Below are positions 1-64,000 of a stretch of 64,000 nt of DNA, one piece after another. The stretch comes from a virus. Lineage: Duplodnaviria > Caudoviricetes. The stretch is taken from IMG/VR virus record IMGVR_UViG_3300029305_005547, positions 32,001 through 96,000 of that record. The stretch is one strand, 5' to 3'. The position numbers were made by a program, and so were the translations under genes. The notes under the pieces are model-generated. The model was not told where the DNA came from and did no database searches. It saw only the letters and a program-made list of their open reading frames with translations. Position 1 is the stretch's first letter, and each line of letters opens with the position of its first letter.

Positions 1-85
1 GGATAAGCTATATAACCAGTACATTATTTACATTAAGTATGGGTTATCATTTGTATATAGGATTTAAATATTATTAATTTTATTA

Positions 86-448
86 ATGAAAGAGAGGTAC
101 TTTTACATGAAAGAAACATATGGTATTTGTAAAGGAAGTTTAATGAGTATACTTAATTATAATAAATCTAGACGTAAACGTTCCGATACTGATAATAAAA
201 AACGATCTTATTATTGTGGCATGCCAAAAAATCCACGATGGATGTTAAAAATAGAAGTTTTATCATTAGTATCTGAAATATATCATTTTCAACCTAATGA
301 AAATAAATGTATGGAAGAAATTAACCAACTAAAACAAAAATATGCAGGTGATATGGAAGTTATAGGTTGGATTGATACCTGGTTAGAACATATAAAAGCC
401 GAAAAGACAAGAAGAGTTTCTCTTCAAGACGTAATAAACAGGCGTTAA
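86..448 (+). CDS. hypothetical protein
   Basis: ORF after an AATATTATT motif (67-75) and before a palindromic terminator; true start may be the second Met (after AGAGG). Confidence 0.5.
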   Translation: MKERYFYMKETYGICKGSLMSILNYNKSRRKRSDTDNKKRSYYCGMPKNPRWMLKIEVLSLVSEIYHFQPNENKCMEEINQLKQKYAGDMEVIGWIDTWLEHIKAEKTRRVSLQDVINRR

Positions 449-491
449 GGTTCTTATTGTAAGCCGAGAGAATAATTTAAAAATAATAAAT

Positions 492-517
492 GAGATGTGG
501 TATTAATACCACATCTC
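492..517. terminator. bidirectional intrinsic terminator
   Basis: perfect palindrome GAGATGTGGTATTAATACCACATCTC between convergent genes, T-rich flank. Confidence 0.7.
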
Positions 518-529
518 CTTCTTTTTTGT

Positions 530-1522
530 TTACGCAAATATAACAGGGAACTTTTGACCGAACTTATCAGTTGCGATCATGGTAGATCTGTTAATAGATA
601 ACGTGTCTGCTGTTGAAGGTAAAGGATAATCATCTAATATTTCTCCATCTTCATTTTCAGCGATAAACACTTTTGTATCGTTATCATCATCGACAATTAC
701 TTTTACAGTAACTTTTTGGTTCTCGTACTTGATATACTTTTCAGCATCAGAACTTCTGGATTCATAGTCATCCGATGCAAGCATATTAGAAAGAATATCA
801 CCGAACATTTCGTCACCATCATTGATATCATCAATACCAAAATCATTTGATCCCATAAGACCATCTGCATTCTGTCCCATGATTCTTTTAAGATAACTTG
901 ATGCAAACTGACCCATGTCACCATCTTCACCAGCTGCATTTTTACCAAACTTCTCTTTTTCTTTCATGTTAAGTTCTGCTGTAGTCTTCTTGATATTAGC
1001 AAGTTCTTTAACGATATCTTTACAAAGTGATCTTGATGTATTCAAAGTACTAATAAGATCGGTTGTAAACTTTCCGACACCTCTTGCAGAAGATTTCTGT
1101 CTGTTTAAGATATCATATCGTTCCTGTAAAGAATCAGATAACTTAGTCTGATCTTTTAAAATATCCTGTAAAAGTGCTACTTCTTTTTCGAAATCTTCAG
1201 TATGATCTTTAGGACCATCCTGGTTCTTCTTCTTTTTCTTTTTCTTTTTACCACCGTCTTCTTCACCAAAGAGACTACTTAATTTTTTAAGATTTCTCTT
1301 TTCTGTACGAAGTGTAGATAATGCATCAAGCCATTCATTATCACACGGCTCATCATCATCTTCAATTTCAACGGTTTCTTTTTTCTTACCTTCTTCAATT
1401 TTTGCAATAGATGAAGGTAATACGAAAGAACTCATGCTCTCAAGCTCATCAAGATCTCTTAAAGCATCATCTTTCTTATATCTGGACGGTACATATTCGT
1501 CATCATCATGTTTCTTACCCAT
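530..1522 (-). CDS. hypothetical phage protein (coiled coil, poly-Lys tract)
   Basis: 330-aa ORF with GGAGG SD. Confidence 0.75.
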   Translation of the reverse strand: MGKKHDDDEYVPSRYKKDDALRDLDELESMSSFVLPSSIAKIEEGKKKETVEIEDDDEPCDNEWLDALSTLRTEKRNLKKLSSLFGEEDGGKKKKKKKKNQDGPKDHTEDFEKEVALLQDILKDQTKLSDSLQERYDILNRQKSSARGVGKFTTDLISTLNTSRSLCKDIVKELANIKKTTAELNMKEKEKFGKNAAGEDGDMGQFASSYLKRIMGQNADGLMGSNDFGIDDINDGDEMFGDILSNMLASDDYESRSSDAEKYIKYENQKVTVKVIVDDDNDTKVFIAENEDGEILDDYPLPSTADTLSINRSTMIATDKFGQKFPVIFA

Positions 1523-1532
1523 AAGCTACCTC

Positions 1533-1826
1533 CTAATCGATTACGATAGGAATGTCATATGCTTCGCAGATATCATGCTCGATCTTACAACCTCTTGCAT
1601 CTTTCCAACCGGAAGCAAAAGCTGCCATATCGGCTTCAGATAATTTACCGATAGACTTACTCAAAAATCCAACTGCATTTCCATTGTAGTTTTCAAAGAA
1701 TGAATCAATGATCTCAACATCGTCATACTTAGACTTAATCTCAGCGATCATCTTCTCTCTTTCTTCCTTAATGAATTCGTCAGTCTTACCTCTCATAGGT
1801 TGTGAAATAAATACTTTCTTAGCCAT
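1533..1826 (-). CDS. DUF4406/nucleoside-deoxyribosyltransferase-like small protein
   Basis: KVFISQPMRG ... GWKDARGCKIEH motifs; GGAGG SD. Confidence 0.65.
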   Translation of the reverse strand: MAKKVFISQPMRGKTDEFIKEEREKMIAEIKSKYDDVEIIDSFFENYNGNAVGFLSKSIGKLSEADMAAFASGWKDARGCKIEHDICEAYDIPIVID

Positions 1827-1847
1827 TTTTGGTTCCTCCTTGATAAT

Positions 1848-2036
1848 CTATATAAGTGAATCCTCAATAAATGTATGAGATATTCGTTTACCGTAACCTG
1901 TTGCAAGAACTTTGTTCTTTACAACTACATCTTTCTTTTCGTTAGTTTCGGATTCTGCAACTTTATCAATGAATTTCTTCTGATAAGTATACAGTTTTAA
2001 TCCAAAACGTTTTTCAATGAATTCTGAAAATTGCAT
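1848..2036 (-). CDS. hypothetical protein
   Basis: start moved to MQFSEF (2036) behind a GAGGTG SD and an AACA-N6-TAA motif at 2073-2085. Confidence 0.55.
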   Translation of the reverse strand: MQFSEFIEKRFGLKLYTYQKKFIDKVAESETNEKKDVVVKNKVLATGYGKRISHTFIEDSLI

Positions 2037-2154
2037 TTGAATCACCTCAATAAATATAAATATGACCGTCATTTACGAATTTGTTACACCCATAGTTTTT
2101 TACGATATTTTTTGTTTTCACAATATAATAATTACATTATGAAAGGATATAAAA

Positions 2155-2907
2155 ATGGATATCATTAACACAGTCAAACTTGAGATTTATGAATCTTTCT
2201 ATAATGGCGTTATCTCTGATGAAGAAGTTGACTTTTTATTAGAATCCGTTACTTCAAAAAATGACAGAAAACGTCAGTGTAACTTTATTTTGAAATATTG
2301 GGCTAAACCAAGTGGTAAACAACCGTTATCTAAGCAAGAAGCGTTAAAAATAATTAATGAGTTTGAAACAAAAAATAAAATTGATCCAGATTCAAATATT
2401 GGCTATAAAGTATTTGAGGCTTTTGCTATTACTAATTATTTGCAATCAAAATTCAATAAATATGTTAATAATTTTGATGATAAGTATATTTCTATTTTTT
2501 TGAGTAATGTACAAAATGAATATATTGAAATTAAAGAATTGAGTGAAAAATTAAATAGTTTATTATCTTCAGCAAATTCTGAAGATAAAAAGGATCAAAT
2601 TGTAACAGATTTCTTAATAGAAAATAGTAAGAAATATGGAACCATTGAATATAGAGAAAGAAATAATAAAGTTTATAAAGTTGAATCACTTAATGTAGTG
2701 GTTGATAATGCATTGAAGTTTTGGAATGATAAAAAAATGAAAATTGTATCGGGTGATGGTGGAGGTAATTATTTACTTTATTCACCTATAACTGGAAAAT
2801 TTTATGATTATGATCACGAATCTGATTCAGGTGAAAATTATAAAAAATGGCTAACTAATGGAGTTTCGTATAAAGATTTTATGAATCATATACGAAACTA
2901 TAATTAA
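2155..2907 (+). CDS. putative inner-head/virion protein with N-terminal IYES-module
   Basis: late-type promoter 2119-2131, AAAGGA SD; N-terminal LEIYESFYNGVISDEEVDFLLES module shared with other ORFs. Confidence 0.6.
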   Translation: MDIINTVKLEIYESFYNGVISDEEVDFLLESVTSKNDRKRQCNFILKYWAKPSGKQPLSKQEALKIINEFETKNKIDPDSNIGYKVFEAFAITNYLQSKFNKYVNNFDDKYISIFLSNVQNEYIEIKELSEKLNSLLSSANSEDKKDQIVTDFLIENSKKYGTIEYRERNNKVYKVESLNVVVDNALKFWNDKKMKIVSGDGGGNYLLYSPITGKFYDYDHESDSGENYKKWLTNGVSYKDFMNHIRNYN

Positions 2908-3048
2908 ACATATGTGAATTTTACATTACAAGATTAAGTAATTGATTTTTATAATTGAGAATGCATATAGTATGCATTCTCAATTATTGTTTTTGATTAG
3001 TTACTTCACATTTACGTAAACTCATAATTATGAAAGTAGGTTTGATTT

Positions 3049-4941
3049 ATGGGTAAAATTATACCAAAGGATTCGGCGATGCTTGTCGATATCCAATATG
3101 TAAAAGAGAATAGAAAAGAAGGTATCCCAGATGTTTTGTATATTGTGTGGAAGGATTTAGATACAAATGAAAAACATGTTACAACTATTCCTAACCCACC
3201 GGTAGATATATACTTTGAGAAACCTGAATATCGAAACACACATTTAGATCCTTATGGAGTTCCATACAGTTTAAACTATACTTATCTCGATAGAGTAGAA
3301 AAAAGAACTGTTGCATATAAGGATATTATTAATGCTATCATTGAAGATGGTGGTGACGGTCTTAAAGCACAAGCTGCTGATATTTATAAGACCAAACGTT
3401 ATAGTGAACTTAAGAATTTTTTAATGTATCCATTTGTATATGGCGCTGATTATGACGTAAGAGCATTATATAGATATAAATGGATGACTATGTACGATAA
3501 TGACAGACCAAAGCCTATTTCAAAGGCATTCATGGATATAGAGACGGACTTTCTTGATGTAGATGGTTTAGCTGACCCAGCAACATGTCCTATTGATCTT
3601 GTGACTTTGGTTGATAACGATGAAATGAAATGTTATACTTTCGCTTTAGTAGGTCGAGGTTATGAAGAACGTGATATGACTTATATGACTCAAAGTGAAA
3701 GAGATAAAGAATTATATAGAAGAGAATTACATGAAAGTAGACTTAAGCAAGAAGTTGAATTTATTGAAAATCAAGAGTCCATAAAAGAAGAACTTCATCA
3801 GATGTTTGATGAGTCATATGGATGTCTTGATTACAAATTTTTCTTCTATAAAGATGAAGCCAAGATGTTAACTCATATTTTTCAGTTGATTAATAAAAGA
3901 AAATTTGATTTTGTTACATTTTGGAACTTTGAATTCGACGTGAATTATATCTATAAAAGAGCACAGGTTTTAGGTATTGACCCTAAAAGCTTATTCTGTC
4001 ATCCAGATTTTCCAGTTCAGGAATGCTGGTTTAAAAAAGATAATTTTCATTTCGATATTAAATCAAAAACAGACTTTTTCTTTAACACAGGATATACGAA
4101 TTATACCTGTCAGATGAGAACTTATGCAGCAATAAGAAAAGGTCAATCTGAAATTAGATCTTTCTCACTTAATTATATAGGTAAGAAAGTTGTAAAAGAC
4201 TCTAAGCTTGATTACGGCGAAGAAGGAAGTATTAAATATTTCCCCTATCGAAATTATAAGAAATACTTTATCTACAATATCAAGGACGTTTTACTTCAAA
4301 AAGGTATTGAAGATAACACAAGTGATATGGAAAGTTATTATGCTACATCATATCAAAACATCACACCGTATGATTCAGAGTTTAAACAAACAGTAAAACT
4401 TCGTAACTTCCAGTATTACGATTTCTTAACATCAGGAATGGTTCCTGGAGAAAATGTGAACTTAACACCTTTTGGGCAACCTGATGAGGAACCAGATGAA
4501 GATGATGATGATGAAGGTGGAGGACGTAAAGTAGGATTTGAAGGGGCACTAGTTGGAGACCCAAGATTAAATCTTCCGACAGGAATGGCTCTTTATGGAA
4601 ATAAAAAGACAAATAATATATTCCAATATGCTATAGATATGGACATGGCATCCTTCTATCCTAGTACTATATTCGCAATGAATATTGATCCGAGTGCATT
4701 ACATTTTAAAACAATACTTGATGCATCTCAATTTGATATTCTTGGTGGGGATAAGAAAATCCATACTTATACTCATCTTCGTACGCTTCATACTGAAGCA
4801 TCCGACTTCCATGATGATGTTGCAAAAGAGGCATTTGATAATTTCCAGACTAAGAACTGGTTATCAACAGGAAGAAAGTGGTTTAATCTACCTTCAATGG
4901 ATAAACTTTATAGAAAAGCTTGCGAAGAGTTAGGAGCGTGA
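3049..4941 (+). CDS. family B DNA polymerase, N-terminal subunit (3'-5' exonuclease + motif A) of a split polymerase
   Basis: ExoI DIETD, ExoII WNFEFD, ExoIII YNIKD, FEGALV, motif A DMDMASFYPS; ORF ends before motifs B/C. Confidence 0.85.
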   Translation: MGKIIPKDSAMLVDIQYVKENRKEGIPDVLYIVWKDLDTNEKHVTTIPNPPVDIYFEKPEYRNTHLDPYGVPYSLNYTYLDRVEKRTVAYKDIINAIIEDGGDGLKAQAADIYKTKRYSELKNFLMYPFVYGADYDVRALYRYKWMTMYDNDRPKPISKAFMDIETDFLDVDGLADPATCPIDLVTLVDNDEMKCYTFALVGRGYEERDMTYMTQSERDKELYRRELHESRLKQEVEFIENQESIKEELHQMFDESYGCLDYKFFFYKDEAKMLTHIFQLINKRKFDFVTFWNFEFDVNYIYKRAQVLGIDPKSLFCHPDFPVQECWFKKDNFHFDIKSKTDFFFNTGYTNYTCQMRTYAAIRKGQSEIRSFSLNYIGKKVVKDSKLDYGEEGSIKYFPYRNYKKYFIYNIKDVLLQKGIEDNTSDMESYYATSYQNITPYDSEFKQTVKLRNFQYYDFLTSGMVPGENVNLTPFGQPDEEPDEDDDDEGGGRKVGFEGALVGDPRLNLPTGMALYGNKKTNNIFQYAIDMDMASFYPSTIFAMNIDPSALHFKTILDASQFDILGGDKKIHTYTHLRTLHTEASDFHDDVAKEAFDNFQTKNWLSTGRKWFNLPSMDKLYRKACEELGA

Positions 4942-4945
4942 TATA

Positions 4946-5761
4946 ATGGCAGTTACTGTAGAGGATTTACTTACTGATATTGAAAAACGTATGGTTGCTC
5001 TTGGCTATGAAGATTTTGAAGAACTCTATAGTCAAGATCACGATATACAAAGTTTAAAAGAATTAAAGCGTAAGCTTATGGATGATGCTAAAGCGTTGCG
5101 TGAAGAAAAGAAATTGAAAACACGGTGGACTAAAGAACTTAGAGACGTTTTAGTAAAACTCTCAAAAGTTTATAAGAAAGATTTTTATATTTATAATGGG
5201 TCTATCGTGATACCAGGAAAAATATCTCAAGAATCACTTAAAGGTAAATTCATACTTACAATTAAAGATGAATTCCAGGAGTGTATTAAACGAATTTTAT
5301 TTAACGATGAAGAAAATAGAATGATTTTTATTCGAGAATTATCGGAATTTAAATCACTTATTGATGAGTTTTTAGAATGTGAAGAAGCAATCTTAACGGC
5401 TGGTGTTGAACGTAGCATAATCGAAGTTTGTGACATTAATAAAACTCTTTTAGTTAAAGATAAAATGGATATCGAATTAGAATCAATTAAATTAGATTCA
5501 GAAAAGTTCAAACCACTTGAAATTGATGATACTGATGTAGACATCATTGGTACAAAGAAGTTGTTTGAAATGAAGTACGACGGATATCCACCAATTGAAG
5601 GAAATATTCAATTATTTCCATTTTATAACGAAAAAGATAGACCTGATGTAGAGTTTATGTGTGGTGATTTTGAAAAACGTGGTTTAATCACATTATACTA
5701 TGCAAGGTTTCATGTAGATTATCAATATTTTGATATCTATTTTAAGATTTACTTTTTTTAG
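4946..5761 (+). CDS. hypothetical protein
   Basis: 271-aa ORF in operon with the polymerase. Confidence 0.7.
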   Translation: MAVTVEDLLTDIEKRMVALGYEDFEELYSQDHDIQSLKELKRKLMDDAKALREEKKLKTRWTKELRDVLVKLSKVYKKDFYIYNGSIVIPGKISQESLKGKFILTIKDEFQECIKRILFNDEENRMIFIRELSEFKSLIDEFLECEEAILTAGVERSIIEVCDINKTLLVKDKMDIELESIKLDSEKFKPLEIDDTDVDIIGTKKLFEMKYDGYPPIEGNIQLFPFYNEKDRPDVEFMCGDFEKRGLITLYYARFHVDYQYFDIYFKIYFF

Positions 5762-5774
5762 GAGTTGATGAAAA

Positions 5775-6050
5775 ATGTTAATGCGTGCTGTAGCAACGGT
5801 AACGCACAGACCGTTCATTGGAAAAAAGAAAATCCATAAGATACGGTTTCAATACATACTTCCAGAGGGTTCGGAAAAAGAACCCTTTGAGAGTATAGGA
5901 ATGCGTATTATGGCATATAAACAAAGAATTCCTATACATGAATTTGATAGGGTAGAAATAACTAGTATTGAATATCCTGTACATTTGGTTGATTCGGAAT
6001 TATTCATTGATCTAGCTAAAGAATTAATAGAAAAGGAAATTATAGTATGA
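5775..6050 (+). CDS. hypothetical protein
   Basis: GGAG SD, overlaps next start. Confidence 0.6.
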   Translation: MLMRAVATVTHRPFIGKKKIHKIRFQYILPEGSEKEPFESIGMRIMAYKQRIPIHEFDRVEITSIEYPVHLVDSELFIDLAKELIEKEIIV

Positions 6051-6679
6051 AAATTTATGAAGCAAGTTGTGTTTTCGTTCCTGTACGAAGACCAGACTCA
6101 TATTCTGAAAATAAGTTAGTTCAGTTTTTCCAAAGATTGAATGAAGAAAAAACTGAATTCTATATCAGTGCACACGTATTCGTGTATGATCATGAAAATG
6201 AAAAAGATATCATAAATGGTGTTTTAACACAGCATTTTATGACAGAAGTTCAAAATATTGATTTTAGAGGGTACAAGTATTTACCTACAAAAGTATCGTA
6301 TAAAGAGATTTCTCTTGATGATGTTAGAATTGTATGTATTGAATCTAGTAATCAATGGATTCGATATGTTCGTTTATTACGATATCCTGACTTTGATTGG
6401 GATAGATATGTTCTTATTGAAGAACCTTTAGCTTTAAAAAATGGAACAAAACTCAATCTTGGAAATTTGACGATGTTCCATAATAGAGACTTTAGTGGGA
6501 TTAATACTGAAGTCAATTTGGATGAAGTGGTTTATACATTTCATGGTACGGATGAAAATGGTAAACAATTCCAATCACAAAAGAATGCTAGCAAACTCAG
6601 GTATGATGTTTTAGATCCAGTGTTTAATAGTCCTGAAGAAGAATTGAGGTTTTTAAAGAATGAAGAAAAATCCGTTTAA
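6047..6679 (+). CDS. hypothetical protein
   Basis: coupled ORF (ATGA overlap). Confidence 0.65.
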   Translation: MKIYEASCVFVPVRRPDSYSENKLVQFFQRLNEEKTEFYISAHVFVYDHENEKDIINGVLTQHFMTEVQNIDFRGYKYLPTKVSYKEISLDDVRIVCIESSNQWIRYVRLLRYPDFDWDRYVLIEEPLALKNGTKLNLGNLTMFHNRDFSGINTEVNLDEVVYTFHGTDENGKQFQSQKNASKLRYDVLDPVFNSPEEELRFLKNEEKSV

Positions 6680-7022
6680 CGAATTATTTCATCCTGAATC
6701 TTTCTATGCTGATTTATTTTGTCATTGTAAACCTGAATTTAGTCAGAGAGATTCATACGATGAAAGAATTAAAAAACATTTCATGAATTTAGGACTTGAA
6801 AATGAAAAAACTGCTGGAATTATAGGAAATATAAAAATGGAATCTGAAATGAAACCACAGTTTGAAGCAGTTAAATTAGAATTAAAACCAAGATCATTAA
6901 GTCCTGAAGATATAGAAACTATTCGAAAAGCTCAAGACCGTTTAACATCGCAAATTAATGGAGTTTTAGGAATGGTTTGTCTAAGTGATATGTTTAGAAA
7001 TGACGAAGAGGAGAATAACTAA
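6660..7022 (+). CDS. hypothetical protein with phage tail-lysozyme-like fragment
   Basis: GLENEKTAGIIGNIKMES resembles GMTNAGIAGVLGNLHAES in the tape measure lysozyme domain. Confidence 0.5.
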   Translation: MKKNPFNELFHPESFYADLFCHCKPEFSQRDSYDERIKKHFMNLGLENEKTAGIIGNIKMESEMKPQFEAVKLELKPRSLSPEDIETIRKAQDRLTSQINGVLGMVCLSDMFRNDEEENN

Positions 7023-7477
7023 TGGAAAGTATTTCAAATATCAATATCGATGGAAAAGTCGAAGATAGAATTGCGGATGAACTTGCAAAACTTGCTCTTG
7101 AAAGAACTACTGATGAGCAATTAACAACTATGATTAATAACGTTATTCATGACAAATTCGATGCTGAAAGAAAGCATACATGGGGAAACGATGTTAATCA
7201 ATCATATAAACTGATTTTACAGAAATATTATCAGAAATTAGGAGAGAGAATAACAACTATTCTTGAAACTGAAGACAAAGAAAAAGAAATTGACGAAACT
7301 GCTAGACGTATTATTGATAATGCAAGAGAAGCATCTGAAAGATATCTTACGGAAGCTATTGCAAAACGTATGTGTATGATGCATACTGATTTTGCAGGTG
7401 ATTGGCAAAAGATGGATATGACTATTTTTGTAAATGATGTTATGAATAATCATTTACAAAGAGATCATATGAGATAA
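7022..7477 (+). CDS. hypothetical protein
   Basis: GAGGAG SD, coupled ORF. Confidence 0.65.
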   Translation: MESISNINIDGKVEDRIADELAKLALERTTDEQLTTMINNVIHDKFDAERKHTWGNDVNQSYKLILQKYYQKLGERITTILETEDKEKEIDETARRIIDNAREASERYLTEAIAKRMCMMHTDFAGDWQKMDMTIFVNDVMNNHLQRDHMR

Positions 7478-7491
7478 TATGGAGGTTAAAT

Positions 7492-7965
7492 ATGCCTTTT
7501 ACATCAGAAGTATTAGACAATGTAACACAGTTTTGTAAAACACGTTATGATCAAAAAACGTTTGAACATGCTAGACGTGTTATGATATATGCTAGTCAAA
7601 ACGTAGATGTGTATAGATTCCTTAGTGAATATACAACTATACAAATATCATGTACTGCACTTTTACATGATATTATCGAAGATACTAAAACATCGTATGA
7701 TGATATCAAGAGTTATCTTTCTCAATCCGATGATTTATTCGATTGGGAAATTGAAAATCTTATTAGTAGTTTAAGATTATTGACTCATGATAAGAAAAGA
7801 CAAACTTATGATGAATACATTATAAATATATCAAATAAACGATCATTTGATGTGGTTGCTTATGCTGTCAAAATAGCAGATATGAAAGATCACTTATCTC
7901 TTCATGAGACGTTAACAACTAAGCTTAAAAATAAATATGTAAAAGCGTTGGCTGAATTATTATAA
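7492..7965 (+). CDS. HD-domain phosphohydrolase (small alarmone hydrolase/Mesh1-like)
   Basis: H...ALLHDIIEDT...LLTHDK...VKIAD motifs. Confidence 0.75.
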   Translation: MPFTSEVLDNVTQFCKTRYDQKTFEHARRVMIYASQNVDVYRFLSEYTTIQISCTALLHDIIEDTKTSYDDIKSYLSQSDDLFDWEIENLISSLRLLTHDKKRQTYDEYIINISNKRSFDVVAYAVKIADMKDHLSLHETLTTKLKNKYVKALAELL

Positions 7966-7971
7966 AAAGTT

Positions 7972-8000
7972 TCCCTAGTCTAGATAATCTAGACTAGGGA
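7972..8000. terminator. bidirectional terminator
   Basis: TCCCTAGTCTAGAT-A-ATCTAGACTAGGGA between convergent genes. Confidence 0.7.
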
Positions 8001-8006
8001 TTAATT

Positions 8007-8240
8007 TTATTCATCTTTATTATCGATTTTTTCTTTAATCTCTTTTAATTTCTTTGCAACATCATCGATCTCATCTTCAGCTTCATCTTTAGTAATGAAA
8101 CCTCTCGTTTCTTTCTTTTTAATCGCTTCAATCTTTTCTTCAAGCTCAGCAATTTTATCAGCCTTAGTATCTACTTTACCAGATTCAAGAACAGCATTGA
8201 GATCATTTTTAATTGCATATAAATTATCGAGGAAACTCAT
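8007..8240 (-). CDS. small putative virion protein
   Basis: AAGGAGG SD, AACA-N6-TAA at 8270-8282 (-). Confidence 0.65.
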   Translation of the reverse strand: MSFLDNLYAIKNDLNAVLESGKVDTKADKIAELEEKIEAIKKKETRGFITKDEAEDEIDDVAKKLKEIKEKIDNKDE

Positions 8241-8363
8241 TATACGATACCTCCTTATTTTCTCTGAATTTACAATAATGTTTTTATTATCTAATTCAAC
8301 TGGCTATGCTTGTTATAAAAAACATTATCGTAAACCAAAAATAAGAAAGGATGGTATAAAACC

Positions 8364-9392
8364 ATGAGTAAAGATAAAACTTTATTTGGTTTCATAGGTA
8401 ATGTGTGTAAGCAGATTGCTGATGGACAGAAATCTGATGATGGTTCTCCTATTGCTACTGAAGCTGATGTAAGAGCAATTGTACAGGAGATGGTAACCGC
8501 TAATTTTATTAATGGGGCAATTGCTAACGAAAATGCAACTACTCCTACTGCAGAGACTGTTGTAGGTGAATATTTCATCTTTGGTAATGGTACTCCTCTT
8601 ACTATTAAGGAAAGAACTGATGGTGTTGAAGGATGTATTGTTGCATGGGATGGCGGAGAATTTTTGGTAGACACTTCTATCGTTACTACTGTATTTGGTG
8701 GTAGACATGATGATGAGACACCTACCAATTCTTCTATTACAATCGAAGGTGGTACTGTAAACCATGTTATCGGTGGCGGTCTTCATAAGGCATATACCGT
8801 AAATTCTAAGATTGTTATGAATGGTGGTACTGTAAGATCTATCCGTGCAGGTGCATGTGATCAGTGGATTGGTGATTGCAGCTGTGACAATGTTAAGTAT
8901 GGTGGTCCTATCGAAGAATCTTGGTGCCGTGTTGATAACGGTGAATTGATTCTTAATGCAGGTCATGTTACATATACCGTATTTGGTGGTAACAATGGAT
9001 TTGCAAGAATCAAGAATACATCTATTACTGTAGGTGAAGGAATGGTAATCGACGAGTATTTGTATGCTGGCGGTGCAAACGGATCTATCGAGAATGCTAA
9101 GCTGGTTATCAATGGTGGACAGATGAAGACTGTTGCAGGTTGCTGTAGAGGAATTATGGATACAATCGATATTACTGTAAATGGTGGTACTATTGAAAGC
9201 TTGTTTGCTGGTGGAGATGTTCCTTTTACTGGATCTCCTGAAGCTCCTAATGGTAGCGACAGTCATGGTAAATTTAATAAATCAACCGTTGCTATTAATG
9301 GTGGTGAGATCGGTCTTATCGCTGCAGGTGGAAATGATTACGTTGTACTTGAAGATGACGCTGAGTGTGTTGACATTGTTGACAATCGCTAA
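8364..9392 (+). CDS. Gly-rich repetitive (beta-helix/adhesin-like) late protein
   Basis: repeated I-x-GG-T-V / V-x-GGG units; late-type promoter 8321-8333; terminator 9398-9428. Confidence 0.6.
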   Translation: MSKDKTLFGFIGNVCKQIADGQKSDDGSPIATEADVRAIVQEMVTANFINGAIANENATTPTAETVVGEYFIFGNGTPLTIKERTDGVEGCIVAWDGGEFLVDTSIVTTVFGGRHDDETPTNSSITIEGGTVNHVIGGGLHKAYTVNSKIVMNGGTVRSIRAGACDQWIGDCSCDNVKYGGPIEESWCRVDNGELILNAGHVTYTVFGGNNGFARIKNTSITVGEGMVIDEYLYAGGANGSIENAKLVINGGQMKTVAGCCRGIMDTIDITVNGGTIESLFAGGDVPFTGSPEAPNGSDSHGKFNKSTVAINGGEIGLIAAGGNDYVVLEDDAECVDIVDNR

Positions 9393-9458
9393 AAATAATG
9401 AAGAGGATGGAAATTCCATCCTCTTCATATTTATACTACTTTATTATCTCCATTATAT

Positions 9459-9518
9459 GAATCTGTAAGTCCCGAGAAATATCAAGACTTACAGAAAACT
9501 TACTTAACTAAATTCCGT
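9459..9518 (-). repeat. dispersed hairpin element copy 1 (truncated, no cassette)
   Basis: minus strand ACGGAATTTAGTTAAGTAAGTTTTCTGTAAGTCTTGATATTTCTCGGGACTTACAGATTC matches the copies at 24.8, 39.3 and 60.1 kb but lacks the TATTTARCTAAATAGTAA end. Confidence 0.9.
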
Positions 9519-9604
9519 GACAACTTCACTATCACATCTATTTTAGATTAATACAAATCGTGATATAAATTATATCAATATTTTACTTATTTATTTTGTA
9601 GAAA

Positions 9605-9613
9605 TATATTATT
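9605..9613 (+). promoter_or_regulatory. putative early (virion-RNAP) promoter motif TATATTATT
   Basis: exact copies upstream of ORFs at 9605, 16585, 34406, 35932, 54902 and 58392(-); variants at 67 and 32113; resembles phiKZ early TATATTAC. Confidence 0.6.
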
Positions 9614-9643
9614 TCTATGAATAAAATATAGGAGGTACTTACA

Positions 9644-10006
9644 ATGGATGTAAGAATTCAAGTTGGTGACTATGTAAGACATTTCAAGAGAGAAACGCTC
9701 TCTGAAGAAGCAAAGGAAATACCTATGTATTTATATAGAGTATTAGCTATTGCTAAACATACTGAAACAGGGGAAGAACTTGTCATTTATCAGGCACAAT
9801 ATAATGATAAGCAAGTTTATGCTAGACCGAAAGATATGTTTTTATCAGAAGTTGATAAAGAAAAATATCCTGATATTAAACAAAAATATAGATTGGAAAA
9901 GGCATCTCCTCTTGAAGTTGCTTTGTGCGTAAGTAAGAATTGTAAAAGTATGGATGCTCTTGCATCTTTAGTATCTTTTGTGAATGGATTAGATCATGAA
10001 ATTTAA
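9644..10006 (+). CDS. DUF1653-family protein
   Basis: YVRHFK...[21 protein letters not shown]...[16 protein letters not shown]. Confidence 0.8.
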
Positions 10007-10015
10007 GGAGATAAT

Positions 10016-10615
10016 ATGAAACTAAAATTATTTACAGTTCAGTATCCTGATGTTCTTTATAAAATAATGCAAAATGGTTATTATAGAACGGATATGTCTA
10101 AAACAGATTCATTCTTTTCTGACCATTATGGATTTATGATTGAACAAATGATTGATAGACATGTAGAATTTCCCAAAGGATTTTCAGACCCTTTTAAAAA
10201 CCCACCAGTATGGGCTTGGTACATATATGATGGTGAAAACAAAGTTCCTGATAATTTAGAAACTTGTGGTGTTGGTGTAGCAGGAGAAGAATATGTCTGT
10301 ATTGAATTTGAAATTGAAGAAGATGATGTTTTATTATCTGATTTTGATGCATGGCATAACGTCCTTAATAATTCATGGTATGAAGGAAGTTTATCAGAGC
10401 CTGAATATGATGCATTACATGAATGGTATGATAGATTACCTGGTAAGGAGAAAGAAATTCTTAAAACTATAAGTTGGGAACGAATTTTCGATATCGAGAA
10501 GTTTAAGAATGAATGGACTTCTAGAGGTTTTTATGTACAAGGTACTATTTGGGAATTGCGTAAGGAAATGATTACTAATGTACGTAAATTTGTAGCAAAA
10601 GAAATGGAAGAATAA
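10016..10615 (+). CDS. DUF3841-like protein
   Basis: PVWAWY ... VLLSDFDAWHNVLN ... SWERIFD ... VQGTIWE. Confidence 0.7.
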   Translation: MKLKLFTVQYPDVLYKIMQNGYYRTDMSKTDSFFSDHYGFMIEQMIDRHVEFPKGFSDPFKNPPVWAWYIYDGENKVPDNLETCGVGVAGEEYVCIEFEIEEDDVLLSDFDAWHNVLNNSWYEGSLSEPEYDALHEWYDRLPGKEKEILKTISWERIFDIEKFKNEWTSRGFYVQGTIWELRKEMITNVRKFVAKEMEE

Positions 10616-10729
10616 TTCTGAAATTTAAGAGAAAGGATTTATTTTGTCAGTAGATCCTTTCTTTTTTTGTAATAATTTTCAATTTAAAAAACTACACTCA
10701 TTTAATCATAGGAACTAAAATGAGAAAGG

Positions 10730-11092
10730 ATGGTAATTAAAATGGCTTTAATAACAGCTGAAAGATTACATCGATGGAAATGTCTTTTTTGTGGTTCTAA
10801 GGATAAAAATATTATGTCGATTAGATTACCTATAAGAAAATCAGTCTCAAAAAATATTGATCCAAGTAATTACACTGAAGGTGTAAAAATAGTTACTTGT
10901 AGTCAATGTGGTAAAACTGAAATATTTGCTCATTCAGCATTAGCGATGATGGGTGTACTTACAGGTGATACCGTAACGATAGAAGAATCTGAAGAATTCG
11001 TAAACAAATTCCATGAGATGAACCATATTGATCCTAAGATCAATCCCCATGCAATACATGGACCAAAAATTAATAACAATGAAAATACCTAA
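10730..11092 (+). CDS. Zn-ribbon protein
   Basis: CLFCG and CSQCG pairs; likely start at MALIT (10742). Confidence 0.6.
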   Translation: MVIKMALITAERLHRWKCLFCGSKDKNIMSIRLPIRKSVSKNIDPSNYTEGVKIVTCSQCGKTEIFAHSALAMMGVLTGDTVTIEESEEFVNKFHEMNHIDPKINPHAIHGPKINNNENT

Positions 11093-11157
11093 AATGAAGG
11101 TTAAGATACTCGGATAATTTCGTAAACCAAATAAGTATGAAAAGAGGTTGACAAATT

Positions 11158-11922
11158 TTGAGTATTGAAAATGTAACAAATGTAGAAGATTCTTTCTTGT
11201 CTCAGGTTCCTGTGGCATTACTTGAAGAAAATATTTTGACTCAATTTCGTAATCCGGATAATTTCCGTATGGATTACATTGCATCATTCATCAGTTCATA
11301 TAAGTACTCTTTGGGTATGATTGAAGATGACGATGAAAAAATGGAACTTGTATCTCAGCATGATGAGTTCATGAATTTTATGCAGGATACATTATTTGAA
11401 AAACTTGGAATAGGAATAAATAATTTTGGAGAAATGTCTTATGAAGAACAGGAAGATCTTGTTCATTTTGTGTATCGTTTCTTCATTATTAATATGAAGC
11501 AGAACTTCTTTAATTTATTCCTAAATTATATCAACAGAAATAAGGAAATGCTTCTTGAAAATGCTGTGAGAAGAAAAGATGTAACATCTCAGGCTTTTAA
11601 GAGAGAACTTCCTGAGGAAGATACCATTATTCTTGCAAATCTTTCTGACATTATGAATTATGTCATTAATGATGCAGAATTAACCGTTGACGATTTCTTG
11701 GAACTATGTGAAGGAGAAAGTCCTTCAACTGAACTGACTTTAATGTCAGAATATTACGATGATTTTATAATTACTGGTAATTTCATTGAACGTTATACAC
11801 GTATGTTAAGAATTCCTATGCGAATTCGTATTGAAGGCGATATTCGAAATCGCATTTTGAAAAAGTATAGAGAAGAAAATCCTCTATTACCTCGTGAAAA
11901 CCAAGATACAATTGAAGAATAG
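11158..11922 (+). CDS. hypothetical phage protein
   Basis: 254-aa ORF, TTG start after GAGG. Confidence 0.7.
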   Translation: MSIENVTNVEDSFLSQVPVALLEENILTQFRNPDNFRMDYIASFISSYKYSLGMIEDDDEKMELVSQHDEFMNFMQDTLFEKLGIGINNFGEMSYEEQEDLVHFVYRFFIINMKQNFFNLFLNYINRNKEMLLENAVRRKDVTSQAFKRELPEEDTIILANLSDIMNYVINDAELTVDDFLELCEGESPSTELTLMSEYYDDFIITGNFIERYTRMLRIPMRIRIEGDIRNRILKKYREENPLLPRENQDTIEE

Positions 11923-11972
11923 ACATATAATATTTTCATGAGAATAATCAAAGAAAGGATTGGTGGAACCTA

Positions 11973-12797
11973 ATGTGGGGAAACAACGCTAACAGATTAA
12001 ATACACAGAATGGTAGCAATGGATTAAATGTGAATACAAGGATTAAGAACTTTTCATCCGATGTATCATCACTGGCAGCTTCATTTTGGAACCAAAATTT
12101 TAGTATTACAATTAGTCCGGCTATTGGACCGGATGGAAATGGAATCATGCAATATGATCAGAATCGTCAAGGTAAAACAGCATTAACTTTGGATGCTTGT
12201 GAGGCATTGGTTGCTCAGTTTAATGAAGTAATATTGCCTGTTTATAACAGCGTAGTTTTGAATGGAGAAACATGTCCTGAATCTCTTGGTGTTACTGTAG
12301 AGACTGGTCGTGATCCTAAAAGAAACATCGTTGGAATTGAAATGATGGCTCCTACCGATGGTAGTGAGATTCCTGATATGTATTTCGTTTACTATGGAAT
12401 GGTAGATGCTAATAACATTGCATCTCCTGCAAGCACTTTCAAACATAAGTTTGCTAAGAGAGCGATCAGAATTGATTACAACCCTAACACAGGTGTTGCT
12501 AAGAAGGAAACATATGCTAATTCAGACTTCAATCTGTTTATGAATATGATTTCTAAGACGGAGTTGTTGCTCCCTTATTCTGAGCATGTTCGTAAGTACT
12601 CAAGTGAAAGATCTAAGTCTTTTACACCAAACAATGGAAATTCTTCTTATTCCGGTGGAAATAATAGTTACAACAATTATCAGAGCTCTGGCGTATCTAC
12701 AAATTTTGCATCATCCCCTAGTGGATTTGGCGGTGCAGGTTTTGGAATGCTTGGTGGAGCACTTGGCGGTGACGCTGAAGAATTACCGTTCAATTAA
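11973..12797 (+). CDS. putative single-stranded DNA-binding protein
   Basis: Gly/Ser/Asn-rich linker ending in an SSB-type acidic tail DAEELPFN. Confidence 0.6.
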   Translation: MWGNNANRLNTQNGSNGLNVNTRIKNFSSDVSSLAASFWNQNFSITISPAIGPDGNGIMQYDQNRQGKTALTLDACEALVAQFNEVILPVYNSVVLNGETCPESLGVTVETGRDPKRNIVGIEMMAPTDGSEIPDMYFVYYGMVDANNIASPASTFKHKFAKRAIRIDYNPNTGVAKKETYANSDFNLFMNMISKTELLLPYSEHVRKYSSERSKSFTPNNGNSSYSGGNNSYNNYQSSGVSTNFASSPSGFGGAGFGMLGGALGGDAEELPFN

Positions 12798-12861
12798 AAG
12801 ATTTCTGAATGAGGAGAAGGTCGAAAGATCTTCTCCAATTTCTTTTTTGTGAGGTGATATA

Positions 12862-13587
12862 ATGATAGAAGGATCTAAAGACCCTGAAATTAACCGTATA
12901 CGGTTTAGATCATCAAACAAGATGTTTCAAAATTCATCTTGTATTTTTGTTGAATATATAGACTGCCTTCAAATACCTTGGTTTACTTTCCTTACTTTTT
13001 TTAAGGAAGAAACTAAATTTGACGAATTATTCAACATGAATGAAATACGATACCTATCACCAAGAGCATTACTTGGATGGTACTTTAACAGAAAAGAAAA
13101 AAATCCTTTAATGGAGTTATTAAAAGATGATAAACATATTTCACGTGAAGAGATGGATTCAATGTTAGCTTCTATAGTTAATACTGAAGAAATATTTTTC
13201 AACGTAAATATAGATACAAATATTCATCCTATTATTGGTAATTTGATTGCTAATGAAATTACAAAAAAGATAATTGTATATTATCCTGAAGAAAATGAAT
13301 ATGTTAAAAAAGACGTTCATGATAAATTTGGAGACTATGCAGAAGTTGTGTTTGGTGATATAAGACAAGTTCTTCAAAAGGTTCCTAAAGATACAACATA
13401 TTTCTTTTCTGATGTTATGCATTTATTAGTGATGGAAGAATTGAAGAAACTTGATTTTTCAGCAATTATGATTCCAAATAACTACAGATATAATTTTGTG
13501 GATGATGATAAAAAAGAGTATCTTGTTAATATGAAATATTTATCCGAAAAGTATGTATTCAAATGGGGTGTATATTCAGTTGCTTAA
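12862..13587 (+). CDS. hypothetical phage protein
   Basis: 241-aa ORF, GAGGTG SD. Confidence 0.7.
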   Translation: MIEGSKDPEINRIRFRSSNKMFQNSSCIFVEYIDCLQIPWFTFLTFFKEETKFDELFNMNEIRYLSPRALLGWYFNRKEKNPLMELLKDDKHISREEMDSMLASIVNTEEIFFNVNIDTNIHPIIGNLIANEITKKIIVYYPEENEYVKKDVHDKFGDYAEVVFGDIRQVLQKVPKDTTYFFSDVMHLLVMEELKKLDFSAIMIPNNYRYNFVDDDKKEYLVNMKYLSEKYVFKWGVYSVA

Positions 13588-13604
13588 TTTATGATTAATC
13601 GTAA

Positions 13605-13617
13605 AACACCACCATAA
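13605..13617 (+). promoter_or_regulatory. putative non-virion RNAP (late) promoter NACA-N6-TAA, representative copy
   Basis: AACA CCACCA TAA; over 20 copies at gene-upstream positions; matches the AR9 late consensus AACA-N6-TA. Confidence 0.75.
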
Positions 13618-13644
13618 CAATTTTATCATAAACGGAGGTACACA

Positions 13645-15708
13645 ATGTCAGAAAATCGTATGACATTCATTGATTCGGTTATTAAACATGACCCTGAAAT
13701 CAATGTAATCGAAAAAGATATTATGAATAGCAGAATCGCTCAGGTATTTGATCAGATTGCTGCTACTTTACAGAAATCTTTAGGACCTGTGGGTGCTCAT
13801 GCAATTATCTCACAGTCACCTAATTATCATGTAACAAAAGATGGTTTTACCATCATGAAAAACATCCGTTATAATTCAGAATATGGATATGTTGATAACG
13901 TTATTGCCGGAATGATTTCCGACATTTGTGGTAGACTTAACTTTGCAGTTGGTGATGGAACAACCAGTGCAGTTTTGTCTGCAAATTCTATGTATCAGAT
14001 TTTCAATAAAAGAAGTTCTGATATTCGTGAAATGTTTTTCTTGCCCAGAAACGTTTTGGCAAGAATGAAAGAATTAACAGAGATTATCGTTGAAAAGTTA
14101 TCAAACAAAGCTGTTGATATCAGATCACTTTCTATTGATGAAATGTGTGAATATATTAGACAGGTTGTATATGTATCTTCTAATGCAGATACTGAAATGA
14201 CTGATACTATCGTTAATCTTTACAGAGAAATTGGTTTCCCTGCAATTTCTGTAGTTAAAGCTGCAGATGGAATTACAAAGGGAAAAGTTGTTGAAGGTTT
14301 TATGTTTCATGCAAAACTCATGGACAGACTTTATATCAACAGCGATGATAATTGCCAACGTGGTAAAGACTATGATGTAGTTATTCTTGACCATAAAGTT
14401 ACTCTTAACTTTTACAAGAATATTCTTCGTCCTTTGTCTTTCATGTGTAAAATGCGTGGCAGGAAACTTATTTGTATTGCACCTAATTATGATGAGGTTG
14501 CTCTTCAGGGTGACATTCTGAATGATCTTAATGCAGAATACAGAAATACAAAAGATATTAACTTGGTACTCATGGGTTATCGTGCTACAAAGAATTCTGA
14601 CCGTAAGAGAATTCAGGATTTAGCTATGCTTTGTAATACACAGGTTGTTACACAGAGTGTAGAGTCTGAACTTATGAAGCGATCAGAAGTAGTTCTTAGC
14701 GGTTCAAGTGGAGATGTGGATATTAATAGATTCCTTGAATTTATTAACATTGATGAACGTAACATCCCTGGTATTAAAGTTATGGAAGTATCTGAAAATC
14801 AGATTCTGTTTGTTGATTACTATGATGGATACGAACCTGTTGTTAAAGTAAATGAATCTGATTTCGACTTCAGACTTGGTTACTGTGGTGCAGCTGATTT
14901 ATATCCGGATAAAGATTCTATCTTTACAAACTTTAAGTACGATGAAAGTCTGTATGAAAAGTATGTTTCGGATGCTAAGAAAGAACTCGATGATGCTATC
15001 GAGAAATATAAGAGACTTGGTACATTTAACTTTGAGACGGATGATGCTCAAAGACGTTACCTTGGTCTTAAACTTAAAATGGGAACTATTGAAGTTGGTT
15101 CCACTACTGACTTTAGTCAGGAATTTTTAAGAGATGCTATGGATGACGCAGTTAAAGCTGCAGAATCAGCATACAGAAATGGAGTTATCCTTGGTTGTCA
15201 TTCTTCATTGCTTGCAACTATTCGTGAAGAAATTGTAAATGGAGATTATTCAGGAAAGGATAAATTCCTGCTTCAAACTATGTTTGATGCTTTCCGGTAT
15301 GTAAGAAGTTGTGTACTTGCAAATGGATTTGATGATTGTGAAATTGAGATTACTGATATTGAAAGTCTGGATGATGCTATGTACGCTATCACTGAAGGAC
15401 TTGGAATTGAAGTTCGTTTCGCACATGATGAAAACACATTTGACGGATTTATGGAACATTTATCAAGTGTTGTAAATCCTGGTACACATATGAAGTTATT
15501 TGATTTCATTAATGAAATTGAGATTTATACCGGTACAGCGCTTGATCTTGATATGAGTGATACATTAAATCCTCACATCAATTTCAATACAAGAGTTGTA
15601 AACAGTGCAGCAACAGACAGAGAGATTCTGATTGCTTCATCAGATCTTGTAAGTTTGCTTACCACTGGTAATCAATTAGTAATTTCGAGAGGAAATTACG
15701 GAATGTAA
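13645..15708 (+). CDS. phage GroEL-like chaperonin
   Basis: SLGPVG, VTKDGFTI, VGDGTTSA, DAMDDAVKAA, GVILG motifs. Confidence 0.9.
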   Translation: MSENRMTFIDSVIKHDPEINVIEKDIMNSRIAQVFDQIAATLQKSLGPVGAHAIISQSPNYHVTKDGFTIMKNIRYNSEYGYVDNVIAGMISDICGRLNFAVGDGTTSAVLSANSMYQIFNKRSSDIREMFFLPRNVLARMKELTEIIVEKLSNKAVDIRSLSIDEMCEYIRQVVYVSSNADTEMTDTIVNLYREIGFPAISVVKAADGITKGKVVEGFMFHAKLMDRLYINSDDNCQRGKDYDVVILDHKVTLNFYKNILRPLSFMCKMRGRKLICIAPNYDEVALQGDILNDLNAEYRNTKDINLVLMGYRATKNSDRKRIQDLAMLCNTQVVTQSVESELMKRSEVVLSGSSGDVDINRFLEFINIDERNIPGIKVMEVSENQILFVDYYDGYEPVVKVNESDFDFRLGYCGAADLYPDKDSIFTNFKYDESLYEKYVSDAKKELDDAIEKYKRLGTFNFETDDAQRRYLGLKLKMGTIEVGSTTDFSQEFLRDAMDDAVKAAESAYRNGVILGCHSSLLATIREEIVNGDYSGKDKFLLQTMFDAFRYVRSCVLANGFDDCEIEITDIESLDDAMYAITEGLGIEVRFAHDENTFDGFMEHLSSVVNPGTHMKLFDFINEIEIYTGTALDLDMSDTLNPHINFNTRVVNSAATDREILIASSDLVSLLTTGNQLVISRGNYGM

Positions 15709-15722
15709 AATGAGGTGGATAT

Positions 15723-16556
15723 ATGGACAGAAACCTTTTAAAGGTAGATGATCCGACATATCAAACCTTAAGTGATTTTATTCATCACCCATTTGGTGTA
15801 CCCTTCACAGATGTTGGAGAAAAGCTTAATCCGAAATATGAAAAGTTTAAATCTATGATTTCTGTTGCAGGGTACTCCATTTTGGACGATTCCTATTATA
15901 TTCACATTAAGGTTCCGTCAGAATCATCACCTGGAAAATTTTATGATGTAGTCATACAGTTTATGCCGTATACTGAAACTATGAAGAAAGAACATATGCT
16001 CGATAATTATGTAATACAGTTCTTTTCCAATAGTCCAAGTTTCATTTATAAATATGCGGCATTATATAAACTTCATGGCTATATGATTGATGCTCTTCAG
16101 GAAAAATTGGATCCTGAATATGCAGATCGATTACCTGAATTATCAAACTCTGAAATGAAACTTATGTATGATAAATCTATTTATTTTGCAGTTAAGTTTC
16201 TTTACGAAAATTGTCTGACATATTTGTCTAAATCTGGTCTTCGTTACACCAAAAAACTTGAGTTTAGAAATTTGGTAGATTCCATTGTGGATAATAAAAC
16301 ATCTTTAAAGACATCAGCTTATGATGTTGAAAAGAAAGCTATTGCTGAAGGAAAAGCAGATACTTCAAAAATTCAAAAAGAAATGAAGCGTCTTTTTGGA
16401 AATAGATCTGGAAATAATATTCATCAAAAGAAAACAGCAGTAACTTCTACATTTCCTGGATCATCAGGTATTAAGCATACTCCTGTAAAATCAAAAAATA
16501 CAGGTAAAGCTAAGAAAGGAAAGGTTACATCCACAACGTCTACGAGGAGAAAGTAA
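15723..16556 (+). CDS. jumbo-phage hypothetical protein
   Basis: 277-aa ORF with basic C-terminal tail, between the chaperonin and the sigma-like gene. Confidence 0.7.
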   Translation: MDRNLLKVDDPTYQTLSDFIHHPFGVPFTDVGEKLNPKYEKFKSMISVAGYSILDDSYYIHIKVPSESSPGKFYDVVIQFMPYTETMKKEHMLDNYVIQFFSNSPSFIYKYAALYKLHGYMIDALQEKLDPEYADRLPELSNSEMKLMYDKSIYFAVKFLYENCLTYLSKSGLRYTKKLEFRNLVDSIVDNKTSLKTSAYDVEKKAIAEGKADTSKIQKEMKRLFGNRSGNNIHQKKTAVTSTFPGSSGIKHTPVKSKNTGKAKKGKVTSTTSTRRK

Positions 16557-16627
16557 TATTATTTTGATTTATTCAAAATAGGGATATATTATTTATTCGT
16601 AGTACCAAAATAAAACAAGGAGAGACA

Positions 16628-18304
16628 GTGATGGGACGAAAAAAACGATCAGAAATTGAAGCTGAATTATTAGCAGCGAACGGGTCAGACGGACTTGCAA
16701 AACCTGTGATTGACAGGGCGACGATTAAAGCTCCTATTAACGTCTGGGTTCAGACGAAAGCAGAAACATACCTTGAGTATGATGTTCAGAAGTGTATTAT
16801 TCATTTCGATAAGATATTCGGTATTAAGAAGCTTGAAGCTTATAATCAATTTATTATTAAGAAAGATTCATATTCAAACCAGTTACCTATTATATGTAGA
16901 TATCTGAATTTCTTTATTCATGAATATGATATTGAACATGAACTTTTGATGATATACTTAAATCTCAAGTTCTCTATTGATAATGAAGATGGTGATATCT
17001 ATTTCAGTGGAGAGAACCAGCTTGAAGCATTTATTGAGTATATCTATCAGGTGATGTTTACCCCATCTATCATTGCTAAGATACATAATCTGGTAGAAGA
17101 TAATTATCTTGACGATATTGAAGTAGATGATGGTTCTAAAAAATACCTTACCAAGGAAAAGAAACATTTGGAGTCTTTGGAGTTTACGAATGAACATATC
17201 AAAACACTTCTTAAGATAAGTTTTGGTATTAAGATGATGACTCCTATTATATTCCATTATCTTGGTAAAAACAAGATTATTGTCAATAAGACTACTCCTC
17301 ATTTGTATAATGCATTTAAAGGTTTATTCAAAATCTTCAATGATACTTGTGATATGTATAACAAACTTTTTGTGTACGTAAAAACGAAAGTAATGGAGAA
17401 TAAGTCTAATAATGACAGAATGTATCAGCAAAGAGAAATTCTTGGTGTTGATGAATTTACTGTTATTCATCGATTTACAAGAGTTGTTCTTATAAGTGAA
17501 AACATTGTAAAGTTTAAGTTTAATGAAAACTGGGATGCATCTGCTAAGAAGTATAAAGAGAATGTGACCGGCTTTATTAAAACGATTATTAAATATCAAC
17601 TTATGTATTTCATTAAAGAACAGCACAGCAAAGGATTTACAGAGCTTACTTATGCAAGAAATGCGGATGGATTATCAGGCGTAGATAAAATGGAAATGCA
17701 GTTAGAGAAGCTCGATGAAGGTGCGATTATTATCGCGAAAGAATCTGTAAATAACGAGGTAGATAATCTGATTAAGGAATATGGATTCACTATTACGGAT
17801 GAGGAACTTGATTATTATGTTAAGAATTTCAATATTCAGCCGTTACATCAGCAACTTATCATGTCGTTGTTTGCATCAAATTTAGGATCATTTAGAAATA
17901 CTTTGGGTATTTCTCGTGTTAACTTTATTAAGTTAGCACTTATCCTTAAGAAACGAATTCTTAGAGAATCCGGTTTTGATAATACGAGTGTGTTTACAGA
18001 TAGAGTAGCACTTCCGTATATTTTAACAGGTAATATCAAAGAAAAGATTAATACGCGTTTGATTAGAAACGCTAAATTTAAAGAGGACTGCGAAGAAAGT
18101 TATATTATCGAAGACCTCTTAAAAAATAAGTATAGATATCTGGAAGAAATCGACAAAGATTGTATTATGGGAATTTTATCGACTATCAATAATACAGTAT
18201 TTACATATTGCTGTTATGAAAATCCGGACGTATTCGGACAAGAGATTGATGTTGAGAAAAATTCAATTACAGATGAACTTGGTTTCTTCTTAAGAACTAT
18301 TTAA
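16628..18304 (+). CDS. non-virion RNA polymerase promoter-specificity (sigma-like) subunit, AR9 gp226/phiKZ gp68-like
   Basis: blocks such as IHFDKIFG..YNQFIIKKDSYSN, YNKLFVYV and LSGVDKMEMQL resemble AR9 gp226 as recalled; lies two genes after the chaperonin, as gp226 does relative to gp228 in AR9; preceded by TATATTATT. Confidence 0.7.
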   Translation: MMGRKKRSEIEAELLAANGSDGLAKPVIDRATIKAPINVWVQTKAETYLEYDVQKCIIHFDKIFGIKKLEAYNQFIIKKDSYSNQLPIICRYLNFFIHEYDIEHELLMIYLNLKFSIDNEDGDIYFSGENQLEAFIEYIYQVMFTPSIIAKIHNLVEDNYLDDIEVDDGSKKYLTKEKKHLESLEFTNEHIKTLLKISFGIKMMTPIIFHYLGKNKIIVNKTTPHLYNAFKGLFKIFNDTCDMYNKLFVYVKTKVMENKSNNDRMYQQREILGVDEFTVIHRFTRVVLISENIVKFKFNENWDASAKKYKENVTGFIKTIIKYQLMYFIKEQHSKGFTELTYARNADGLSGVDKMEMQLEKLDEGAIIIAKESVNNEVDNLIKEYGFTITDEELDYYVKNFNIQPLHQQLIMSLFASNLGSFRNTLGISRVNFIKLALILKKRILRESGFDNTSVFTDRVALPYILTGNIKEKINTRLIRNAKFKEDCEESYIIEDLLKNKYRYLEEIDKDCIMGILSTINNTVFTYCCYENPDVFGQEIDVEKNSITDELGFFLRTI

Positions 18305-18376
18305 CTTGGTAACGACCTCATGGATTACTAGATAATAGTATCCATGAGGTTTTGTATGAAAGGTTAGTGAAATAAT

Positions 18377-18778
18377 ATGGGAAAAATTTTAGATAAACTT
18401 TTTAAGAAAGAACAACCTAAAACTGAGAAGAAAGGTTATTTGTTAGTTGTTACTTATGAAACAAGTGAACATGCTACAGTTAACCATGTCTTCAATAGGG
18501 AAGAGAAAAAATTTATTCGTAAAAAGATCTTTGCTGCAAACACAATTGCATCAGAATCATATTTCTCTGATATCAATGAAATGATTGACGAAATCAATAA
18601 TCATAGAGAATATAAAAGGTTTCTTGCAGGTAATAATGTAACTACGATTTTGTATGTAGAATCTACAGTTACATTAGTTGATGGTACTTATGTAAATAAG
18701 ACGACAAGCGTACCATTTTTCTATGTGCCTTCAAGATTAAAGCTTGAGGTAAATGAAAGTAAAATGAATAAGAATTGA
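18377..18778 (+). CDS. hypothetical protein
   Basis: 133-aa ORF. Confidence 0.6.
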   Translation: MGKILDKLFKKEQPKTEKKGYLLVVTYETSEHATVNHVFNREEKKFIRKKIFAANTIASESYFSDINEMIDEINNHREYKRFLAGNNVTTILYVESTVTLVDGTYVNKTTSVPFFYVPSRLKLEVNESKMNKN

Positions 18779-18788
18779 GGTAAAACAG

Positions 18789-19982
18789 ATGAATCCGTTA
18801 TATACATCCGAAACAAATATTTTTGATAAAAATAATTTTGGATCTGCATTATATATGCAGACTAGTAAATTCTTTTTATTAAAGAGAGGTTTAATATCTA
18901 CAAGTGTGATTATTGGAACTTTTATCATCTCATTTTTATCTGTAGTAATACTTGATAAAGTGGCTCCATTTACATTACTTAAAACTACATGGTTTAAGTT
19001 ATTTAAGATATGGATTTTGATGCTTCCAATTATTGCTGCTATTGCAGATGCACACTTGACCATAAAGGTACTTAATACCCTTCGTCATTATGATGAAAAA
19101 GAGAATCGTCTTATGGGAGATGGAAGTGGTGAACCGATGTCATTACTTAGTGCAAATATAGTATTTTCTCAATATCTTTATTGTACAGGTATGATGGTAA
19201 TGCCATTTGTCTCTATATGTATGATATCTTTTATATTTACTCATGATATTGAAATTTCAGGATGGATGAGAGTATTATTTTATATAATACTTGATCTAAC
19301 ATATGCAATGTATTTCAAAATTGTAGTTCTTCCAAAAGAAGAAGATGTATTAAAAAATGCATTTATTACTATCTTGAGAAATGAAGGATTGAAATATGAC
19401 GAACTGATAGATTGCTCTGCAATTGTAGCACGTAATGCTAAAAATTATATCGGTAAGAACGGAAAACTGATGTATAAATTACGTAAAGACATGTCTAATT
19501 TTAAAACACTTACAACGTGTTATGGACATGGTATTGTAATTATGGGCAGGAAAACTTGGGAATCTATTGGTTGTAAACCTTTACCTCATCGAACTAATAT
19601 AGTAGTTACTACGAATAAGAAAGTAACTTGTAAGGATTCAGAGTTGAAGCCTATTGTAGCAGGATCTATTGAAGAAGCATTAGCAATTGCATATACTATA
19701 AATTTTACTGATCGACATATGATTGCAGATAATATCTGGATTATTGGTGGTTCAAGTATTTATAATGCAGCTATGCGATTTACCCGAAATATATATGTAA
19801 CTTTAGTATGCGATGAAACTGAAGGAGATACAACAATGGTATTTCCTAAGTATGATTTTCTTCCCGCATTCATGTCTGAATCTATTCAAGATGGAGACTA
19901 TGTTACATATCAACAAATTTTCGTAAGACGAAAAAATGGAGAACATGTAGATGGAGACATTAATGAAACAACTAATTCATAA
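18789..19982 (+). CDS. dihydrofolate reductase fused to an N-terminal multi-TM domain
   Basis: C-half IGKNGKL..., VIMGRKTWESIG.KPLPHRTNIVVT, IIGGSSIY, EGDT; N-half about 4 hydrophobic segments. Confidence 0.8.
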   Translation: MNPLYTSETNIFDKNNFGSALYMQTSKFFLLKRGLISTSVIIGTFIISFLSVVILDKVAPFTLLKTTWFKLFKIWILMLPIIAAIADAHLTIKVLNTLRHYDEKENRLMGDGSGEPMSLLSANIVFSQYLYCTGMMVMPFVSICMISFIFTHDIEISGWMRVLFYIILDLTYAMYFKIVVLPKEEDVLKNAFITILRNEGLKYDELIDCSAIVARNAKNYIGKNGKLMYKLRKDMSNFKTLTTCYGHGIVIMGRKTWESIGCKPLPHRTNIVVTTNKKVTCKDSELKPIVAGSIEEALAIAYTINFTDRHMIADNIWIIGGSSIYNAAMRFTRNIYVTLVCDETEGDTTMVFPKYDFLPAFMSESIQDGDYVTYQQIFVRRKNGEHVDGDINETTNS

Positions 19983-20679
19983 TCCTCTTAAGGTTCATGA
20001 ATTTATTAACCTTATGGGTGAATATGGTTTACCATTTAGAATGCCGTTTTCTAAAGCTGCAGATTTTTATGTAACACTTGGACAATCTGCAGAAATATCG
20101 ACTATTCTTATGTGTTTTCCATCATGTTTTGAAGTTGGAGAGTATGTATTAAAAACATACTCTCCTGATGTTTTGCAAGATATATCTGATAACCGAATGC
20201 CTGCTAAATTATTACGCAATATGAATATGCGTGATATATTACTAGAAGTAATGCAAGGTATTTATATAAATTATTGGGAAGTTCATACTGTATTTGAACT
20301 AGGATCAGTTCAAAGAAATATGTTACTTATGCTTTCCAAGTATGGATATATTAATGATGCTGTAATGAAACCTGAAAAATTTATATTTCACCATACTTTA
20401 TTGGATGCTACAGCACAACGAGGAAAAGCTATTAAAAAGAATATAGATATTGGGAACGGATTTAAAATTCCAGTATTTTATTTAAGCAGATCTATTATTC
20501 CTTTAGAGGGTAATGCAAAAATCAATGCTTATATAGCATATAAAAGAACATATGGCATTATTATCAATAATCCAAATGAATGCTTTTGGAGGTTAGACAC
20601 ATCATTCGATGTTGTTGATTTCATGCCAAAAGAAGATGTTGAAAAATATTTTCTAACATATCCGACAGATACTGATTAA
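19951..20679 (+). CDS. hypothetical protein
   Basis: 242-aa ORF overlapping the end of DHFR. Confidence 0.65.
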   Translation: METLMKQLIHNPLKVHEFINLMGEYGLPFRMPFSKAADFYVTLGQSAEISTILMCFPSCFEVGEYVLKTYSPDVLQDISDNRMPAKLLRNMNMRDILLEVMQGIYINYWEVHTVFELGSVQRNMLLMLSKYGYINDAVMKPEKFIFHHTLLDATAQRGKAIKKNIDIGNGFKIPVFYLSRSIIPLEGNAKINAYIAYKRTYGIIINNPNECFWRLDTSFDVVDFMPKEDVEKYFLTYPTDTD

Positions 20680-20751
20680 TTTCAGTATCTGTTCTTTTTG
20701 TAGTTTTGAAAGGACAATTTATTAAATTTTTTAAAAAGGAAATTACAAATT

Positions 20752-21804
20752 ATGACGAATAAGGAAATTAAACAAAAATTCCTTGACCGTTTATTTGCAA
20801 GAGACATGTGGGTTAAAAAGGTTAATGAAATACAATACCTTACCAGATGTCCTTTTTGTGGCGATAGTTCAAATCCGTCACACGGTCACTTCTATATTAA
20901 AGTAGACCTGTCGGATAATAGTAGTATTATGTATAATTGCTTTAAATGTCCAGCTGGAGGTGTTGTTGATAAAGATGTATGTGAACGTCTTGATATGACA
21001 GATCTTGATATACTTACAGATATTACTAATTTGAATAAAACTGCCGACAAGGTTGATAGAAAACAAATTATGGGTGAATCATTTCATGTATTTGATTATA
21101 AGATTCCCAAACCAGTTTATAATGATAAAGTCAGATATCTAGAAAAAAGACTAGGTAGACGATTTACTGAAGAAGAAGTTAACAAGTTAAAAATTATAAC
21201 TTCATTTTACCAATTCCTAAATGAGAACCAGATTAAAGAACTTACATGTTCACCAGGAATTGCAAAAATGTTTGAAGAAAATTATGTAGGATTTTTATCA
21301 TATGGCAACTCTCATATTTTATTTAGGGATATAACTGAAAAGATGCAATATCCTTGGATTAAATATCCTATATGCCGTAAATCATCGGAGAATAGAATTT
21401 TCTATTCAGTTTCTTCAGCAATTGATCCATTCACCGAAGAGACAATCACTATTAATTTATGTGAAGGTGTAATGGATGCTGCATCTATATGTTATAATCT
21501 TGGTTATGATATGGAAAATACAATAACCATAGCTGTTGCTGGAAAATTTTATGAACCAATAGTAAGATTCCTAATTGGTTTGGGTTTATTTGGTTCAAAT
21601 GTACAGCTTAATATCTTTGCTGATAATGATGCAAAATTCAATAAGAAAAAGAACTATAGAGGGGATACTGATATTGATTTTTACAGAAAGCTTTTTAAGA
21701 ATACAAAGTATTTGTATAAATCTATAAAAGTTTACTATAATATCAAAAGCAAAGATTGTGGAGTTCCTAAAGACAATATTGTCTTGAAGGAGTATAAAAT
21801 TTAG
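20752..21804 (+). CDS. DNA primase (Zn finger + TOPRIM)
   Basis: CPFCGDS...H...CFKC; CEGVMD; FADND; KD motif. Confidence 0.85.
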   Translation: MTNKEIKQKFLDRLFARDMWVKKVNEIQYLTRCPFCGDSSNPSHGHFYIKVDLSDNSSIMYNCFKCPAGGVVDKDVCERLDMTDLDILTDITNLNKTADKVDRKQIMGESFHVFDYKIPKPVYNDKVRYLEKRLGRRFTEEEVNKLKIITSFYQFLNENQIKELTCSPGIAKMFEENYVGFLSYGNSHILFRDITEKMQYPWIKYPICRKSSENRIFYSVSSAIDPFTEETITINLCEGVMDAASICYNLGYDMENTITIAVAGKFYEPIVRFLIGLGLFGSNVQLNIFADNDAKFNKKKNYRGDTDIDFYRKLFKNTKYLYKSIKVYYNIKSKDCGVPKDNIVLKEYKI

Positions 21805-21812
21805 TAAAGAAG

Positions 21813-22559
21813 GTGAGTAAATTGAAAATTATATCAAAGAAAAATCATTATGGTTGTAAGGTATTATTTCTTTGGTGTTCTATTCCTCTTACTGGAACCG
21901 TAAAGTCTATAGGTGAAGATTCATTTGGAATCCTATGTGATTCCAATCATTATGTAACAGATAAGTTACTTATACCTAGACAAGGTAATGAAATTTTTAT
22001 CGAAAAAACAAAGTGTATTAAGACAGGAGAAATAGTTCCTATAGTTTTGAAAACTGATCAAATTCCTGAGAGTGAAAAGTTCAGTGATGTTAGGACCGCG
22101 TATTTTCATTTACGTAAATTTTCGATATATCCTGGTGATGCCGGGTTTAATGATAAAGCATTTATTAGATTTAAACCCGAAAAGCATATTTTCAAATTAA
22201 AAACAGGAGATGAAATGTTACTTACTCAACTGGCTAATGGATTAGTAACATTAGTTGATATATATGATACTAATCATTTCGAAACTCCAAATTGGAAATT
22301 TCAACCGGATTTTAAATATAATCCTGAAATAGAAGGTATTACTGAAGATTCGATTGAAAAAGTATATGCAATTCCTAAATCATTAAGAAATGAAAATGCT
22401 AAAAAACTTATGGAACTTGAAATAATTGATACTGTATTTAATATAGGATCATTAGGATTAATGCCCTTAACACATGGTCTCAGAACTCGTGATAACGATG
22501 TTGATATCGATGAGTTACCAAATGAGATTATATTTAATCCAAATGGATTTAAAAAATAA
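21813..22559 (+). CDS. hypothetical protein
   Basis: 248-aa ORF. Confidence 0.6.
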   Translation: MSKLKIISKKNHYGCKVLFLWCSIPLTGTVKSIGEDSFGILCDSNHYVTDKLLIPRQGNEIFIEKTKCIKTGEIVPIVLKTDQIPESEKFSDVRTAYFHLRKFSIYPGDAGFNDKAFIRFKPEKHIFKLKTGDEMLLTQLANGLVTLVDIYDTNHFETPNWKFQPDFKYNPEIEGITEDSIEKVYAIPKSLRNENAKKLMELEIIDTVFNIGSLGLMPLTHGLRTRDNDVDIDELPNEIIFNPNGFKK

Positions 22560-22710
22560 GTATAAGACTAACGGACAAAAATCCGTTAGTCTTATTTTTT
22601 ATTCTTTTACCTTTTCAGGAACTGTCTGGAATGTGTATCCACTGGATTCAGGAAATAATGCTGAAAAGTCTACTTCAATAGGCTCGTTAGAATCAGTTAT
22701 AGGTTCCTGA

Positions 22711-24099
22711 TTATTCTTCTTCGGTGTTATTCCTGCTTTCATCACCACATTCAATTTCTTCGTCTGATCCATCACAATCATCCTCCTCAAGTTCAGGTTC
22801 TGGTTCATCAGATTCCTCAAGTTCACATTCTGCTTCAGTAATTTCACTTGATACATGAACTTCGACAGGAGGTTCTGATATAATATTCTGAAGTCTTGTA
22901 AACTCATTGAAAATTTCTTCATATGAATGTAACCCACCAGGATTTCCATTTTCAGTAATGAAATTAAGCATATTAAGCTTTTCATTAATGATCTGTTTTA
23001 AGAATTCTTCAGGATCATCATATGTAGCATTTTCATCGAATAAAGAACCAAGCTCTGCTTTAATACTAGCAAGAGTCTGAATTCGTCTCATTTCTGCAGC
23101 TTTCTTTTCAGCTTCGATTCGGTCGGGATGATTCTTGTAACTAGAATTCTTCTCTTTAAATTCTTCGATGATATCATGATACTCGAAGAAAGAATAGAAA
23201 TCTTTCATTACATTGATGATGGTAGCTTTCTCTTCTTCAGTTGCTTCACCGGTAACGAGGTCTCTTAATGCTCCAATAATAGATGTCATGTAAAGATATT
23301 CATGCTTAATATCGATATTGATATACGCAATAAATCTGATTACATGATATAAGAAGAAGTTATTAAAAACTTCATATGTTGCCGGAAGGTACTTCTCTTC
23401 TAAATTGAAGAACTGCCCGTGAAGAGCTTTATTAATATCAAGACGTTTAAGTCTTGCATAATAACGTTCCATAATGTAACGACCTTTTGTCTGGTCGAAA
23501 TATGAGTTCATAATACTCATAGCTTCTTTTTTACCAACCGAGTGGAGGCGTTCATTCAAAAAGGAGAAATTCTGACTCTTTTCGATATGCTCAAGCTTAG
23601 TTAGAATTTCTTTCTTTTTAGTTTCATCCAGCTCAGACTCAGCCTGCTTTTTCAAAAATTCCAGATGATCAAGTCTAGCCTGACGATATTCAGGAGACTT
23701 CAATGCATTAGCATAAGATCTGGAAATATCAAGCTTTTCATCTTCAAGCTCCTTAAGGTTTCCTTCGGCTTCTTTAATACCAAGCCACTTTTCTTTACAC
23801 TTAGCCAATACATCTACACAAAATTCGTTAAACGTAATGGACTTATCAGGTAAGTGATAATATGCAGTCTTGAATGCATCCTGACTACAATCACATTCAT
23901 CAAGCAATGTATTGATATCGACTAATGACATATTCTTGATATCGTCATCCGAGATATATTCCAATTTTTCAGCAAGCTTGATGTTTAAGTTATCTTCCTT
24001 AAGATCATTTATGAATGATTCTTTGACATCTTTTACTGTCTGTTTGTAAATGTCAATAAGATCATCCATTTCTTTTAACTGTTTCGTTGTATCTTTCAT
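22711..24099 (-). CDS. hypothetical phage protein (coiled coil, acidic tail)
   Basis: start moved to MKDTT (24099) behind GAAAGGA SD and CACA-N6-TAA at 24125-24137 (-). Confidence 0.7.
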   Translation of the reverse strand: MKDTTKQLKEMDDLIDIYKQTVKDVKESFINDLKEDNLNIKLAEKLEYISDDDIKNMSLVDINTLLDECDCSQDAFKTAYYHLPDKSITFNEFCVDVLAKCKEKWLGIKEAEGNLKELEDEKLDISRSYANALKSPEYRQARLDHLEFLKKQAESELDETKKKEILTKLEHIEKSQNFSFLNERLHSVGKKEAMSIMNSYFDQTKGRYIMERYYARLKRLDINKALHGQFFNLEEKYLPATYEVFNNFFLYHVIRFIAYINIDIKHEYLYMTSIIGALRDLVTGEATEEEKATIINVMKDFYSFFEYHDIIEEFKEKNSSYKNHPDRIEAEKKAAEMRRIQTLASIKAELGSLFDENATYDDPEEFLKQIINEKLNMLNFITENGNPGGLHSYEEIFNEFTRLQNIISEPPVEVHVSSEITEAECELEESDEPEPELEEDDCDGSDEEIECGDESRNNTEEE

Positions 24100-24179
24100 T
24101 TGACATTCGTTCCTTTCTAAAAGATTAGTGTATTGTGAGATAATAAATAACAATTTAAAGAAAAATTGATAACAAAATC

Positions 24180-24397
24180 TTAATCAGGTTTATTGTAAAA
24201 TACCAAAATGCTTTTTGAAGTATTTCGTTTGTTTCATTTTTGCTACGAAGCAGCGTTTTGATTTCATTATTGGTGGGATGATTTCTTAGCGTGTTTTTCC
24301 TCTGTGATGTATATAGATTTGATCGTAATTGATTTATAAACCTGATTAAAGAGAAATTGTGGTAGGACGTACCGTATGAGTCGTCCTACCACTTTTT
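24180..24397 (+). ncRNA. candidate structured non-coding RNA
   Basis: AACA-N6-TAA promoter at 24171-24183; perfect 14-bp terminal complementarity 24180-24193/24336-24349; terminator 24359-24397; no ORF in the track. Confidence 0.5.
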
Positions 24398-24483
24398 ATT
24401 TTCACATGATTACTTACTTCAAGGAATATTCAATAATAATACCCCTTGGTATTTTCTTACAAAGATGTTTATATCATATTAAT

Positions 24484-24810
24484 TTAATCCATTACATAAA
24501 ATATACAATAATTGAAATCAAATGAACTTGCATGTGTTATAGCACCATTATTTACATATCTACCATATATATTTATTCCGTTCATGTTGTTTACTTGTGC
24601 TGTATACCATGTATACATAGATGTAGAGTTTGATCCATATCTAGGTGATAATATTATAGAGCCAACTTTTGCACCATCTGGAATATTTAATGATGCAAAT
24701 GAAACTGTAATAGCACCATTAGTTCCAGTTGTAGAACAATATCCTGTTGTCATTTTTATAATAGAGGCTGTATATCCATTTAATGTAATATTATTCACCT
24801 TACTATTTAG
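24484..24810 (-). CDS. silent tail-fibre tip cassette A (frame starts LNSKVNNIT...)
   Basis: frame opens right after TAA inside the hairpin element; Thr/Ser/Asn/Gly-rich beta-type domain of about 108 aa; GTG at 24798 has no properly spaced SD. Confidence 0.65.
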   Translation of the reverse strand, partial: LNSKVNNITLNGYTASIIKMTTGYCSTTGTNGAITVSFASLNIPDGAKVGSIILSPRYGSNSTSMYTWYTAQVNNMNGINIYGRYVNNGAITHASSFDFNYCIFYVMD

Positions 24811-24880
24811 TTAAATAAAGAATCTGTAAGTCCCGAGAAATATCGAGACTTACAGAAATTTTACTTAACTAAATTCCGTC
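24800..24880 (-). repeat. dispersed hairpin element copy 2
   Basis: GACGGAATTTAGTTAAGTAAAATTTCTGTAAGTCTCGATATTTCTCGGGACTTACAGATTCTTTATTTAACTAAATAGTAA on the minus strand. Confidence 0.95.
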
Positions 24881-24940
24881 CCCACACGCTAGACAAAAAG
24901 ACGGTGTAAAAATCACCTTTTTCATTTATATATCATATTA

Positions 24941-25147
24941 GTGAATATAAATGAAAGTGAGGTGATGAAAGTGAACGTAATCATTAGAAATTCATATGGT
25001 ATTAAAGAAATTATTAATGTACCATATGTAAAACCTAGTGATCTTCCAGCTCCTGAGAACCGGAAGATCACTAAAGTTGAAAATGATTTACTGTCTCAGA
25101 GTATAAATAATCTGATTTACATAACTCGATTTTTGAACTATGTGTAA
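24941..25147 (+). CDS. small hypothetical protein
   Basis: GAGGTG SD suggests a start slightly downstream of the called one. Confidence 0.45.
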   Translation: MNINESEVMKVNVIIRNSYGIKEIINVPYVKPSDLPAPENRKITKVENDLLSQSINNLIYITRFLNYV

Positions 25148-25286
25148 ATTGTTTTCACTACATGAAAACCTGATTTACTATAATACTTAGTCCAGATTGA
25201 TATTTATAGTTATTTACGATAAACTATAAGAGAGCGGAACACCTGGTACCACTCTCTTATTTTTTTGTTAAAATGATTAGTTTTTA

Positions 25287-26294
25287 TTATAGACTAAGTG
25301 CTTTCTTATAAGAATTCTTTTTAGCAGTCCATTCACTATCAGGTTTTCTAAGTTTTACAACATTAGCCTGATAATAGTAGGTAGCCTTATTCATTCCATT
25401 ACCGAAAGACGGCTTCTTACCAAGATCAGCTTCGATCTCTCCTGTATAGTATCCATGATACTTAAGGAGTCTTTCAAGAGCTGTTACGGTTGTATGATTC
25501 TTATTTTTGTTCTGACTGATAGTTACTGTCTTAGCAAGCACATCAGATGCACTTGCATTCTCATTAAGACCAAGTAACTTAGCCATTTCTTTTCTGAATC
25601 CAGAATTAATGTACTCTGCAGCATCTGTGGTAGTTTCAGTTCTTTCTTCGAAACAAGTTGCTTCAATATCTACGAACCAGATATTAAGGTCTACATTACC
25701 CTTGATACCTTCAACCTGACCCTTAGAACTGTACTGCCAACCATAGAGTCTTTTTCCAATATCAGGACACTTCATAACGTTAGGCATTACATCGTTATCT
25801 ACATTTTCAGAAGAAGGATATCTTGCTATCCAGAAAGGATAATCAAGCTGATCCTCGTACTTCTTCAAATAGCTGTTATAGAATGATACATAGGTGTAAA
25901 CACCAAATTCCAAACCAGCATTAGTGATGATAGCTGCATACGCTTTAATACCATCAATAAGGGTCTGTCCGAGATTTCTGAGTAATTCGTTTTCGATGTC
26001 AAGCCATACCATGACTTTTCTTCCTGCAAGAATATTAAGAACGTTTCTTGCATCCTTTTCAAATTCTGCAACAGTTGTTGCATATGAATAGTTATAAACA
26101 CCCTGGACTACTACATTATTAGAAGTAAATCCTTCCCAATGGGTTTCAAACAACTTATCAGGGTTACCATCTCTACGAATGACTTTGAGGATAACAAAAT
26201 CCACATTATCTTTTGCAGCAGCCGCATAATCCTCAATAGGATTCCAAGCACTGAAGTCACAACCCTGAAGTGACCAAGTAGAATAATTCTTCAT
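25287..26294 (-). CDS. GH25 muramidase (endolysin)
   Basis: GCDFSAWN, VWLDIE, GVYTY, WIARYP, WQYSSKG.V.GI.GNVDLN; C-terminal putative binding domain. Confidence 0.85.
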   Translation of the reverse strand: MKNYSTWSLQGCDFSAWNPIEDYAAAAKDNVDFVILKVIRRDGNPDKLFETHWEGFTSNNVVVQGVYNYSYATTVAEFEKDARNVLNILAGRKVMVWLDIENELLRNLGQTLIDGIKAYAAIITNAGLEFGVYTYVSFYNSYLKKYEDQLDYPFWIARYPSSENVDNDVMPNVMKCPDIGKRLYGWQYSSKGQVEGIKGNVDLNIWFVDIEATCFEERTETTTDAAEYINSGFRKEMAKLLGLNENASASDVLAKTVTISQNKNKNHTTVTALERLLKYHGYYTGEIEADLGKKPSFGNGMNKATYYYQANVVKLRKPDSEWTAKKNSYKKALSL

Positions 26295-26472
26295 GTATAT
26301 ATTCTCCTTTACTTAAAGATTAAGTTTATATTAATAAACTTAATAAAATGTCGTGTAAATAAAAGCGAAAAGTCAATTTTTTCATCCATATACTATTATT
26401 TTGAATAGAAATAATTCACACAATTGAATATCGTTTACAACTGAATACAGTACATCACAAGGAGGAAAGAAC

Positions 26473-27027
26473 ATGAAGAAGTTCAAACAAATCAAAAAAG
26501 AAATGAGAAAGAAATTAGGAAAGAAAGGTACAAAGTTTGTATCAGATGTTACTACAGAATGTATGACAGCTGAAGCCGTTTTTAGTACAACTAAATCTTT
26601 TGTTACAGGTATTAGAAAAGCAAAAGAAAAAGATCTGGAAAAGCATGAAAGACGTATTAAAGATGAATTTAATGAAGGATTAAAAACCTGGTCACAAGCC
26701 CAAGGTTATTACATCTTTGCAAGTTTGGATTCCGAATTTTGCGAAGGTGGACTATATCCCGCAGGTCATACCAGATTAATAGAACTTAAAACCAAAGTTG
26801 AAAACGTGTTAAGTCAAATATATTCGGACATAGATTCTGGAATGTTTGAACAGTTTGCATTTATGGATGATGATGGAAGCGGTTCGTTTACACGAATGCT
26901 ATTCCAGACATTCGTAATGAGAATTTATTATCAACTTGATTTGACAGCAGAAGAAGCATCTCAGTATCATAACATTTATGAGACTCAGATTGTACCTTTG
27001 TACCATAATTCTGGTATCATGCTTTAA
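26473..27027 (+). CDS. hypothetical protein
   Basis: GGAGGA SD, own terminator. Confidence 0.65.
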   Translation: MKKFKQIKKEMRKKLGKKGTKFVSDVTTECMTAEAVFSTTKSFVTGIRKAKEKDLEKHERRIKDEFNEGLKTWSQAQGYYIFASLDSEFCEGGLYPAGHTRLIELKTKVENVLSQIYSDIDSGMFEQFAFMDDDGSGSFTRMLFQTFVMRIYYQLDLTAEEASQYHNIYETQIVPLYHNSGIML

Positions 27028-27123
27028 CGAAAAGAACGGGTCTAACAAACCCGTTCTTTTTTTTCTTATTTTTAGGTCTAAAAACATTTTTTTAAGTATA
27101 AAAAGAAAGGAGATACCTGCAAT

Positions 27124-27858
27124 ATGGTTAAGAATATAGCAGGTGCAAGTAATGTAACAGAATATCAACTTGTTAGATTTTCTCAAACCAATAAGGTATT
27201 TCAAGATGATGTTCTTAATTTATACATTAAATATGCACTAGAATTTAACGTACAAGTTGACGTTGCGTATGGAATGTGTTTATTATATACAGATTTCTTT
27301 AGAAATGAAATAATTGGAAACAATTTAGTTGGAATAGGAGTTCAACTTGGTGGAACTAAAATGGAAGAATTTAATTCCATTGAAGATTGTATTACTGCTC
27401 ATTACCAAATTCTTCAGAAGATATCAAGTGATAATATTATAGAAAAACCTATTTCGAATTTGTATAGAAGATGTATTAGTAAAAGTTGTACATATAGTAC
27501 AGATGTGTATACGTTATTTGAATATGATAAACTAACAAAGTATAATATTTACGAATTCAGTACTTTTATTCGTGAAATAAATAGAACTCGTAAAGAGTCT
27601 TCTGATTGGGTTACTAGTTCTAAGTATTATTACTTTATTAGAATTAAATCAAGTAAAAATAAAACTGAACTTATTAAGTTAAGATCAGATCTTATAAATA
27701 AGAAATTTGATCAAAAGATTTTGTTTATAACAGCTAATAATGGAATTTACACATTAGAAGCAGGGCGATATTCAAGTCCAGTTAATACAAATACTATATT
27801 AAGAAATCTCCAAATGTTTGGTTATAATGGAGAAATCGAATATAGAAAGAATGAATAA
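27124..27858 (+). CDS. degenerate glucosaminidase-like domain + SPOR-like domain
   Basis: NNLVGIG...FNSIEDCITAHYQIL; C-terminal YTLEAGRYSS...LQMFGY. Confidence 0.5.
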   Translation: MVKNIAGASNVTEYQLVRFSQTNKVFQDDVLNLYIKYALEFNVQVDVAYGMCLLYTDFFRNEIIGNNLVGIGVQLGGTKMEEFNSIEDCITAHYQILQKISSDNIIEKPISNLYRRCISKSCTYSTDVYTLFEYDKLTKYNIYEFSTFIREINRTRKESSDWVTSSKYYYFIRIKSSKNKTELIKLRSDLINKKFDQKILFITANNGIYTLEAGRYSSPVNTNTILRNLQMFGYNGEIEYRKNE

Positions 27859-27963
27859 TTTATTCCCAGTAGGTTTTCCTACTGGGATATTTTAGTGTGA
27901 AAAGCGTAAAATAAGGTATTAAGAAAACAATCTTTTAATTCTATGGAAAGTTGGTGAACAAAT

Positions 27964-30378
27964 ATGAAATTTGATGTACGCCCTATTCCTAGCGCAGTTG
28001 AAACTGGTTTTACCAGTAGATATATGGAAGCTAAGGTATTGGAAGATATTAAAGTTTTAAATGAAATCACTGAAAATTATTCCTTAGGCTATTTATCAGA
28101 ATCCTGTGCATTTGCAATGCTTGATATTATTAGTCAGAATGAAGATAGATTAATGGAAGCAGCTATGGACGCTGATGACACCATCGGTGGTATGTCTATT
28201 AAGGAACGATTAAACGCAAACATTAGCCCTCTTCAGTTTGTCGGTGAAGGTGTTTTACCTTATAAAGAAATCGTTAAAGCAAATGACGGTGAATCTTTAT
28301 ATAAAGCATATACTATGGAGAGAGCTTGGAATGGTGAAGATGCTGTTTATGAAATGGCATCTAAAATTGCCGACGCTAAAGAAAATGAACTCAGAATCTA
28401 TAAGGAAAGTTCAGGTGAAAAAGGATTTACTGAATTTGAACGTAACCTTTATAAGAACTATCCTGATGATAGAGTGACTCCTGATTTCTTATATGAAAGA
28501 GTAATTGAATCTAAGATTTTATCTGGTTCTTTATCTCTTGAAGATGGTTATGTTTTACAGGAGTTTATAGAATCGAGATTTGCGGTAAACGAAGACGTTA
28601 CATCTATGATGCCTGTTGTACCTTTAACTGGTGATGATTTATCTCCGGATTTATCAAATACCAGTATCAAAGATATGGTATCTGCAACAGATTCTGAAGC
28701 AGCCGACAACGATAATGATCCTACGGATCCAGATGATGATGGCGATGTTATTTATGGAACCATTAAAGTTGAAGAATCTGTAAGTTCACAGCTTAGAGAA
28801 GCTGGTGCTTTTGTTGCTTTGGAAGGTGTTGTTTATAAAAATAACATCGTATTCGATTCTGAAATTCGAAAATTATATGATAAACTTAAGAAAGATCTTA
28901 AGTTAACAAATCCTAACGATGAGCAGGCTTCTTTTAAGTCTATGATTAACGTTAAGAAAAATCGTTATACTCTTAATTTTGCTAATACCCAAACAGATCC
29001 TGCAAGCGTAACAACCGCAATTGTAAGTTGTGGTTTTAAACCAATTAAGGAAAATGGAGTAGTTGTAAAATACGAAAAAGTTTCTAAGGGAATTAAAATC
29101 ACAATTGAATTTACATCTGTCGATAATGGTGTTATTGCATTTTATGAAAATAGTGACGGTGTAGTGAAAGAATCATCCTTGGATGATAAAGTAAATTTCG
29201 GTATGGATTGTGATGCATCTGATGTAAAGAATGCAGCTAAAAAAGTAAAGAAACTTCGTGCTGATAAAGATACTAAGAAAGAAGATCTTGACCAGGCAGT
29301 TTCAAATCTTGACCATGCTATTGAGAACTATAAAGAAGTTCAGAAGGCACAAAAAGAAAAAGAGGTTAAAGAATCTGCAAAAGATTTAATCTGTGTTATT
29401 AGAAGTGCTAGAAATAAGAATATGACTTTCAGAGAATGGCTTACAGAATCTTGTGTAGATCAACTTACAAGCGATCATCCTTTATTTTGTAAGAATAGAG
29501 AAGTTGCATCATCTTACGTGAAAGAAGCATTTTATTCTGTAGTAGATGTACTTCGTCGAGGATCTACAGATGAATTTGTATCCGAACGCGTTAATACTGC
29601 AATTGATATGATTAACACTAAGATTCCTTCTTTGATGATTTCTGAAAGTAATTTTGGAGATTTCATCAATGACATTTTGGTTTCTTCTCCGGCGAAAAAA
29701 GTTTGTGAATCTTGTTATGAAATGTTAGAATCTGTTCATGATGAACATGTTACAGAATTTGCATTTACAGAGACTGTGAAAATGTTTACAGAATACGTTA
29801 ATCGCCAAATGGAAGATGAAATTACCTGTGAAAGAGTTCTTAATGATAAAGAATTTAGACAGGATGTATTTAATGAGTCTGGTGATAAGATCGATGATGA
29901 AATTCAGTCTACAGTAGAATTACTTAATAGACTTGGATACAAAGTAAAGTATTCTTCTGCCGGTCATAGTCAAACCAGAATCAAGGAAGACAATTATCGA
30001 GATGGTGTATATCATGGAAAACTTTATACAACCGCAAGAATTACATTCGATAAGCATTATGACCTTAAGTCAGTGCCGGATGGATGGTATGAAAACAAGA
30101 ATTCCGATAAAACAGCTATCTATGTAAGAGCATATTCCTATGATCCTAAGGATGGAACTCCTAATGAAGCATTTGAGAAGTGGAAAACTTCTTATATTAA
30201 GGCATTAAAGGATTGGGCTGAGAGTTTAAGTGAAGCTAAAGATCCTGAAGCAAAAACAGAATCTGCTATTGAAGATTTTGAAAAAGATCTTATGAGCGGA
30301 ACTGAACCTGTATTTGTTGAAAGCCCTGAAGTTGATTTTGATTCATTCATGGAATCTGAAATTGATGCTCTTAAATAA
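27964..30378 (+). CDS. large putative inner-head/virion protein
   Basis: late promoter 27926-27938; many xES motifs. Confidence 0.65.
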   Translation: MKFDVRPIPSAVETGFTSRYMEAKVLEDIKVLNEITENYSLGYLSESCAFAMLDIISQNEDRLMEAAMDADDTIGGMSIKERLNANISPLQFVGEGVLPYKEIVKANDGESLYKAYTMERAWNGEDAVYEMASKIADAKENELRIYKESSGEKGFTEFERNLYKNYPDDRVTPDFLYERVIESKILSGSLSLEDGYVLQEFIESRFAVNEDVTSMMPVVPLTGDDLSPDLSNTSIKDMVSATDSEAADNDNDPTDPDDDGDVIYGTIKVEESVSSQLREAGAFVALEGVVYKNNIVFDSEIRKLYDKLKKDLKLTNPNDEQASFKSMINVKKNRYTLNFANTQTDPASVTTAIVSCGFKPIKENGVVVKYEKVSKGIKITIEFTSVDNGVIAFYENSDGVVKESSLDDKVNFGMDCDASDVKNAAKKVKKLRADKDTKKEDLDQAVSNLDHAIENYKEVQKAQKEKEVKESAKDLICVIRSARNKNMTFREWLTESCVDQLTSDHPLFCKNREVASSYVKEAFYSVVDVLRRGSTDEFVSERVNTAIDMINTKIPSLMISESNFGDFINDILVSSPAKKVCESCYEMLESVHDEHVTEFAFTETVKMFTEYVNRQMEDEITCERVLNDKEFRQDVFNESGDKIDDEIQSTVELLNRLGYKVKYSSAGHSQTRIKEDNYRDGVYHGKLYTTARITFDKHYDLKSVPDGWYENKNSDKTAIYVRAYSYDPKDGTPNEAFEKWKTSYIKALKDWAESLSEAKDPEAKTESAIEDFEKDLMSGTEPVFVESPEVDFDSFMESEIDALK

Positions 30379-30424
30379 TAACAAAACAATTTCCCCTAAC
30401 TACATTATGTAGTTAGGGGTTATT

Positions 30425-30859
30425 TTATTTACGTATGAAAAATGCACACAGAAAAAATATCCACGTTAAAAATATTTGAAATAAATGAAATAAAAAATCC
30501 TGTTTAAGTGATAAGTATCCTTTATTTGCTTTCATATCATCAATAGAGTAATGAATAAAAATATTAGCAAAAAAGAATCCTAAAAATAATATAAAACCAG
30601 ACATATTCATTAGTTGATTATAACTTCTTATTAATAAATATATCGTTAACGGAATAAACACCATACAAGTCCATTCAAATGAATGAATAAATAACGAAAT
30701 TTTATAATCATTTTCATACTTTTCAAATGGATAATTTTCATCCCACCATTTTTTCTGTTTAAAATTACATAACTTTGTTTGAAGAACAAAATCATCTACT
30801 ATACTAAAAAATATCATTAATATGAATATTAAAATAGATTCACAAATTATATTAATCAT
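30425..30859 (-). CDS. DUF3307-like membrane protein
   Basis: DDFVLQ, LFIHS, IHYSIDDMK, QDFLFHLFQ motifs; hydrophobic. Confidence 0.65.
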   Translation of the reverse strand: MINIICESILIFILMIFFSIVDDFVLQTKLCNFKQKKWWDENYPFEKYENDYKISLFIHSFEWTCMVFIPLTIYLLIRSYNQLMNMSGFILFLGFFFANIFIHYSIDDMKANKGYLSLKQDFLFHLFQIFLTWIFFLCAFFIRK

Positions 30860-32067
30860 AATTCTTTATTTGCCTCCATTTCAAGTTCTATTAATTTAAG
30901 TACATCTGTATTTAAGTATGTACTTATCTTTTCTCCTTCTATTTCTCGTCCATTCTTATCTTTGATATATGTACTAAGAACATCACCCACTGAAAGATTT
31001 CTATTCAATAAATAATCATATTTATCTACAATTTCATTTAAAACCTTTTCATCAGTAGATTTTTTCTTTGCCACATATCCATTTACGAATTCACAAGTTA
31101 CTTTAGGTTCATTCCTAAAATTCTCTCTCATACCATTAATAAAGAATTCAGGATTTGGATAATTTTCGGGTATATTGAAAATGAATTTTATCTTTACACA
31201 ATCGCTTGTTGCTACAAGATTACGAAGCGATTTGGAATAAGTTTCAAACATTTCATCTGATGAAAACATTTCGTGCTCATACCCAAATGAGTATGTTTTA
31301 AATTTAGGAGCATCATAATTCTCGTGAAACTCCGAAGAATATTTTTCATTAGACTCCAAATCACAAGTTATTTCATAATATCCCTTTGGTTCTTCTTCGC
31401 CATGAATCCAACGTGTAAAACTTCCTATATAATGAACCCATCCTTGAATAACTGAATGAACGTGATAATGACCAAAATATACTTCACCTTTACAGCATTT
31501 TTTAAAATCAGCTGTTGTAAAAGTTGCAGGTTTTAGTCGTCCATCACTTTTTTCTTTTTTAGATTCTCTTTTAATCATAGTCATTGCTTCAGCAATTACA
31601 CCATGACCAAAGATATAATCATATGCATTCTTTTTTGAAAAGTATTCTTCATAATAAGAATCTTTATCTTTAATATACTCTTCAGGAAGATATAATACAT
31701 TCATTCCAGGAAGTAATTCTTCTTCACATACATTTCGTATAACTTTAAAATCCAAACCTTTTCTATTTTCAAAGATAGAAAAGATATGGTACTGATCAGC
31801 TTCATGTGATTCTGTACCATATATAACTCTTATACATTTGGTGTACTGAACTAATTTATTCATAAGCCACAATCCACAATCACTTGCTCTATCGTTTAAG
31901 AATATTTTCTTATCCCAGTAATCACCAGCAATAATTATAAAGTCAAAAAAATTTCTAGTATCTAATAAATTAAATAGATTTTTCCTAAGTTCTAATCGTA
32001 TTTGGTCAGTTTCTACTGCACCAAAATGAATATCTGCTAATAATAAGCCTCTATATTTTTTACTCAT
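30856..32067 (-). CDS. Mre11/SbcD-like metallophosphoesterase nuclease
   Basis: ADIHFG, AGDYWD, GTESHE, GHG, GHYH, YIGSF motifs. Confidence 0.85.
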   Translation of the reverse strand: MSKKYRGLLLADIHFGAVETDQIRLELRKNLFNLLDTRNFFDFIIIAGDYWDKKIFLNDRASDCGLWLMNKLVQYTKCIRVIYGTESHEADQYHIFSIFENRKGLDFKVIRNVCEEELLPGMNVLYLPEEYIKDKDSYYEEYFSKKNAYDYIFGHGVIAEAMTMIKRESKKEKSDGRLKPATFTTADFKKCCKGEVYFGHYHVHSVIQGWVHYIGSFTRWIHGEEEPKGYYEITCDLESNEKYSSEFHENYDAPKFKTYSFGYEHEMFSSDEMFETYSKSLRNLVATSDCVKIKFIFNIPENYPNPEFFINGMRENFRNEPKVTCEFVNGYVAKKKSTDEKVLNEIVDKYDYLLNRNLSVGDVLSTYIKDKNGREIEGEKISTYLNTDVLKLIELEMEANKEL

Positions 32068-32171
32068 TATAATAAATTCCTTTACTTTTTGTTATCTTTT
32101 TGTAAATAATCACATATTATTTTAATGAACCAAACGGAATAAATAATTACAAATGAAAGGAGAATGTAGTT

Positions 32172-33197
32172 GTGTTCGATGTAAACGAGAAAGAAAAACA
32201 AAAGATGGACTCCATTATTACTCAGTTGAGTGATGAAGGAAAAAGAGATTTACTAATGATGAATGGCGCTGAGAAGGAATTATTCAACGATCCATTTCAC
32301 CAGCAAGCAATACAGATGGGAATACTTGCAAAGCCCCCTTCTGATTTTGCTAGCAAATATAATATCCTTAAAGAATTTTTAATGAGTAAACGTTTCGAGG
32401 GATGCTCCAGTCAGACGCTTAAAATGTATTATGATACCTTATTTAATTTCCTAGTTCAATCGGATGATGACTTAACGGTATTTGATACTCGTACAGCTGA
32501 TGTTAGGAGTTATCTCATGAAATATCAGGAGATTAATAAATGTTCTAATATAACCATGGATAATATGAGACGAGTTTTTTCCTCATTTTATAACTGGCTT
32601 GAAGATGAAGACTATTCTATGAAAAATCCAGTTAAAAAAATTAAAAAAATTAAGTGTGAAAAGGTTATTAAGAAGCCTTTTTCTGACGAAGAGCTCGAAT
32701 CCATTAAAGATGCTTGTAAAAATTATAGAGAATTGGCATTGGTTGAATTTCTATATTCTACAGGAATTCGTGTTGGTGAGTTATGTGGACTTGATGTAGC
32801 AGATCTTGATTTTAATACACGTGAGGGAATTGTATTTGGTAAAGGAAGTAAAGAAAGAATTATTTATTTCGATGTGAAATCCAAAGTTCATTTAATAAGA
32901 TATATCAACACTAGAGTTGATAGTAATCCTGCATTATTTGTCACAAAGAAATATCCTTATAATAGATTAGAAAAAAGTGGTGTTGAATTAATTCTTAGAG
33001 AAATCGGATTAAGAGCTGGTGTAGAGAAATGCCATCCTCATAGATTTAGACGTACATTTGCAACTAATCTTTTAGATAGAGGTGTTCCAATTGAACAAGT
33101 TCAGGTTTTATTAGGTCATAGTAAAATTGATACTACATTGATCTATGCTACTGTAAATACTGCACAAGTTAAAATGAATCACAGTAGATACATTTAA
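32172..33197 (+). CDS. site-specific tyrosine recombinase (N-terminal SAM-like + catalytic domain)
   Basis: intact R (TGIRVGEL), K (GKGSKER), HxxR (HRFRR), H (LLGH), Y (TTLIY); AAAGGAG SD. Confidence 0.93.
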   Translation: MFDVNEKEKQKMDSIITQLSDEGKRDLLMMNGAEKELFNDPFHQQAIQMGILAKPPSDFASKYNILKEFLMSKRFEGCSSQTLKMYYDTLFNFLVQSDDDLTVFDTRTADVRSYLMKYQEINKCSNITMDNMRRVFSSFYNWLEDEDYSMKNPVKKIKKIKCEKVIKKPFSDEELESIKDACKNYRELALVEFLYSTGIRVGELCGLDVADLDFNTREGIVFGKGSKERIIYFDVKSKVHLIRYINTRVDSNPALFVTKKYPYNRLEKSGVELILREIGLRAGVEKCHPHRFRRTFATNLLDRGVPIEQVQVLLGHSKIDTTLIYATVNTAQVKMNHSRYI

Positions 33198-33207
33198 CAA
33201 AAATAAG

Positions 33208-33234
33208 TGCCTAGGTGGAAATTCCACCTAGGCA
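33208..33234. terminator. bidirectional terminator
   Basis: TGCCTAGGTGGAA-A-TTCCACCTAGGCA between the recombinase and the convergent gene. Confidence 0.7.
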
Positions 33235-33254
33235 TTATATTTACGGTATTTAAT

Positions 33255-34301
33255 TTAGAATGTAATATCGATAGCTTTAACAGCTTCAATAGTTTCAGCA
33301 TTCTTAATTTCAACTTCGATAGTCTGCTGCTTAGAAACCAAAGGTCTAACAGTAGCTTCGATAGTAGCTGCCAATACCTGGAGCTCATCAAGAGTCCAAT
33401 CATAAGTACAAACTTCACCGGATGCATTCCAGCTAGGTTGATACTCAGGGTTAAGAGTACACATCATAATAACTGCCATAAGCTGGGACTGCTTATCTGC
33501 TGTCATAGAATACTCTGCTGCAACGCCCTTGTGTGCGTCACTTGTAACAGTATGTGTTGCAAGATAAGTTGCAAGGTTAATTTTACTCTGCTGGATTCTG
33601 TAATCCTTAAGACCATTGAGATCAAGTTCATTTTCATCAACACCAGCAAGCTGCTTTTTGATAGTTGCAACTTCAGAATTTGTTTCGGTAAGACCGTCCT
33701 GTAATCCACTTACAACAGTCATAGACTCAACAAGTTCTTTGTTTGTTGTCTCAACAGCTTCAATCTTCTCGATAAGAGACTCATTGTTTTCAGCCAATTC
33801 TTTATTGGCAGTTTCAACAGCTTCGATCTTCTCAGCAAGCTCTTCATTCAAATTAGCTAATTCTTCCTTAGCAGTTGCGAGATCACTGATATTCTGTTTC
33901 ATAGTTGAGTTTTCAGATTTAAGAGATTCATTTGCTTCAGTGAGAGCCTTAACATCTCCTTCAAGAGCAAGAATCTGATCCGGAATAGAAGTACTCTGAC
34001 TTAACTTAGCCATAAGAACTTCAACCTCTTCACCATCAACGTCGATGGTAGCAGTTGTGATCTGCTCCAGTACTGTGTAATCTTTCAATTCACGAACTAA
34101 AGTAGAATCTTCGTATACGCTAAGTACAGCGGTCTTTAATTCATCTGTACAAATTTCCTTAACTGCTTTTAAGGTATCGATTTCGGTACCAAACGCGATA
34201 CAAATAACTTTTTTCTGCACACCTTTCTTTTCGAGCATTGCTTCAAAAGGCAGAATAGAAAGTGCGTATGCAGAGGAGTCGTTTGTGACTAATTTATACA
34301 T
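33255..34301 (-). CDS. coiled-coil protein with C-terminal DUF4376-like (tail-fibre-associated) domain
   Basis: internal EKIEAVET repeat; C-terminal W..DELQVLA..IEATVRPLVSKQQ.IE.EIK.AETIEAVKAIDI; late promoter 34359-34371 (-). Confidence 0.6.
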   Translation of the reverse strand: MYKLVTNDSSAYALSILPFEAMLEKKGVQKKVICIAFGTEIDTLKAVKEICTDELKTAVLSVYEDSTLVRELKDYTVLEQITTATIDVDGEEVEVLMAKLSQSTSIPDQILALEGDVKALTEANESLKSENSTMKQNISDLATAKEELANLNEELAEKIEAVETANKELAENNESLIEKIEAVETTNKELVESMTVVSGLQDGLTETNSEVATIKKQLAGVDENELDLNGLKDYRIQQSKINLATYLATHTVTSDAHKGVAAEYSMTADKQSQLMAVIMMCTLNPEYQPSWNASGEVCTYDWTLDELQVLAATIEATVRPLVSKQQTIEVEIKNAETIEAVKAIDITF

Positions 34302-34445
34302 AGCCTTTTTACCTCTCTTTCGATTATTAAAATATTTAGTGTAAACTTTAATTTTACATTAATGAAATGTTTCTAGTAGTAATTTTAAGATTTTGCAAAT
34401 AATCGTATATTATTATTTAGTATGACTTTTGAAAGGATGTGAGAT

Positions 34446-35117
34446 ATGAAACATGAATTAGATTATGACTATTTTCAGGAAGGTTATAGATTTAGACATT
34501 GTGAAATACCAAAAATGGAAAGGTATACTGTAGAACCTACAACACATGTAGATGATTCTCATTCATTAATAACCACAGAAATTGGTCAAATTGTCGGATT
34601 ACGATGTGAACCGTATGATGAATTTGATGCTGAAATGAATTTGTCATCATTTATTCTTTTATTAGAAAATTTATTTGATAAACTTCCTGAAATAGTTCAT
34701 ACAGATTATGCACAAGTAGTGCATTTTTGTAAGTGCTTCGATGTCCAAGAAATGGAAAGAAGTTGGGGAGCATTTTCATTTATTGCAGATAATACACCTA
34801 TCGATAAAAGTAGTTCTGTATTAAATACTTTATGTAGGGTATTTTACTGTGGAATGGATTTTCTTCCAATGTCAATATTTGACGATAATATGAGAATTGT
34901 ATCTTTACCTTTCGGGCTTGTTGATTGTATATTTGCAGATCTTAATCCAACATACGATTTGTTTAAAGCGTTAGAATTATTACATGATGTACGATGTAAA
35001 TATGCAATCGAACGACGGATGTGGATAAATGACATATCTACTGATTCATTATGGTGCAAAAGAAGTACTCTTACGGGAGAACTACTAGATAATGATGTTT
35101 ATGGAGAGGACGATTAA
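34446..35117 (+). CDS. hypothetical early protein
   Basis: TATATTATT at 34406, AAAGGA SD. Confidence 0.65.
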   Translation: MKHELDYDYFQEGYRFRHCEIPKMERYTVEPTTHVDDSHSLITTEIGQIVGLRCEPYDEFDAEMNLSSFILLLENLFDKLPEIVHTDYAQVVHFCKCFDVQEMERSWGAFSFIADNTPIDKSSSVLNTLCRVFYCGMDFLPMSIFDDNMRIVSLPFGLVDCIFADLNPTYDLFKALELLHDVRCKYAIERRMWINDISTDSLWCKRSTLTGELLDNDVYGEDD

Positions 35118-35123
35118 TTTATT

Positions 35124-35879
35124 ATGAAACGATATAATAGAAAAAATAGGGAACTTGATTATATGATACGAAAGTGTGATGCAATAATAGTGGTATTGAC
35201 TGCTATAATGTCAATTTTATTTATTACACTTATAGATGTCACAAGAGATGTGCCTACAGTGCAAGCTGCAAGTGAAATTATAATTATTGAACCAATCCCT
35301 ATTGAAACACCAGAACCTATCACAATAAGCTGTAGTGACAGCGAACCTATAACTGAATATAGTGAAGAAGAAGTTTTTACAGAGAAAATAGAAGTTAGTA
35401 ATCAGTCAGTAGTTGCACAAGAAAACAGAAGTATTAATATCCAAGTTTTAGAAAAAGAAGAATCTCGAATGATTGTAGATGATGAAACTTTGGAAATATT
35501 AATTCGTGTAGTTGAAGCTGAAGTGACTGGAGACTCTTTTAGGTATAAAGGAGAAAAACTTGATTATGAAGAGTTATTAATTTCTAAAATACGTGTTGCA
35601 CAAGTATTCATGAATCGTGTTGAGGATACTAATTCATTCGCAAGAATAGATACCTTATACGAATCACTTACAGAAAAAAATGCGAGCTCAACTTTTAATG
35701 ATGGAAGGTATTATGAAGTTGAAATAACAGACATAACAAGAGAAGCTTGTAGATTAGCATTACTTAGTTCAACACCAGATTATACTGATGGTGCTTTATA
35801 TTTCTCGTCAGGTACTACAAAAAATAAATATGGTGAGTACTTATTTACAGATGATGTAGGACATTCGTTCTTTAAATAA
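35124..35879 (+). CDS. SleB/Hydrolase_2-like cell wall hydrolase with N-terminal TM anchor
   Basis: LIRVVEAEV, VAQVFMNRV, DYTDGALYF, GHSFFK. Confidence 0.75.
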   Translation: MKRYNRKNRELDYMIRKCDAIIVVLTAIMSILFITLIDVTRDVPTVQAASEIIIIEPIPIETPEPITISCSDSEPITEYSEEEVFTEKIEVSNQSVVAQENRSINIQVLEKEESRMIVDDETLEILIRVVEAEVTGDSFRYKGEKLDYEELLISKIRVAQVFMNRVEDTNSFARIDTLYESLTEKNASSTFNDGRYYEVEITDITREACRLALLSSTPDYTDGALYFSSGTTKNKYGEYLFTDDVGHSFFK

Positions 35880-36011
35880 ATAAATATTTAATTCATAACA
35901 TCTGTTTAATTATATATTTGAACTTTAAATATATATTATTTTAAGGATATATTAGAATCAAAAGATTCTATTTATCACAAATAAATTCATATTATTAAGG
36001 AGGGCACAGAA

Positions 36012-36734
36012 ATGGCCAACAACGAAAACAGGACAGGAATCGTACCTGTCGAGACTGTCGAAAAGTATGAAATTACAACACAGCAGGTAAATGAATATCT
36101 GCAGAAGAGAATGAACACATTCACAACAACCGCTAGAAATAACGGCGAAGAGATTGAAGATATCCATGTGAATGTAGTTTCCTTTGAGTTCTCTAAGAAG
36201 TTCGCACCTTTTGCAATCGTGCTTCCTGATGATGCAATTGCAGAGAGAAAGAACAAGGGCAAGGATGAAGGTATCATGCAGATCTTCCAGAGTGAAGAGA
36301 ATAACAACCTTCAGAAGTTGTCTAAGCCGGTTTGGGGCGCTATCGCATCTTATCTGTACACAAAGAATGATAAGAAGAGTTTTGTTGACAGCGGTAACCT
36401 TAAGAAGACTTTAGGTCTTACTTCCGGTATGGCTAACCAGATTGCAGGATTATGTTCTCCTCGTATTATTAAGGTGGACAGAGAACACAGACATATCACA
36501 TGTCTGCTTGACCCCATTCGTATCTTTTCCGATATGGTGAGAAAGAGTAGTAATGAGGTGAACAAGGACGGCGCTCCTAAGTATATGGTTATGATCGATA
36601 AGGTTGAAAAGATCGGTTCTGGTAACTACAAGTATACTATCAGCAAGGAGCCTAAGAAGCGTAATCACGGCGGTAATAGTGGCATCGATATCTTGAGAAT
36701 CGTAAGAGAGAGTGTGCAGCACGGTAAAAAGTAA
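36012..36734 (+). CDS. hypothetical, probably highly expressed early protein
   Basis: TATATTATT at 35932, AAGGAGG SD, codon usage richer in C/G-ending codons than neighbours, own terminator. Confidence 0.7.
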   Translation: MANNENRTGIVPVETVEKYEITTQQVNEYLQKRMNTFTTTARNNGEEIEDIHVNVVSFEFSKKFAPFAIVLPDDAIAERKNKGKDEGIMQIFQSEENNNLQKLSKPVWGAIASYLYTKNDKKSFVDSGNLKKTLGLTSGMANQIAGLCSPRIIKVDREHRHITCLLDPIRIFSDMVRKSSNEVNKDGAPKYMVMIDKVEKIGSGNYKYTISKEPKKRNHGGNSGIDILRIVRESVQHGKK

Positions 36735-36853
36735 GCTTTGAACGTCCGGTTTGTTTAGGATTGTATGTGGTAAGGTCTTTTGGATCTTACCACACTACTT
36801 TTCTAACATATTAACTTTTTGATAATAGAATTATAGGAAAGGTAAATGTAACT

Positions 36854-37942
36854 ATGATGAATGAGTTTGATTCCTTTTCTGTATGTTTCAATGTCATGAA
36901 GATAAAATACGCTATGTATGATCAGAGTCTAGATAGTCTTAATTTTTTGAACCCTACAGATTCAGTTAATGTTTTTATTAATCTTGAATCAGTTTTAAGA
37001 TTACTATCTGGGATAAAAGATGTTGACAGAAAAGTTTACTCGTGTAACGATTTTAATGAAAATATTATATCAAATATAGTTAATCTCGCTGCACATTATA
37101 GAAAATTCTTTAGAGGTAATAATTTAGATACACGAGTGTATCTTTATATGACCGATTTAAGATCAACTGAATTTAATGAAGACGAATATAATTCAGATTT
37201 CAGATCTTATTATTCAGTTAAATATTCCAGAAATCCGAAGTACATGGATATGGGAGAAAAACTTACAAATGTGATTATCCCTCAAGCAAAAGAAATTTGC
37301 AATTATATAAAAGGGGTATATTTGATAACAACAAATGGATTTGATTCATCATTAGTTCCACTAATAATTGGATCAAAAGATCCTAGTAGAAAAAACCTCG
37401 TAATATCAGGAGAATATACCGACACACAATATTCGTTGATACCGAATTATGTATGTCATTATTTAAGAAGAAGTCCAATTAAGTCTACTACTACATGTGA
37501 TTTAAAAGGGCATCTTTCAGCTTTATTAAATAAAGCAAATGGAGAGTATAATGAAGAATTAAATCTCTATTCAAATAAATCATTTTACATGTTACTATTC
37601 TCTGTAATAGGAGATATGTACAGAAGCGTAGAAAAAATTCCAAATGTTGGAAATATTACATTAGTGAAATGGTTAACTCAAGGACTTAAAGAAAATAAGA
37701 TAACTTTGAACACTACAAATATTCAAACTATTTCAGAAGTATTTCCTGAAGAAATACGTGTTGATGTTTGTAATAATTTTAAATGTCTAGATATGGAAAC
37801 TATGTTTCAAAAACTTACAGTTGAACAGCTTAATAGTATCGATTTACAACTAATTGATAAATTTGACCACAATGGTTTACTTCAACTTAATTCAACAAGG
37901 TTTTATGAACATAGATTCATGCTAGAGGAATTGACAATTTGA
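36854..37942 (+). CDS. putative 5'-3' exonuclease/RNase H-like (FEN family) protein
   Basis: VFINLES at the N-terminus and H3TH-like GDMYRSVEKIPNVG segment. Confidence 0.45.
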   Translation: MMNEFDSFSVCFNVMKIKYAMYDQSLDSLNFLNPTDSVNVFINLESVLRLLSGIKDVDRKVYSCNDFNENIISNIVNLAAHYRKFFRGNNLDTRVYLYMTDLRSTEFNEDEYNSDFRSYYSVKYSRNPKYMDMGEKLTNVIIPQAKEICNYIKGVYLITTNGFDSSLVPLIIGSKDPSRKNLVISGEYTDTQYSLIPNYVCHYLRRSPIKSTTTCDLKGHLSALLNKANGEYNEELNLYSNKSFYMLLFSVIGDMYRSVEKIPNVGNITLVKWLTQGLKENKITLNTTNIQTISEVFPEEIRVDVCNNFKCLDMETMFQKLTVEQLNSIDLQLIDKFDHNGLLQLNSTRFYEHRFMLEELTI

Positions 37943-37987
37943 TATCACTTAAGGCACATTACCTTAAGTGATATTTTTTGTGAAAGG

Positions 37988-39274
37988 ATGGTAGTTAAAA
38001 TGGCTTTATTTAATCCTAACGATTTAAAAGCATGGAGATACATAGTAGATTCATGTATTTTTTTAATAAATGGTGAAGCCATAAGTTTAGACCAAAGATG
38101 TATTACAGGTATTGAAATACATAATAATTATATGAAGGATGTATTTCCTATATTTAAAATAAATTTTATGTTAGAAAGTTCTGTATACTATAAGGTTTTG
38201 AATAATAAAACAAATCTTAAATTAAAACTTAAGATTCAAAAGTATAATAAAAATTACAATGGAAGTGAAAGATCTCTTCGTAAAAATTATATCAATGATA
38301 CATTTATTACAATCGATGATACTGATGATGTAGATAGAGAAGTTGATCTTGATTTATTAGAAAAGATTAGAGGAGCATCCTCTGATAATGAAATGAATAA
38401 ATATGATACTAGTCTGGAGTTGTATTTTTATAGAGAAGAAACTGCAACAGGTGTTAAGAAACAGCTGAATGATATTCTTCAAAATGTAAATATGAGTAGT
38501 ATTTTAGGATATCTATTTGGTGAAAGTGGAATTAAAAATGCATTAGTAAGTCCTCTTGAAAATAATAAAACTTATAAAGTTATGCATTTACCTCCACTCA
38601 CAATTAATAAAATGATTGCTCATCTTGATGCTGCTTATGGTTTCTATAAAGCCGGGTCAATGATATTTTTTGGATTAGATCGTACATATATACTTAATTT
38701 TAAAGGTGGTTGTACGGCATTTGAAAGAAATGAGAAAAAAGAAACTTGTGTTTTTATTCCGAAAACAACGAGCGTTCAAAATGCATCAGGTGGAACTATT
38801 GAAACTGATCCTAATAAGCATTGTATTAATTGGTTATATGATCAGGTTAATTTTCAAAATGCTTCAGTAAGTAGTGATGTAATTAAAGGTAGTGATGCTT
38901 TGGTTGTAAAACCATCAACGGCAGGTAAAACAAAGTCTTCAAGTAAAACTACAACTAACGGAAATAGTAATACTGCTATCATTGATGATGAAGCTGAAAA
39001 TCCTTGGCTTGATACAACTTTTACGGCACAGTCTACTGCTAATTCTCTTATTATATATGGCGCTATGGCTGATATAGATGTCGATGCACTCACACCTAAT
39101 AAAAAGTTTACACTAATATTTGAAGATCAAGCGTTAACTAATAAATATAAAGGAACTTATTTTTTAGGTAAAACTATGTTTAAATTTGTTAATGATACGG
39201 CTAAAGGAGATTTTTCGATTGTAGCATCTGTTGAATTTAGAAGAGTTCAACAAACAAATTCATCTGACGCTTAA
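37988..39274 (+). CDS. putative baseplate/tail structural protein
   Basis: late promoter 37955-37967; position before the tape measure gene; likely start MALFN (38000). Confidence 0.55.
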   Translation: MVVKMALFNPNDLKAWRYIVDSCIFLINGEAISLDQRCITGIEIHNNYMKDVFPIFKINFMLESSVYYKVLNNKTNLKLKLKIQKYNKNYNGSERSLRKNYINDTFITIDDTDDVDREVDLDLLEKIRGASSDNEMNKYDTSLELYFYREETATGVKKQLNDILQNVNMSSILGYLFGESGIKNALVSPLENNKTYKVMHLPPLTINKMIAHLDAAYGFYKAGSMIFFGLDRTYILNFKGGCTAFERNEKKETCVFIPKTTSVQNASGGTIETDPNKHCINWLYDQVNFQNASVSSDVIKGSDALVVKPSTAGKTKSSSKTTTNGNSNTAIIDDEAENPWLDTTFTAQSTANSLIIYGAMADIDVDALTPNKKFTLIFEDQALTNKYKGTYFLGKTMFKFVNDTAKGDFSIVASVEFRRVQQTNSSDA

Positions 39275-39308
39275 TGTATATCTTGAAAGTTTAGATGGTT
39301 GGTGGTCT

Positions 39309-39389
39309 GACGGAATTTAGTTAAGTAAAATTTCTGTAAGTCTCGATATTTCTCGGGACTTACAGATTTCTTATTTAGCTAAATAGTAA
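39309..39389 (+). repeat. dispersed hairpin element copy 3
   Basis: 39308-39390 is identical over 83 bp to 60079-60161. Confidence 0.95.
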
Positions 39390-40752
39390 TATGAGTAGTT
39401 ATTTACCATTAACCGGAGGAACTTTGAGTGGAAGTATTATTGTAGAGAAAGATAATGCCGGAGTGTCTGTAAATGATACCACAGTTGCACACAAGATCTC
39501 ATTAGCATCAAATGATGGCAATGCTGGAATATATGATAACACTAATACCAAGTGGATATTGAAAAGTGACTCAACTGGAGTTGTAACACTAGCTGGCGCA
39601 TCCTCTCATGCTGTAGTAACTGCAACAAATCCATCAACGGCAACAACTTATAGAATACCATTTATAAGCGGAACTTCAAGTGGTAATAGGGCGTTATTAG
39701 TAAATGATGGATTTGCTTATTATACTCGTGAAGGAACCGCTGATACTGACGGTATAGGATATATATTTTTAGGTAACAATAAAGATACAGGTACAGCCGG
39801 TAATAAACGTGGATGTATTAGATTGTATTCTAATTCGGAAAGTTACGCAAATATTTATTCAGCAGCATCTCTTGGAAGTAATGTAACAATAACGTTTCCA
39901 GCTAAAGGTGGTACAGTTGCACTCACTAGTGATTTTTCTGATTTACGTGATTATGACAATACATGGAATGGGGTAAATAACTTTACAGACGAAGTTAATA
40001 TGACAAGCACTGTTAATATGAAGTATTGGATTACCATTGATAAAAACGCTACTTGTGATATCAATTCTGGTATTTTTATGAATAATAATAGATTTATATC
40101 ATCAGGATCAGATTCAGCAGGAATATTTATTTGTGCAACTGCTTCTGGAACGACTGCTACCGGATCATCTCAAACATATAATTTTGCACCAACTGCATTT
40201 CGTCCTGGAAAAAATGATGATGTTGGATTAGGAGATTCATCACGTAAATGGAAACAACTTTTTGCTGTAACTTCAACAATTTCTACATCCGATAGAAACT
40301 TGAAAGATAATATAAACGAATTAACAGATATTCATAAAAAATTATTTATGAAATTAATCCCTGTTTCATTTACTTTTAAAGATGGAACTTCTGGAAGAAC
40401 ACATATAGGATTTATTTCTCAAGATGTTGAAGATGCTATGAATGAACTTGGAATGAATTCATTAGATTTTGCTGGGTTCTGTAAAGACGTTAAAACTAAA
40501 TCCATTATTGAAACCAGACCAAGTTTAAAGAAAGATGGTACTCAAAAATTTGATGAAAATGGTAATCCTGTATATGAAGAAATTGATAGAGATATTCCTG
40601 ATCTTGATGAAAACGGCAATATTCAATATGTTTATTCATTGCGGTATGAAGAATTCATTGGACTTGTTGTTCATGTATTGCAAGACTCAGTAAATCGTTT
40701 AAATTCTATCGAAGAGCGTCTTTCTAAATTGGAAAGTAATCACGACATATAA
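39379..40752 (+). CDS. tail-fibre distal cassette B with C-terminal intramolecular chaperone (peptidase S74-like)
   Basis: frame TAG|LNSN-MSSYLPLTGGTLSG; TSDRNLKDNI, RTHIGFISQDVE, YSLRYEEFI; ATG at 39391 has no SD; no N-terminal baseplate anchor evident. Confidence 0.8.
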   Translation, partial: LNSNMSSYLPLTGGTLSGSIIVEKDNAGVSVNDTTVAHKISLASNDGNAGIYDNTNTKWILKSDSTGVVTLAGASSHAVVTATNPSTATTYRIPFISGTSSGNRALLVNDGFAYYTREGTADTDGIGYIFLGNNKDTGTAGNKRGCIRLYSNSESYANIYSAASLGSNVTITFPAKGGTVALTSDFSDLRDYDNTWNGVNNFTDEVNMTSTVNMKYWITIDKNATCDINSGIFMNNNRFISSGSDSAGIFICATASGTTATGSSQTYNFAPTAFRPGKNDDVGLGDSSRKWKQLFAVTSTISTSDRNLKDNINELTDIHKKLFMKLIPVSFTFKDGTSGRTHIGFISQDVEDAMNELGMNSLDFAGFCKDVKTKSIIETRPSLKKDGTQKFDENGNPVYEEIDRDIPDLDENGNIQYVYSLRYEEFIGLVVHVLQDSVNRLNSIEERLSKLESNHDI

Positions 40753-40917
40753 AATTATAGTTAATGGTGATGAATTTATTATTTCTAAATTCATTTTTAT
40801 AATTAATTTTAATTAATTTATATTCCATATACCCAACTTGGGTATATGGAATATTTTCCCTATTTTCCACCCCGGAAACATTGTTTTAATACTTCTATGA
40901 AAGGAAGTGATATTTTT

Positions 40918-43900
40918 ATGGCAGGTAAAGAAATAAAAGTTTCTAAAACCTATAAGACTAATAACGGAGTTAAGCTAAATGCGCAATGGCTTAAAAACGC
41001 TACTAGATCGTTAGGGTCTAACGCAGGAAGTGTCTTGCAAGAAATAAGTCCTAACATTTATGGGGTCGCTGAATCTGCCGCCCAAATCAAAAGAACGTTC
41101 ATGAGATCAAAAGTATCTCAGAATGCTGTATCACAGGCTATTGAATCTAATCGTTATATTAAAATGGGTAGAACCGCTATTGATAATGCGATTAAAGATT
41201 TAAAGTCAGGTAACTTTAATAATGATTCCAGATCATCGGGTGGAAATGATGAATCAACGAGTTATTCGTTTGGTGAAATCAACGATGCTGAAGCTGGATC
41301 AACTGGGCAGATTCAGGTCAATTTAAACCCTGAAGGTTTGACGTCCATTAATAACTCCATTACGAAACAAACGAAGTTTCAGATGCAGGCTGCAAAAGCC
41401 AATGTAGATGCTATCGTTGCTACATCTTCAGCAATGATGACTATGAATCAAAGAAATGCTGAAGCTTCTTTAAATATGCTTACAAACATCAATAATAGTT
41501 TGCAAGCTCTTATTAAATATAATAATGAAAATATGTCCAAGTTCATTGCGTCATCTATGACGTATTATGAAATGATGGGACAAGTACATGCTCCTGCTAA
41601 AAAACCTGGTGGTGTAAATAACAGGTTAACTGGAGCCGATGTAACTGATAAACGTGGTAATTTAAATACTGCAAATTTGGCAAAATTGATTAAGCAAAAT
41701 GCTAAAGAACGTTATGCTGAAACAATGCCTGGTCAGTTAACATCAATGCTTGATACTTTTGGAGAAGAGTTAGTAGCTAATCCTCTTAAATTAGTAACTA
41801 CAACTCTCATGAAAGAGATTATACCGAAGTCTGTAAAAGAAGCTACAAAGAATCTTGATAAGACATTTGGAAACTTTGTAACTGAACTTTTAATGAAATC
41901 TTCGGAAACATTGAAAGCATCATCTGGAGGAAAATTATCTGGATTAAAACAATTCTTAGGTTCTGTACTAGATATCAATGTAAAGAGACAAGAAAAGTTT
42001 AATACTGCAGGTAAAGTAACCACAGATGCTGCTGTTTTTGACGGAATAACGCGTAATGCTATTACGACTGAAATTCCTAAATACTTAAGAGAAAGCACTG
42101 CTTATTTAAGACAATTAGTAGCTTTAAATGGTGGTGATCCTGATAAAGCTCTTGCAGGTTCACAGATATTCAATAGAGAATCTGGTACTTTCCAAAGATA
42201 TGAGGATTTTACAAAAGAACTTTTAGGTTCTATAAATGAATCAGTAATTAGCAGTTTAGCTTCTAGTGATTTTGGAAAGACTATGTCTAAAGTAGCTAAC
42301 TCTGCTGTTGTTGGTGAACAAAGACAAGAAGCTTTTGAGGCATTACTTAAAAAGTTTTATATTGCTCTTGAAAAAGATGATCGTCAAAGAATTGATTTAA
42401 CTAGGCGTGGTGCTGGAAGTGACATTAATGCAATTATAGGGTCTCTTCAAGGAGATGCTGCTTTAAAACAGATTCTTGAAGAAGCTGTTTACATGTCATT
42501 TGGTCATGGAAAAGGTGGAATCAATTTAAATAGTGCAAGACTTAATGCTAAGTCTATGAGAAATAGACGTATACAAGAACTTGAAGAGAATAATCTTGGA
42601 GAGTTATCTGGTCTTACAAAACATGGTCAGACTATAGACGAAGCTATGGCTTCTGTTATTTATGGTTCAGACGGACATGCAACAAGAACTACTCCTTACA
42701 CTCCTACTTCATTACTTGGACGTGTTACAAGTATTTTTGATATCTTAGAAAGAGGTATCAATGTAAGAGTAACAGGAAAAACCCCTTATGGTAAATTTAA
42801 AGCTGGTGCAGTAAATCAAAATAATAATGCATCAGTTTCATCAAATCAAAGTTCTTCTAATGCATCTAGTTCAAGTTCTGGACTTATGGATGAAGCTGAA
42901 TTGCAAGCTCAGCTCGCTGGTGCGTTAGATGAACCTCAATCTTCTAATACTTCTGGTAGAAAAGGAAGTAAATTCTTCGTTAATAAAACAGAGCATCTTG
43001 GTAATATGATGCATTATATTTTACAGGGTGACCCTGCTAAAGTATATGCTGAAATGGGTGCATTGTTTGGAGAAGGTGTTACTGCATTAGGTCATTCTAT
43101 GAAGGATGCTGTTATCGCTCCTTTAAAAGAAACCTTATTTGGTGACAAAGATGCTTCTATTACAGGAAAGATTCATGACATGTTTTCTGGACTTAAAGAA
43201 GACATGGCTACATTCGTTCTTGGTCCAAAAGGAGAAGATGGAAAAAGAACAAAGACTACCAGTTCTGTAAAAGGTTTTCTCGAAGAGGGGCTTAAGAGCT
43301 GGAGTGAGACACTTTTTGGTGGTGAAAAATCTTTCGAAGACATTAAGAAAGATTTAAAAGACAATATAAAGAAAAATTCTGATGCTGGACTTAAAGGTGC
43401 AGTAGCAGGTGCTGGATTAGGTATCGCATCAGGTGGTTTACTTGGTACTTTAGTAGGTGGACCTTTGACAGGTGCATTACTTGGTACTGCGACAGCAATT
43501 TTCACTAAATCAGAAGGTTTCCAAAAACTCATGTTTGGTGATCAACATGAAGAACTTGAAGGAAAAGATGGTAAAAAATATGATGTTCGTAAGGGCGGAT
43601 TAATTTCACCTCAAATCCAGAAATTCTTCAAAGAACACAAACATGATATGATTGGTTCTGCTGGCATTGGTGCTATTGGTGGTGCTTTTACTGGTGGTGG
43701 ATTACTTGGTACATTAGTAGGTGGTCCTGTTGCAGGTGCATTACTTGGTACTGCTGTAGGTATTGCTAAAAATTCCGATACCTTCAAAAACTTAATCTTT
43801 GGTAAAGAAGTTGGAGAAGGTGATAATAAGAAAAGAATTGGTGGTATTTTAGGTGCTTTTAACAGAGCATTTGAAGACGCTAATCCTAAGGACAAAACTA

Positions 43901-46900
43901 AAGCTAATGCTAAAAGTATGGCTGCACGTGGAACAGTAGGTGCTGGTGCTGGTTTGCTCATGAGCATGTTTACACCTCTTGGACCTATTGGTGGAGCTGC
44001 GTTAGGTTTAGCAACATCAATGGTATCGTCAAAAGATAGATTCCATGAGTTATTGTTTGGTCCTAAAAATAAAGAAGGAAAAACAAATGAAGGACTTCTT
44101 ACACGGTTAAGTGCGAGAATTTCTAAAACCGTTGTTGCTCCATTAGCAGGTATTGCATCAGATGCATTATATGATGTAAAAGATGCTATACTTGATAAAG
44201 TAATTGATCCTATAGCTAATTTAGCAGAACCTATTGCTGGATTAACTAGAAGAATTTATGATAGAATGGAAGAAAAAATTACAGGTGCGTTTGATACATT
44301 AAAGAATGCATTTGGAAAAGTTACTGGTGGTATAGGTAAGTTCTTCCAGAAAATGGTAATGAAAATTTTTAATCGTAAACGTAAAGATGAAAAAGGTGAT
44401 AAGAGTGATAAGCAAGGAATCTTTGGTAAAATAAGTGACTTTGCTCGTAGATCAAATGCCAAGGCATCAAGAAAAAAATGGTATGATGAATCATATCGTA
44501 CTACTCAGGATTTCAAAGATCGTTATGAAAAAATGAACGAGAAATGGAATTCTCTTTCTGATGAACAAAAATCCAAGTATGGTGATATTGATAGTTTCGA
44601 ACTCGAATGGGCTGAAAATATTTTCTATAATGGTGGAGATGGGCGAAAAGATCGTTTAGATGCTAGACAGGCAAGACGTGCTGAACGTTTATCATCTAGA
44701 CAAGAGCGTAGAGATAAACTTAATCGTGAAGCTCTTATTGCAGAACTTACAAAGGGCAAATATTCTAATAGTTCTAAAGAAGCTATGGCTGAGGCGTTAG
44801 AAGCTTATAAGAAAACTAGAGGATATAGACGTGGTAAAGGCATGAACGGTATTTCTCATGACGATGTACAACGTTTATTGACGACTGGTGGTGAAATTGG
44901 TGATGCTGAACGTACATCAGAAGTTATAACCCAACAGCTTGATGTTGAAAGAGAGCAATTAGATAAATTAACAGATCAATTAACTTTACTTGAAAGAATT
45001 GAAGTAGGTATATCTGATTTAGTTAGCAGAGGGTCCGATGGAGTTAAATCTATGGTATCTTATGTGAGACAAAATCACAACTCTAGACGAATTGAACGAC
45101 GTTCTGCACAGTATGAGCAATCTGCATTTATGGCAGACCTCACATCTGATGCTAACATGGAAGTTGCTTCAGATCATCGTGCTAGTGGATATAATGAATA
45201 TACTGGTTTTAAAATTCCTAAGGAAACTTTAAAACGCTTAAAGAGTGTTGCGAATAATCCTCAAAATCCTATGCAATCTTTAGCTATTGATGCTCTTGAT
45301 ACTACTCTTAATGATAGTGATAGAAAGAAAGCTTATGAAAAGATTTTAAAAGCATGGGAAAATAAAAAGAATGCTAGAAAGAATAACAGAATGCAACATA
45401 GACAAAATGTTGCTGATGCTAAAAATTCTAGAAGAAATATACGTCATCTTGAATCAGAAAGCAGAGATGCTCATACAAATGAAACATTATCCAGATTACG
45501 TGAAATGACTGGTGGTCGTGGATATGCAGATGGTACTGATAATGCTAAAGAAGGTGACGCTGTTGTTGGTGAGAACGGACCTGAAATCGTAAGATTTGGT
45601 GGTGGTGAAAAAGTTCTTTCTAATAACGATATGATTAAAGTAAAGATTGTAGATGTTGACACATCTGCAGCTAAAAAACTTAATGACACCGGTACTCAGG
45701 ATGTTAATATCGTTGGTCAGACTGGTGTTCTTACAACTTATGGTACTTCTGCAAGATTAGACCATAATACTGATAATAAGTCTGCTATCCAAAAAGCACT
45801 TTCTAAGAAAGATACACTTGTAAGTTATGATCAAATCAAAGCTGACAATAATGATCTTGCTGAAGAAGGTGAAGGTGGTAGCACTCATACTGAAAAATCT
45901 AGTACATGGGAAAAGATTAAAGAAACCGTAGGTGGTTTAGGAAATATTTTACTTGGTGGTGGTGCAATAGCTGCACTAGTAAAACTACTAGGAAATGAAA
46001 ATGTTCAGGAAATTCTTAAAGGAATCATTAGTGCTTTTGGTGGTTCTGCTGAAACTATGGCTAGTGTTGCTAAAAATGATGGATACGAAGGTGGTGCTAA
46101 TGCAGTCACTAACGTAAAAAATCAGTTTAGTAGATGGGGTTCTATTTTATCTGATCCTAAGAAGTTCTTACTTGGTGAAGATGGTGAATGGGATAGTCAA
46201 TCTACGGCAATAGCAAGAACTGGACGTGTTGGACTTAGTAGATTACTTAACGGTAAATCTGGAAAGAGAAAGAATGGATTAGTTAATGCATTACTTCATC
46301 CTGTACAGACAGTAAAGACAGCTATAAGGCATCCATTCAAAACATTAGGTAATATCGGAACTGGAGTTAAAAACTTTGGTAAAAATGCATTAAACGCAGG
46401 TAAAGGACTTGTTAATTTTATTAAGAGTCCTACAAAGTTAGATGATCTTAAAAACCTTGGAAAATCTTTAATCAAAAAGACTGACGCTTCAAAGCAGTTT
46501 ACTATGATAAAAGATTTAGCAACCAATTTTATACATGGTGAAAAAGGTGCAAAGTTATCTGGCGCATATAACATCGTTCACGATGCAGTTGATGGTATAA
46601 ATCCTAATAAAAGAGGTTTATCTGGTTGGTTGACAAAAACATCTGATAAACTTATGAATTATGCAATGGAACATGGTGATGCTAAAACCCAGTCACTTGT
46701 TGCAAAACTTACAGGTCATTCAGTTGATGAAATGGCACCAGCTCTTGCTAATAAAGCTATGAAAGAAGCAGGTGAAGAAGCGACTGAAAAAGCTGCAAAA
46801 ACAGCAACTAAAAAAGCTGGTAAGAAAGGATTCCTAGCTTCTGCAAAAGAATTTGTTCAGAAAGTTTCTAAATTTGGTGCTGGTAAAGTAGCGAATGAAG

Positions 46901-49900
46901 GAGCTGAAAACCTTGCTGAAAATGCTCTCGAGAAAACAGCAAAAACTGCTATTAAAGAAGTAGGTCAGAAAGTTGTAAAAGAAACTGCTGAAGATGCCGC
47001 TTCTAAGAGTATTATTGCTGCAGCTAAAAAAGGTATTCTTGAAGCCATTGAGAAAGTTGCTTCCACTATTATGGAAAAAGGTGGGAAAAAACTTGCTGGT
47101 AAGTTAAGTACAACTGGTGTTAAAAAAGTAATCACTGAAGTTTTTGAAAAGATTTCAAAAGGTCTTGTCGGAAAAATGGGTAAATGGATTGCTAAGAAAT
47201 TAGCAGCCGTTGCTGCACGTTTAGGTATATCTTTAGGTGTAACAGCAACTGGTGTTGGTGCAATCGCTACTGTAGTTGCAAATGGTGCATTCCTTGTATT
47301 AGGAGCAATTAACTCTGCTGGCAAGGGCGGTACAGCTCGTATGTTTAGATGTAAACAAGCAGATGTTGATTGGAAGATGCAAATTATTTCAGCAGCTATT
47401 GGTGGTTTGGTTGAAACTGATATAGGTTGTGTTGTTGACGTCGCAAACGAGATTTACTGTGCACTTACTGGTGATGATTTCATTACCCGTATTGCTACTG
47501 CATTTTATAATGCAATTTCTGGTAAAGAAGATGAAGAAGCATTAAAAGCATCTCAGACTCAGTTAATTAATGATTGGGAAGCTTATAAGGAAAACTTCCT
47601 TCAGACTGAATGGAAAACATTCTGTGAAGAAAACCCTGATTTAGCAATGGATTTCGAAACCTATAAGCAGAAAGTTGCTAATGGGGAACTTGAATCTGAT
47701 GTAATGGGTCTTGCAGAATATAATGATGATCAAAATAAAACCGTTGGTGCCAAAATTGCTGATGGTGCAAAAGATGCTTGGAATTGGACAAAAGATACTG
47801 CTAAAAAAGGTTGGGATGCAACCGTATCCGGAGCTAAGAAAGCAGGTAACTGGATAGCTGATACAGCATCTAGTGGATGGAACGCTGTTAAAAGCGGATG
47901 GAACTCTCTTTGGGGAGGAAAAGGTGGTAAAGGCGGATCTGGTGCTGCAGTACCTTTCTATTCACAAAAAGATCCGAGATGGGCTGGAATGCAATATACC
48001 AGAGGTGGTTCTGGGGAATCTATGAGTGAAATTGGATGTGGTCCTACTGCATTTGCAATGGCTGCATCTGGTGCTACTGGTAGAAATATTGATCCTGTTC
48101 AAGCCGCTGGTGCAATGCAAAGAGTTGGAGCAAGAGACAATACAGGAACTAACTGGGGTGGTATTGGTGCCGCAGCAGATATGTATGGTATCGAAACTCG
48201 TATGCAACAGAATCCTTCTGGAGCATTTATTGACTCTGAACTTAACGCAGGTAATCCTGTAGTTTTATCTGGTAGATCTGGTGGATATGGAACTCCATAT
48301 ACTCCACAAGGACATTATGTCGTTGCTACTGGAAAAGACAACGATGGAAATTATATCGTTAATGATCCTAACCGTTTAGGTGGATCTAGAAAATTCAAAA
48401 AAGCTGATATGCTTGCTGAAACTGGAGCTGCTTGGGGCTTTGGAGGAAAAGGTCATAATGGTATGCCATCAGATGTAGAACAACGTTTATATGGTAATAC
48501 TACATCTGGTTCTGTAACTAGTATGACTTCTGGTTATAACGGAATGCCTTCAGATGTACAAGCTAAGCAAGTAGCACAGAATAATGCTAAAAATGAGGAA
48601 AAGAAGCAAGAAGCAAGAGCAAAATGGCTTAATATAGTACGTGCTGTAAAGAAAGCATTAGCTGATCTTCACGTAGGATATTCGCAGTCAAGATGGGTTA
48701 CTGTTACTTTAGGTGGAAAACCATTAAGTGTAAGAACCGACTGTTCTGGTTACGTTACAGCATGTCTTAAATTCTTTGGAGTAATAGATGACAAGGCAAA
48801 CCTTGTATCTAATAATTACGCAAACCCTAATACCCAAGCATTATTAAAGGCTGGGTTTAGTTCACATCCTTTCACTTCTTGGGATTTACTTGAAGAAGGT
48901 GATATTATTGGTGTGAATGGTCACGTTGAAATCTTTGCATATAACAAAGATGGAAAACATTACGTTTATAACTGTGGTAGTGACAAGAGTTGTAACAGCC
49001 CAATTCCTACAGTTACAGGGCATAAAACGTATACTACATACTGGACTCCAGGAGAACCTGGATCAGGTATTGCGGATGCAAGTTCTGTATCAAGTAGTGC
49101 AGATGGCTCTACAACAGGTGATGCTACAACTTCAAGTTCTTCTGGAATGGATTTCTTTTCTAAGATTACTTCATTCTTCTCTGAACTTGGATCAAGAGCT
49201 GTATCCGGATTTACTACAGGAAAATGGAATAAAGATTGGTCTGGTGTATTTGGTGACAGTTCATCTAGTACTGCATATTCAGGTAGTACTATTAGTTCTA
49301 CTGGTGAGGTTGTAGCTGATACATCTGTAAAAGGATCAACTTCCGCTGAAAGAATTTGGAATCTGCTTAAACAGCAAGGTATGACAAATGCCGGTATTGC
49401 TGGTGTTCTTGGAAACCTTCATGCAGAATCTGGATTACGTACAAACAATGTTCAGAATAGCTATGAAAGTAAAGTAGGTTCTGATACAGAATATACCGCT
49501 AAGGTTGATAATGGTTCATATAATAATTTTGCACATGACTCTGCAGGTTATGGTCTTGCACAATGGACGTATCACAGTAGAAAGCAAGCTCTTTTAGATC
49601 TTGCTAGAAGCAGAGGTAAATCTATTGCAGATGAATCTGTTCAAACAAGTCATTTGCTTAATGAACTTAGTAAATATCCTGACCTTGTAAATACTCTGAA
49701 AACAACAAGTAGTGTCTCTGATGCGACAAGTAAGTTTATGCTTGATTATGAAAGACCTGCTGATCAGAGTCAGTCTGCACAAAATAAACGTGCAGGTTAT
49801 GCACAAGCGTATTATGATCAATATGCTCATAAATCAGCTACAACATCTGGTTCTGTAACCAGTATGACTACTGGATATAACGGAATGCCTTCAGATGTAC

Positions 49901-50274
49901 AAGCTAAAATGTATGGAAGTGGTGGTGCTGGTGCTGGTGGTAGAGGAGTTTCTTCTACAGGAATTATTAAACCACATATGACATCTGCTCCTGTTAGTGG
50001 AAAGAATATGCCTACAAATAGTAGTGATGTAAGTTCTGTAATTCATTACTTATCTCAGATACTTGCAGTGCTTGATCAGTCTTCAGATAAGCTTGACGCT
50101 CTGAATTACTTAAAAAGTCTCGCAAATTCTGGGGGAAATGTAGTGACTAACAACAACATTTACTCTCAAACTAACAATAATGGAGTAAGGGCTGGACAAC
50201 AGCAAATGACTGCTTCTAAAACAGATCCAAATAAATTCTCAACTGCTCAGAAAATAGCTAGTGGCGGTTTGTAA
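40918..50274 (+). CDS. tape measure / tail-associated protein with C39-like peptidase, NlpC/P60(CHAP)-like and phage tail lysozyme domains
   Basis: start moved to MAGKE (AAAGGAAG SD; promoter 40877-40889); Gly/Ala TM-like repeats; GYADGT..VVGENGPE; FYSQKDPRW..GCGPT..GHYVV; TDCSGYV..GHVEI; GVLGNLHAES..GYGLAQWT. Confidence 0.85.
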   Translation: MAGKEIKVSKTYKTNNGVKLNAQWLKNATRSLGSNAGSVLQEISPNIYGVAESAAQIKRTFMRSKVSQNAVSQAIESNRYIKMGRTAIDNAIKDLKSGNFNNDSRSSGGNDESTSYSFGEINDAEAGSTGQIQVNLNPEGLTSINNSITKQTKFQMQAAKANVDAIVATSSAMMTMNQRNAEASLNMLTNINNSLQALIKYNNENMSKFIASSMTYYEMMGQVHAPAKKPGGVNNRLTGADVTDKRGNLNTANLAKLIKQNAKERYAETMPGQLTSMLDTFGEELVANPLKLVTTTLMKEIIPKSVKEATKNLDKTFGNFVTELLMKSSETLKASSGGKLSGLKQFLGSVLDINVKRQEKFNTAGKVTTDAAVFDGITRNAITTEIPKYLRESTAYLRQLVALNGGDPDKALAGSQIFNRESGTFQRYEDFTKELLGSINESVISSLASSDFGKTMSKVANSAVVGEQRQEAFEALLKKFYIALEKDDRQRIDLTRRGAGSDINAIIGSLQGDAALKQILEEAVYMSFGHGKGGINLNSARLNAKSMRNRRIQELEENNLGELSGLTKHGQTIDEAMASVIYGSDGHATRTTPYTPTSLLGRVTSIFDILERGINVRVTGKTPYGKFKAGAVNQNNNASVSSNQSSSNASSSSSGLMDEAELQAQLAGALDEPQSSNTSGRKGSKFFVNKTEHLGNMMHYILQGDPAKVYAEMGALFGEGVTALGHSMKDAVIAPLKETLFGDKDASITGKIHDMFSGLKEDMATFVLGPKGEDGKRTKTTSSVKGFLEEGLKSWSETLFGGEKSFEDIKKDLKDNIKKNSDAGLKGAVAGAGLGIASGGLLGTLVGGPLTGALLGTATAIFTKSEGFQKLMFGDQHEELEGKDGKKYDVRKGGLISPQIQKFFKEHKHDMIGSAGIGAIGGAFTGGGLLGTLVGGPVAGALLGTAVGIAKNSDTFKNLIFGKEVGEGDNKKRIGGILGAFNRAFEDANPKDKTKANAKSMAARGTVGAGAGLLMSMFTPLGPIGGAALGLATSMVSSKDRFHELLFGPKNKEGKTNEGLLTRLSARISKTVVAPLAGIASDALYDVKDAILDKVIDPIANLAEPIAGLTRRIYDRMEEKITGAFDTLKNAFGKVTGGIGKFFQKMVMKIFNRKRKDEKGDKSDKQGIFGKISDFARRSNAKASRKKWYDESYRTTQDFKDRYEKMNEKWNSLSDEQKSKYGDIDSFELEWAENIFYNGGDGRKDRLDARQARRAERLSSRQERRDKLNREALIAELTKGKYSNSSKEAMAEALEAYKKTRGYRRGKGMNGISHDDVQRLLTTGGEIGDAERTSEVITQQLDVEREQLDKLTDQLTLLERIEVGISDLVSRGSDGVKSMVSYVRQNHNSRRIERRSAQYEQSAFMADLTSDANMEVASDHRASGYNEYTGFKIPKETLKRLKSVANNPQNPMQSLAIDALDTTLNDSDRKKAYEKILKAWENKKNARKNNRMQHRQNVADAKNSRRNIRHLESESRDAHTNETLSRLREMTGGRGYADGTDNAKEGDAVVGENGPEIVRFGGGEKVLSNNDMIKVKIVDVDTSAAKKLNDTGTQDVNIVGQTGVLTTYGTSARLDHNTDNKSAIQKALSKKDTLVSYDQIKADNNDLAEEGEGGSTHTEKSSTWEKIKETVGGLGNILLGGGAIAALVKLLGNENVQEILKGIISAFGGSAETMASVAKNDGYEGGANAVTNVKNQFSRWGSILSDPKKFLLGEDGEWDSQSTAIARTGRVGLSRLLNGKSGKRKNGLVNALLHPVQTVKTAIRHPFKTLGNIGTGVKNFGKNALNAGKGLVNFIKSPTKLDDLKNLGKSLIKKTDASKQFTMIKDLATNFIHGEKGAKLSGAYNIVHDAVDGINPNKRGLSGWLTKTSDKLMNYAMEHGDAKTQSLVAKLTGHSVDEMAPALANKAMKEAGEEATEKAAKTATKKAGKKGFLASAKEFVQKVSKFGAGKVANEGAENLAENALEKTAKTAIKEVGQKVVKETAEDAASKSIIAAAKKGILEAIEKVASTIMEKGGKKLAGKLSTTGVKKVITEVFEKISKGLVGKMGKWIAKKLAAVAARLGISLGVTATGVGAIATVVANGAFLVLGAINSAGKGGTARMFRCKQADVDWKMQIISAAIGGLVETDIGCVVDVANEIYCALTGDDFITRIATAFYNAISGKEDEEALKASQTQLINDWEAYKENFLQTEWKTFCEENPDLAMDFETYKQKVANGELESDVMGLAEYNDDQNKTVGAKIADGAKDAWNWTKDTAKKGWDATVSGAKKAGNWIADTASSGWNAVKSGWNSLWGGKGGKGGSGAAVPFYSQKDPRWAGMQYTRGGSGESMSEIGCGPTAFAMAASGATGRNIDPVQAAGAMQRVGARDNTGTNWGGIGAAADMYGIETRMQQNPSGAFIDSELNAGNPVVLSGRSGGYGTPYTPQGHYVVATGKDNDGNYIVNDPNRLGGSRKFKKADMLAETGAAWGFGGKGHNGMPSDVEQRLYGNTTSGSVTSMTSGYNGMPSDVQAKQVAQNNAKNEEKKQEARAKWLNIVRAVKKALADLHVGYSQSRWVTVTLGGKPLSVRTDCSGYVTACLKFFGVIDDKANLVSNNYANPNTQALLKAGFSSHPFTSWDLLEEGDIIGVNGHVEIFAYNKDGKHYVYNCGSDKSCNSPIPTVTGHKTYTTYWTPGEPGSGIADASSVSSSADGSTTGDATTSSSSGMDFFSKITSFFSELGSRAVSGFTTGKWNKDWSGVFGDSSSSTAYSGSTISSTGEVVADTSVKGSTSAERIWNLLKQQGMTNAGIAGVLGNLHAESGLRTNNVQNSYESKVGSDTEYTAKVDNGSYNNFAHDSAGYGLAQWTYHSRKQALLDLARSRGKSIADESVQTSHLLNELSKYPDLVNTLKTTSSVSDATSKFMLDYERPADQSQSAQNKRAGYAQAYYDQYAHKSATTSGSVTSMTTGYNGMPSDVQAKMYGSGGAGAGGRGVSSTGIIKPHMTSAPVSGKNMPTNSSDVSSVIHYLSQILAVLDQSSDKLDALNYLKSLANSGGNVVTNNNIYSQTNNNGVRAGQQQMTASKTDPNKFSTAQKIASGGL
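48502..49907 (+). repeat. 65-bp direct repeat pair within the tape measure gene (48502-48566, 49843-49907)
   Basis: 62/65 identical; encodes TSGSVTSMT(S/T)GYNGMPSDVQAK. Confidence 0.85.
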
Positions 50275-50347
50275 ATATTACGAAAACAAGTTCATAAGAG
50301 GGTTTTAATTAACTCTCTTATGAACTTTTTTGTTAGAGGTGATAAAT

Positions 50348-51877
50348 ATGCCAGAATATACAGGTAGGTCATCATCTAGTACATTATCGACAGGTAATTC
50401 ATCCAATAGAAATTCTGCAAAATGTTCTAATAGTATGCGATTATTTGGTTTACCTTATCAATTTATAGATACAGTGGATCCTAGGATGGATGACGTTTCA
50501 GGAATTATCGGAAAGAACTTTATAGAAAAAGTTATAACTGATGCTCCTACAGTCATGCTTATTCCTGGAAAAGCTAAATTTCTTCCGGGTAATACCAATA
50601 AACAAGGAACGTCGCATGCATTACTTGAAGCAGCTAACGGAAATATTGGTCCTTTAATTACTGGAATGAGTGGTGATGTAGATGATGTTTTACGTTATTA
50701 TGATTTTGAAGAAGACTATACGACATATATGAAATATGTAAATAGTATGTGTCGTACAGTAGCCGTATTTTTAGAATTAAAAGAACAAATAAACGGTCAA
50801 TCTCTCCAATCATTTGACTGGAGAGACTATAGATGGAATGCTGATAAATACCATAGTGGTGCATTATCACTTGGTTCTTATGCGTGGAATTCATTTTTGA
50901 ATACACTGCAACATGGTGGTGGAGCATTTTTTAACTCTCTTATGGGAAATACTGTTGATATGAGAATCGATGATACTCATGTTGATCCAAATGAAAATAA
51001 TTCTACTAAAATTCAAGGAACATCAAATTTTGTTCAGTTTTATGTAGATCCTAGTTCTGGATCATCACAGTCATTAGCAAATTCAACATCGGCATCTCAA
51101 ATTAAATCTGCAATGGATACTGCATCATCGGCAATGAAAGAGTTTCAATTTGTTGCCAATTCTGCTGGTATTGGAATGGAAGGATTAAATGAACTCACAG
51201 ACAGTGGTTTAGATGCCCTTGCAGAAAGTCTCGGTGGAGGAAACGGTCAATTTAGTACTGTAATGAATCAGTTACTTAGTGCAGGTAAAAGTGTAATCAA
51301 AGGTGAAAATATTATTCTTCCTGAAGTCTATCAAGGATCTGATTATGGAATAGACTATACAATTGATATTCACCTTAGATCACCTTATGGAAATAAATAT
51401 TCTATTTTTATAGATGTATTAGTTCCATTATTACATTTAATTGCATTATGTATGCCAAAGCAAAGTACATCAAATACGTATGGTTCACCGTTTTTAATTA
51501 AAGCATATTATCCTGGAGTATTTAATTGTAATTTGGGAATCGTAGAATCTCTTCAAATTACTAAACCTTCATCAGAAGATGCTTATTCGATTGATGGACT
51601 TCCAATGGAAGTTGATGTACAGCTTAGAATAAAAGACTTATATTCAGATCTTTCAATGTCTCCATCGAATGAAGTTGAATTATTCAGAAATAATACATCA
51701 TTGATTGATTATCTTGCTACATTATCTGGACTGGATCTTATAGCTCCTATGACAGATTTGAAGACAACAATGATGATTACAACATATGCAGCTGGTTTAA
51801 GAGATATTGGAGATAATGCTGCATCTATTATTTATGATAAAATCGAAAAGACATTTATCGGTTTTACTACTTTATAA
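50348..51877 (+). CDS. putative baseplate/tail structural protein
   Basis: start moved to MPEYT (GAGGTG SD); late promoter 50285-50297; follows the tape measure gene. Confidence 0.6.
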   Translation: MPEYTGRSSSSTLSTGNSSNRNSAKCSNSMRLFGLPYQFIDTVDPRMDDVSGIIGKNFIEKVITDAPTVMLIPGKAKFLPGNTNKQGTSHALLEAANGNIGPLITGMSGDVDDVLRYYDFEEDYTTYMKYVNSMCRTVAVFLELKEQINGQSLQSFDWRDYRWNADKYHSGALSLGSYAWNSFLNTLQHGGGAFFNSLMGNTVDMRIDDTHVDPNENNSTKIQGTSNFVQFYVDPSSGSSQSLANSTSASQIKSAMDTASSAMKEFQFVANSAGIGMEGLNELTDSGLDALAESLGGGNGQFSTVMNQLLSAGKSVIKGENIILPEVYQGSDYGIDYTIDIHLRSPYGNKYSIFIDVLVPLLHLIALCMPKQSTSNTYGSPFLIKAYYPGVFNCNLGIVESLQITKPSSEDAYSIDGLPMEVDVQLRIKDLYSDLSMSPSNEVELFRNNTSLIDYLATLSGLDLIAPMTDLKTTMMITTYAAGLRDIGDNAASIIYDKIEKTFIGFTTL

Positions 51878-51895
51878 TTAAAAGGAAAACTAAAC

Positions 51896-52498
51896 ATGAA
51901 ACTTGAAAAAGAATATAAACAAGAATTTGGGAATGTTCCTAGAAGAAGTGTGGAACGAATAACTGAATTTTTGGATACACACAAACTATCAAGATACAAA
52001 GTTAGTGTGTTTGATGAAATGAAAAGAATAAATAATATAGAATGGGAGAAGGAATCTTTCATAATATATTTATTACCAAAAGCTACACCTAGACCAAGAT
52101 CCACATCAAATGGTTCTTTTTTCTATGTCAAAGGTGCTAAAGACAATAAAATATTTTTTAGAAAAGAAGTTGATAAAATGGATCTTCCGTTCATAACAAC
52201 TCCTTGTAAATTTACTTGTGTTTCGTATATGCCTATTCCTAAGTCTATGAAACCTATTGAACAACTTTTAGCAGAATATGGTTTTATTAGACCTATAAGT
52301 AAACCAGATTTCGACAATCTAGTAAAGACATATACAGATATGATACAAGATGTCATATTGTATGACGATTCATTGATAGTTGAAGGAACATCAATGAAAT
52401 ATTACTCTTGGAAACCCAGAATCGAATTTACTATTGAGTATATGGTAGACCACGATTCGGTTTTTAATAAACAAAAAATAAATAGAAAGGATAAATAA
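51896..52498 (+). CDS. RusA-like Holliday junction resolvase
   Basis: PKATPRPR ... KPDFDNLVK ... DDSLIV ... KYY...PRIE. Confidence 0.8.
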   Translation: MKLEKEYKQEFGNVPRRSVERITEFLDTHKLSRYKVSVFDEMKRINNIEWEKESFIIYLLPKATPRPRSTSNGSFFYVKGAKDNKIFFRKEVDKMDLPFITTPCKFTCVSYMPIPKSMKPIEQLLAEYGFIRPISKPDFDNLVKTYTDMIQDVILYDDSLIVEGTSMKYYSWKPRIEFTIEYMVDHDSVFNKQKINRKDK

Positions 52499-60610: not shown

Positions 60611-63600
60611 ATGAGTATATTTACTGAATCAGAAAAGAACTTTTTAAGTTCTCTTGGAGATACTGATATATTCATAGAGTCTTCTAAATCAGATAGAGTT
60701 AAGGTTTTGAATAAAACTATTGAGGTTTTAGAATCTTTAGGATTTAATCCAAAGATTAGTAAACCAAGTAGGGTTGGTTGGATAAATGAAAATAATTCTG
60801 GTGATTTTGAAGAAAGTCTGTGTATATCTTTAGGTAAATTACAGGGTTTAGAATCTGTATGTACTAAAGTTAATAAAGAGATTAAACCATTAGGTGGTAA
60901 AGTATCTCCTGATAACTATGGAACGATTTTTTTGTCTATGAAAGACAATGTAGTTACTGAATCGTATATTGGTAACTATTTTAGAAATAAAGTATTACTT
61001 CATAAGCTTGGAAAGAATCCGGAGCTTAATGAAAGAACTATAATCAAATTTATCAAAAATCTTACTCTTAAATATGAAGAGAGTCTTTTGGATGAAGATG
61101 TACAAAAAATAATGAAAAAACGTGATGTTGCTGATTATTTCGTACCGCAAGCAGAGTTAAATTTTCCTGATGGAATGATAATAACATTTGCTTTTTGTTA
61201 TGATAAGAAATCACTTACTCCCGGAGCAGCGTTTAAGAACGATAATAAAGATTATATTGTGTTACTCTATCCATGTTTTTTCGATTGCAGAGATATGGAT
61301 GTGAATGTATTTACAATAATGCATGAAATTGGACATATAAGACTTGGGCATTGTGAATTAAAGAATAGATCTTTAGATCCTCAGAGACGCCAGAAAGTAA
61401 TGGTTAAAGGTGGTGTCATTTATACTGAACTTAATGCTGACCTTTATGCTTCTTTAAATGGTGCTAAGATGTATACCATTTTAAAAGAAGGGATTGATAA
61501 GGATTACGATAAAAACTACGATTATCGCTATACAAATAACGAACTGTCTAAGAGGTATTCATTTGTTTTAAAGAATTACCAAAAGTTGCGTCCTATGACT
61601 GAAAGTTTGGAAAATACGGTTTGTGAATATATGGCGGAATCCTTAAAATCTGATTACAGATATGAAAATATTAATTCAATAAATGAAATATCAGATTTTT
61701 TAAAAGTAATGAAAGATGTATTTGACGAAGATTCTGATATGTCTGAATCTGCTATTAAGAAGAGTATGAAATCAATATATTTTAAAAACAAATTGATCGG
61801 ATATGTTGGTTTCAGTGAATATAATATCAAAGGTAAAAAATATCTTGGTATTGGTAATTTTATTATTCTTCCTAAGTATCAAAGACAAGGTTATGGAACC
61901 GATGTTATTGAAGATATTATCAGAACAAATAAAGACAACTACGATGAAATTTATTGCTATGTGGATAAAGATAACAAAAAAGCGATTAGGTTTTATGATA
62001 AGATTGCAAAAATCAATAAAAAACATTTGAATGAAAATGGATATTTTTATGTATCACTATATAAAGAATCTGTTGAAGATATCCATGATAACTGGTGCTA
62101 TATTACAGAATCTGATGATAAAAAACGAACTGCTAAAACAGGTGAGTTTGAAATTGAAAAAGTTGAGTTCAAAGTCTATAATGATAGAGACTATTCGTAT
62201 GTAACCGTTAAAGGAATTGATAAACCTTTAAGAGGGCGTTCTGAAGTAATTATAATGAAAGATGACGAAGTTTACTTATGTTTCGACAATGATCGCTACA
62301 GACTTCCTGGAGGTGGTTGGGATAAGGGTGAATCTTATGAGCATGCCGCGTTAAGAGAAACCAAAGAAGAAGCAAAAATTAATTGTACGAATATCAAGTA
62401 CTGTACTTCCAGAGTTGATGTATCTGATGGGGTACCTGATAAATGTAAAAAAGAAAACATACCAGAAGAAGGATATTGGTATGGATACTTTACAAAGGTA
62501 TTCATTGCTGAATATGATAAGAAATTTTCTGGTCATGTTGATAAGGAGGATCAAGATCCTAGTATGGTTAAGACTGGTAAATTTTATCCATTCGAAGAAA
62601 TAAAAGATCAATTATACTCTGAACATAAAGAAGCAATTGAAAAGTATCTTGGTGTTAGTGATGAAGTATTTAAGGAAGATGCTTTAGATGATGATGCATT
62701 TGATATGATAGATGTTATGTTAGAAGCAGCATCAGATTCTCATATCATTAAAGATGTATTGTATCCTCCAATTGAAGCTGTTCTTAAAACACGAGATGGT
62801 GATAAACTTTTCAAACGATATGTGGAAGAGTTTATTGATAGAAATACTGAAAAACTTCACGAACCTTGTCCTATATCATTAATTCCTTTTACAGATAATG
62901 ATAAGGCTAGATTCTTTAGTTTATTTAATTTAAATGAAAAAGAATGTATTAAAGTAATAGGTCAAGCAGCAGATGCTGTATCAAGCAGTGCTAATTTTAG
63001 GCTTGTTAAACAGAATCCTATATTCTGTGTATTTTATTTAGTACTTAGATACTATATCATCAATAAAGATGAGTCTGGTATCAATAGTACATTAGCAATA
63101 CATGCTTTAGCTTCATACCCATCTGTATTTAGTAAATACTTTAAGTATGGTGCAAATCCTGGTATTATGAGATATACAGCAGATCATCTTACAGAGAAAT
63201 TTATTTTCAAGCAGGAAGGACATGTTTTTGGTGCTCTGAGAAAATCTATAGAAGCATCTTACAAATTCCTTAAACCTTATTTTGATGAGGCTACTGATAA
63301 GGAAATGATTCGTTATATTCAGCGTATTCGTAATGATCAAAACTCTCTTATTAAGAAGATCGCAAATGAATATCAGAAAAATTATAAGGCTGGTAAAAGT
63401 GTAAGTACACAGAATGAAACTTATGATACTGGTGCATTAATTGATGACTACAATAATGATACTTCAAAGGCAGAAACTGCAAGTCATTCTATAATCATTA
63501 GTTTACTTACAAATGGTATTGATTTAAGAATCCTTGAAACTGCTAGTGAAATAGCTCAGTTATCAATTTCAGAACTTAGATTGTATCTTGTTAAGATATT

Positions 63601-63898
63601 AGTCGATTCAAGATCTACTGAGATTGAAGATTTTATCAGTGCAGTGTTATTCATCTATTTATACGATGAAAAGCATACTATGGATGAAATCAAATCAAAA
63701 CAATTCTTGTCATTTGGTATTTCTTTATTTAGAAAGACAAATTCTAATGATAAGAATATTGCAACTATCAAAAAGACTTTAGATAAATGGGCAGAAGAAA
63801 CAGGTATTCATAATAGATATAAACGTGAACCTACCAGAATTGCTTATAAGAAAGGTATTTATTGGTATATTTTGCTCACAATTCAATCTAATCTATAA
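60611..63898 (+). CDS. multidomain putative virion protein: HEXXH metallopeptidase-like, GNAT acetyltransferase, NUDIX hydrolase and C-terminal helical domain
   Basis: HEIGH; ILPKYQRQGYGT; LPGGGWDKGESYEHAALRETKEEAKI; late promoter 60571-60583. Confidence 0.8.
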   Translation: MSIFTESEKNFLSSLGDTDIFIESSKSDRVKVLNKTIEVLESLGFNPKISKPSRVGWINENNSGDFEESLCISLGKLQGLESVCTKVNKEIKPLGGKVSPDNYGTIFLSMKDNVVTESYIGNYFRNKVLLHKLGKNPELNERTIIKFIKNLTLKYEESLLDEDVQKIMKKRDVADYFVPQAELNFPDGMIITFAFCYDKKSLTPGAAFKNDNKDYIVLLYPCFFDCRDMDVNVFTIMHEIGHIRLGHCELKNRSLDPQRRQKVMVKGGVIYTELNADLYASLNGAKMYTILKEGIDKDYDKNYDYRYTNNELSKRYSFVLKNYQKLRPMTESLENTVCEYMAESLKSDYRYENINSINEISDFLKVMKDVFDEDSDMSESAIKKSMKSIYFKNKLIGYVGFSEYNIKGKKYLGIGNFIILPKYQRQGYGTDVIEDIIRTNKDNYDEIYCYVDKDNKKAIRFYDKIAKINKKHLNENGYFYVSLYKESVEDIHDNWCYITESDDKKRTAKTGEFEIEKVEFKVYNDRDYSYVTVKGIDKPLRGRSEVIIMKDDEVYLCFDNDRYRLPGGGWDKGESYEHAALRETKEEAKINCTNIKYCTSRVDVSDGVPDKCKKENIPEEGYWYGYFTKVFIAEYDKKFSGHVDKEDQDPSMVKTGKFYPFEEIKDQLYSEHKEAIEKYLGVSDEVFKEDALDDDAFDMIDVMLEAASDSHIIKDVLYPPIEAVLKTRDGDKLFKRYVEEFIDRNTEKLHEPCPISLIPFTDNDKARFFSLFNLNEKECIKVIGQAADAVSSSANFRLVKQNPIFCVFYLVLRYYIINKDESGINSTLAIHALASYPSVFSKYFKYGANPGIMRYTADHLTEKFIFKQEGHVFGALRKSIEASYKFLKPYFDEATDKEMIRYIQRIRNDQNSLIKKIANEYQKNYKAGKSVSTQNETYDTGALIDDYNNDTSKAETASHSIIISLLTNGIDLRILETASEIAQLSISELRLYLVKILVDSRSTEIEDFISAVLFIYLYDEKHTMDEIKSKQFLSFGISLFRKTNSNDKNIATIKKTLDKWAEETGIHNRYKREPTRIAYKKGIYWYILLTIQSNL

Positions 63899-63901
63899 AA
63901 T

Positions 63902-63938
63902 ATATCTACGTGAAGGTAAATATCCTTCACGTAGATAT
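63902..63938. terminator. intrinsic terminator
   Basis: ATATCTACGTGAAGG-TAAATAT-CCTTCACGTAGATAT. Confidence 0.7.
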
Positions 63939-64000
63939 TTCACATTATATTAATCTTTTATAAAGGAAGGTAATATATAATGAATGAAAATGAATATGAG

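Follow-up and report, generated by a model that had tools for sequence, protein, structure and literature searches.

A two-stem hairpin element that probably marks vacant docking sites in a dispersed archive of tail-fibre tips in a large phage

The window analysed here, a stretch of 64,000 nt, spans bases 32001-96000 of a virus record of 278,849 bp, rated complete by CheckV. The genome has a G+C content of 32%, and Aragorn detected no tRNA genes in the whole 279-kb phage genome. It contains 18 copies of an 80-nt element that are 94-100% identical and have unrelated flanks; one strand has 13 copies and the other 5, and four copies lie in the window (Table 1). The loci with the element, referred to below as sockets, span genome positions 19-172 kb and are mostly in direct orientation; copy orientation followed no consistent pattern relative to GC skew. 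Each complete copy is made up of a left junction L (18 nt, ACGGAATTTAGTTAAGTA), a 51-nt filler and a right junction R, whose last 11 nt (the R core) are the fibre-gene hinge codons L-N-S-N/K. L is identical in 18/18 copies and the R core in 16 of the 17 that have an R box, while the filler is polymorphic. The socket at 96118 (genome 96095-96176, just past the window end) has one extra T in its R core (CTAAATTAGTAA), and since a 97-codon frame is still open from its AGT codon, it can be described as a frameshifted socket. A G-rich (often GGGG), sequence-variable tract occupies the 10-15 nt upstream of every L and abuts it (for example, window 39298-39309 and L049:9394-9403); it occurs in all lineages, expression loci included, and resembles a Shine-Dalgarno sequence, but its spacing to start codons is inconsistent.

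Table 1. Element copies, tip cassettes and associated genes. Coordinates are those of the window unless a genome or contig position is indicated.
Feature	Coordinates	Strand	Description
Element copy 1, truncated	9462..9518	-	L box and inner hairpin (C>T, giving T.G); no R box, no cassette; a separate terminator hairpin follows
Silent tip cassette 2	24484..24810	-	LNSK VNNITLNG..., 106 aa
Element copy 2	24800..24879	-	R box with TAACT, T-A pair instead of T.G
Xer-like tyrosine recombinase	32172..33197	+	Only site-specific recombinase found in the genome
Gene adjoining the recombinase gene	33255-34301	-	348-aa protein with C-terminal DUF4376 domain; no flanking inverted repeats found
Element copy 3	39310..39389	+	Identical to copy 4 over 81 nt
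Copy 3, L box	39310-39327	+	
Copy 3, outer 5' arm	39315-39328	+	
Copy 3, inner hairpin	39333-39366	+	
Copy 3, outer 3' arm	39371-39384	+	
Copy 3, R core	39379-39389	+	CTAAATAGTAA
Silent tip cassette 3	39379..40752	+	LNSN then MSSYLPLTGG..., 455 aa from the AGT codon (39385), Peptidase_S74 chaperone domain
ORF directly 3' of cassette 3	40846-50274	+	3,142 aa
Element copy 4	60081..60160	+	Identical to copy 3 over 81 nt
Silent tip cassette 4	60150..60491	+	LNSN GPSGYRF..., 111 aa; first in-frame start codon at codon 62
Gene for a two-domain protein	60611-63898	+	1,095 aa, GNAT acetyltransferase and NUDIX domains
Expression locus (L042)	genome 135681-138090		Window coordinates would be 103681-106090, beyond the window
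Complete fibre gene	genome 136210-138090		626 aa, good RBS; outside the window
Lineage B element copies	L049:9404-9492 and five further; L054:1680-1759, 3204-3283, 3642-3721		

Positions 39315-39384 of copy 3 had been described in the initial annotation as a hairpin of two paired boxes, and the layout given there was exact: a 13-nt box (39315-39327), 5 nt (39328-39332), a 14-nt arm (39333-39346), a 6-nt loop (39347-39352), a second 14-nt arm (39353-39366), 5 nt (39367-39371) and a 13-nt box (39372-39384). This 70-nt two-stem hairpin is real and far beyond chance. As + strand RNA it folds into one extended hairpin with 14 + 14 pairs, in which a symmetric internal loop of 4-5 nt parts two 14-bp helices, and its folding energy of -34.8 kcal/mol (z -9.9) was equalled in 0 of 200 shuffles. 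The corresponding value for the - strand was -24.7 kcal/mol, and folds calculated with DNA parameters gave -15.8 (+ strand) and -12.0 kcal/mol (- strand). Matches to the inner arm in the window numbered 8, equivalent to four hairpins, compared to 0.45 expected, and none of 100 shuffles reached 8. The element corresponded to no Rfam family at gathering score, and E-value mode returned only weak matches to plant miRNA precursors, which are generic long hairpins. Exact-pattern scans detected it neither in the viral contig collection nor in metagenome contigs (two patterns), blastn against cultured phages returned nothing, and a covariance model (R1) found no match on five IMG/VR sequences more distantly related to the fibre N-terminus.

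What follows the element is constant in reading frame. Sixteen copies end in TAG and then CTA AAT AGT AA (L-N-S-N/K), opening frames of 92-455 codons in one register; a frame of at least 92 codons in that register is found in 16/17 copies with an R box, as against 12% for a random position and frame (P about 2e-14). These frames lack the start expected of a gene, with no ATG, GTG or TTG within the first 10 codons in 11 of the 16 cassettes and the first one at 62-140 codons in some, and no long ORF runs into any of the 18 copies (none >30 codons). In PHROG comparisons the cassettes matched the C-terminal ends of long tail-fibre proteins (for example, residues 25-227 with 555-740 of 743, and residues 51-451 with 571-925 of 927), and hence they are stored fibre tips rather than ordinary genes. 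The start of cassette 3 resembles the tip of the expressed fibre gene; we found no longer protein in which this cassette is fused to the fibre N-terminus, and no strain expressing it.

Outside the window, the genome has its single complete fibre gene (Table 1), whose codons 375-378 (LNSN) coincide with the 11-nt core of the element; the 16 silent tips that are in frame have this core as well. A solo L box, corresponding to the first 18 nt of the element, lies at genome 135681, 1,633 nt upstream of the fibre-gene core, and the expressed locus is accordingly arranged as L-1.63 kb-R-tip, compared to L-51 nt-R-tip in the silent loci. The 1.63-kb segment comprises a terminator, a divergent 56-aa ORF, the promoter region, an RBS and fibre codons 1-374. 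Its 56-aa ORF has one weak paralogue only and, being absent from the lineage B segment, is not required. Because only 6 nt of the outer 3' arm are kept at the expression locus, the same fold cannot form there. An AT-rich motif (...ATAATAATATATCA...) is common to genome 27965-28046 and 136020-136100, upstream of divergent small genes, and probably represents a phage promoter type.

We compared these arrangements with those in other strains. In homologues of the fibre N-terminus at 95, 94, 74, 71 and 65% identity the similarity ends right after LNS(N/K), and in three others at 66% it ends after LNCN, each homologue carrying a different tip. In lineage B, L049 is arranged as flankX-L-hairpin-R-tip1-flankY-L-segment-R-tip2, and L054 as flankX-L-segment-R-tip1-flankY-L-hairpin, with blocks that have 92-99% identity and no overlap beyond L (about 20 nt) and R (about 15 nt). 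Tip1, silent in L049, forms the expressed tip in L054 (protein P0006). In lineage A, L052 has the flank of the 96118 socket of this genome joined at L to a 1.65-kb segment (94.4% identical) and, at R, another tip followed by a further element, and in L053 the segment is at the same locus as in this genome, yet with another tip. In lineage D, L057 and L058 have a common segment but a different left flank and tip. The homology breakpoints are exactly at the two outer boxes, between which a 1.3-1.6 kb promoter-plus-N-terminus segment replaces the hairpin spacer. These arrangements indicate that L and R are recombination junctions and that filler and segment are alternative occupants of a socket. 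The earlier view of the element as a recombination-related site tied to tail-fibre cassettes is thereby upheld, its outer boxes being the exact breakpoints in other strains.

The alternative arrangements were seen between strains only (L054/L049, L052/this genome and L057/L058), and with a sequence divergence of 2-6% between these strains, exchange could be a rare event. L052, L054, L057 and L058 are metagenome contigs, for which chimeric assembly is unlikely since the shared stretches (10-20 nt) are shorter than the usual assembly k-mers. Logan contigs of four DNA runs break at repeats, and none of their loose ends maps to this genome; the only weak hint of switching within a sample is an X4 contig that begins precisely at the R core of the expressed tip.

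For the Xer-like recombinase encoded in the window the best model was the Xer-type NF040815 (231 bits), and with 82.7 bits against the integron-integrase model TIGR02249, whose cut-off is 265, it is not an integron integrase. Its homologues run to thousands at 54-60%, some of them on bacterial-sized contigs with the source name XerD. The gene is 70 kb from the expression locus and not adjacent to sockets, and we found no convincing inverted repeats around it. A search of the genome for a Y1 transposase, serine recombinase, reverse transcriptase, IS110 or TnpB found none. The Xer-like protein is a candidate enzyme for the element. In lineage C, a reverse-transcriptase gene (RVT_1; L056:9266-10414) lies about 2 kb downstream of the fibre gene, and may be part of a diversity-generating retroelement alongside the cassette archive.

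With the anatomy of the element and its in-frame relation to the tips established, and with segment and filler found in alternative sockets with breakpoints at L and R, the reading we favour, at a probability of about 0.6, is that the element is a vacant docking site before archived promoterless, start-less tips, into which the segment swaps at L and R. The tip archive would, at this same level of confidence, operate by a variant of expression-site switching. Recombination at L and R would move the 1.63-kb segment into another socket and leave the hairpin filler behind, and a different tip would then become the expressed receptor-binding end, without inversion or deletion of the DNA between distant loci. 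The exchange may be dedicated and recurrent, and might be performed by the Xer-like recombinase or, alternatively, by a structure-specific nuclease together with gap repair, in which a break at the hairpin or cruciform would be mended using L and R. A more specific proposal, which we advance only tentatively and regard as possible at best, is a programmed two-junction exchange between the mobile segment and a hairpin placeholder that changes host range from an archive of 16-17 tips, the folded or cruciform placeholder being the signal for the Xer-like recombinase or a structure-specific nuclease.

In the favoured docking-site reading the hairpin would also keep the stored tips silent, through in-frame stops and, in lineages A and C, a terminator-like stem with a T-run. 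A stop codon in the tip frame precedes the core in every lineage. In lineage A, to which the window copies belong, the inner stem (14 bp, of which 6 are GC pairs) and the T-run after it (TTTCTTATTT) were flagged on the + strand as terminator-like; in lineage C the inner stem is followed by TTTTTT, and lineage B is without a clean inner stem and without a T-run. Going by these features, a silencing plug for stored tips is plausible in A and C, where it would explain the tolerance of sense-strand G.U pairs, but this role is not conserved in lineage B. The hairpin may, in addition, hold L and R together as a recognisable structure.

The elements of lineages A, B and C are equal in length and align ungapped over 80 columns, and the G-rich tract at L, the L box, the TTTCT/AGA flanks of the inner region and an L-complementary R box are, like the fixed length, common to all lineages. 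On the structure originally proposed, 86% of cells are paired, compared to 80% when shuffled and 32-47% with the partner slid. Both partners have changed in seven pairs, of which three belong to the outer helix and four to the inner helix, and three of the inner-helix changes part A from C (GTAAG/CTTAC to CTATC/GATAG). Such paired changes across lineages indicate selection on the hairpin and especially on the complementarity between L and R, a pattern that would fit a folded form and, equally, two inverted binding sites for one protein. Comparison of homologues, which had been suggested as a check, showed that compensatory changes have preserved base pairing between the outer boxes.

The initial annotation had stated that every stem mismatch gives a G-T pair on the cassette-sense strand. 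Its own examples stand, with CTTGA in copy 1 giving T.G, and TAACT versus TAGCT giving T-A versus T.G, but as a rule it fails in further copies. The copies at genome 118143 and 171806 have C>A in the 3' inner arm and hence a G.A mismatch, lineage B has an A.C mismatch on the cassette-sense strand in 9/9 copies, and lineage C has both G.A and A.C sense-strand mismatches in the outer helix; given these B and C homologues, the all-G-T pattern is limited to lineage A. Mean RNA energies for the sense and antisense strands, respectively, were -34.9 and -25.1 kcal/mol in A, -27.5 and -25.1 in C, and -16.5 and -22.7 in B, so that the sense strand is the more stable one in A (by about 10 kcal/mol) and in C (by about 2), and the antisense strand in B (by about 6). 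About half of the inner stem is unpaired in lineage B, and since exchange occurred there with this degenerate stem, a clean inner stem is not needed. The inner region of lineage B has a chimeric look, with a 5' arm like that of C and a 3' arm like that of A that no longer pair, and this sequence pattern suggests past crossovers inside the hairpin.

Integron attC sites have R and L boxes with an unpaired 5-6 nt spacer per arm and the motif 5'-RYYYAAC ... GTTRRRY-3', with AAC/GTT at the hairpin base, and extrahelical bases on one arm give strand selectivity, it being the folded bottom strand that is recombined (PMC5027507). The attC/IntI system and the one described here are alike in their imperfect two-box hairpins with about 5 nt of unpaired spacer per arm, their promoterless cassettes and their recombinases of the same superfamily (PMC5027507). 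Our element does form a hairpin with boxes around an unpaired central spacer, but it has GTTAAGT ... ATTTAGC (ATTTAAC in one copy), that is, the two motifs in reversed order on both strands, and these GTTRRRY/RYYYAAC-like boxes adjoin the internal loop rather than the hairpin base and are absent in lineage C. Its arms pair without bulges and in the same arm-to-arm register in A, B and C, and there are no extrahelical bases. It lies 5' of each cassette, one site per cassette inside the reading-frame junction, with its last 11 nt in frame with a gene fragment, whereas attC cassettes are whole genes, and its strand asymmetry is not conserved. The reversed box order, the lack of extrahelical bases, the position 5' of the cassette and the Xer-like nature of the recombinase show that the element is not an attC site, bearing out the early caution that it is at most an analogue.

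The element might nevertheless be recombined as a folded single strand, in the manner of attC or CTX phage, with the paired boxes as the core site on which the Xer-like recombinase acts. This would agree with two 14-bp helices around a symmetric internal loop of 4-5 nt, with an outer helix conserved by compensatory changes at a length invariant across lineages, with a lineage A sense strand more stable by about 10 kcal/mol and with the assignment of the genome's only recombinase to the Xer/integron-integrase superfamily; there is, moreover, an established precedent in CTX phage, in whose integration Xer recombinases use a folded single strand. However, the strand asymmetry is not conserved (sense in A and C, antisense in B), the sense strand has A.C and G.A mismatches in B and C and a G.A mismatch in two A copies, and lineage B underwent exchange with about half of its inner box unpaired. 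Neither extrahelical bases nor the attC order of GTTRRRY and RYYYAAC, boxes missing altogether from lineage C, are present, the expression locus cannot form the same fold, and the elements have no consistent orientation with respect to GC skew. Unpairable and A-C sense-strand substitutions were what the initial annotation had itself named as evidence against its proposal of folded-single-strand action, which is left unsupported and which we consider improbable; a folded-DNA mechanism may still be involved, though it has no specific support in our data. G-T asymmetry in four near-identical copies is, in the event, an unreliable sign of single-strand function. An explanation with no dedicated machinery, in which intergenic terminator or insulator hairpins undergo occasional general homologous crossovers, as in PeSL, is unlikely, though it accounts for several of the observations: the terminator shape of the inner hairpin with its T-run in A and C, the sense-strand G.U pairs in A that fit an RNA-level role, rearrangements found only between diverged strains, the chimeric-looking inner arms of lineage B, which suggest crossovers inside the element, and the documented precedent of PeSL-mediated shuffling (PMC2839356). 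It is countered by stretches of identity no longer than 18 and 10-11 nt, which is very little for homologous exchange, by the invariance of L and the R core in copies retaining them while the filler is polymorphic, by the in-frame stop-plus-hinge and G-rich left flank kept in three lineages despite diverged boxes, and by the absence of terminator features in lineage B.

There are two further explanations. The cassettes could be expressed in place by shunting, splicing or a bypass like that of T4 gene 60, with take-off at an AGU followed by UAA and landing at an AGU 63 nt on. A conserved upstream ACG GAA TTT AGT TAA with a matched in-frame AGT exactly 63 nt downstream, a hairpin that begins 11 nt past the take-off codon and the G-rich, Shine-Dalgarno-like tract before L would all suit such a scheme, but a start codon in the required frame is absent in 5/18 copies, the Shine-Dalgarno-like tract is not consistently spaced, lineages B and C do not conserve the take-off and landing codons, and no ORF >30 codons runs in. 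A solo L box, the core within a full-length fibre gene and the strain comparisons together explain the frame relation at the DNA level. Expression in place, which is very improbable, was hence rejected in its bypass, shunt and splice forms on the missing starts, the non-conserved codons, the lack of an incoming ORF and the strain comparisons. Equally remote is a MITE-like mobile element that has spread in the genome and is unrelated to the fibre genes. The element does consist almost wholly of two inverted arms and does occur as 18 dispersed, near-identical intergenic copies, but copies with an R box abut fibre-tip frames in one register (16/17), the R core forms part of the fibre coding sequence, the genome has no transposase from any of the tested families, and no copies were present in the phage, viral and metagenome collections searched. 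The constant reading-frame relation to the tips led us to reject this reading.

If the element is a docking site, its closest counterparts in working logic would be the Mycoplasma vpma/vsa switches and the shufflons or invertible fibre segments, with PeSL as a recombination-prone phage repeat. In vpma/vsa, Xer1 or HvsR moves one promoter or 5' end among silent genes (PMC2268961), and the likeness extends to one expression site, many signal-less silent genes, a short site at the 5' junction and an Xer-like recombinase (PMC2268961). Those loci are, however, compact clusters that switch by inversion, whereas the sockets of this phage lie scattered across about 150 kb, most of them in direct orientation, and a 1.6-kb promoter-plus-half-gene segment alternates with a hairpin filler at two junctions. 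As in vpma/vsa and shufflons, one expressed and several silent copies have a common junction and breakpoints fall at this junction (between strains), but there is no inversion within a cluster, the sockets being dispersed and the recombinase not adjacent. Shufflons and invertible fibre segments (Rci/sfx, Gin/Cin/Min and the Rin shufflon of Bifidobacterium prophages; PMC6109161) likewise join the constant N-terminal part of a receptor-binding protein in frame to alternative tips at short repeats. Their sites of crossover belong to the translated sequence and are grouped in a single invertible region beside the invertase, in contrast to the untranslatable, stop-bearing hairpin before each tip and the dispersal of the tips among housekeeping genes here. 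With the PeSL of T4-type phages (PMC2839356) the element has in common dispersed, near-identical intergenic repeats, a terminator-like stem-loop and breakpoints of modular shuffling. PeSL include a promoter and flank whole accessory genes, whereas our element is promoterless, ends inside a reading frame and precedes fibre tips. In pilE/pilS, vlsE and yeast MAT, a variant cassette goes to a fixed expression site. These systems are similar to ours in having an archive of silent variants, a single expression context and conserved flanking sequences, but here it is the expression module that occupies different sockets while the tips stay at their loci.

The junction sequences, a candidate enzyme and natural switched variants are now defined, and the system is therefore directly testable. 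If the exchange is programmed, it would represent a type of host-range switch that has not been described for phages, in which scattered tips stay put and the expression module moves, with no inversion or deletion of the intervening DNA. It would, if true, explain how a large gut phage holds many receptor specificities in reserve, and would be a natural example of recombinase-mediated cassette exchange.
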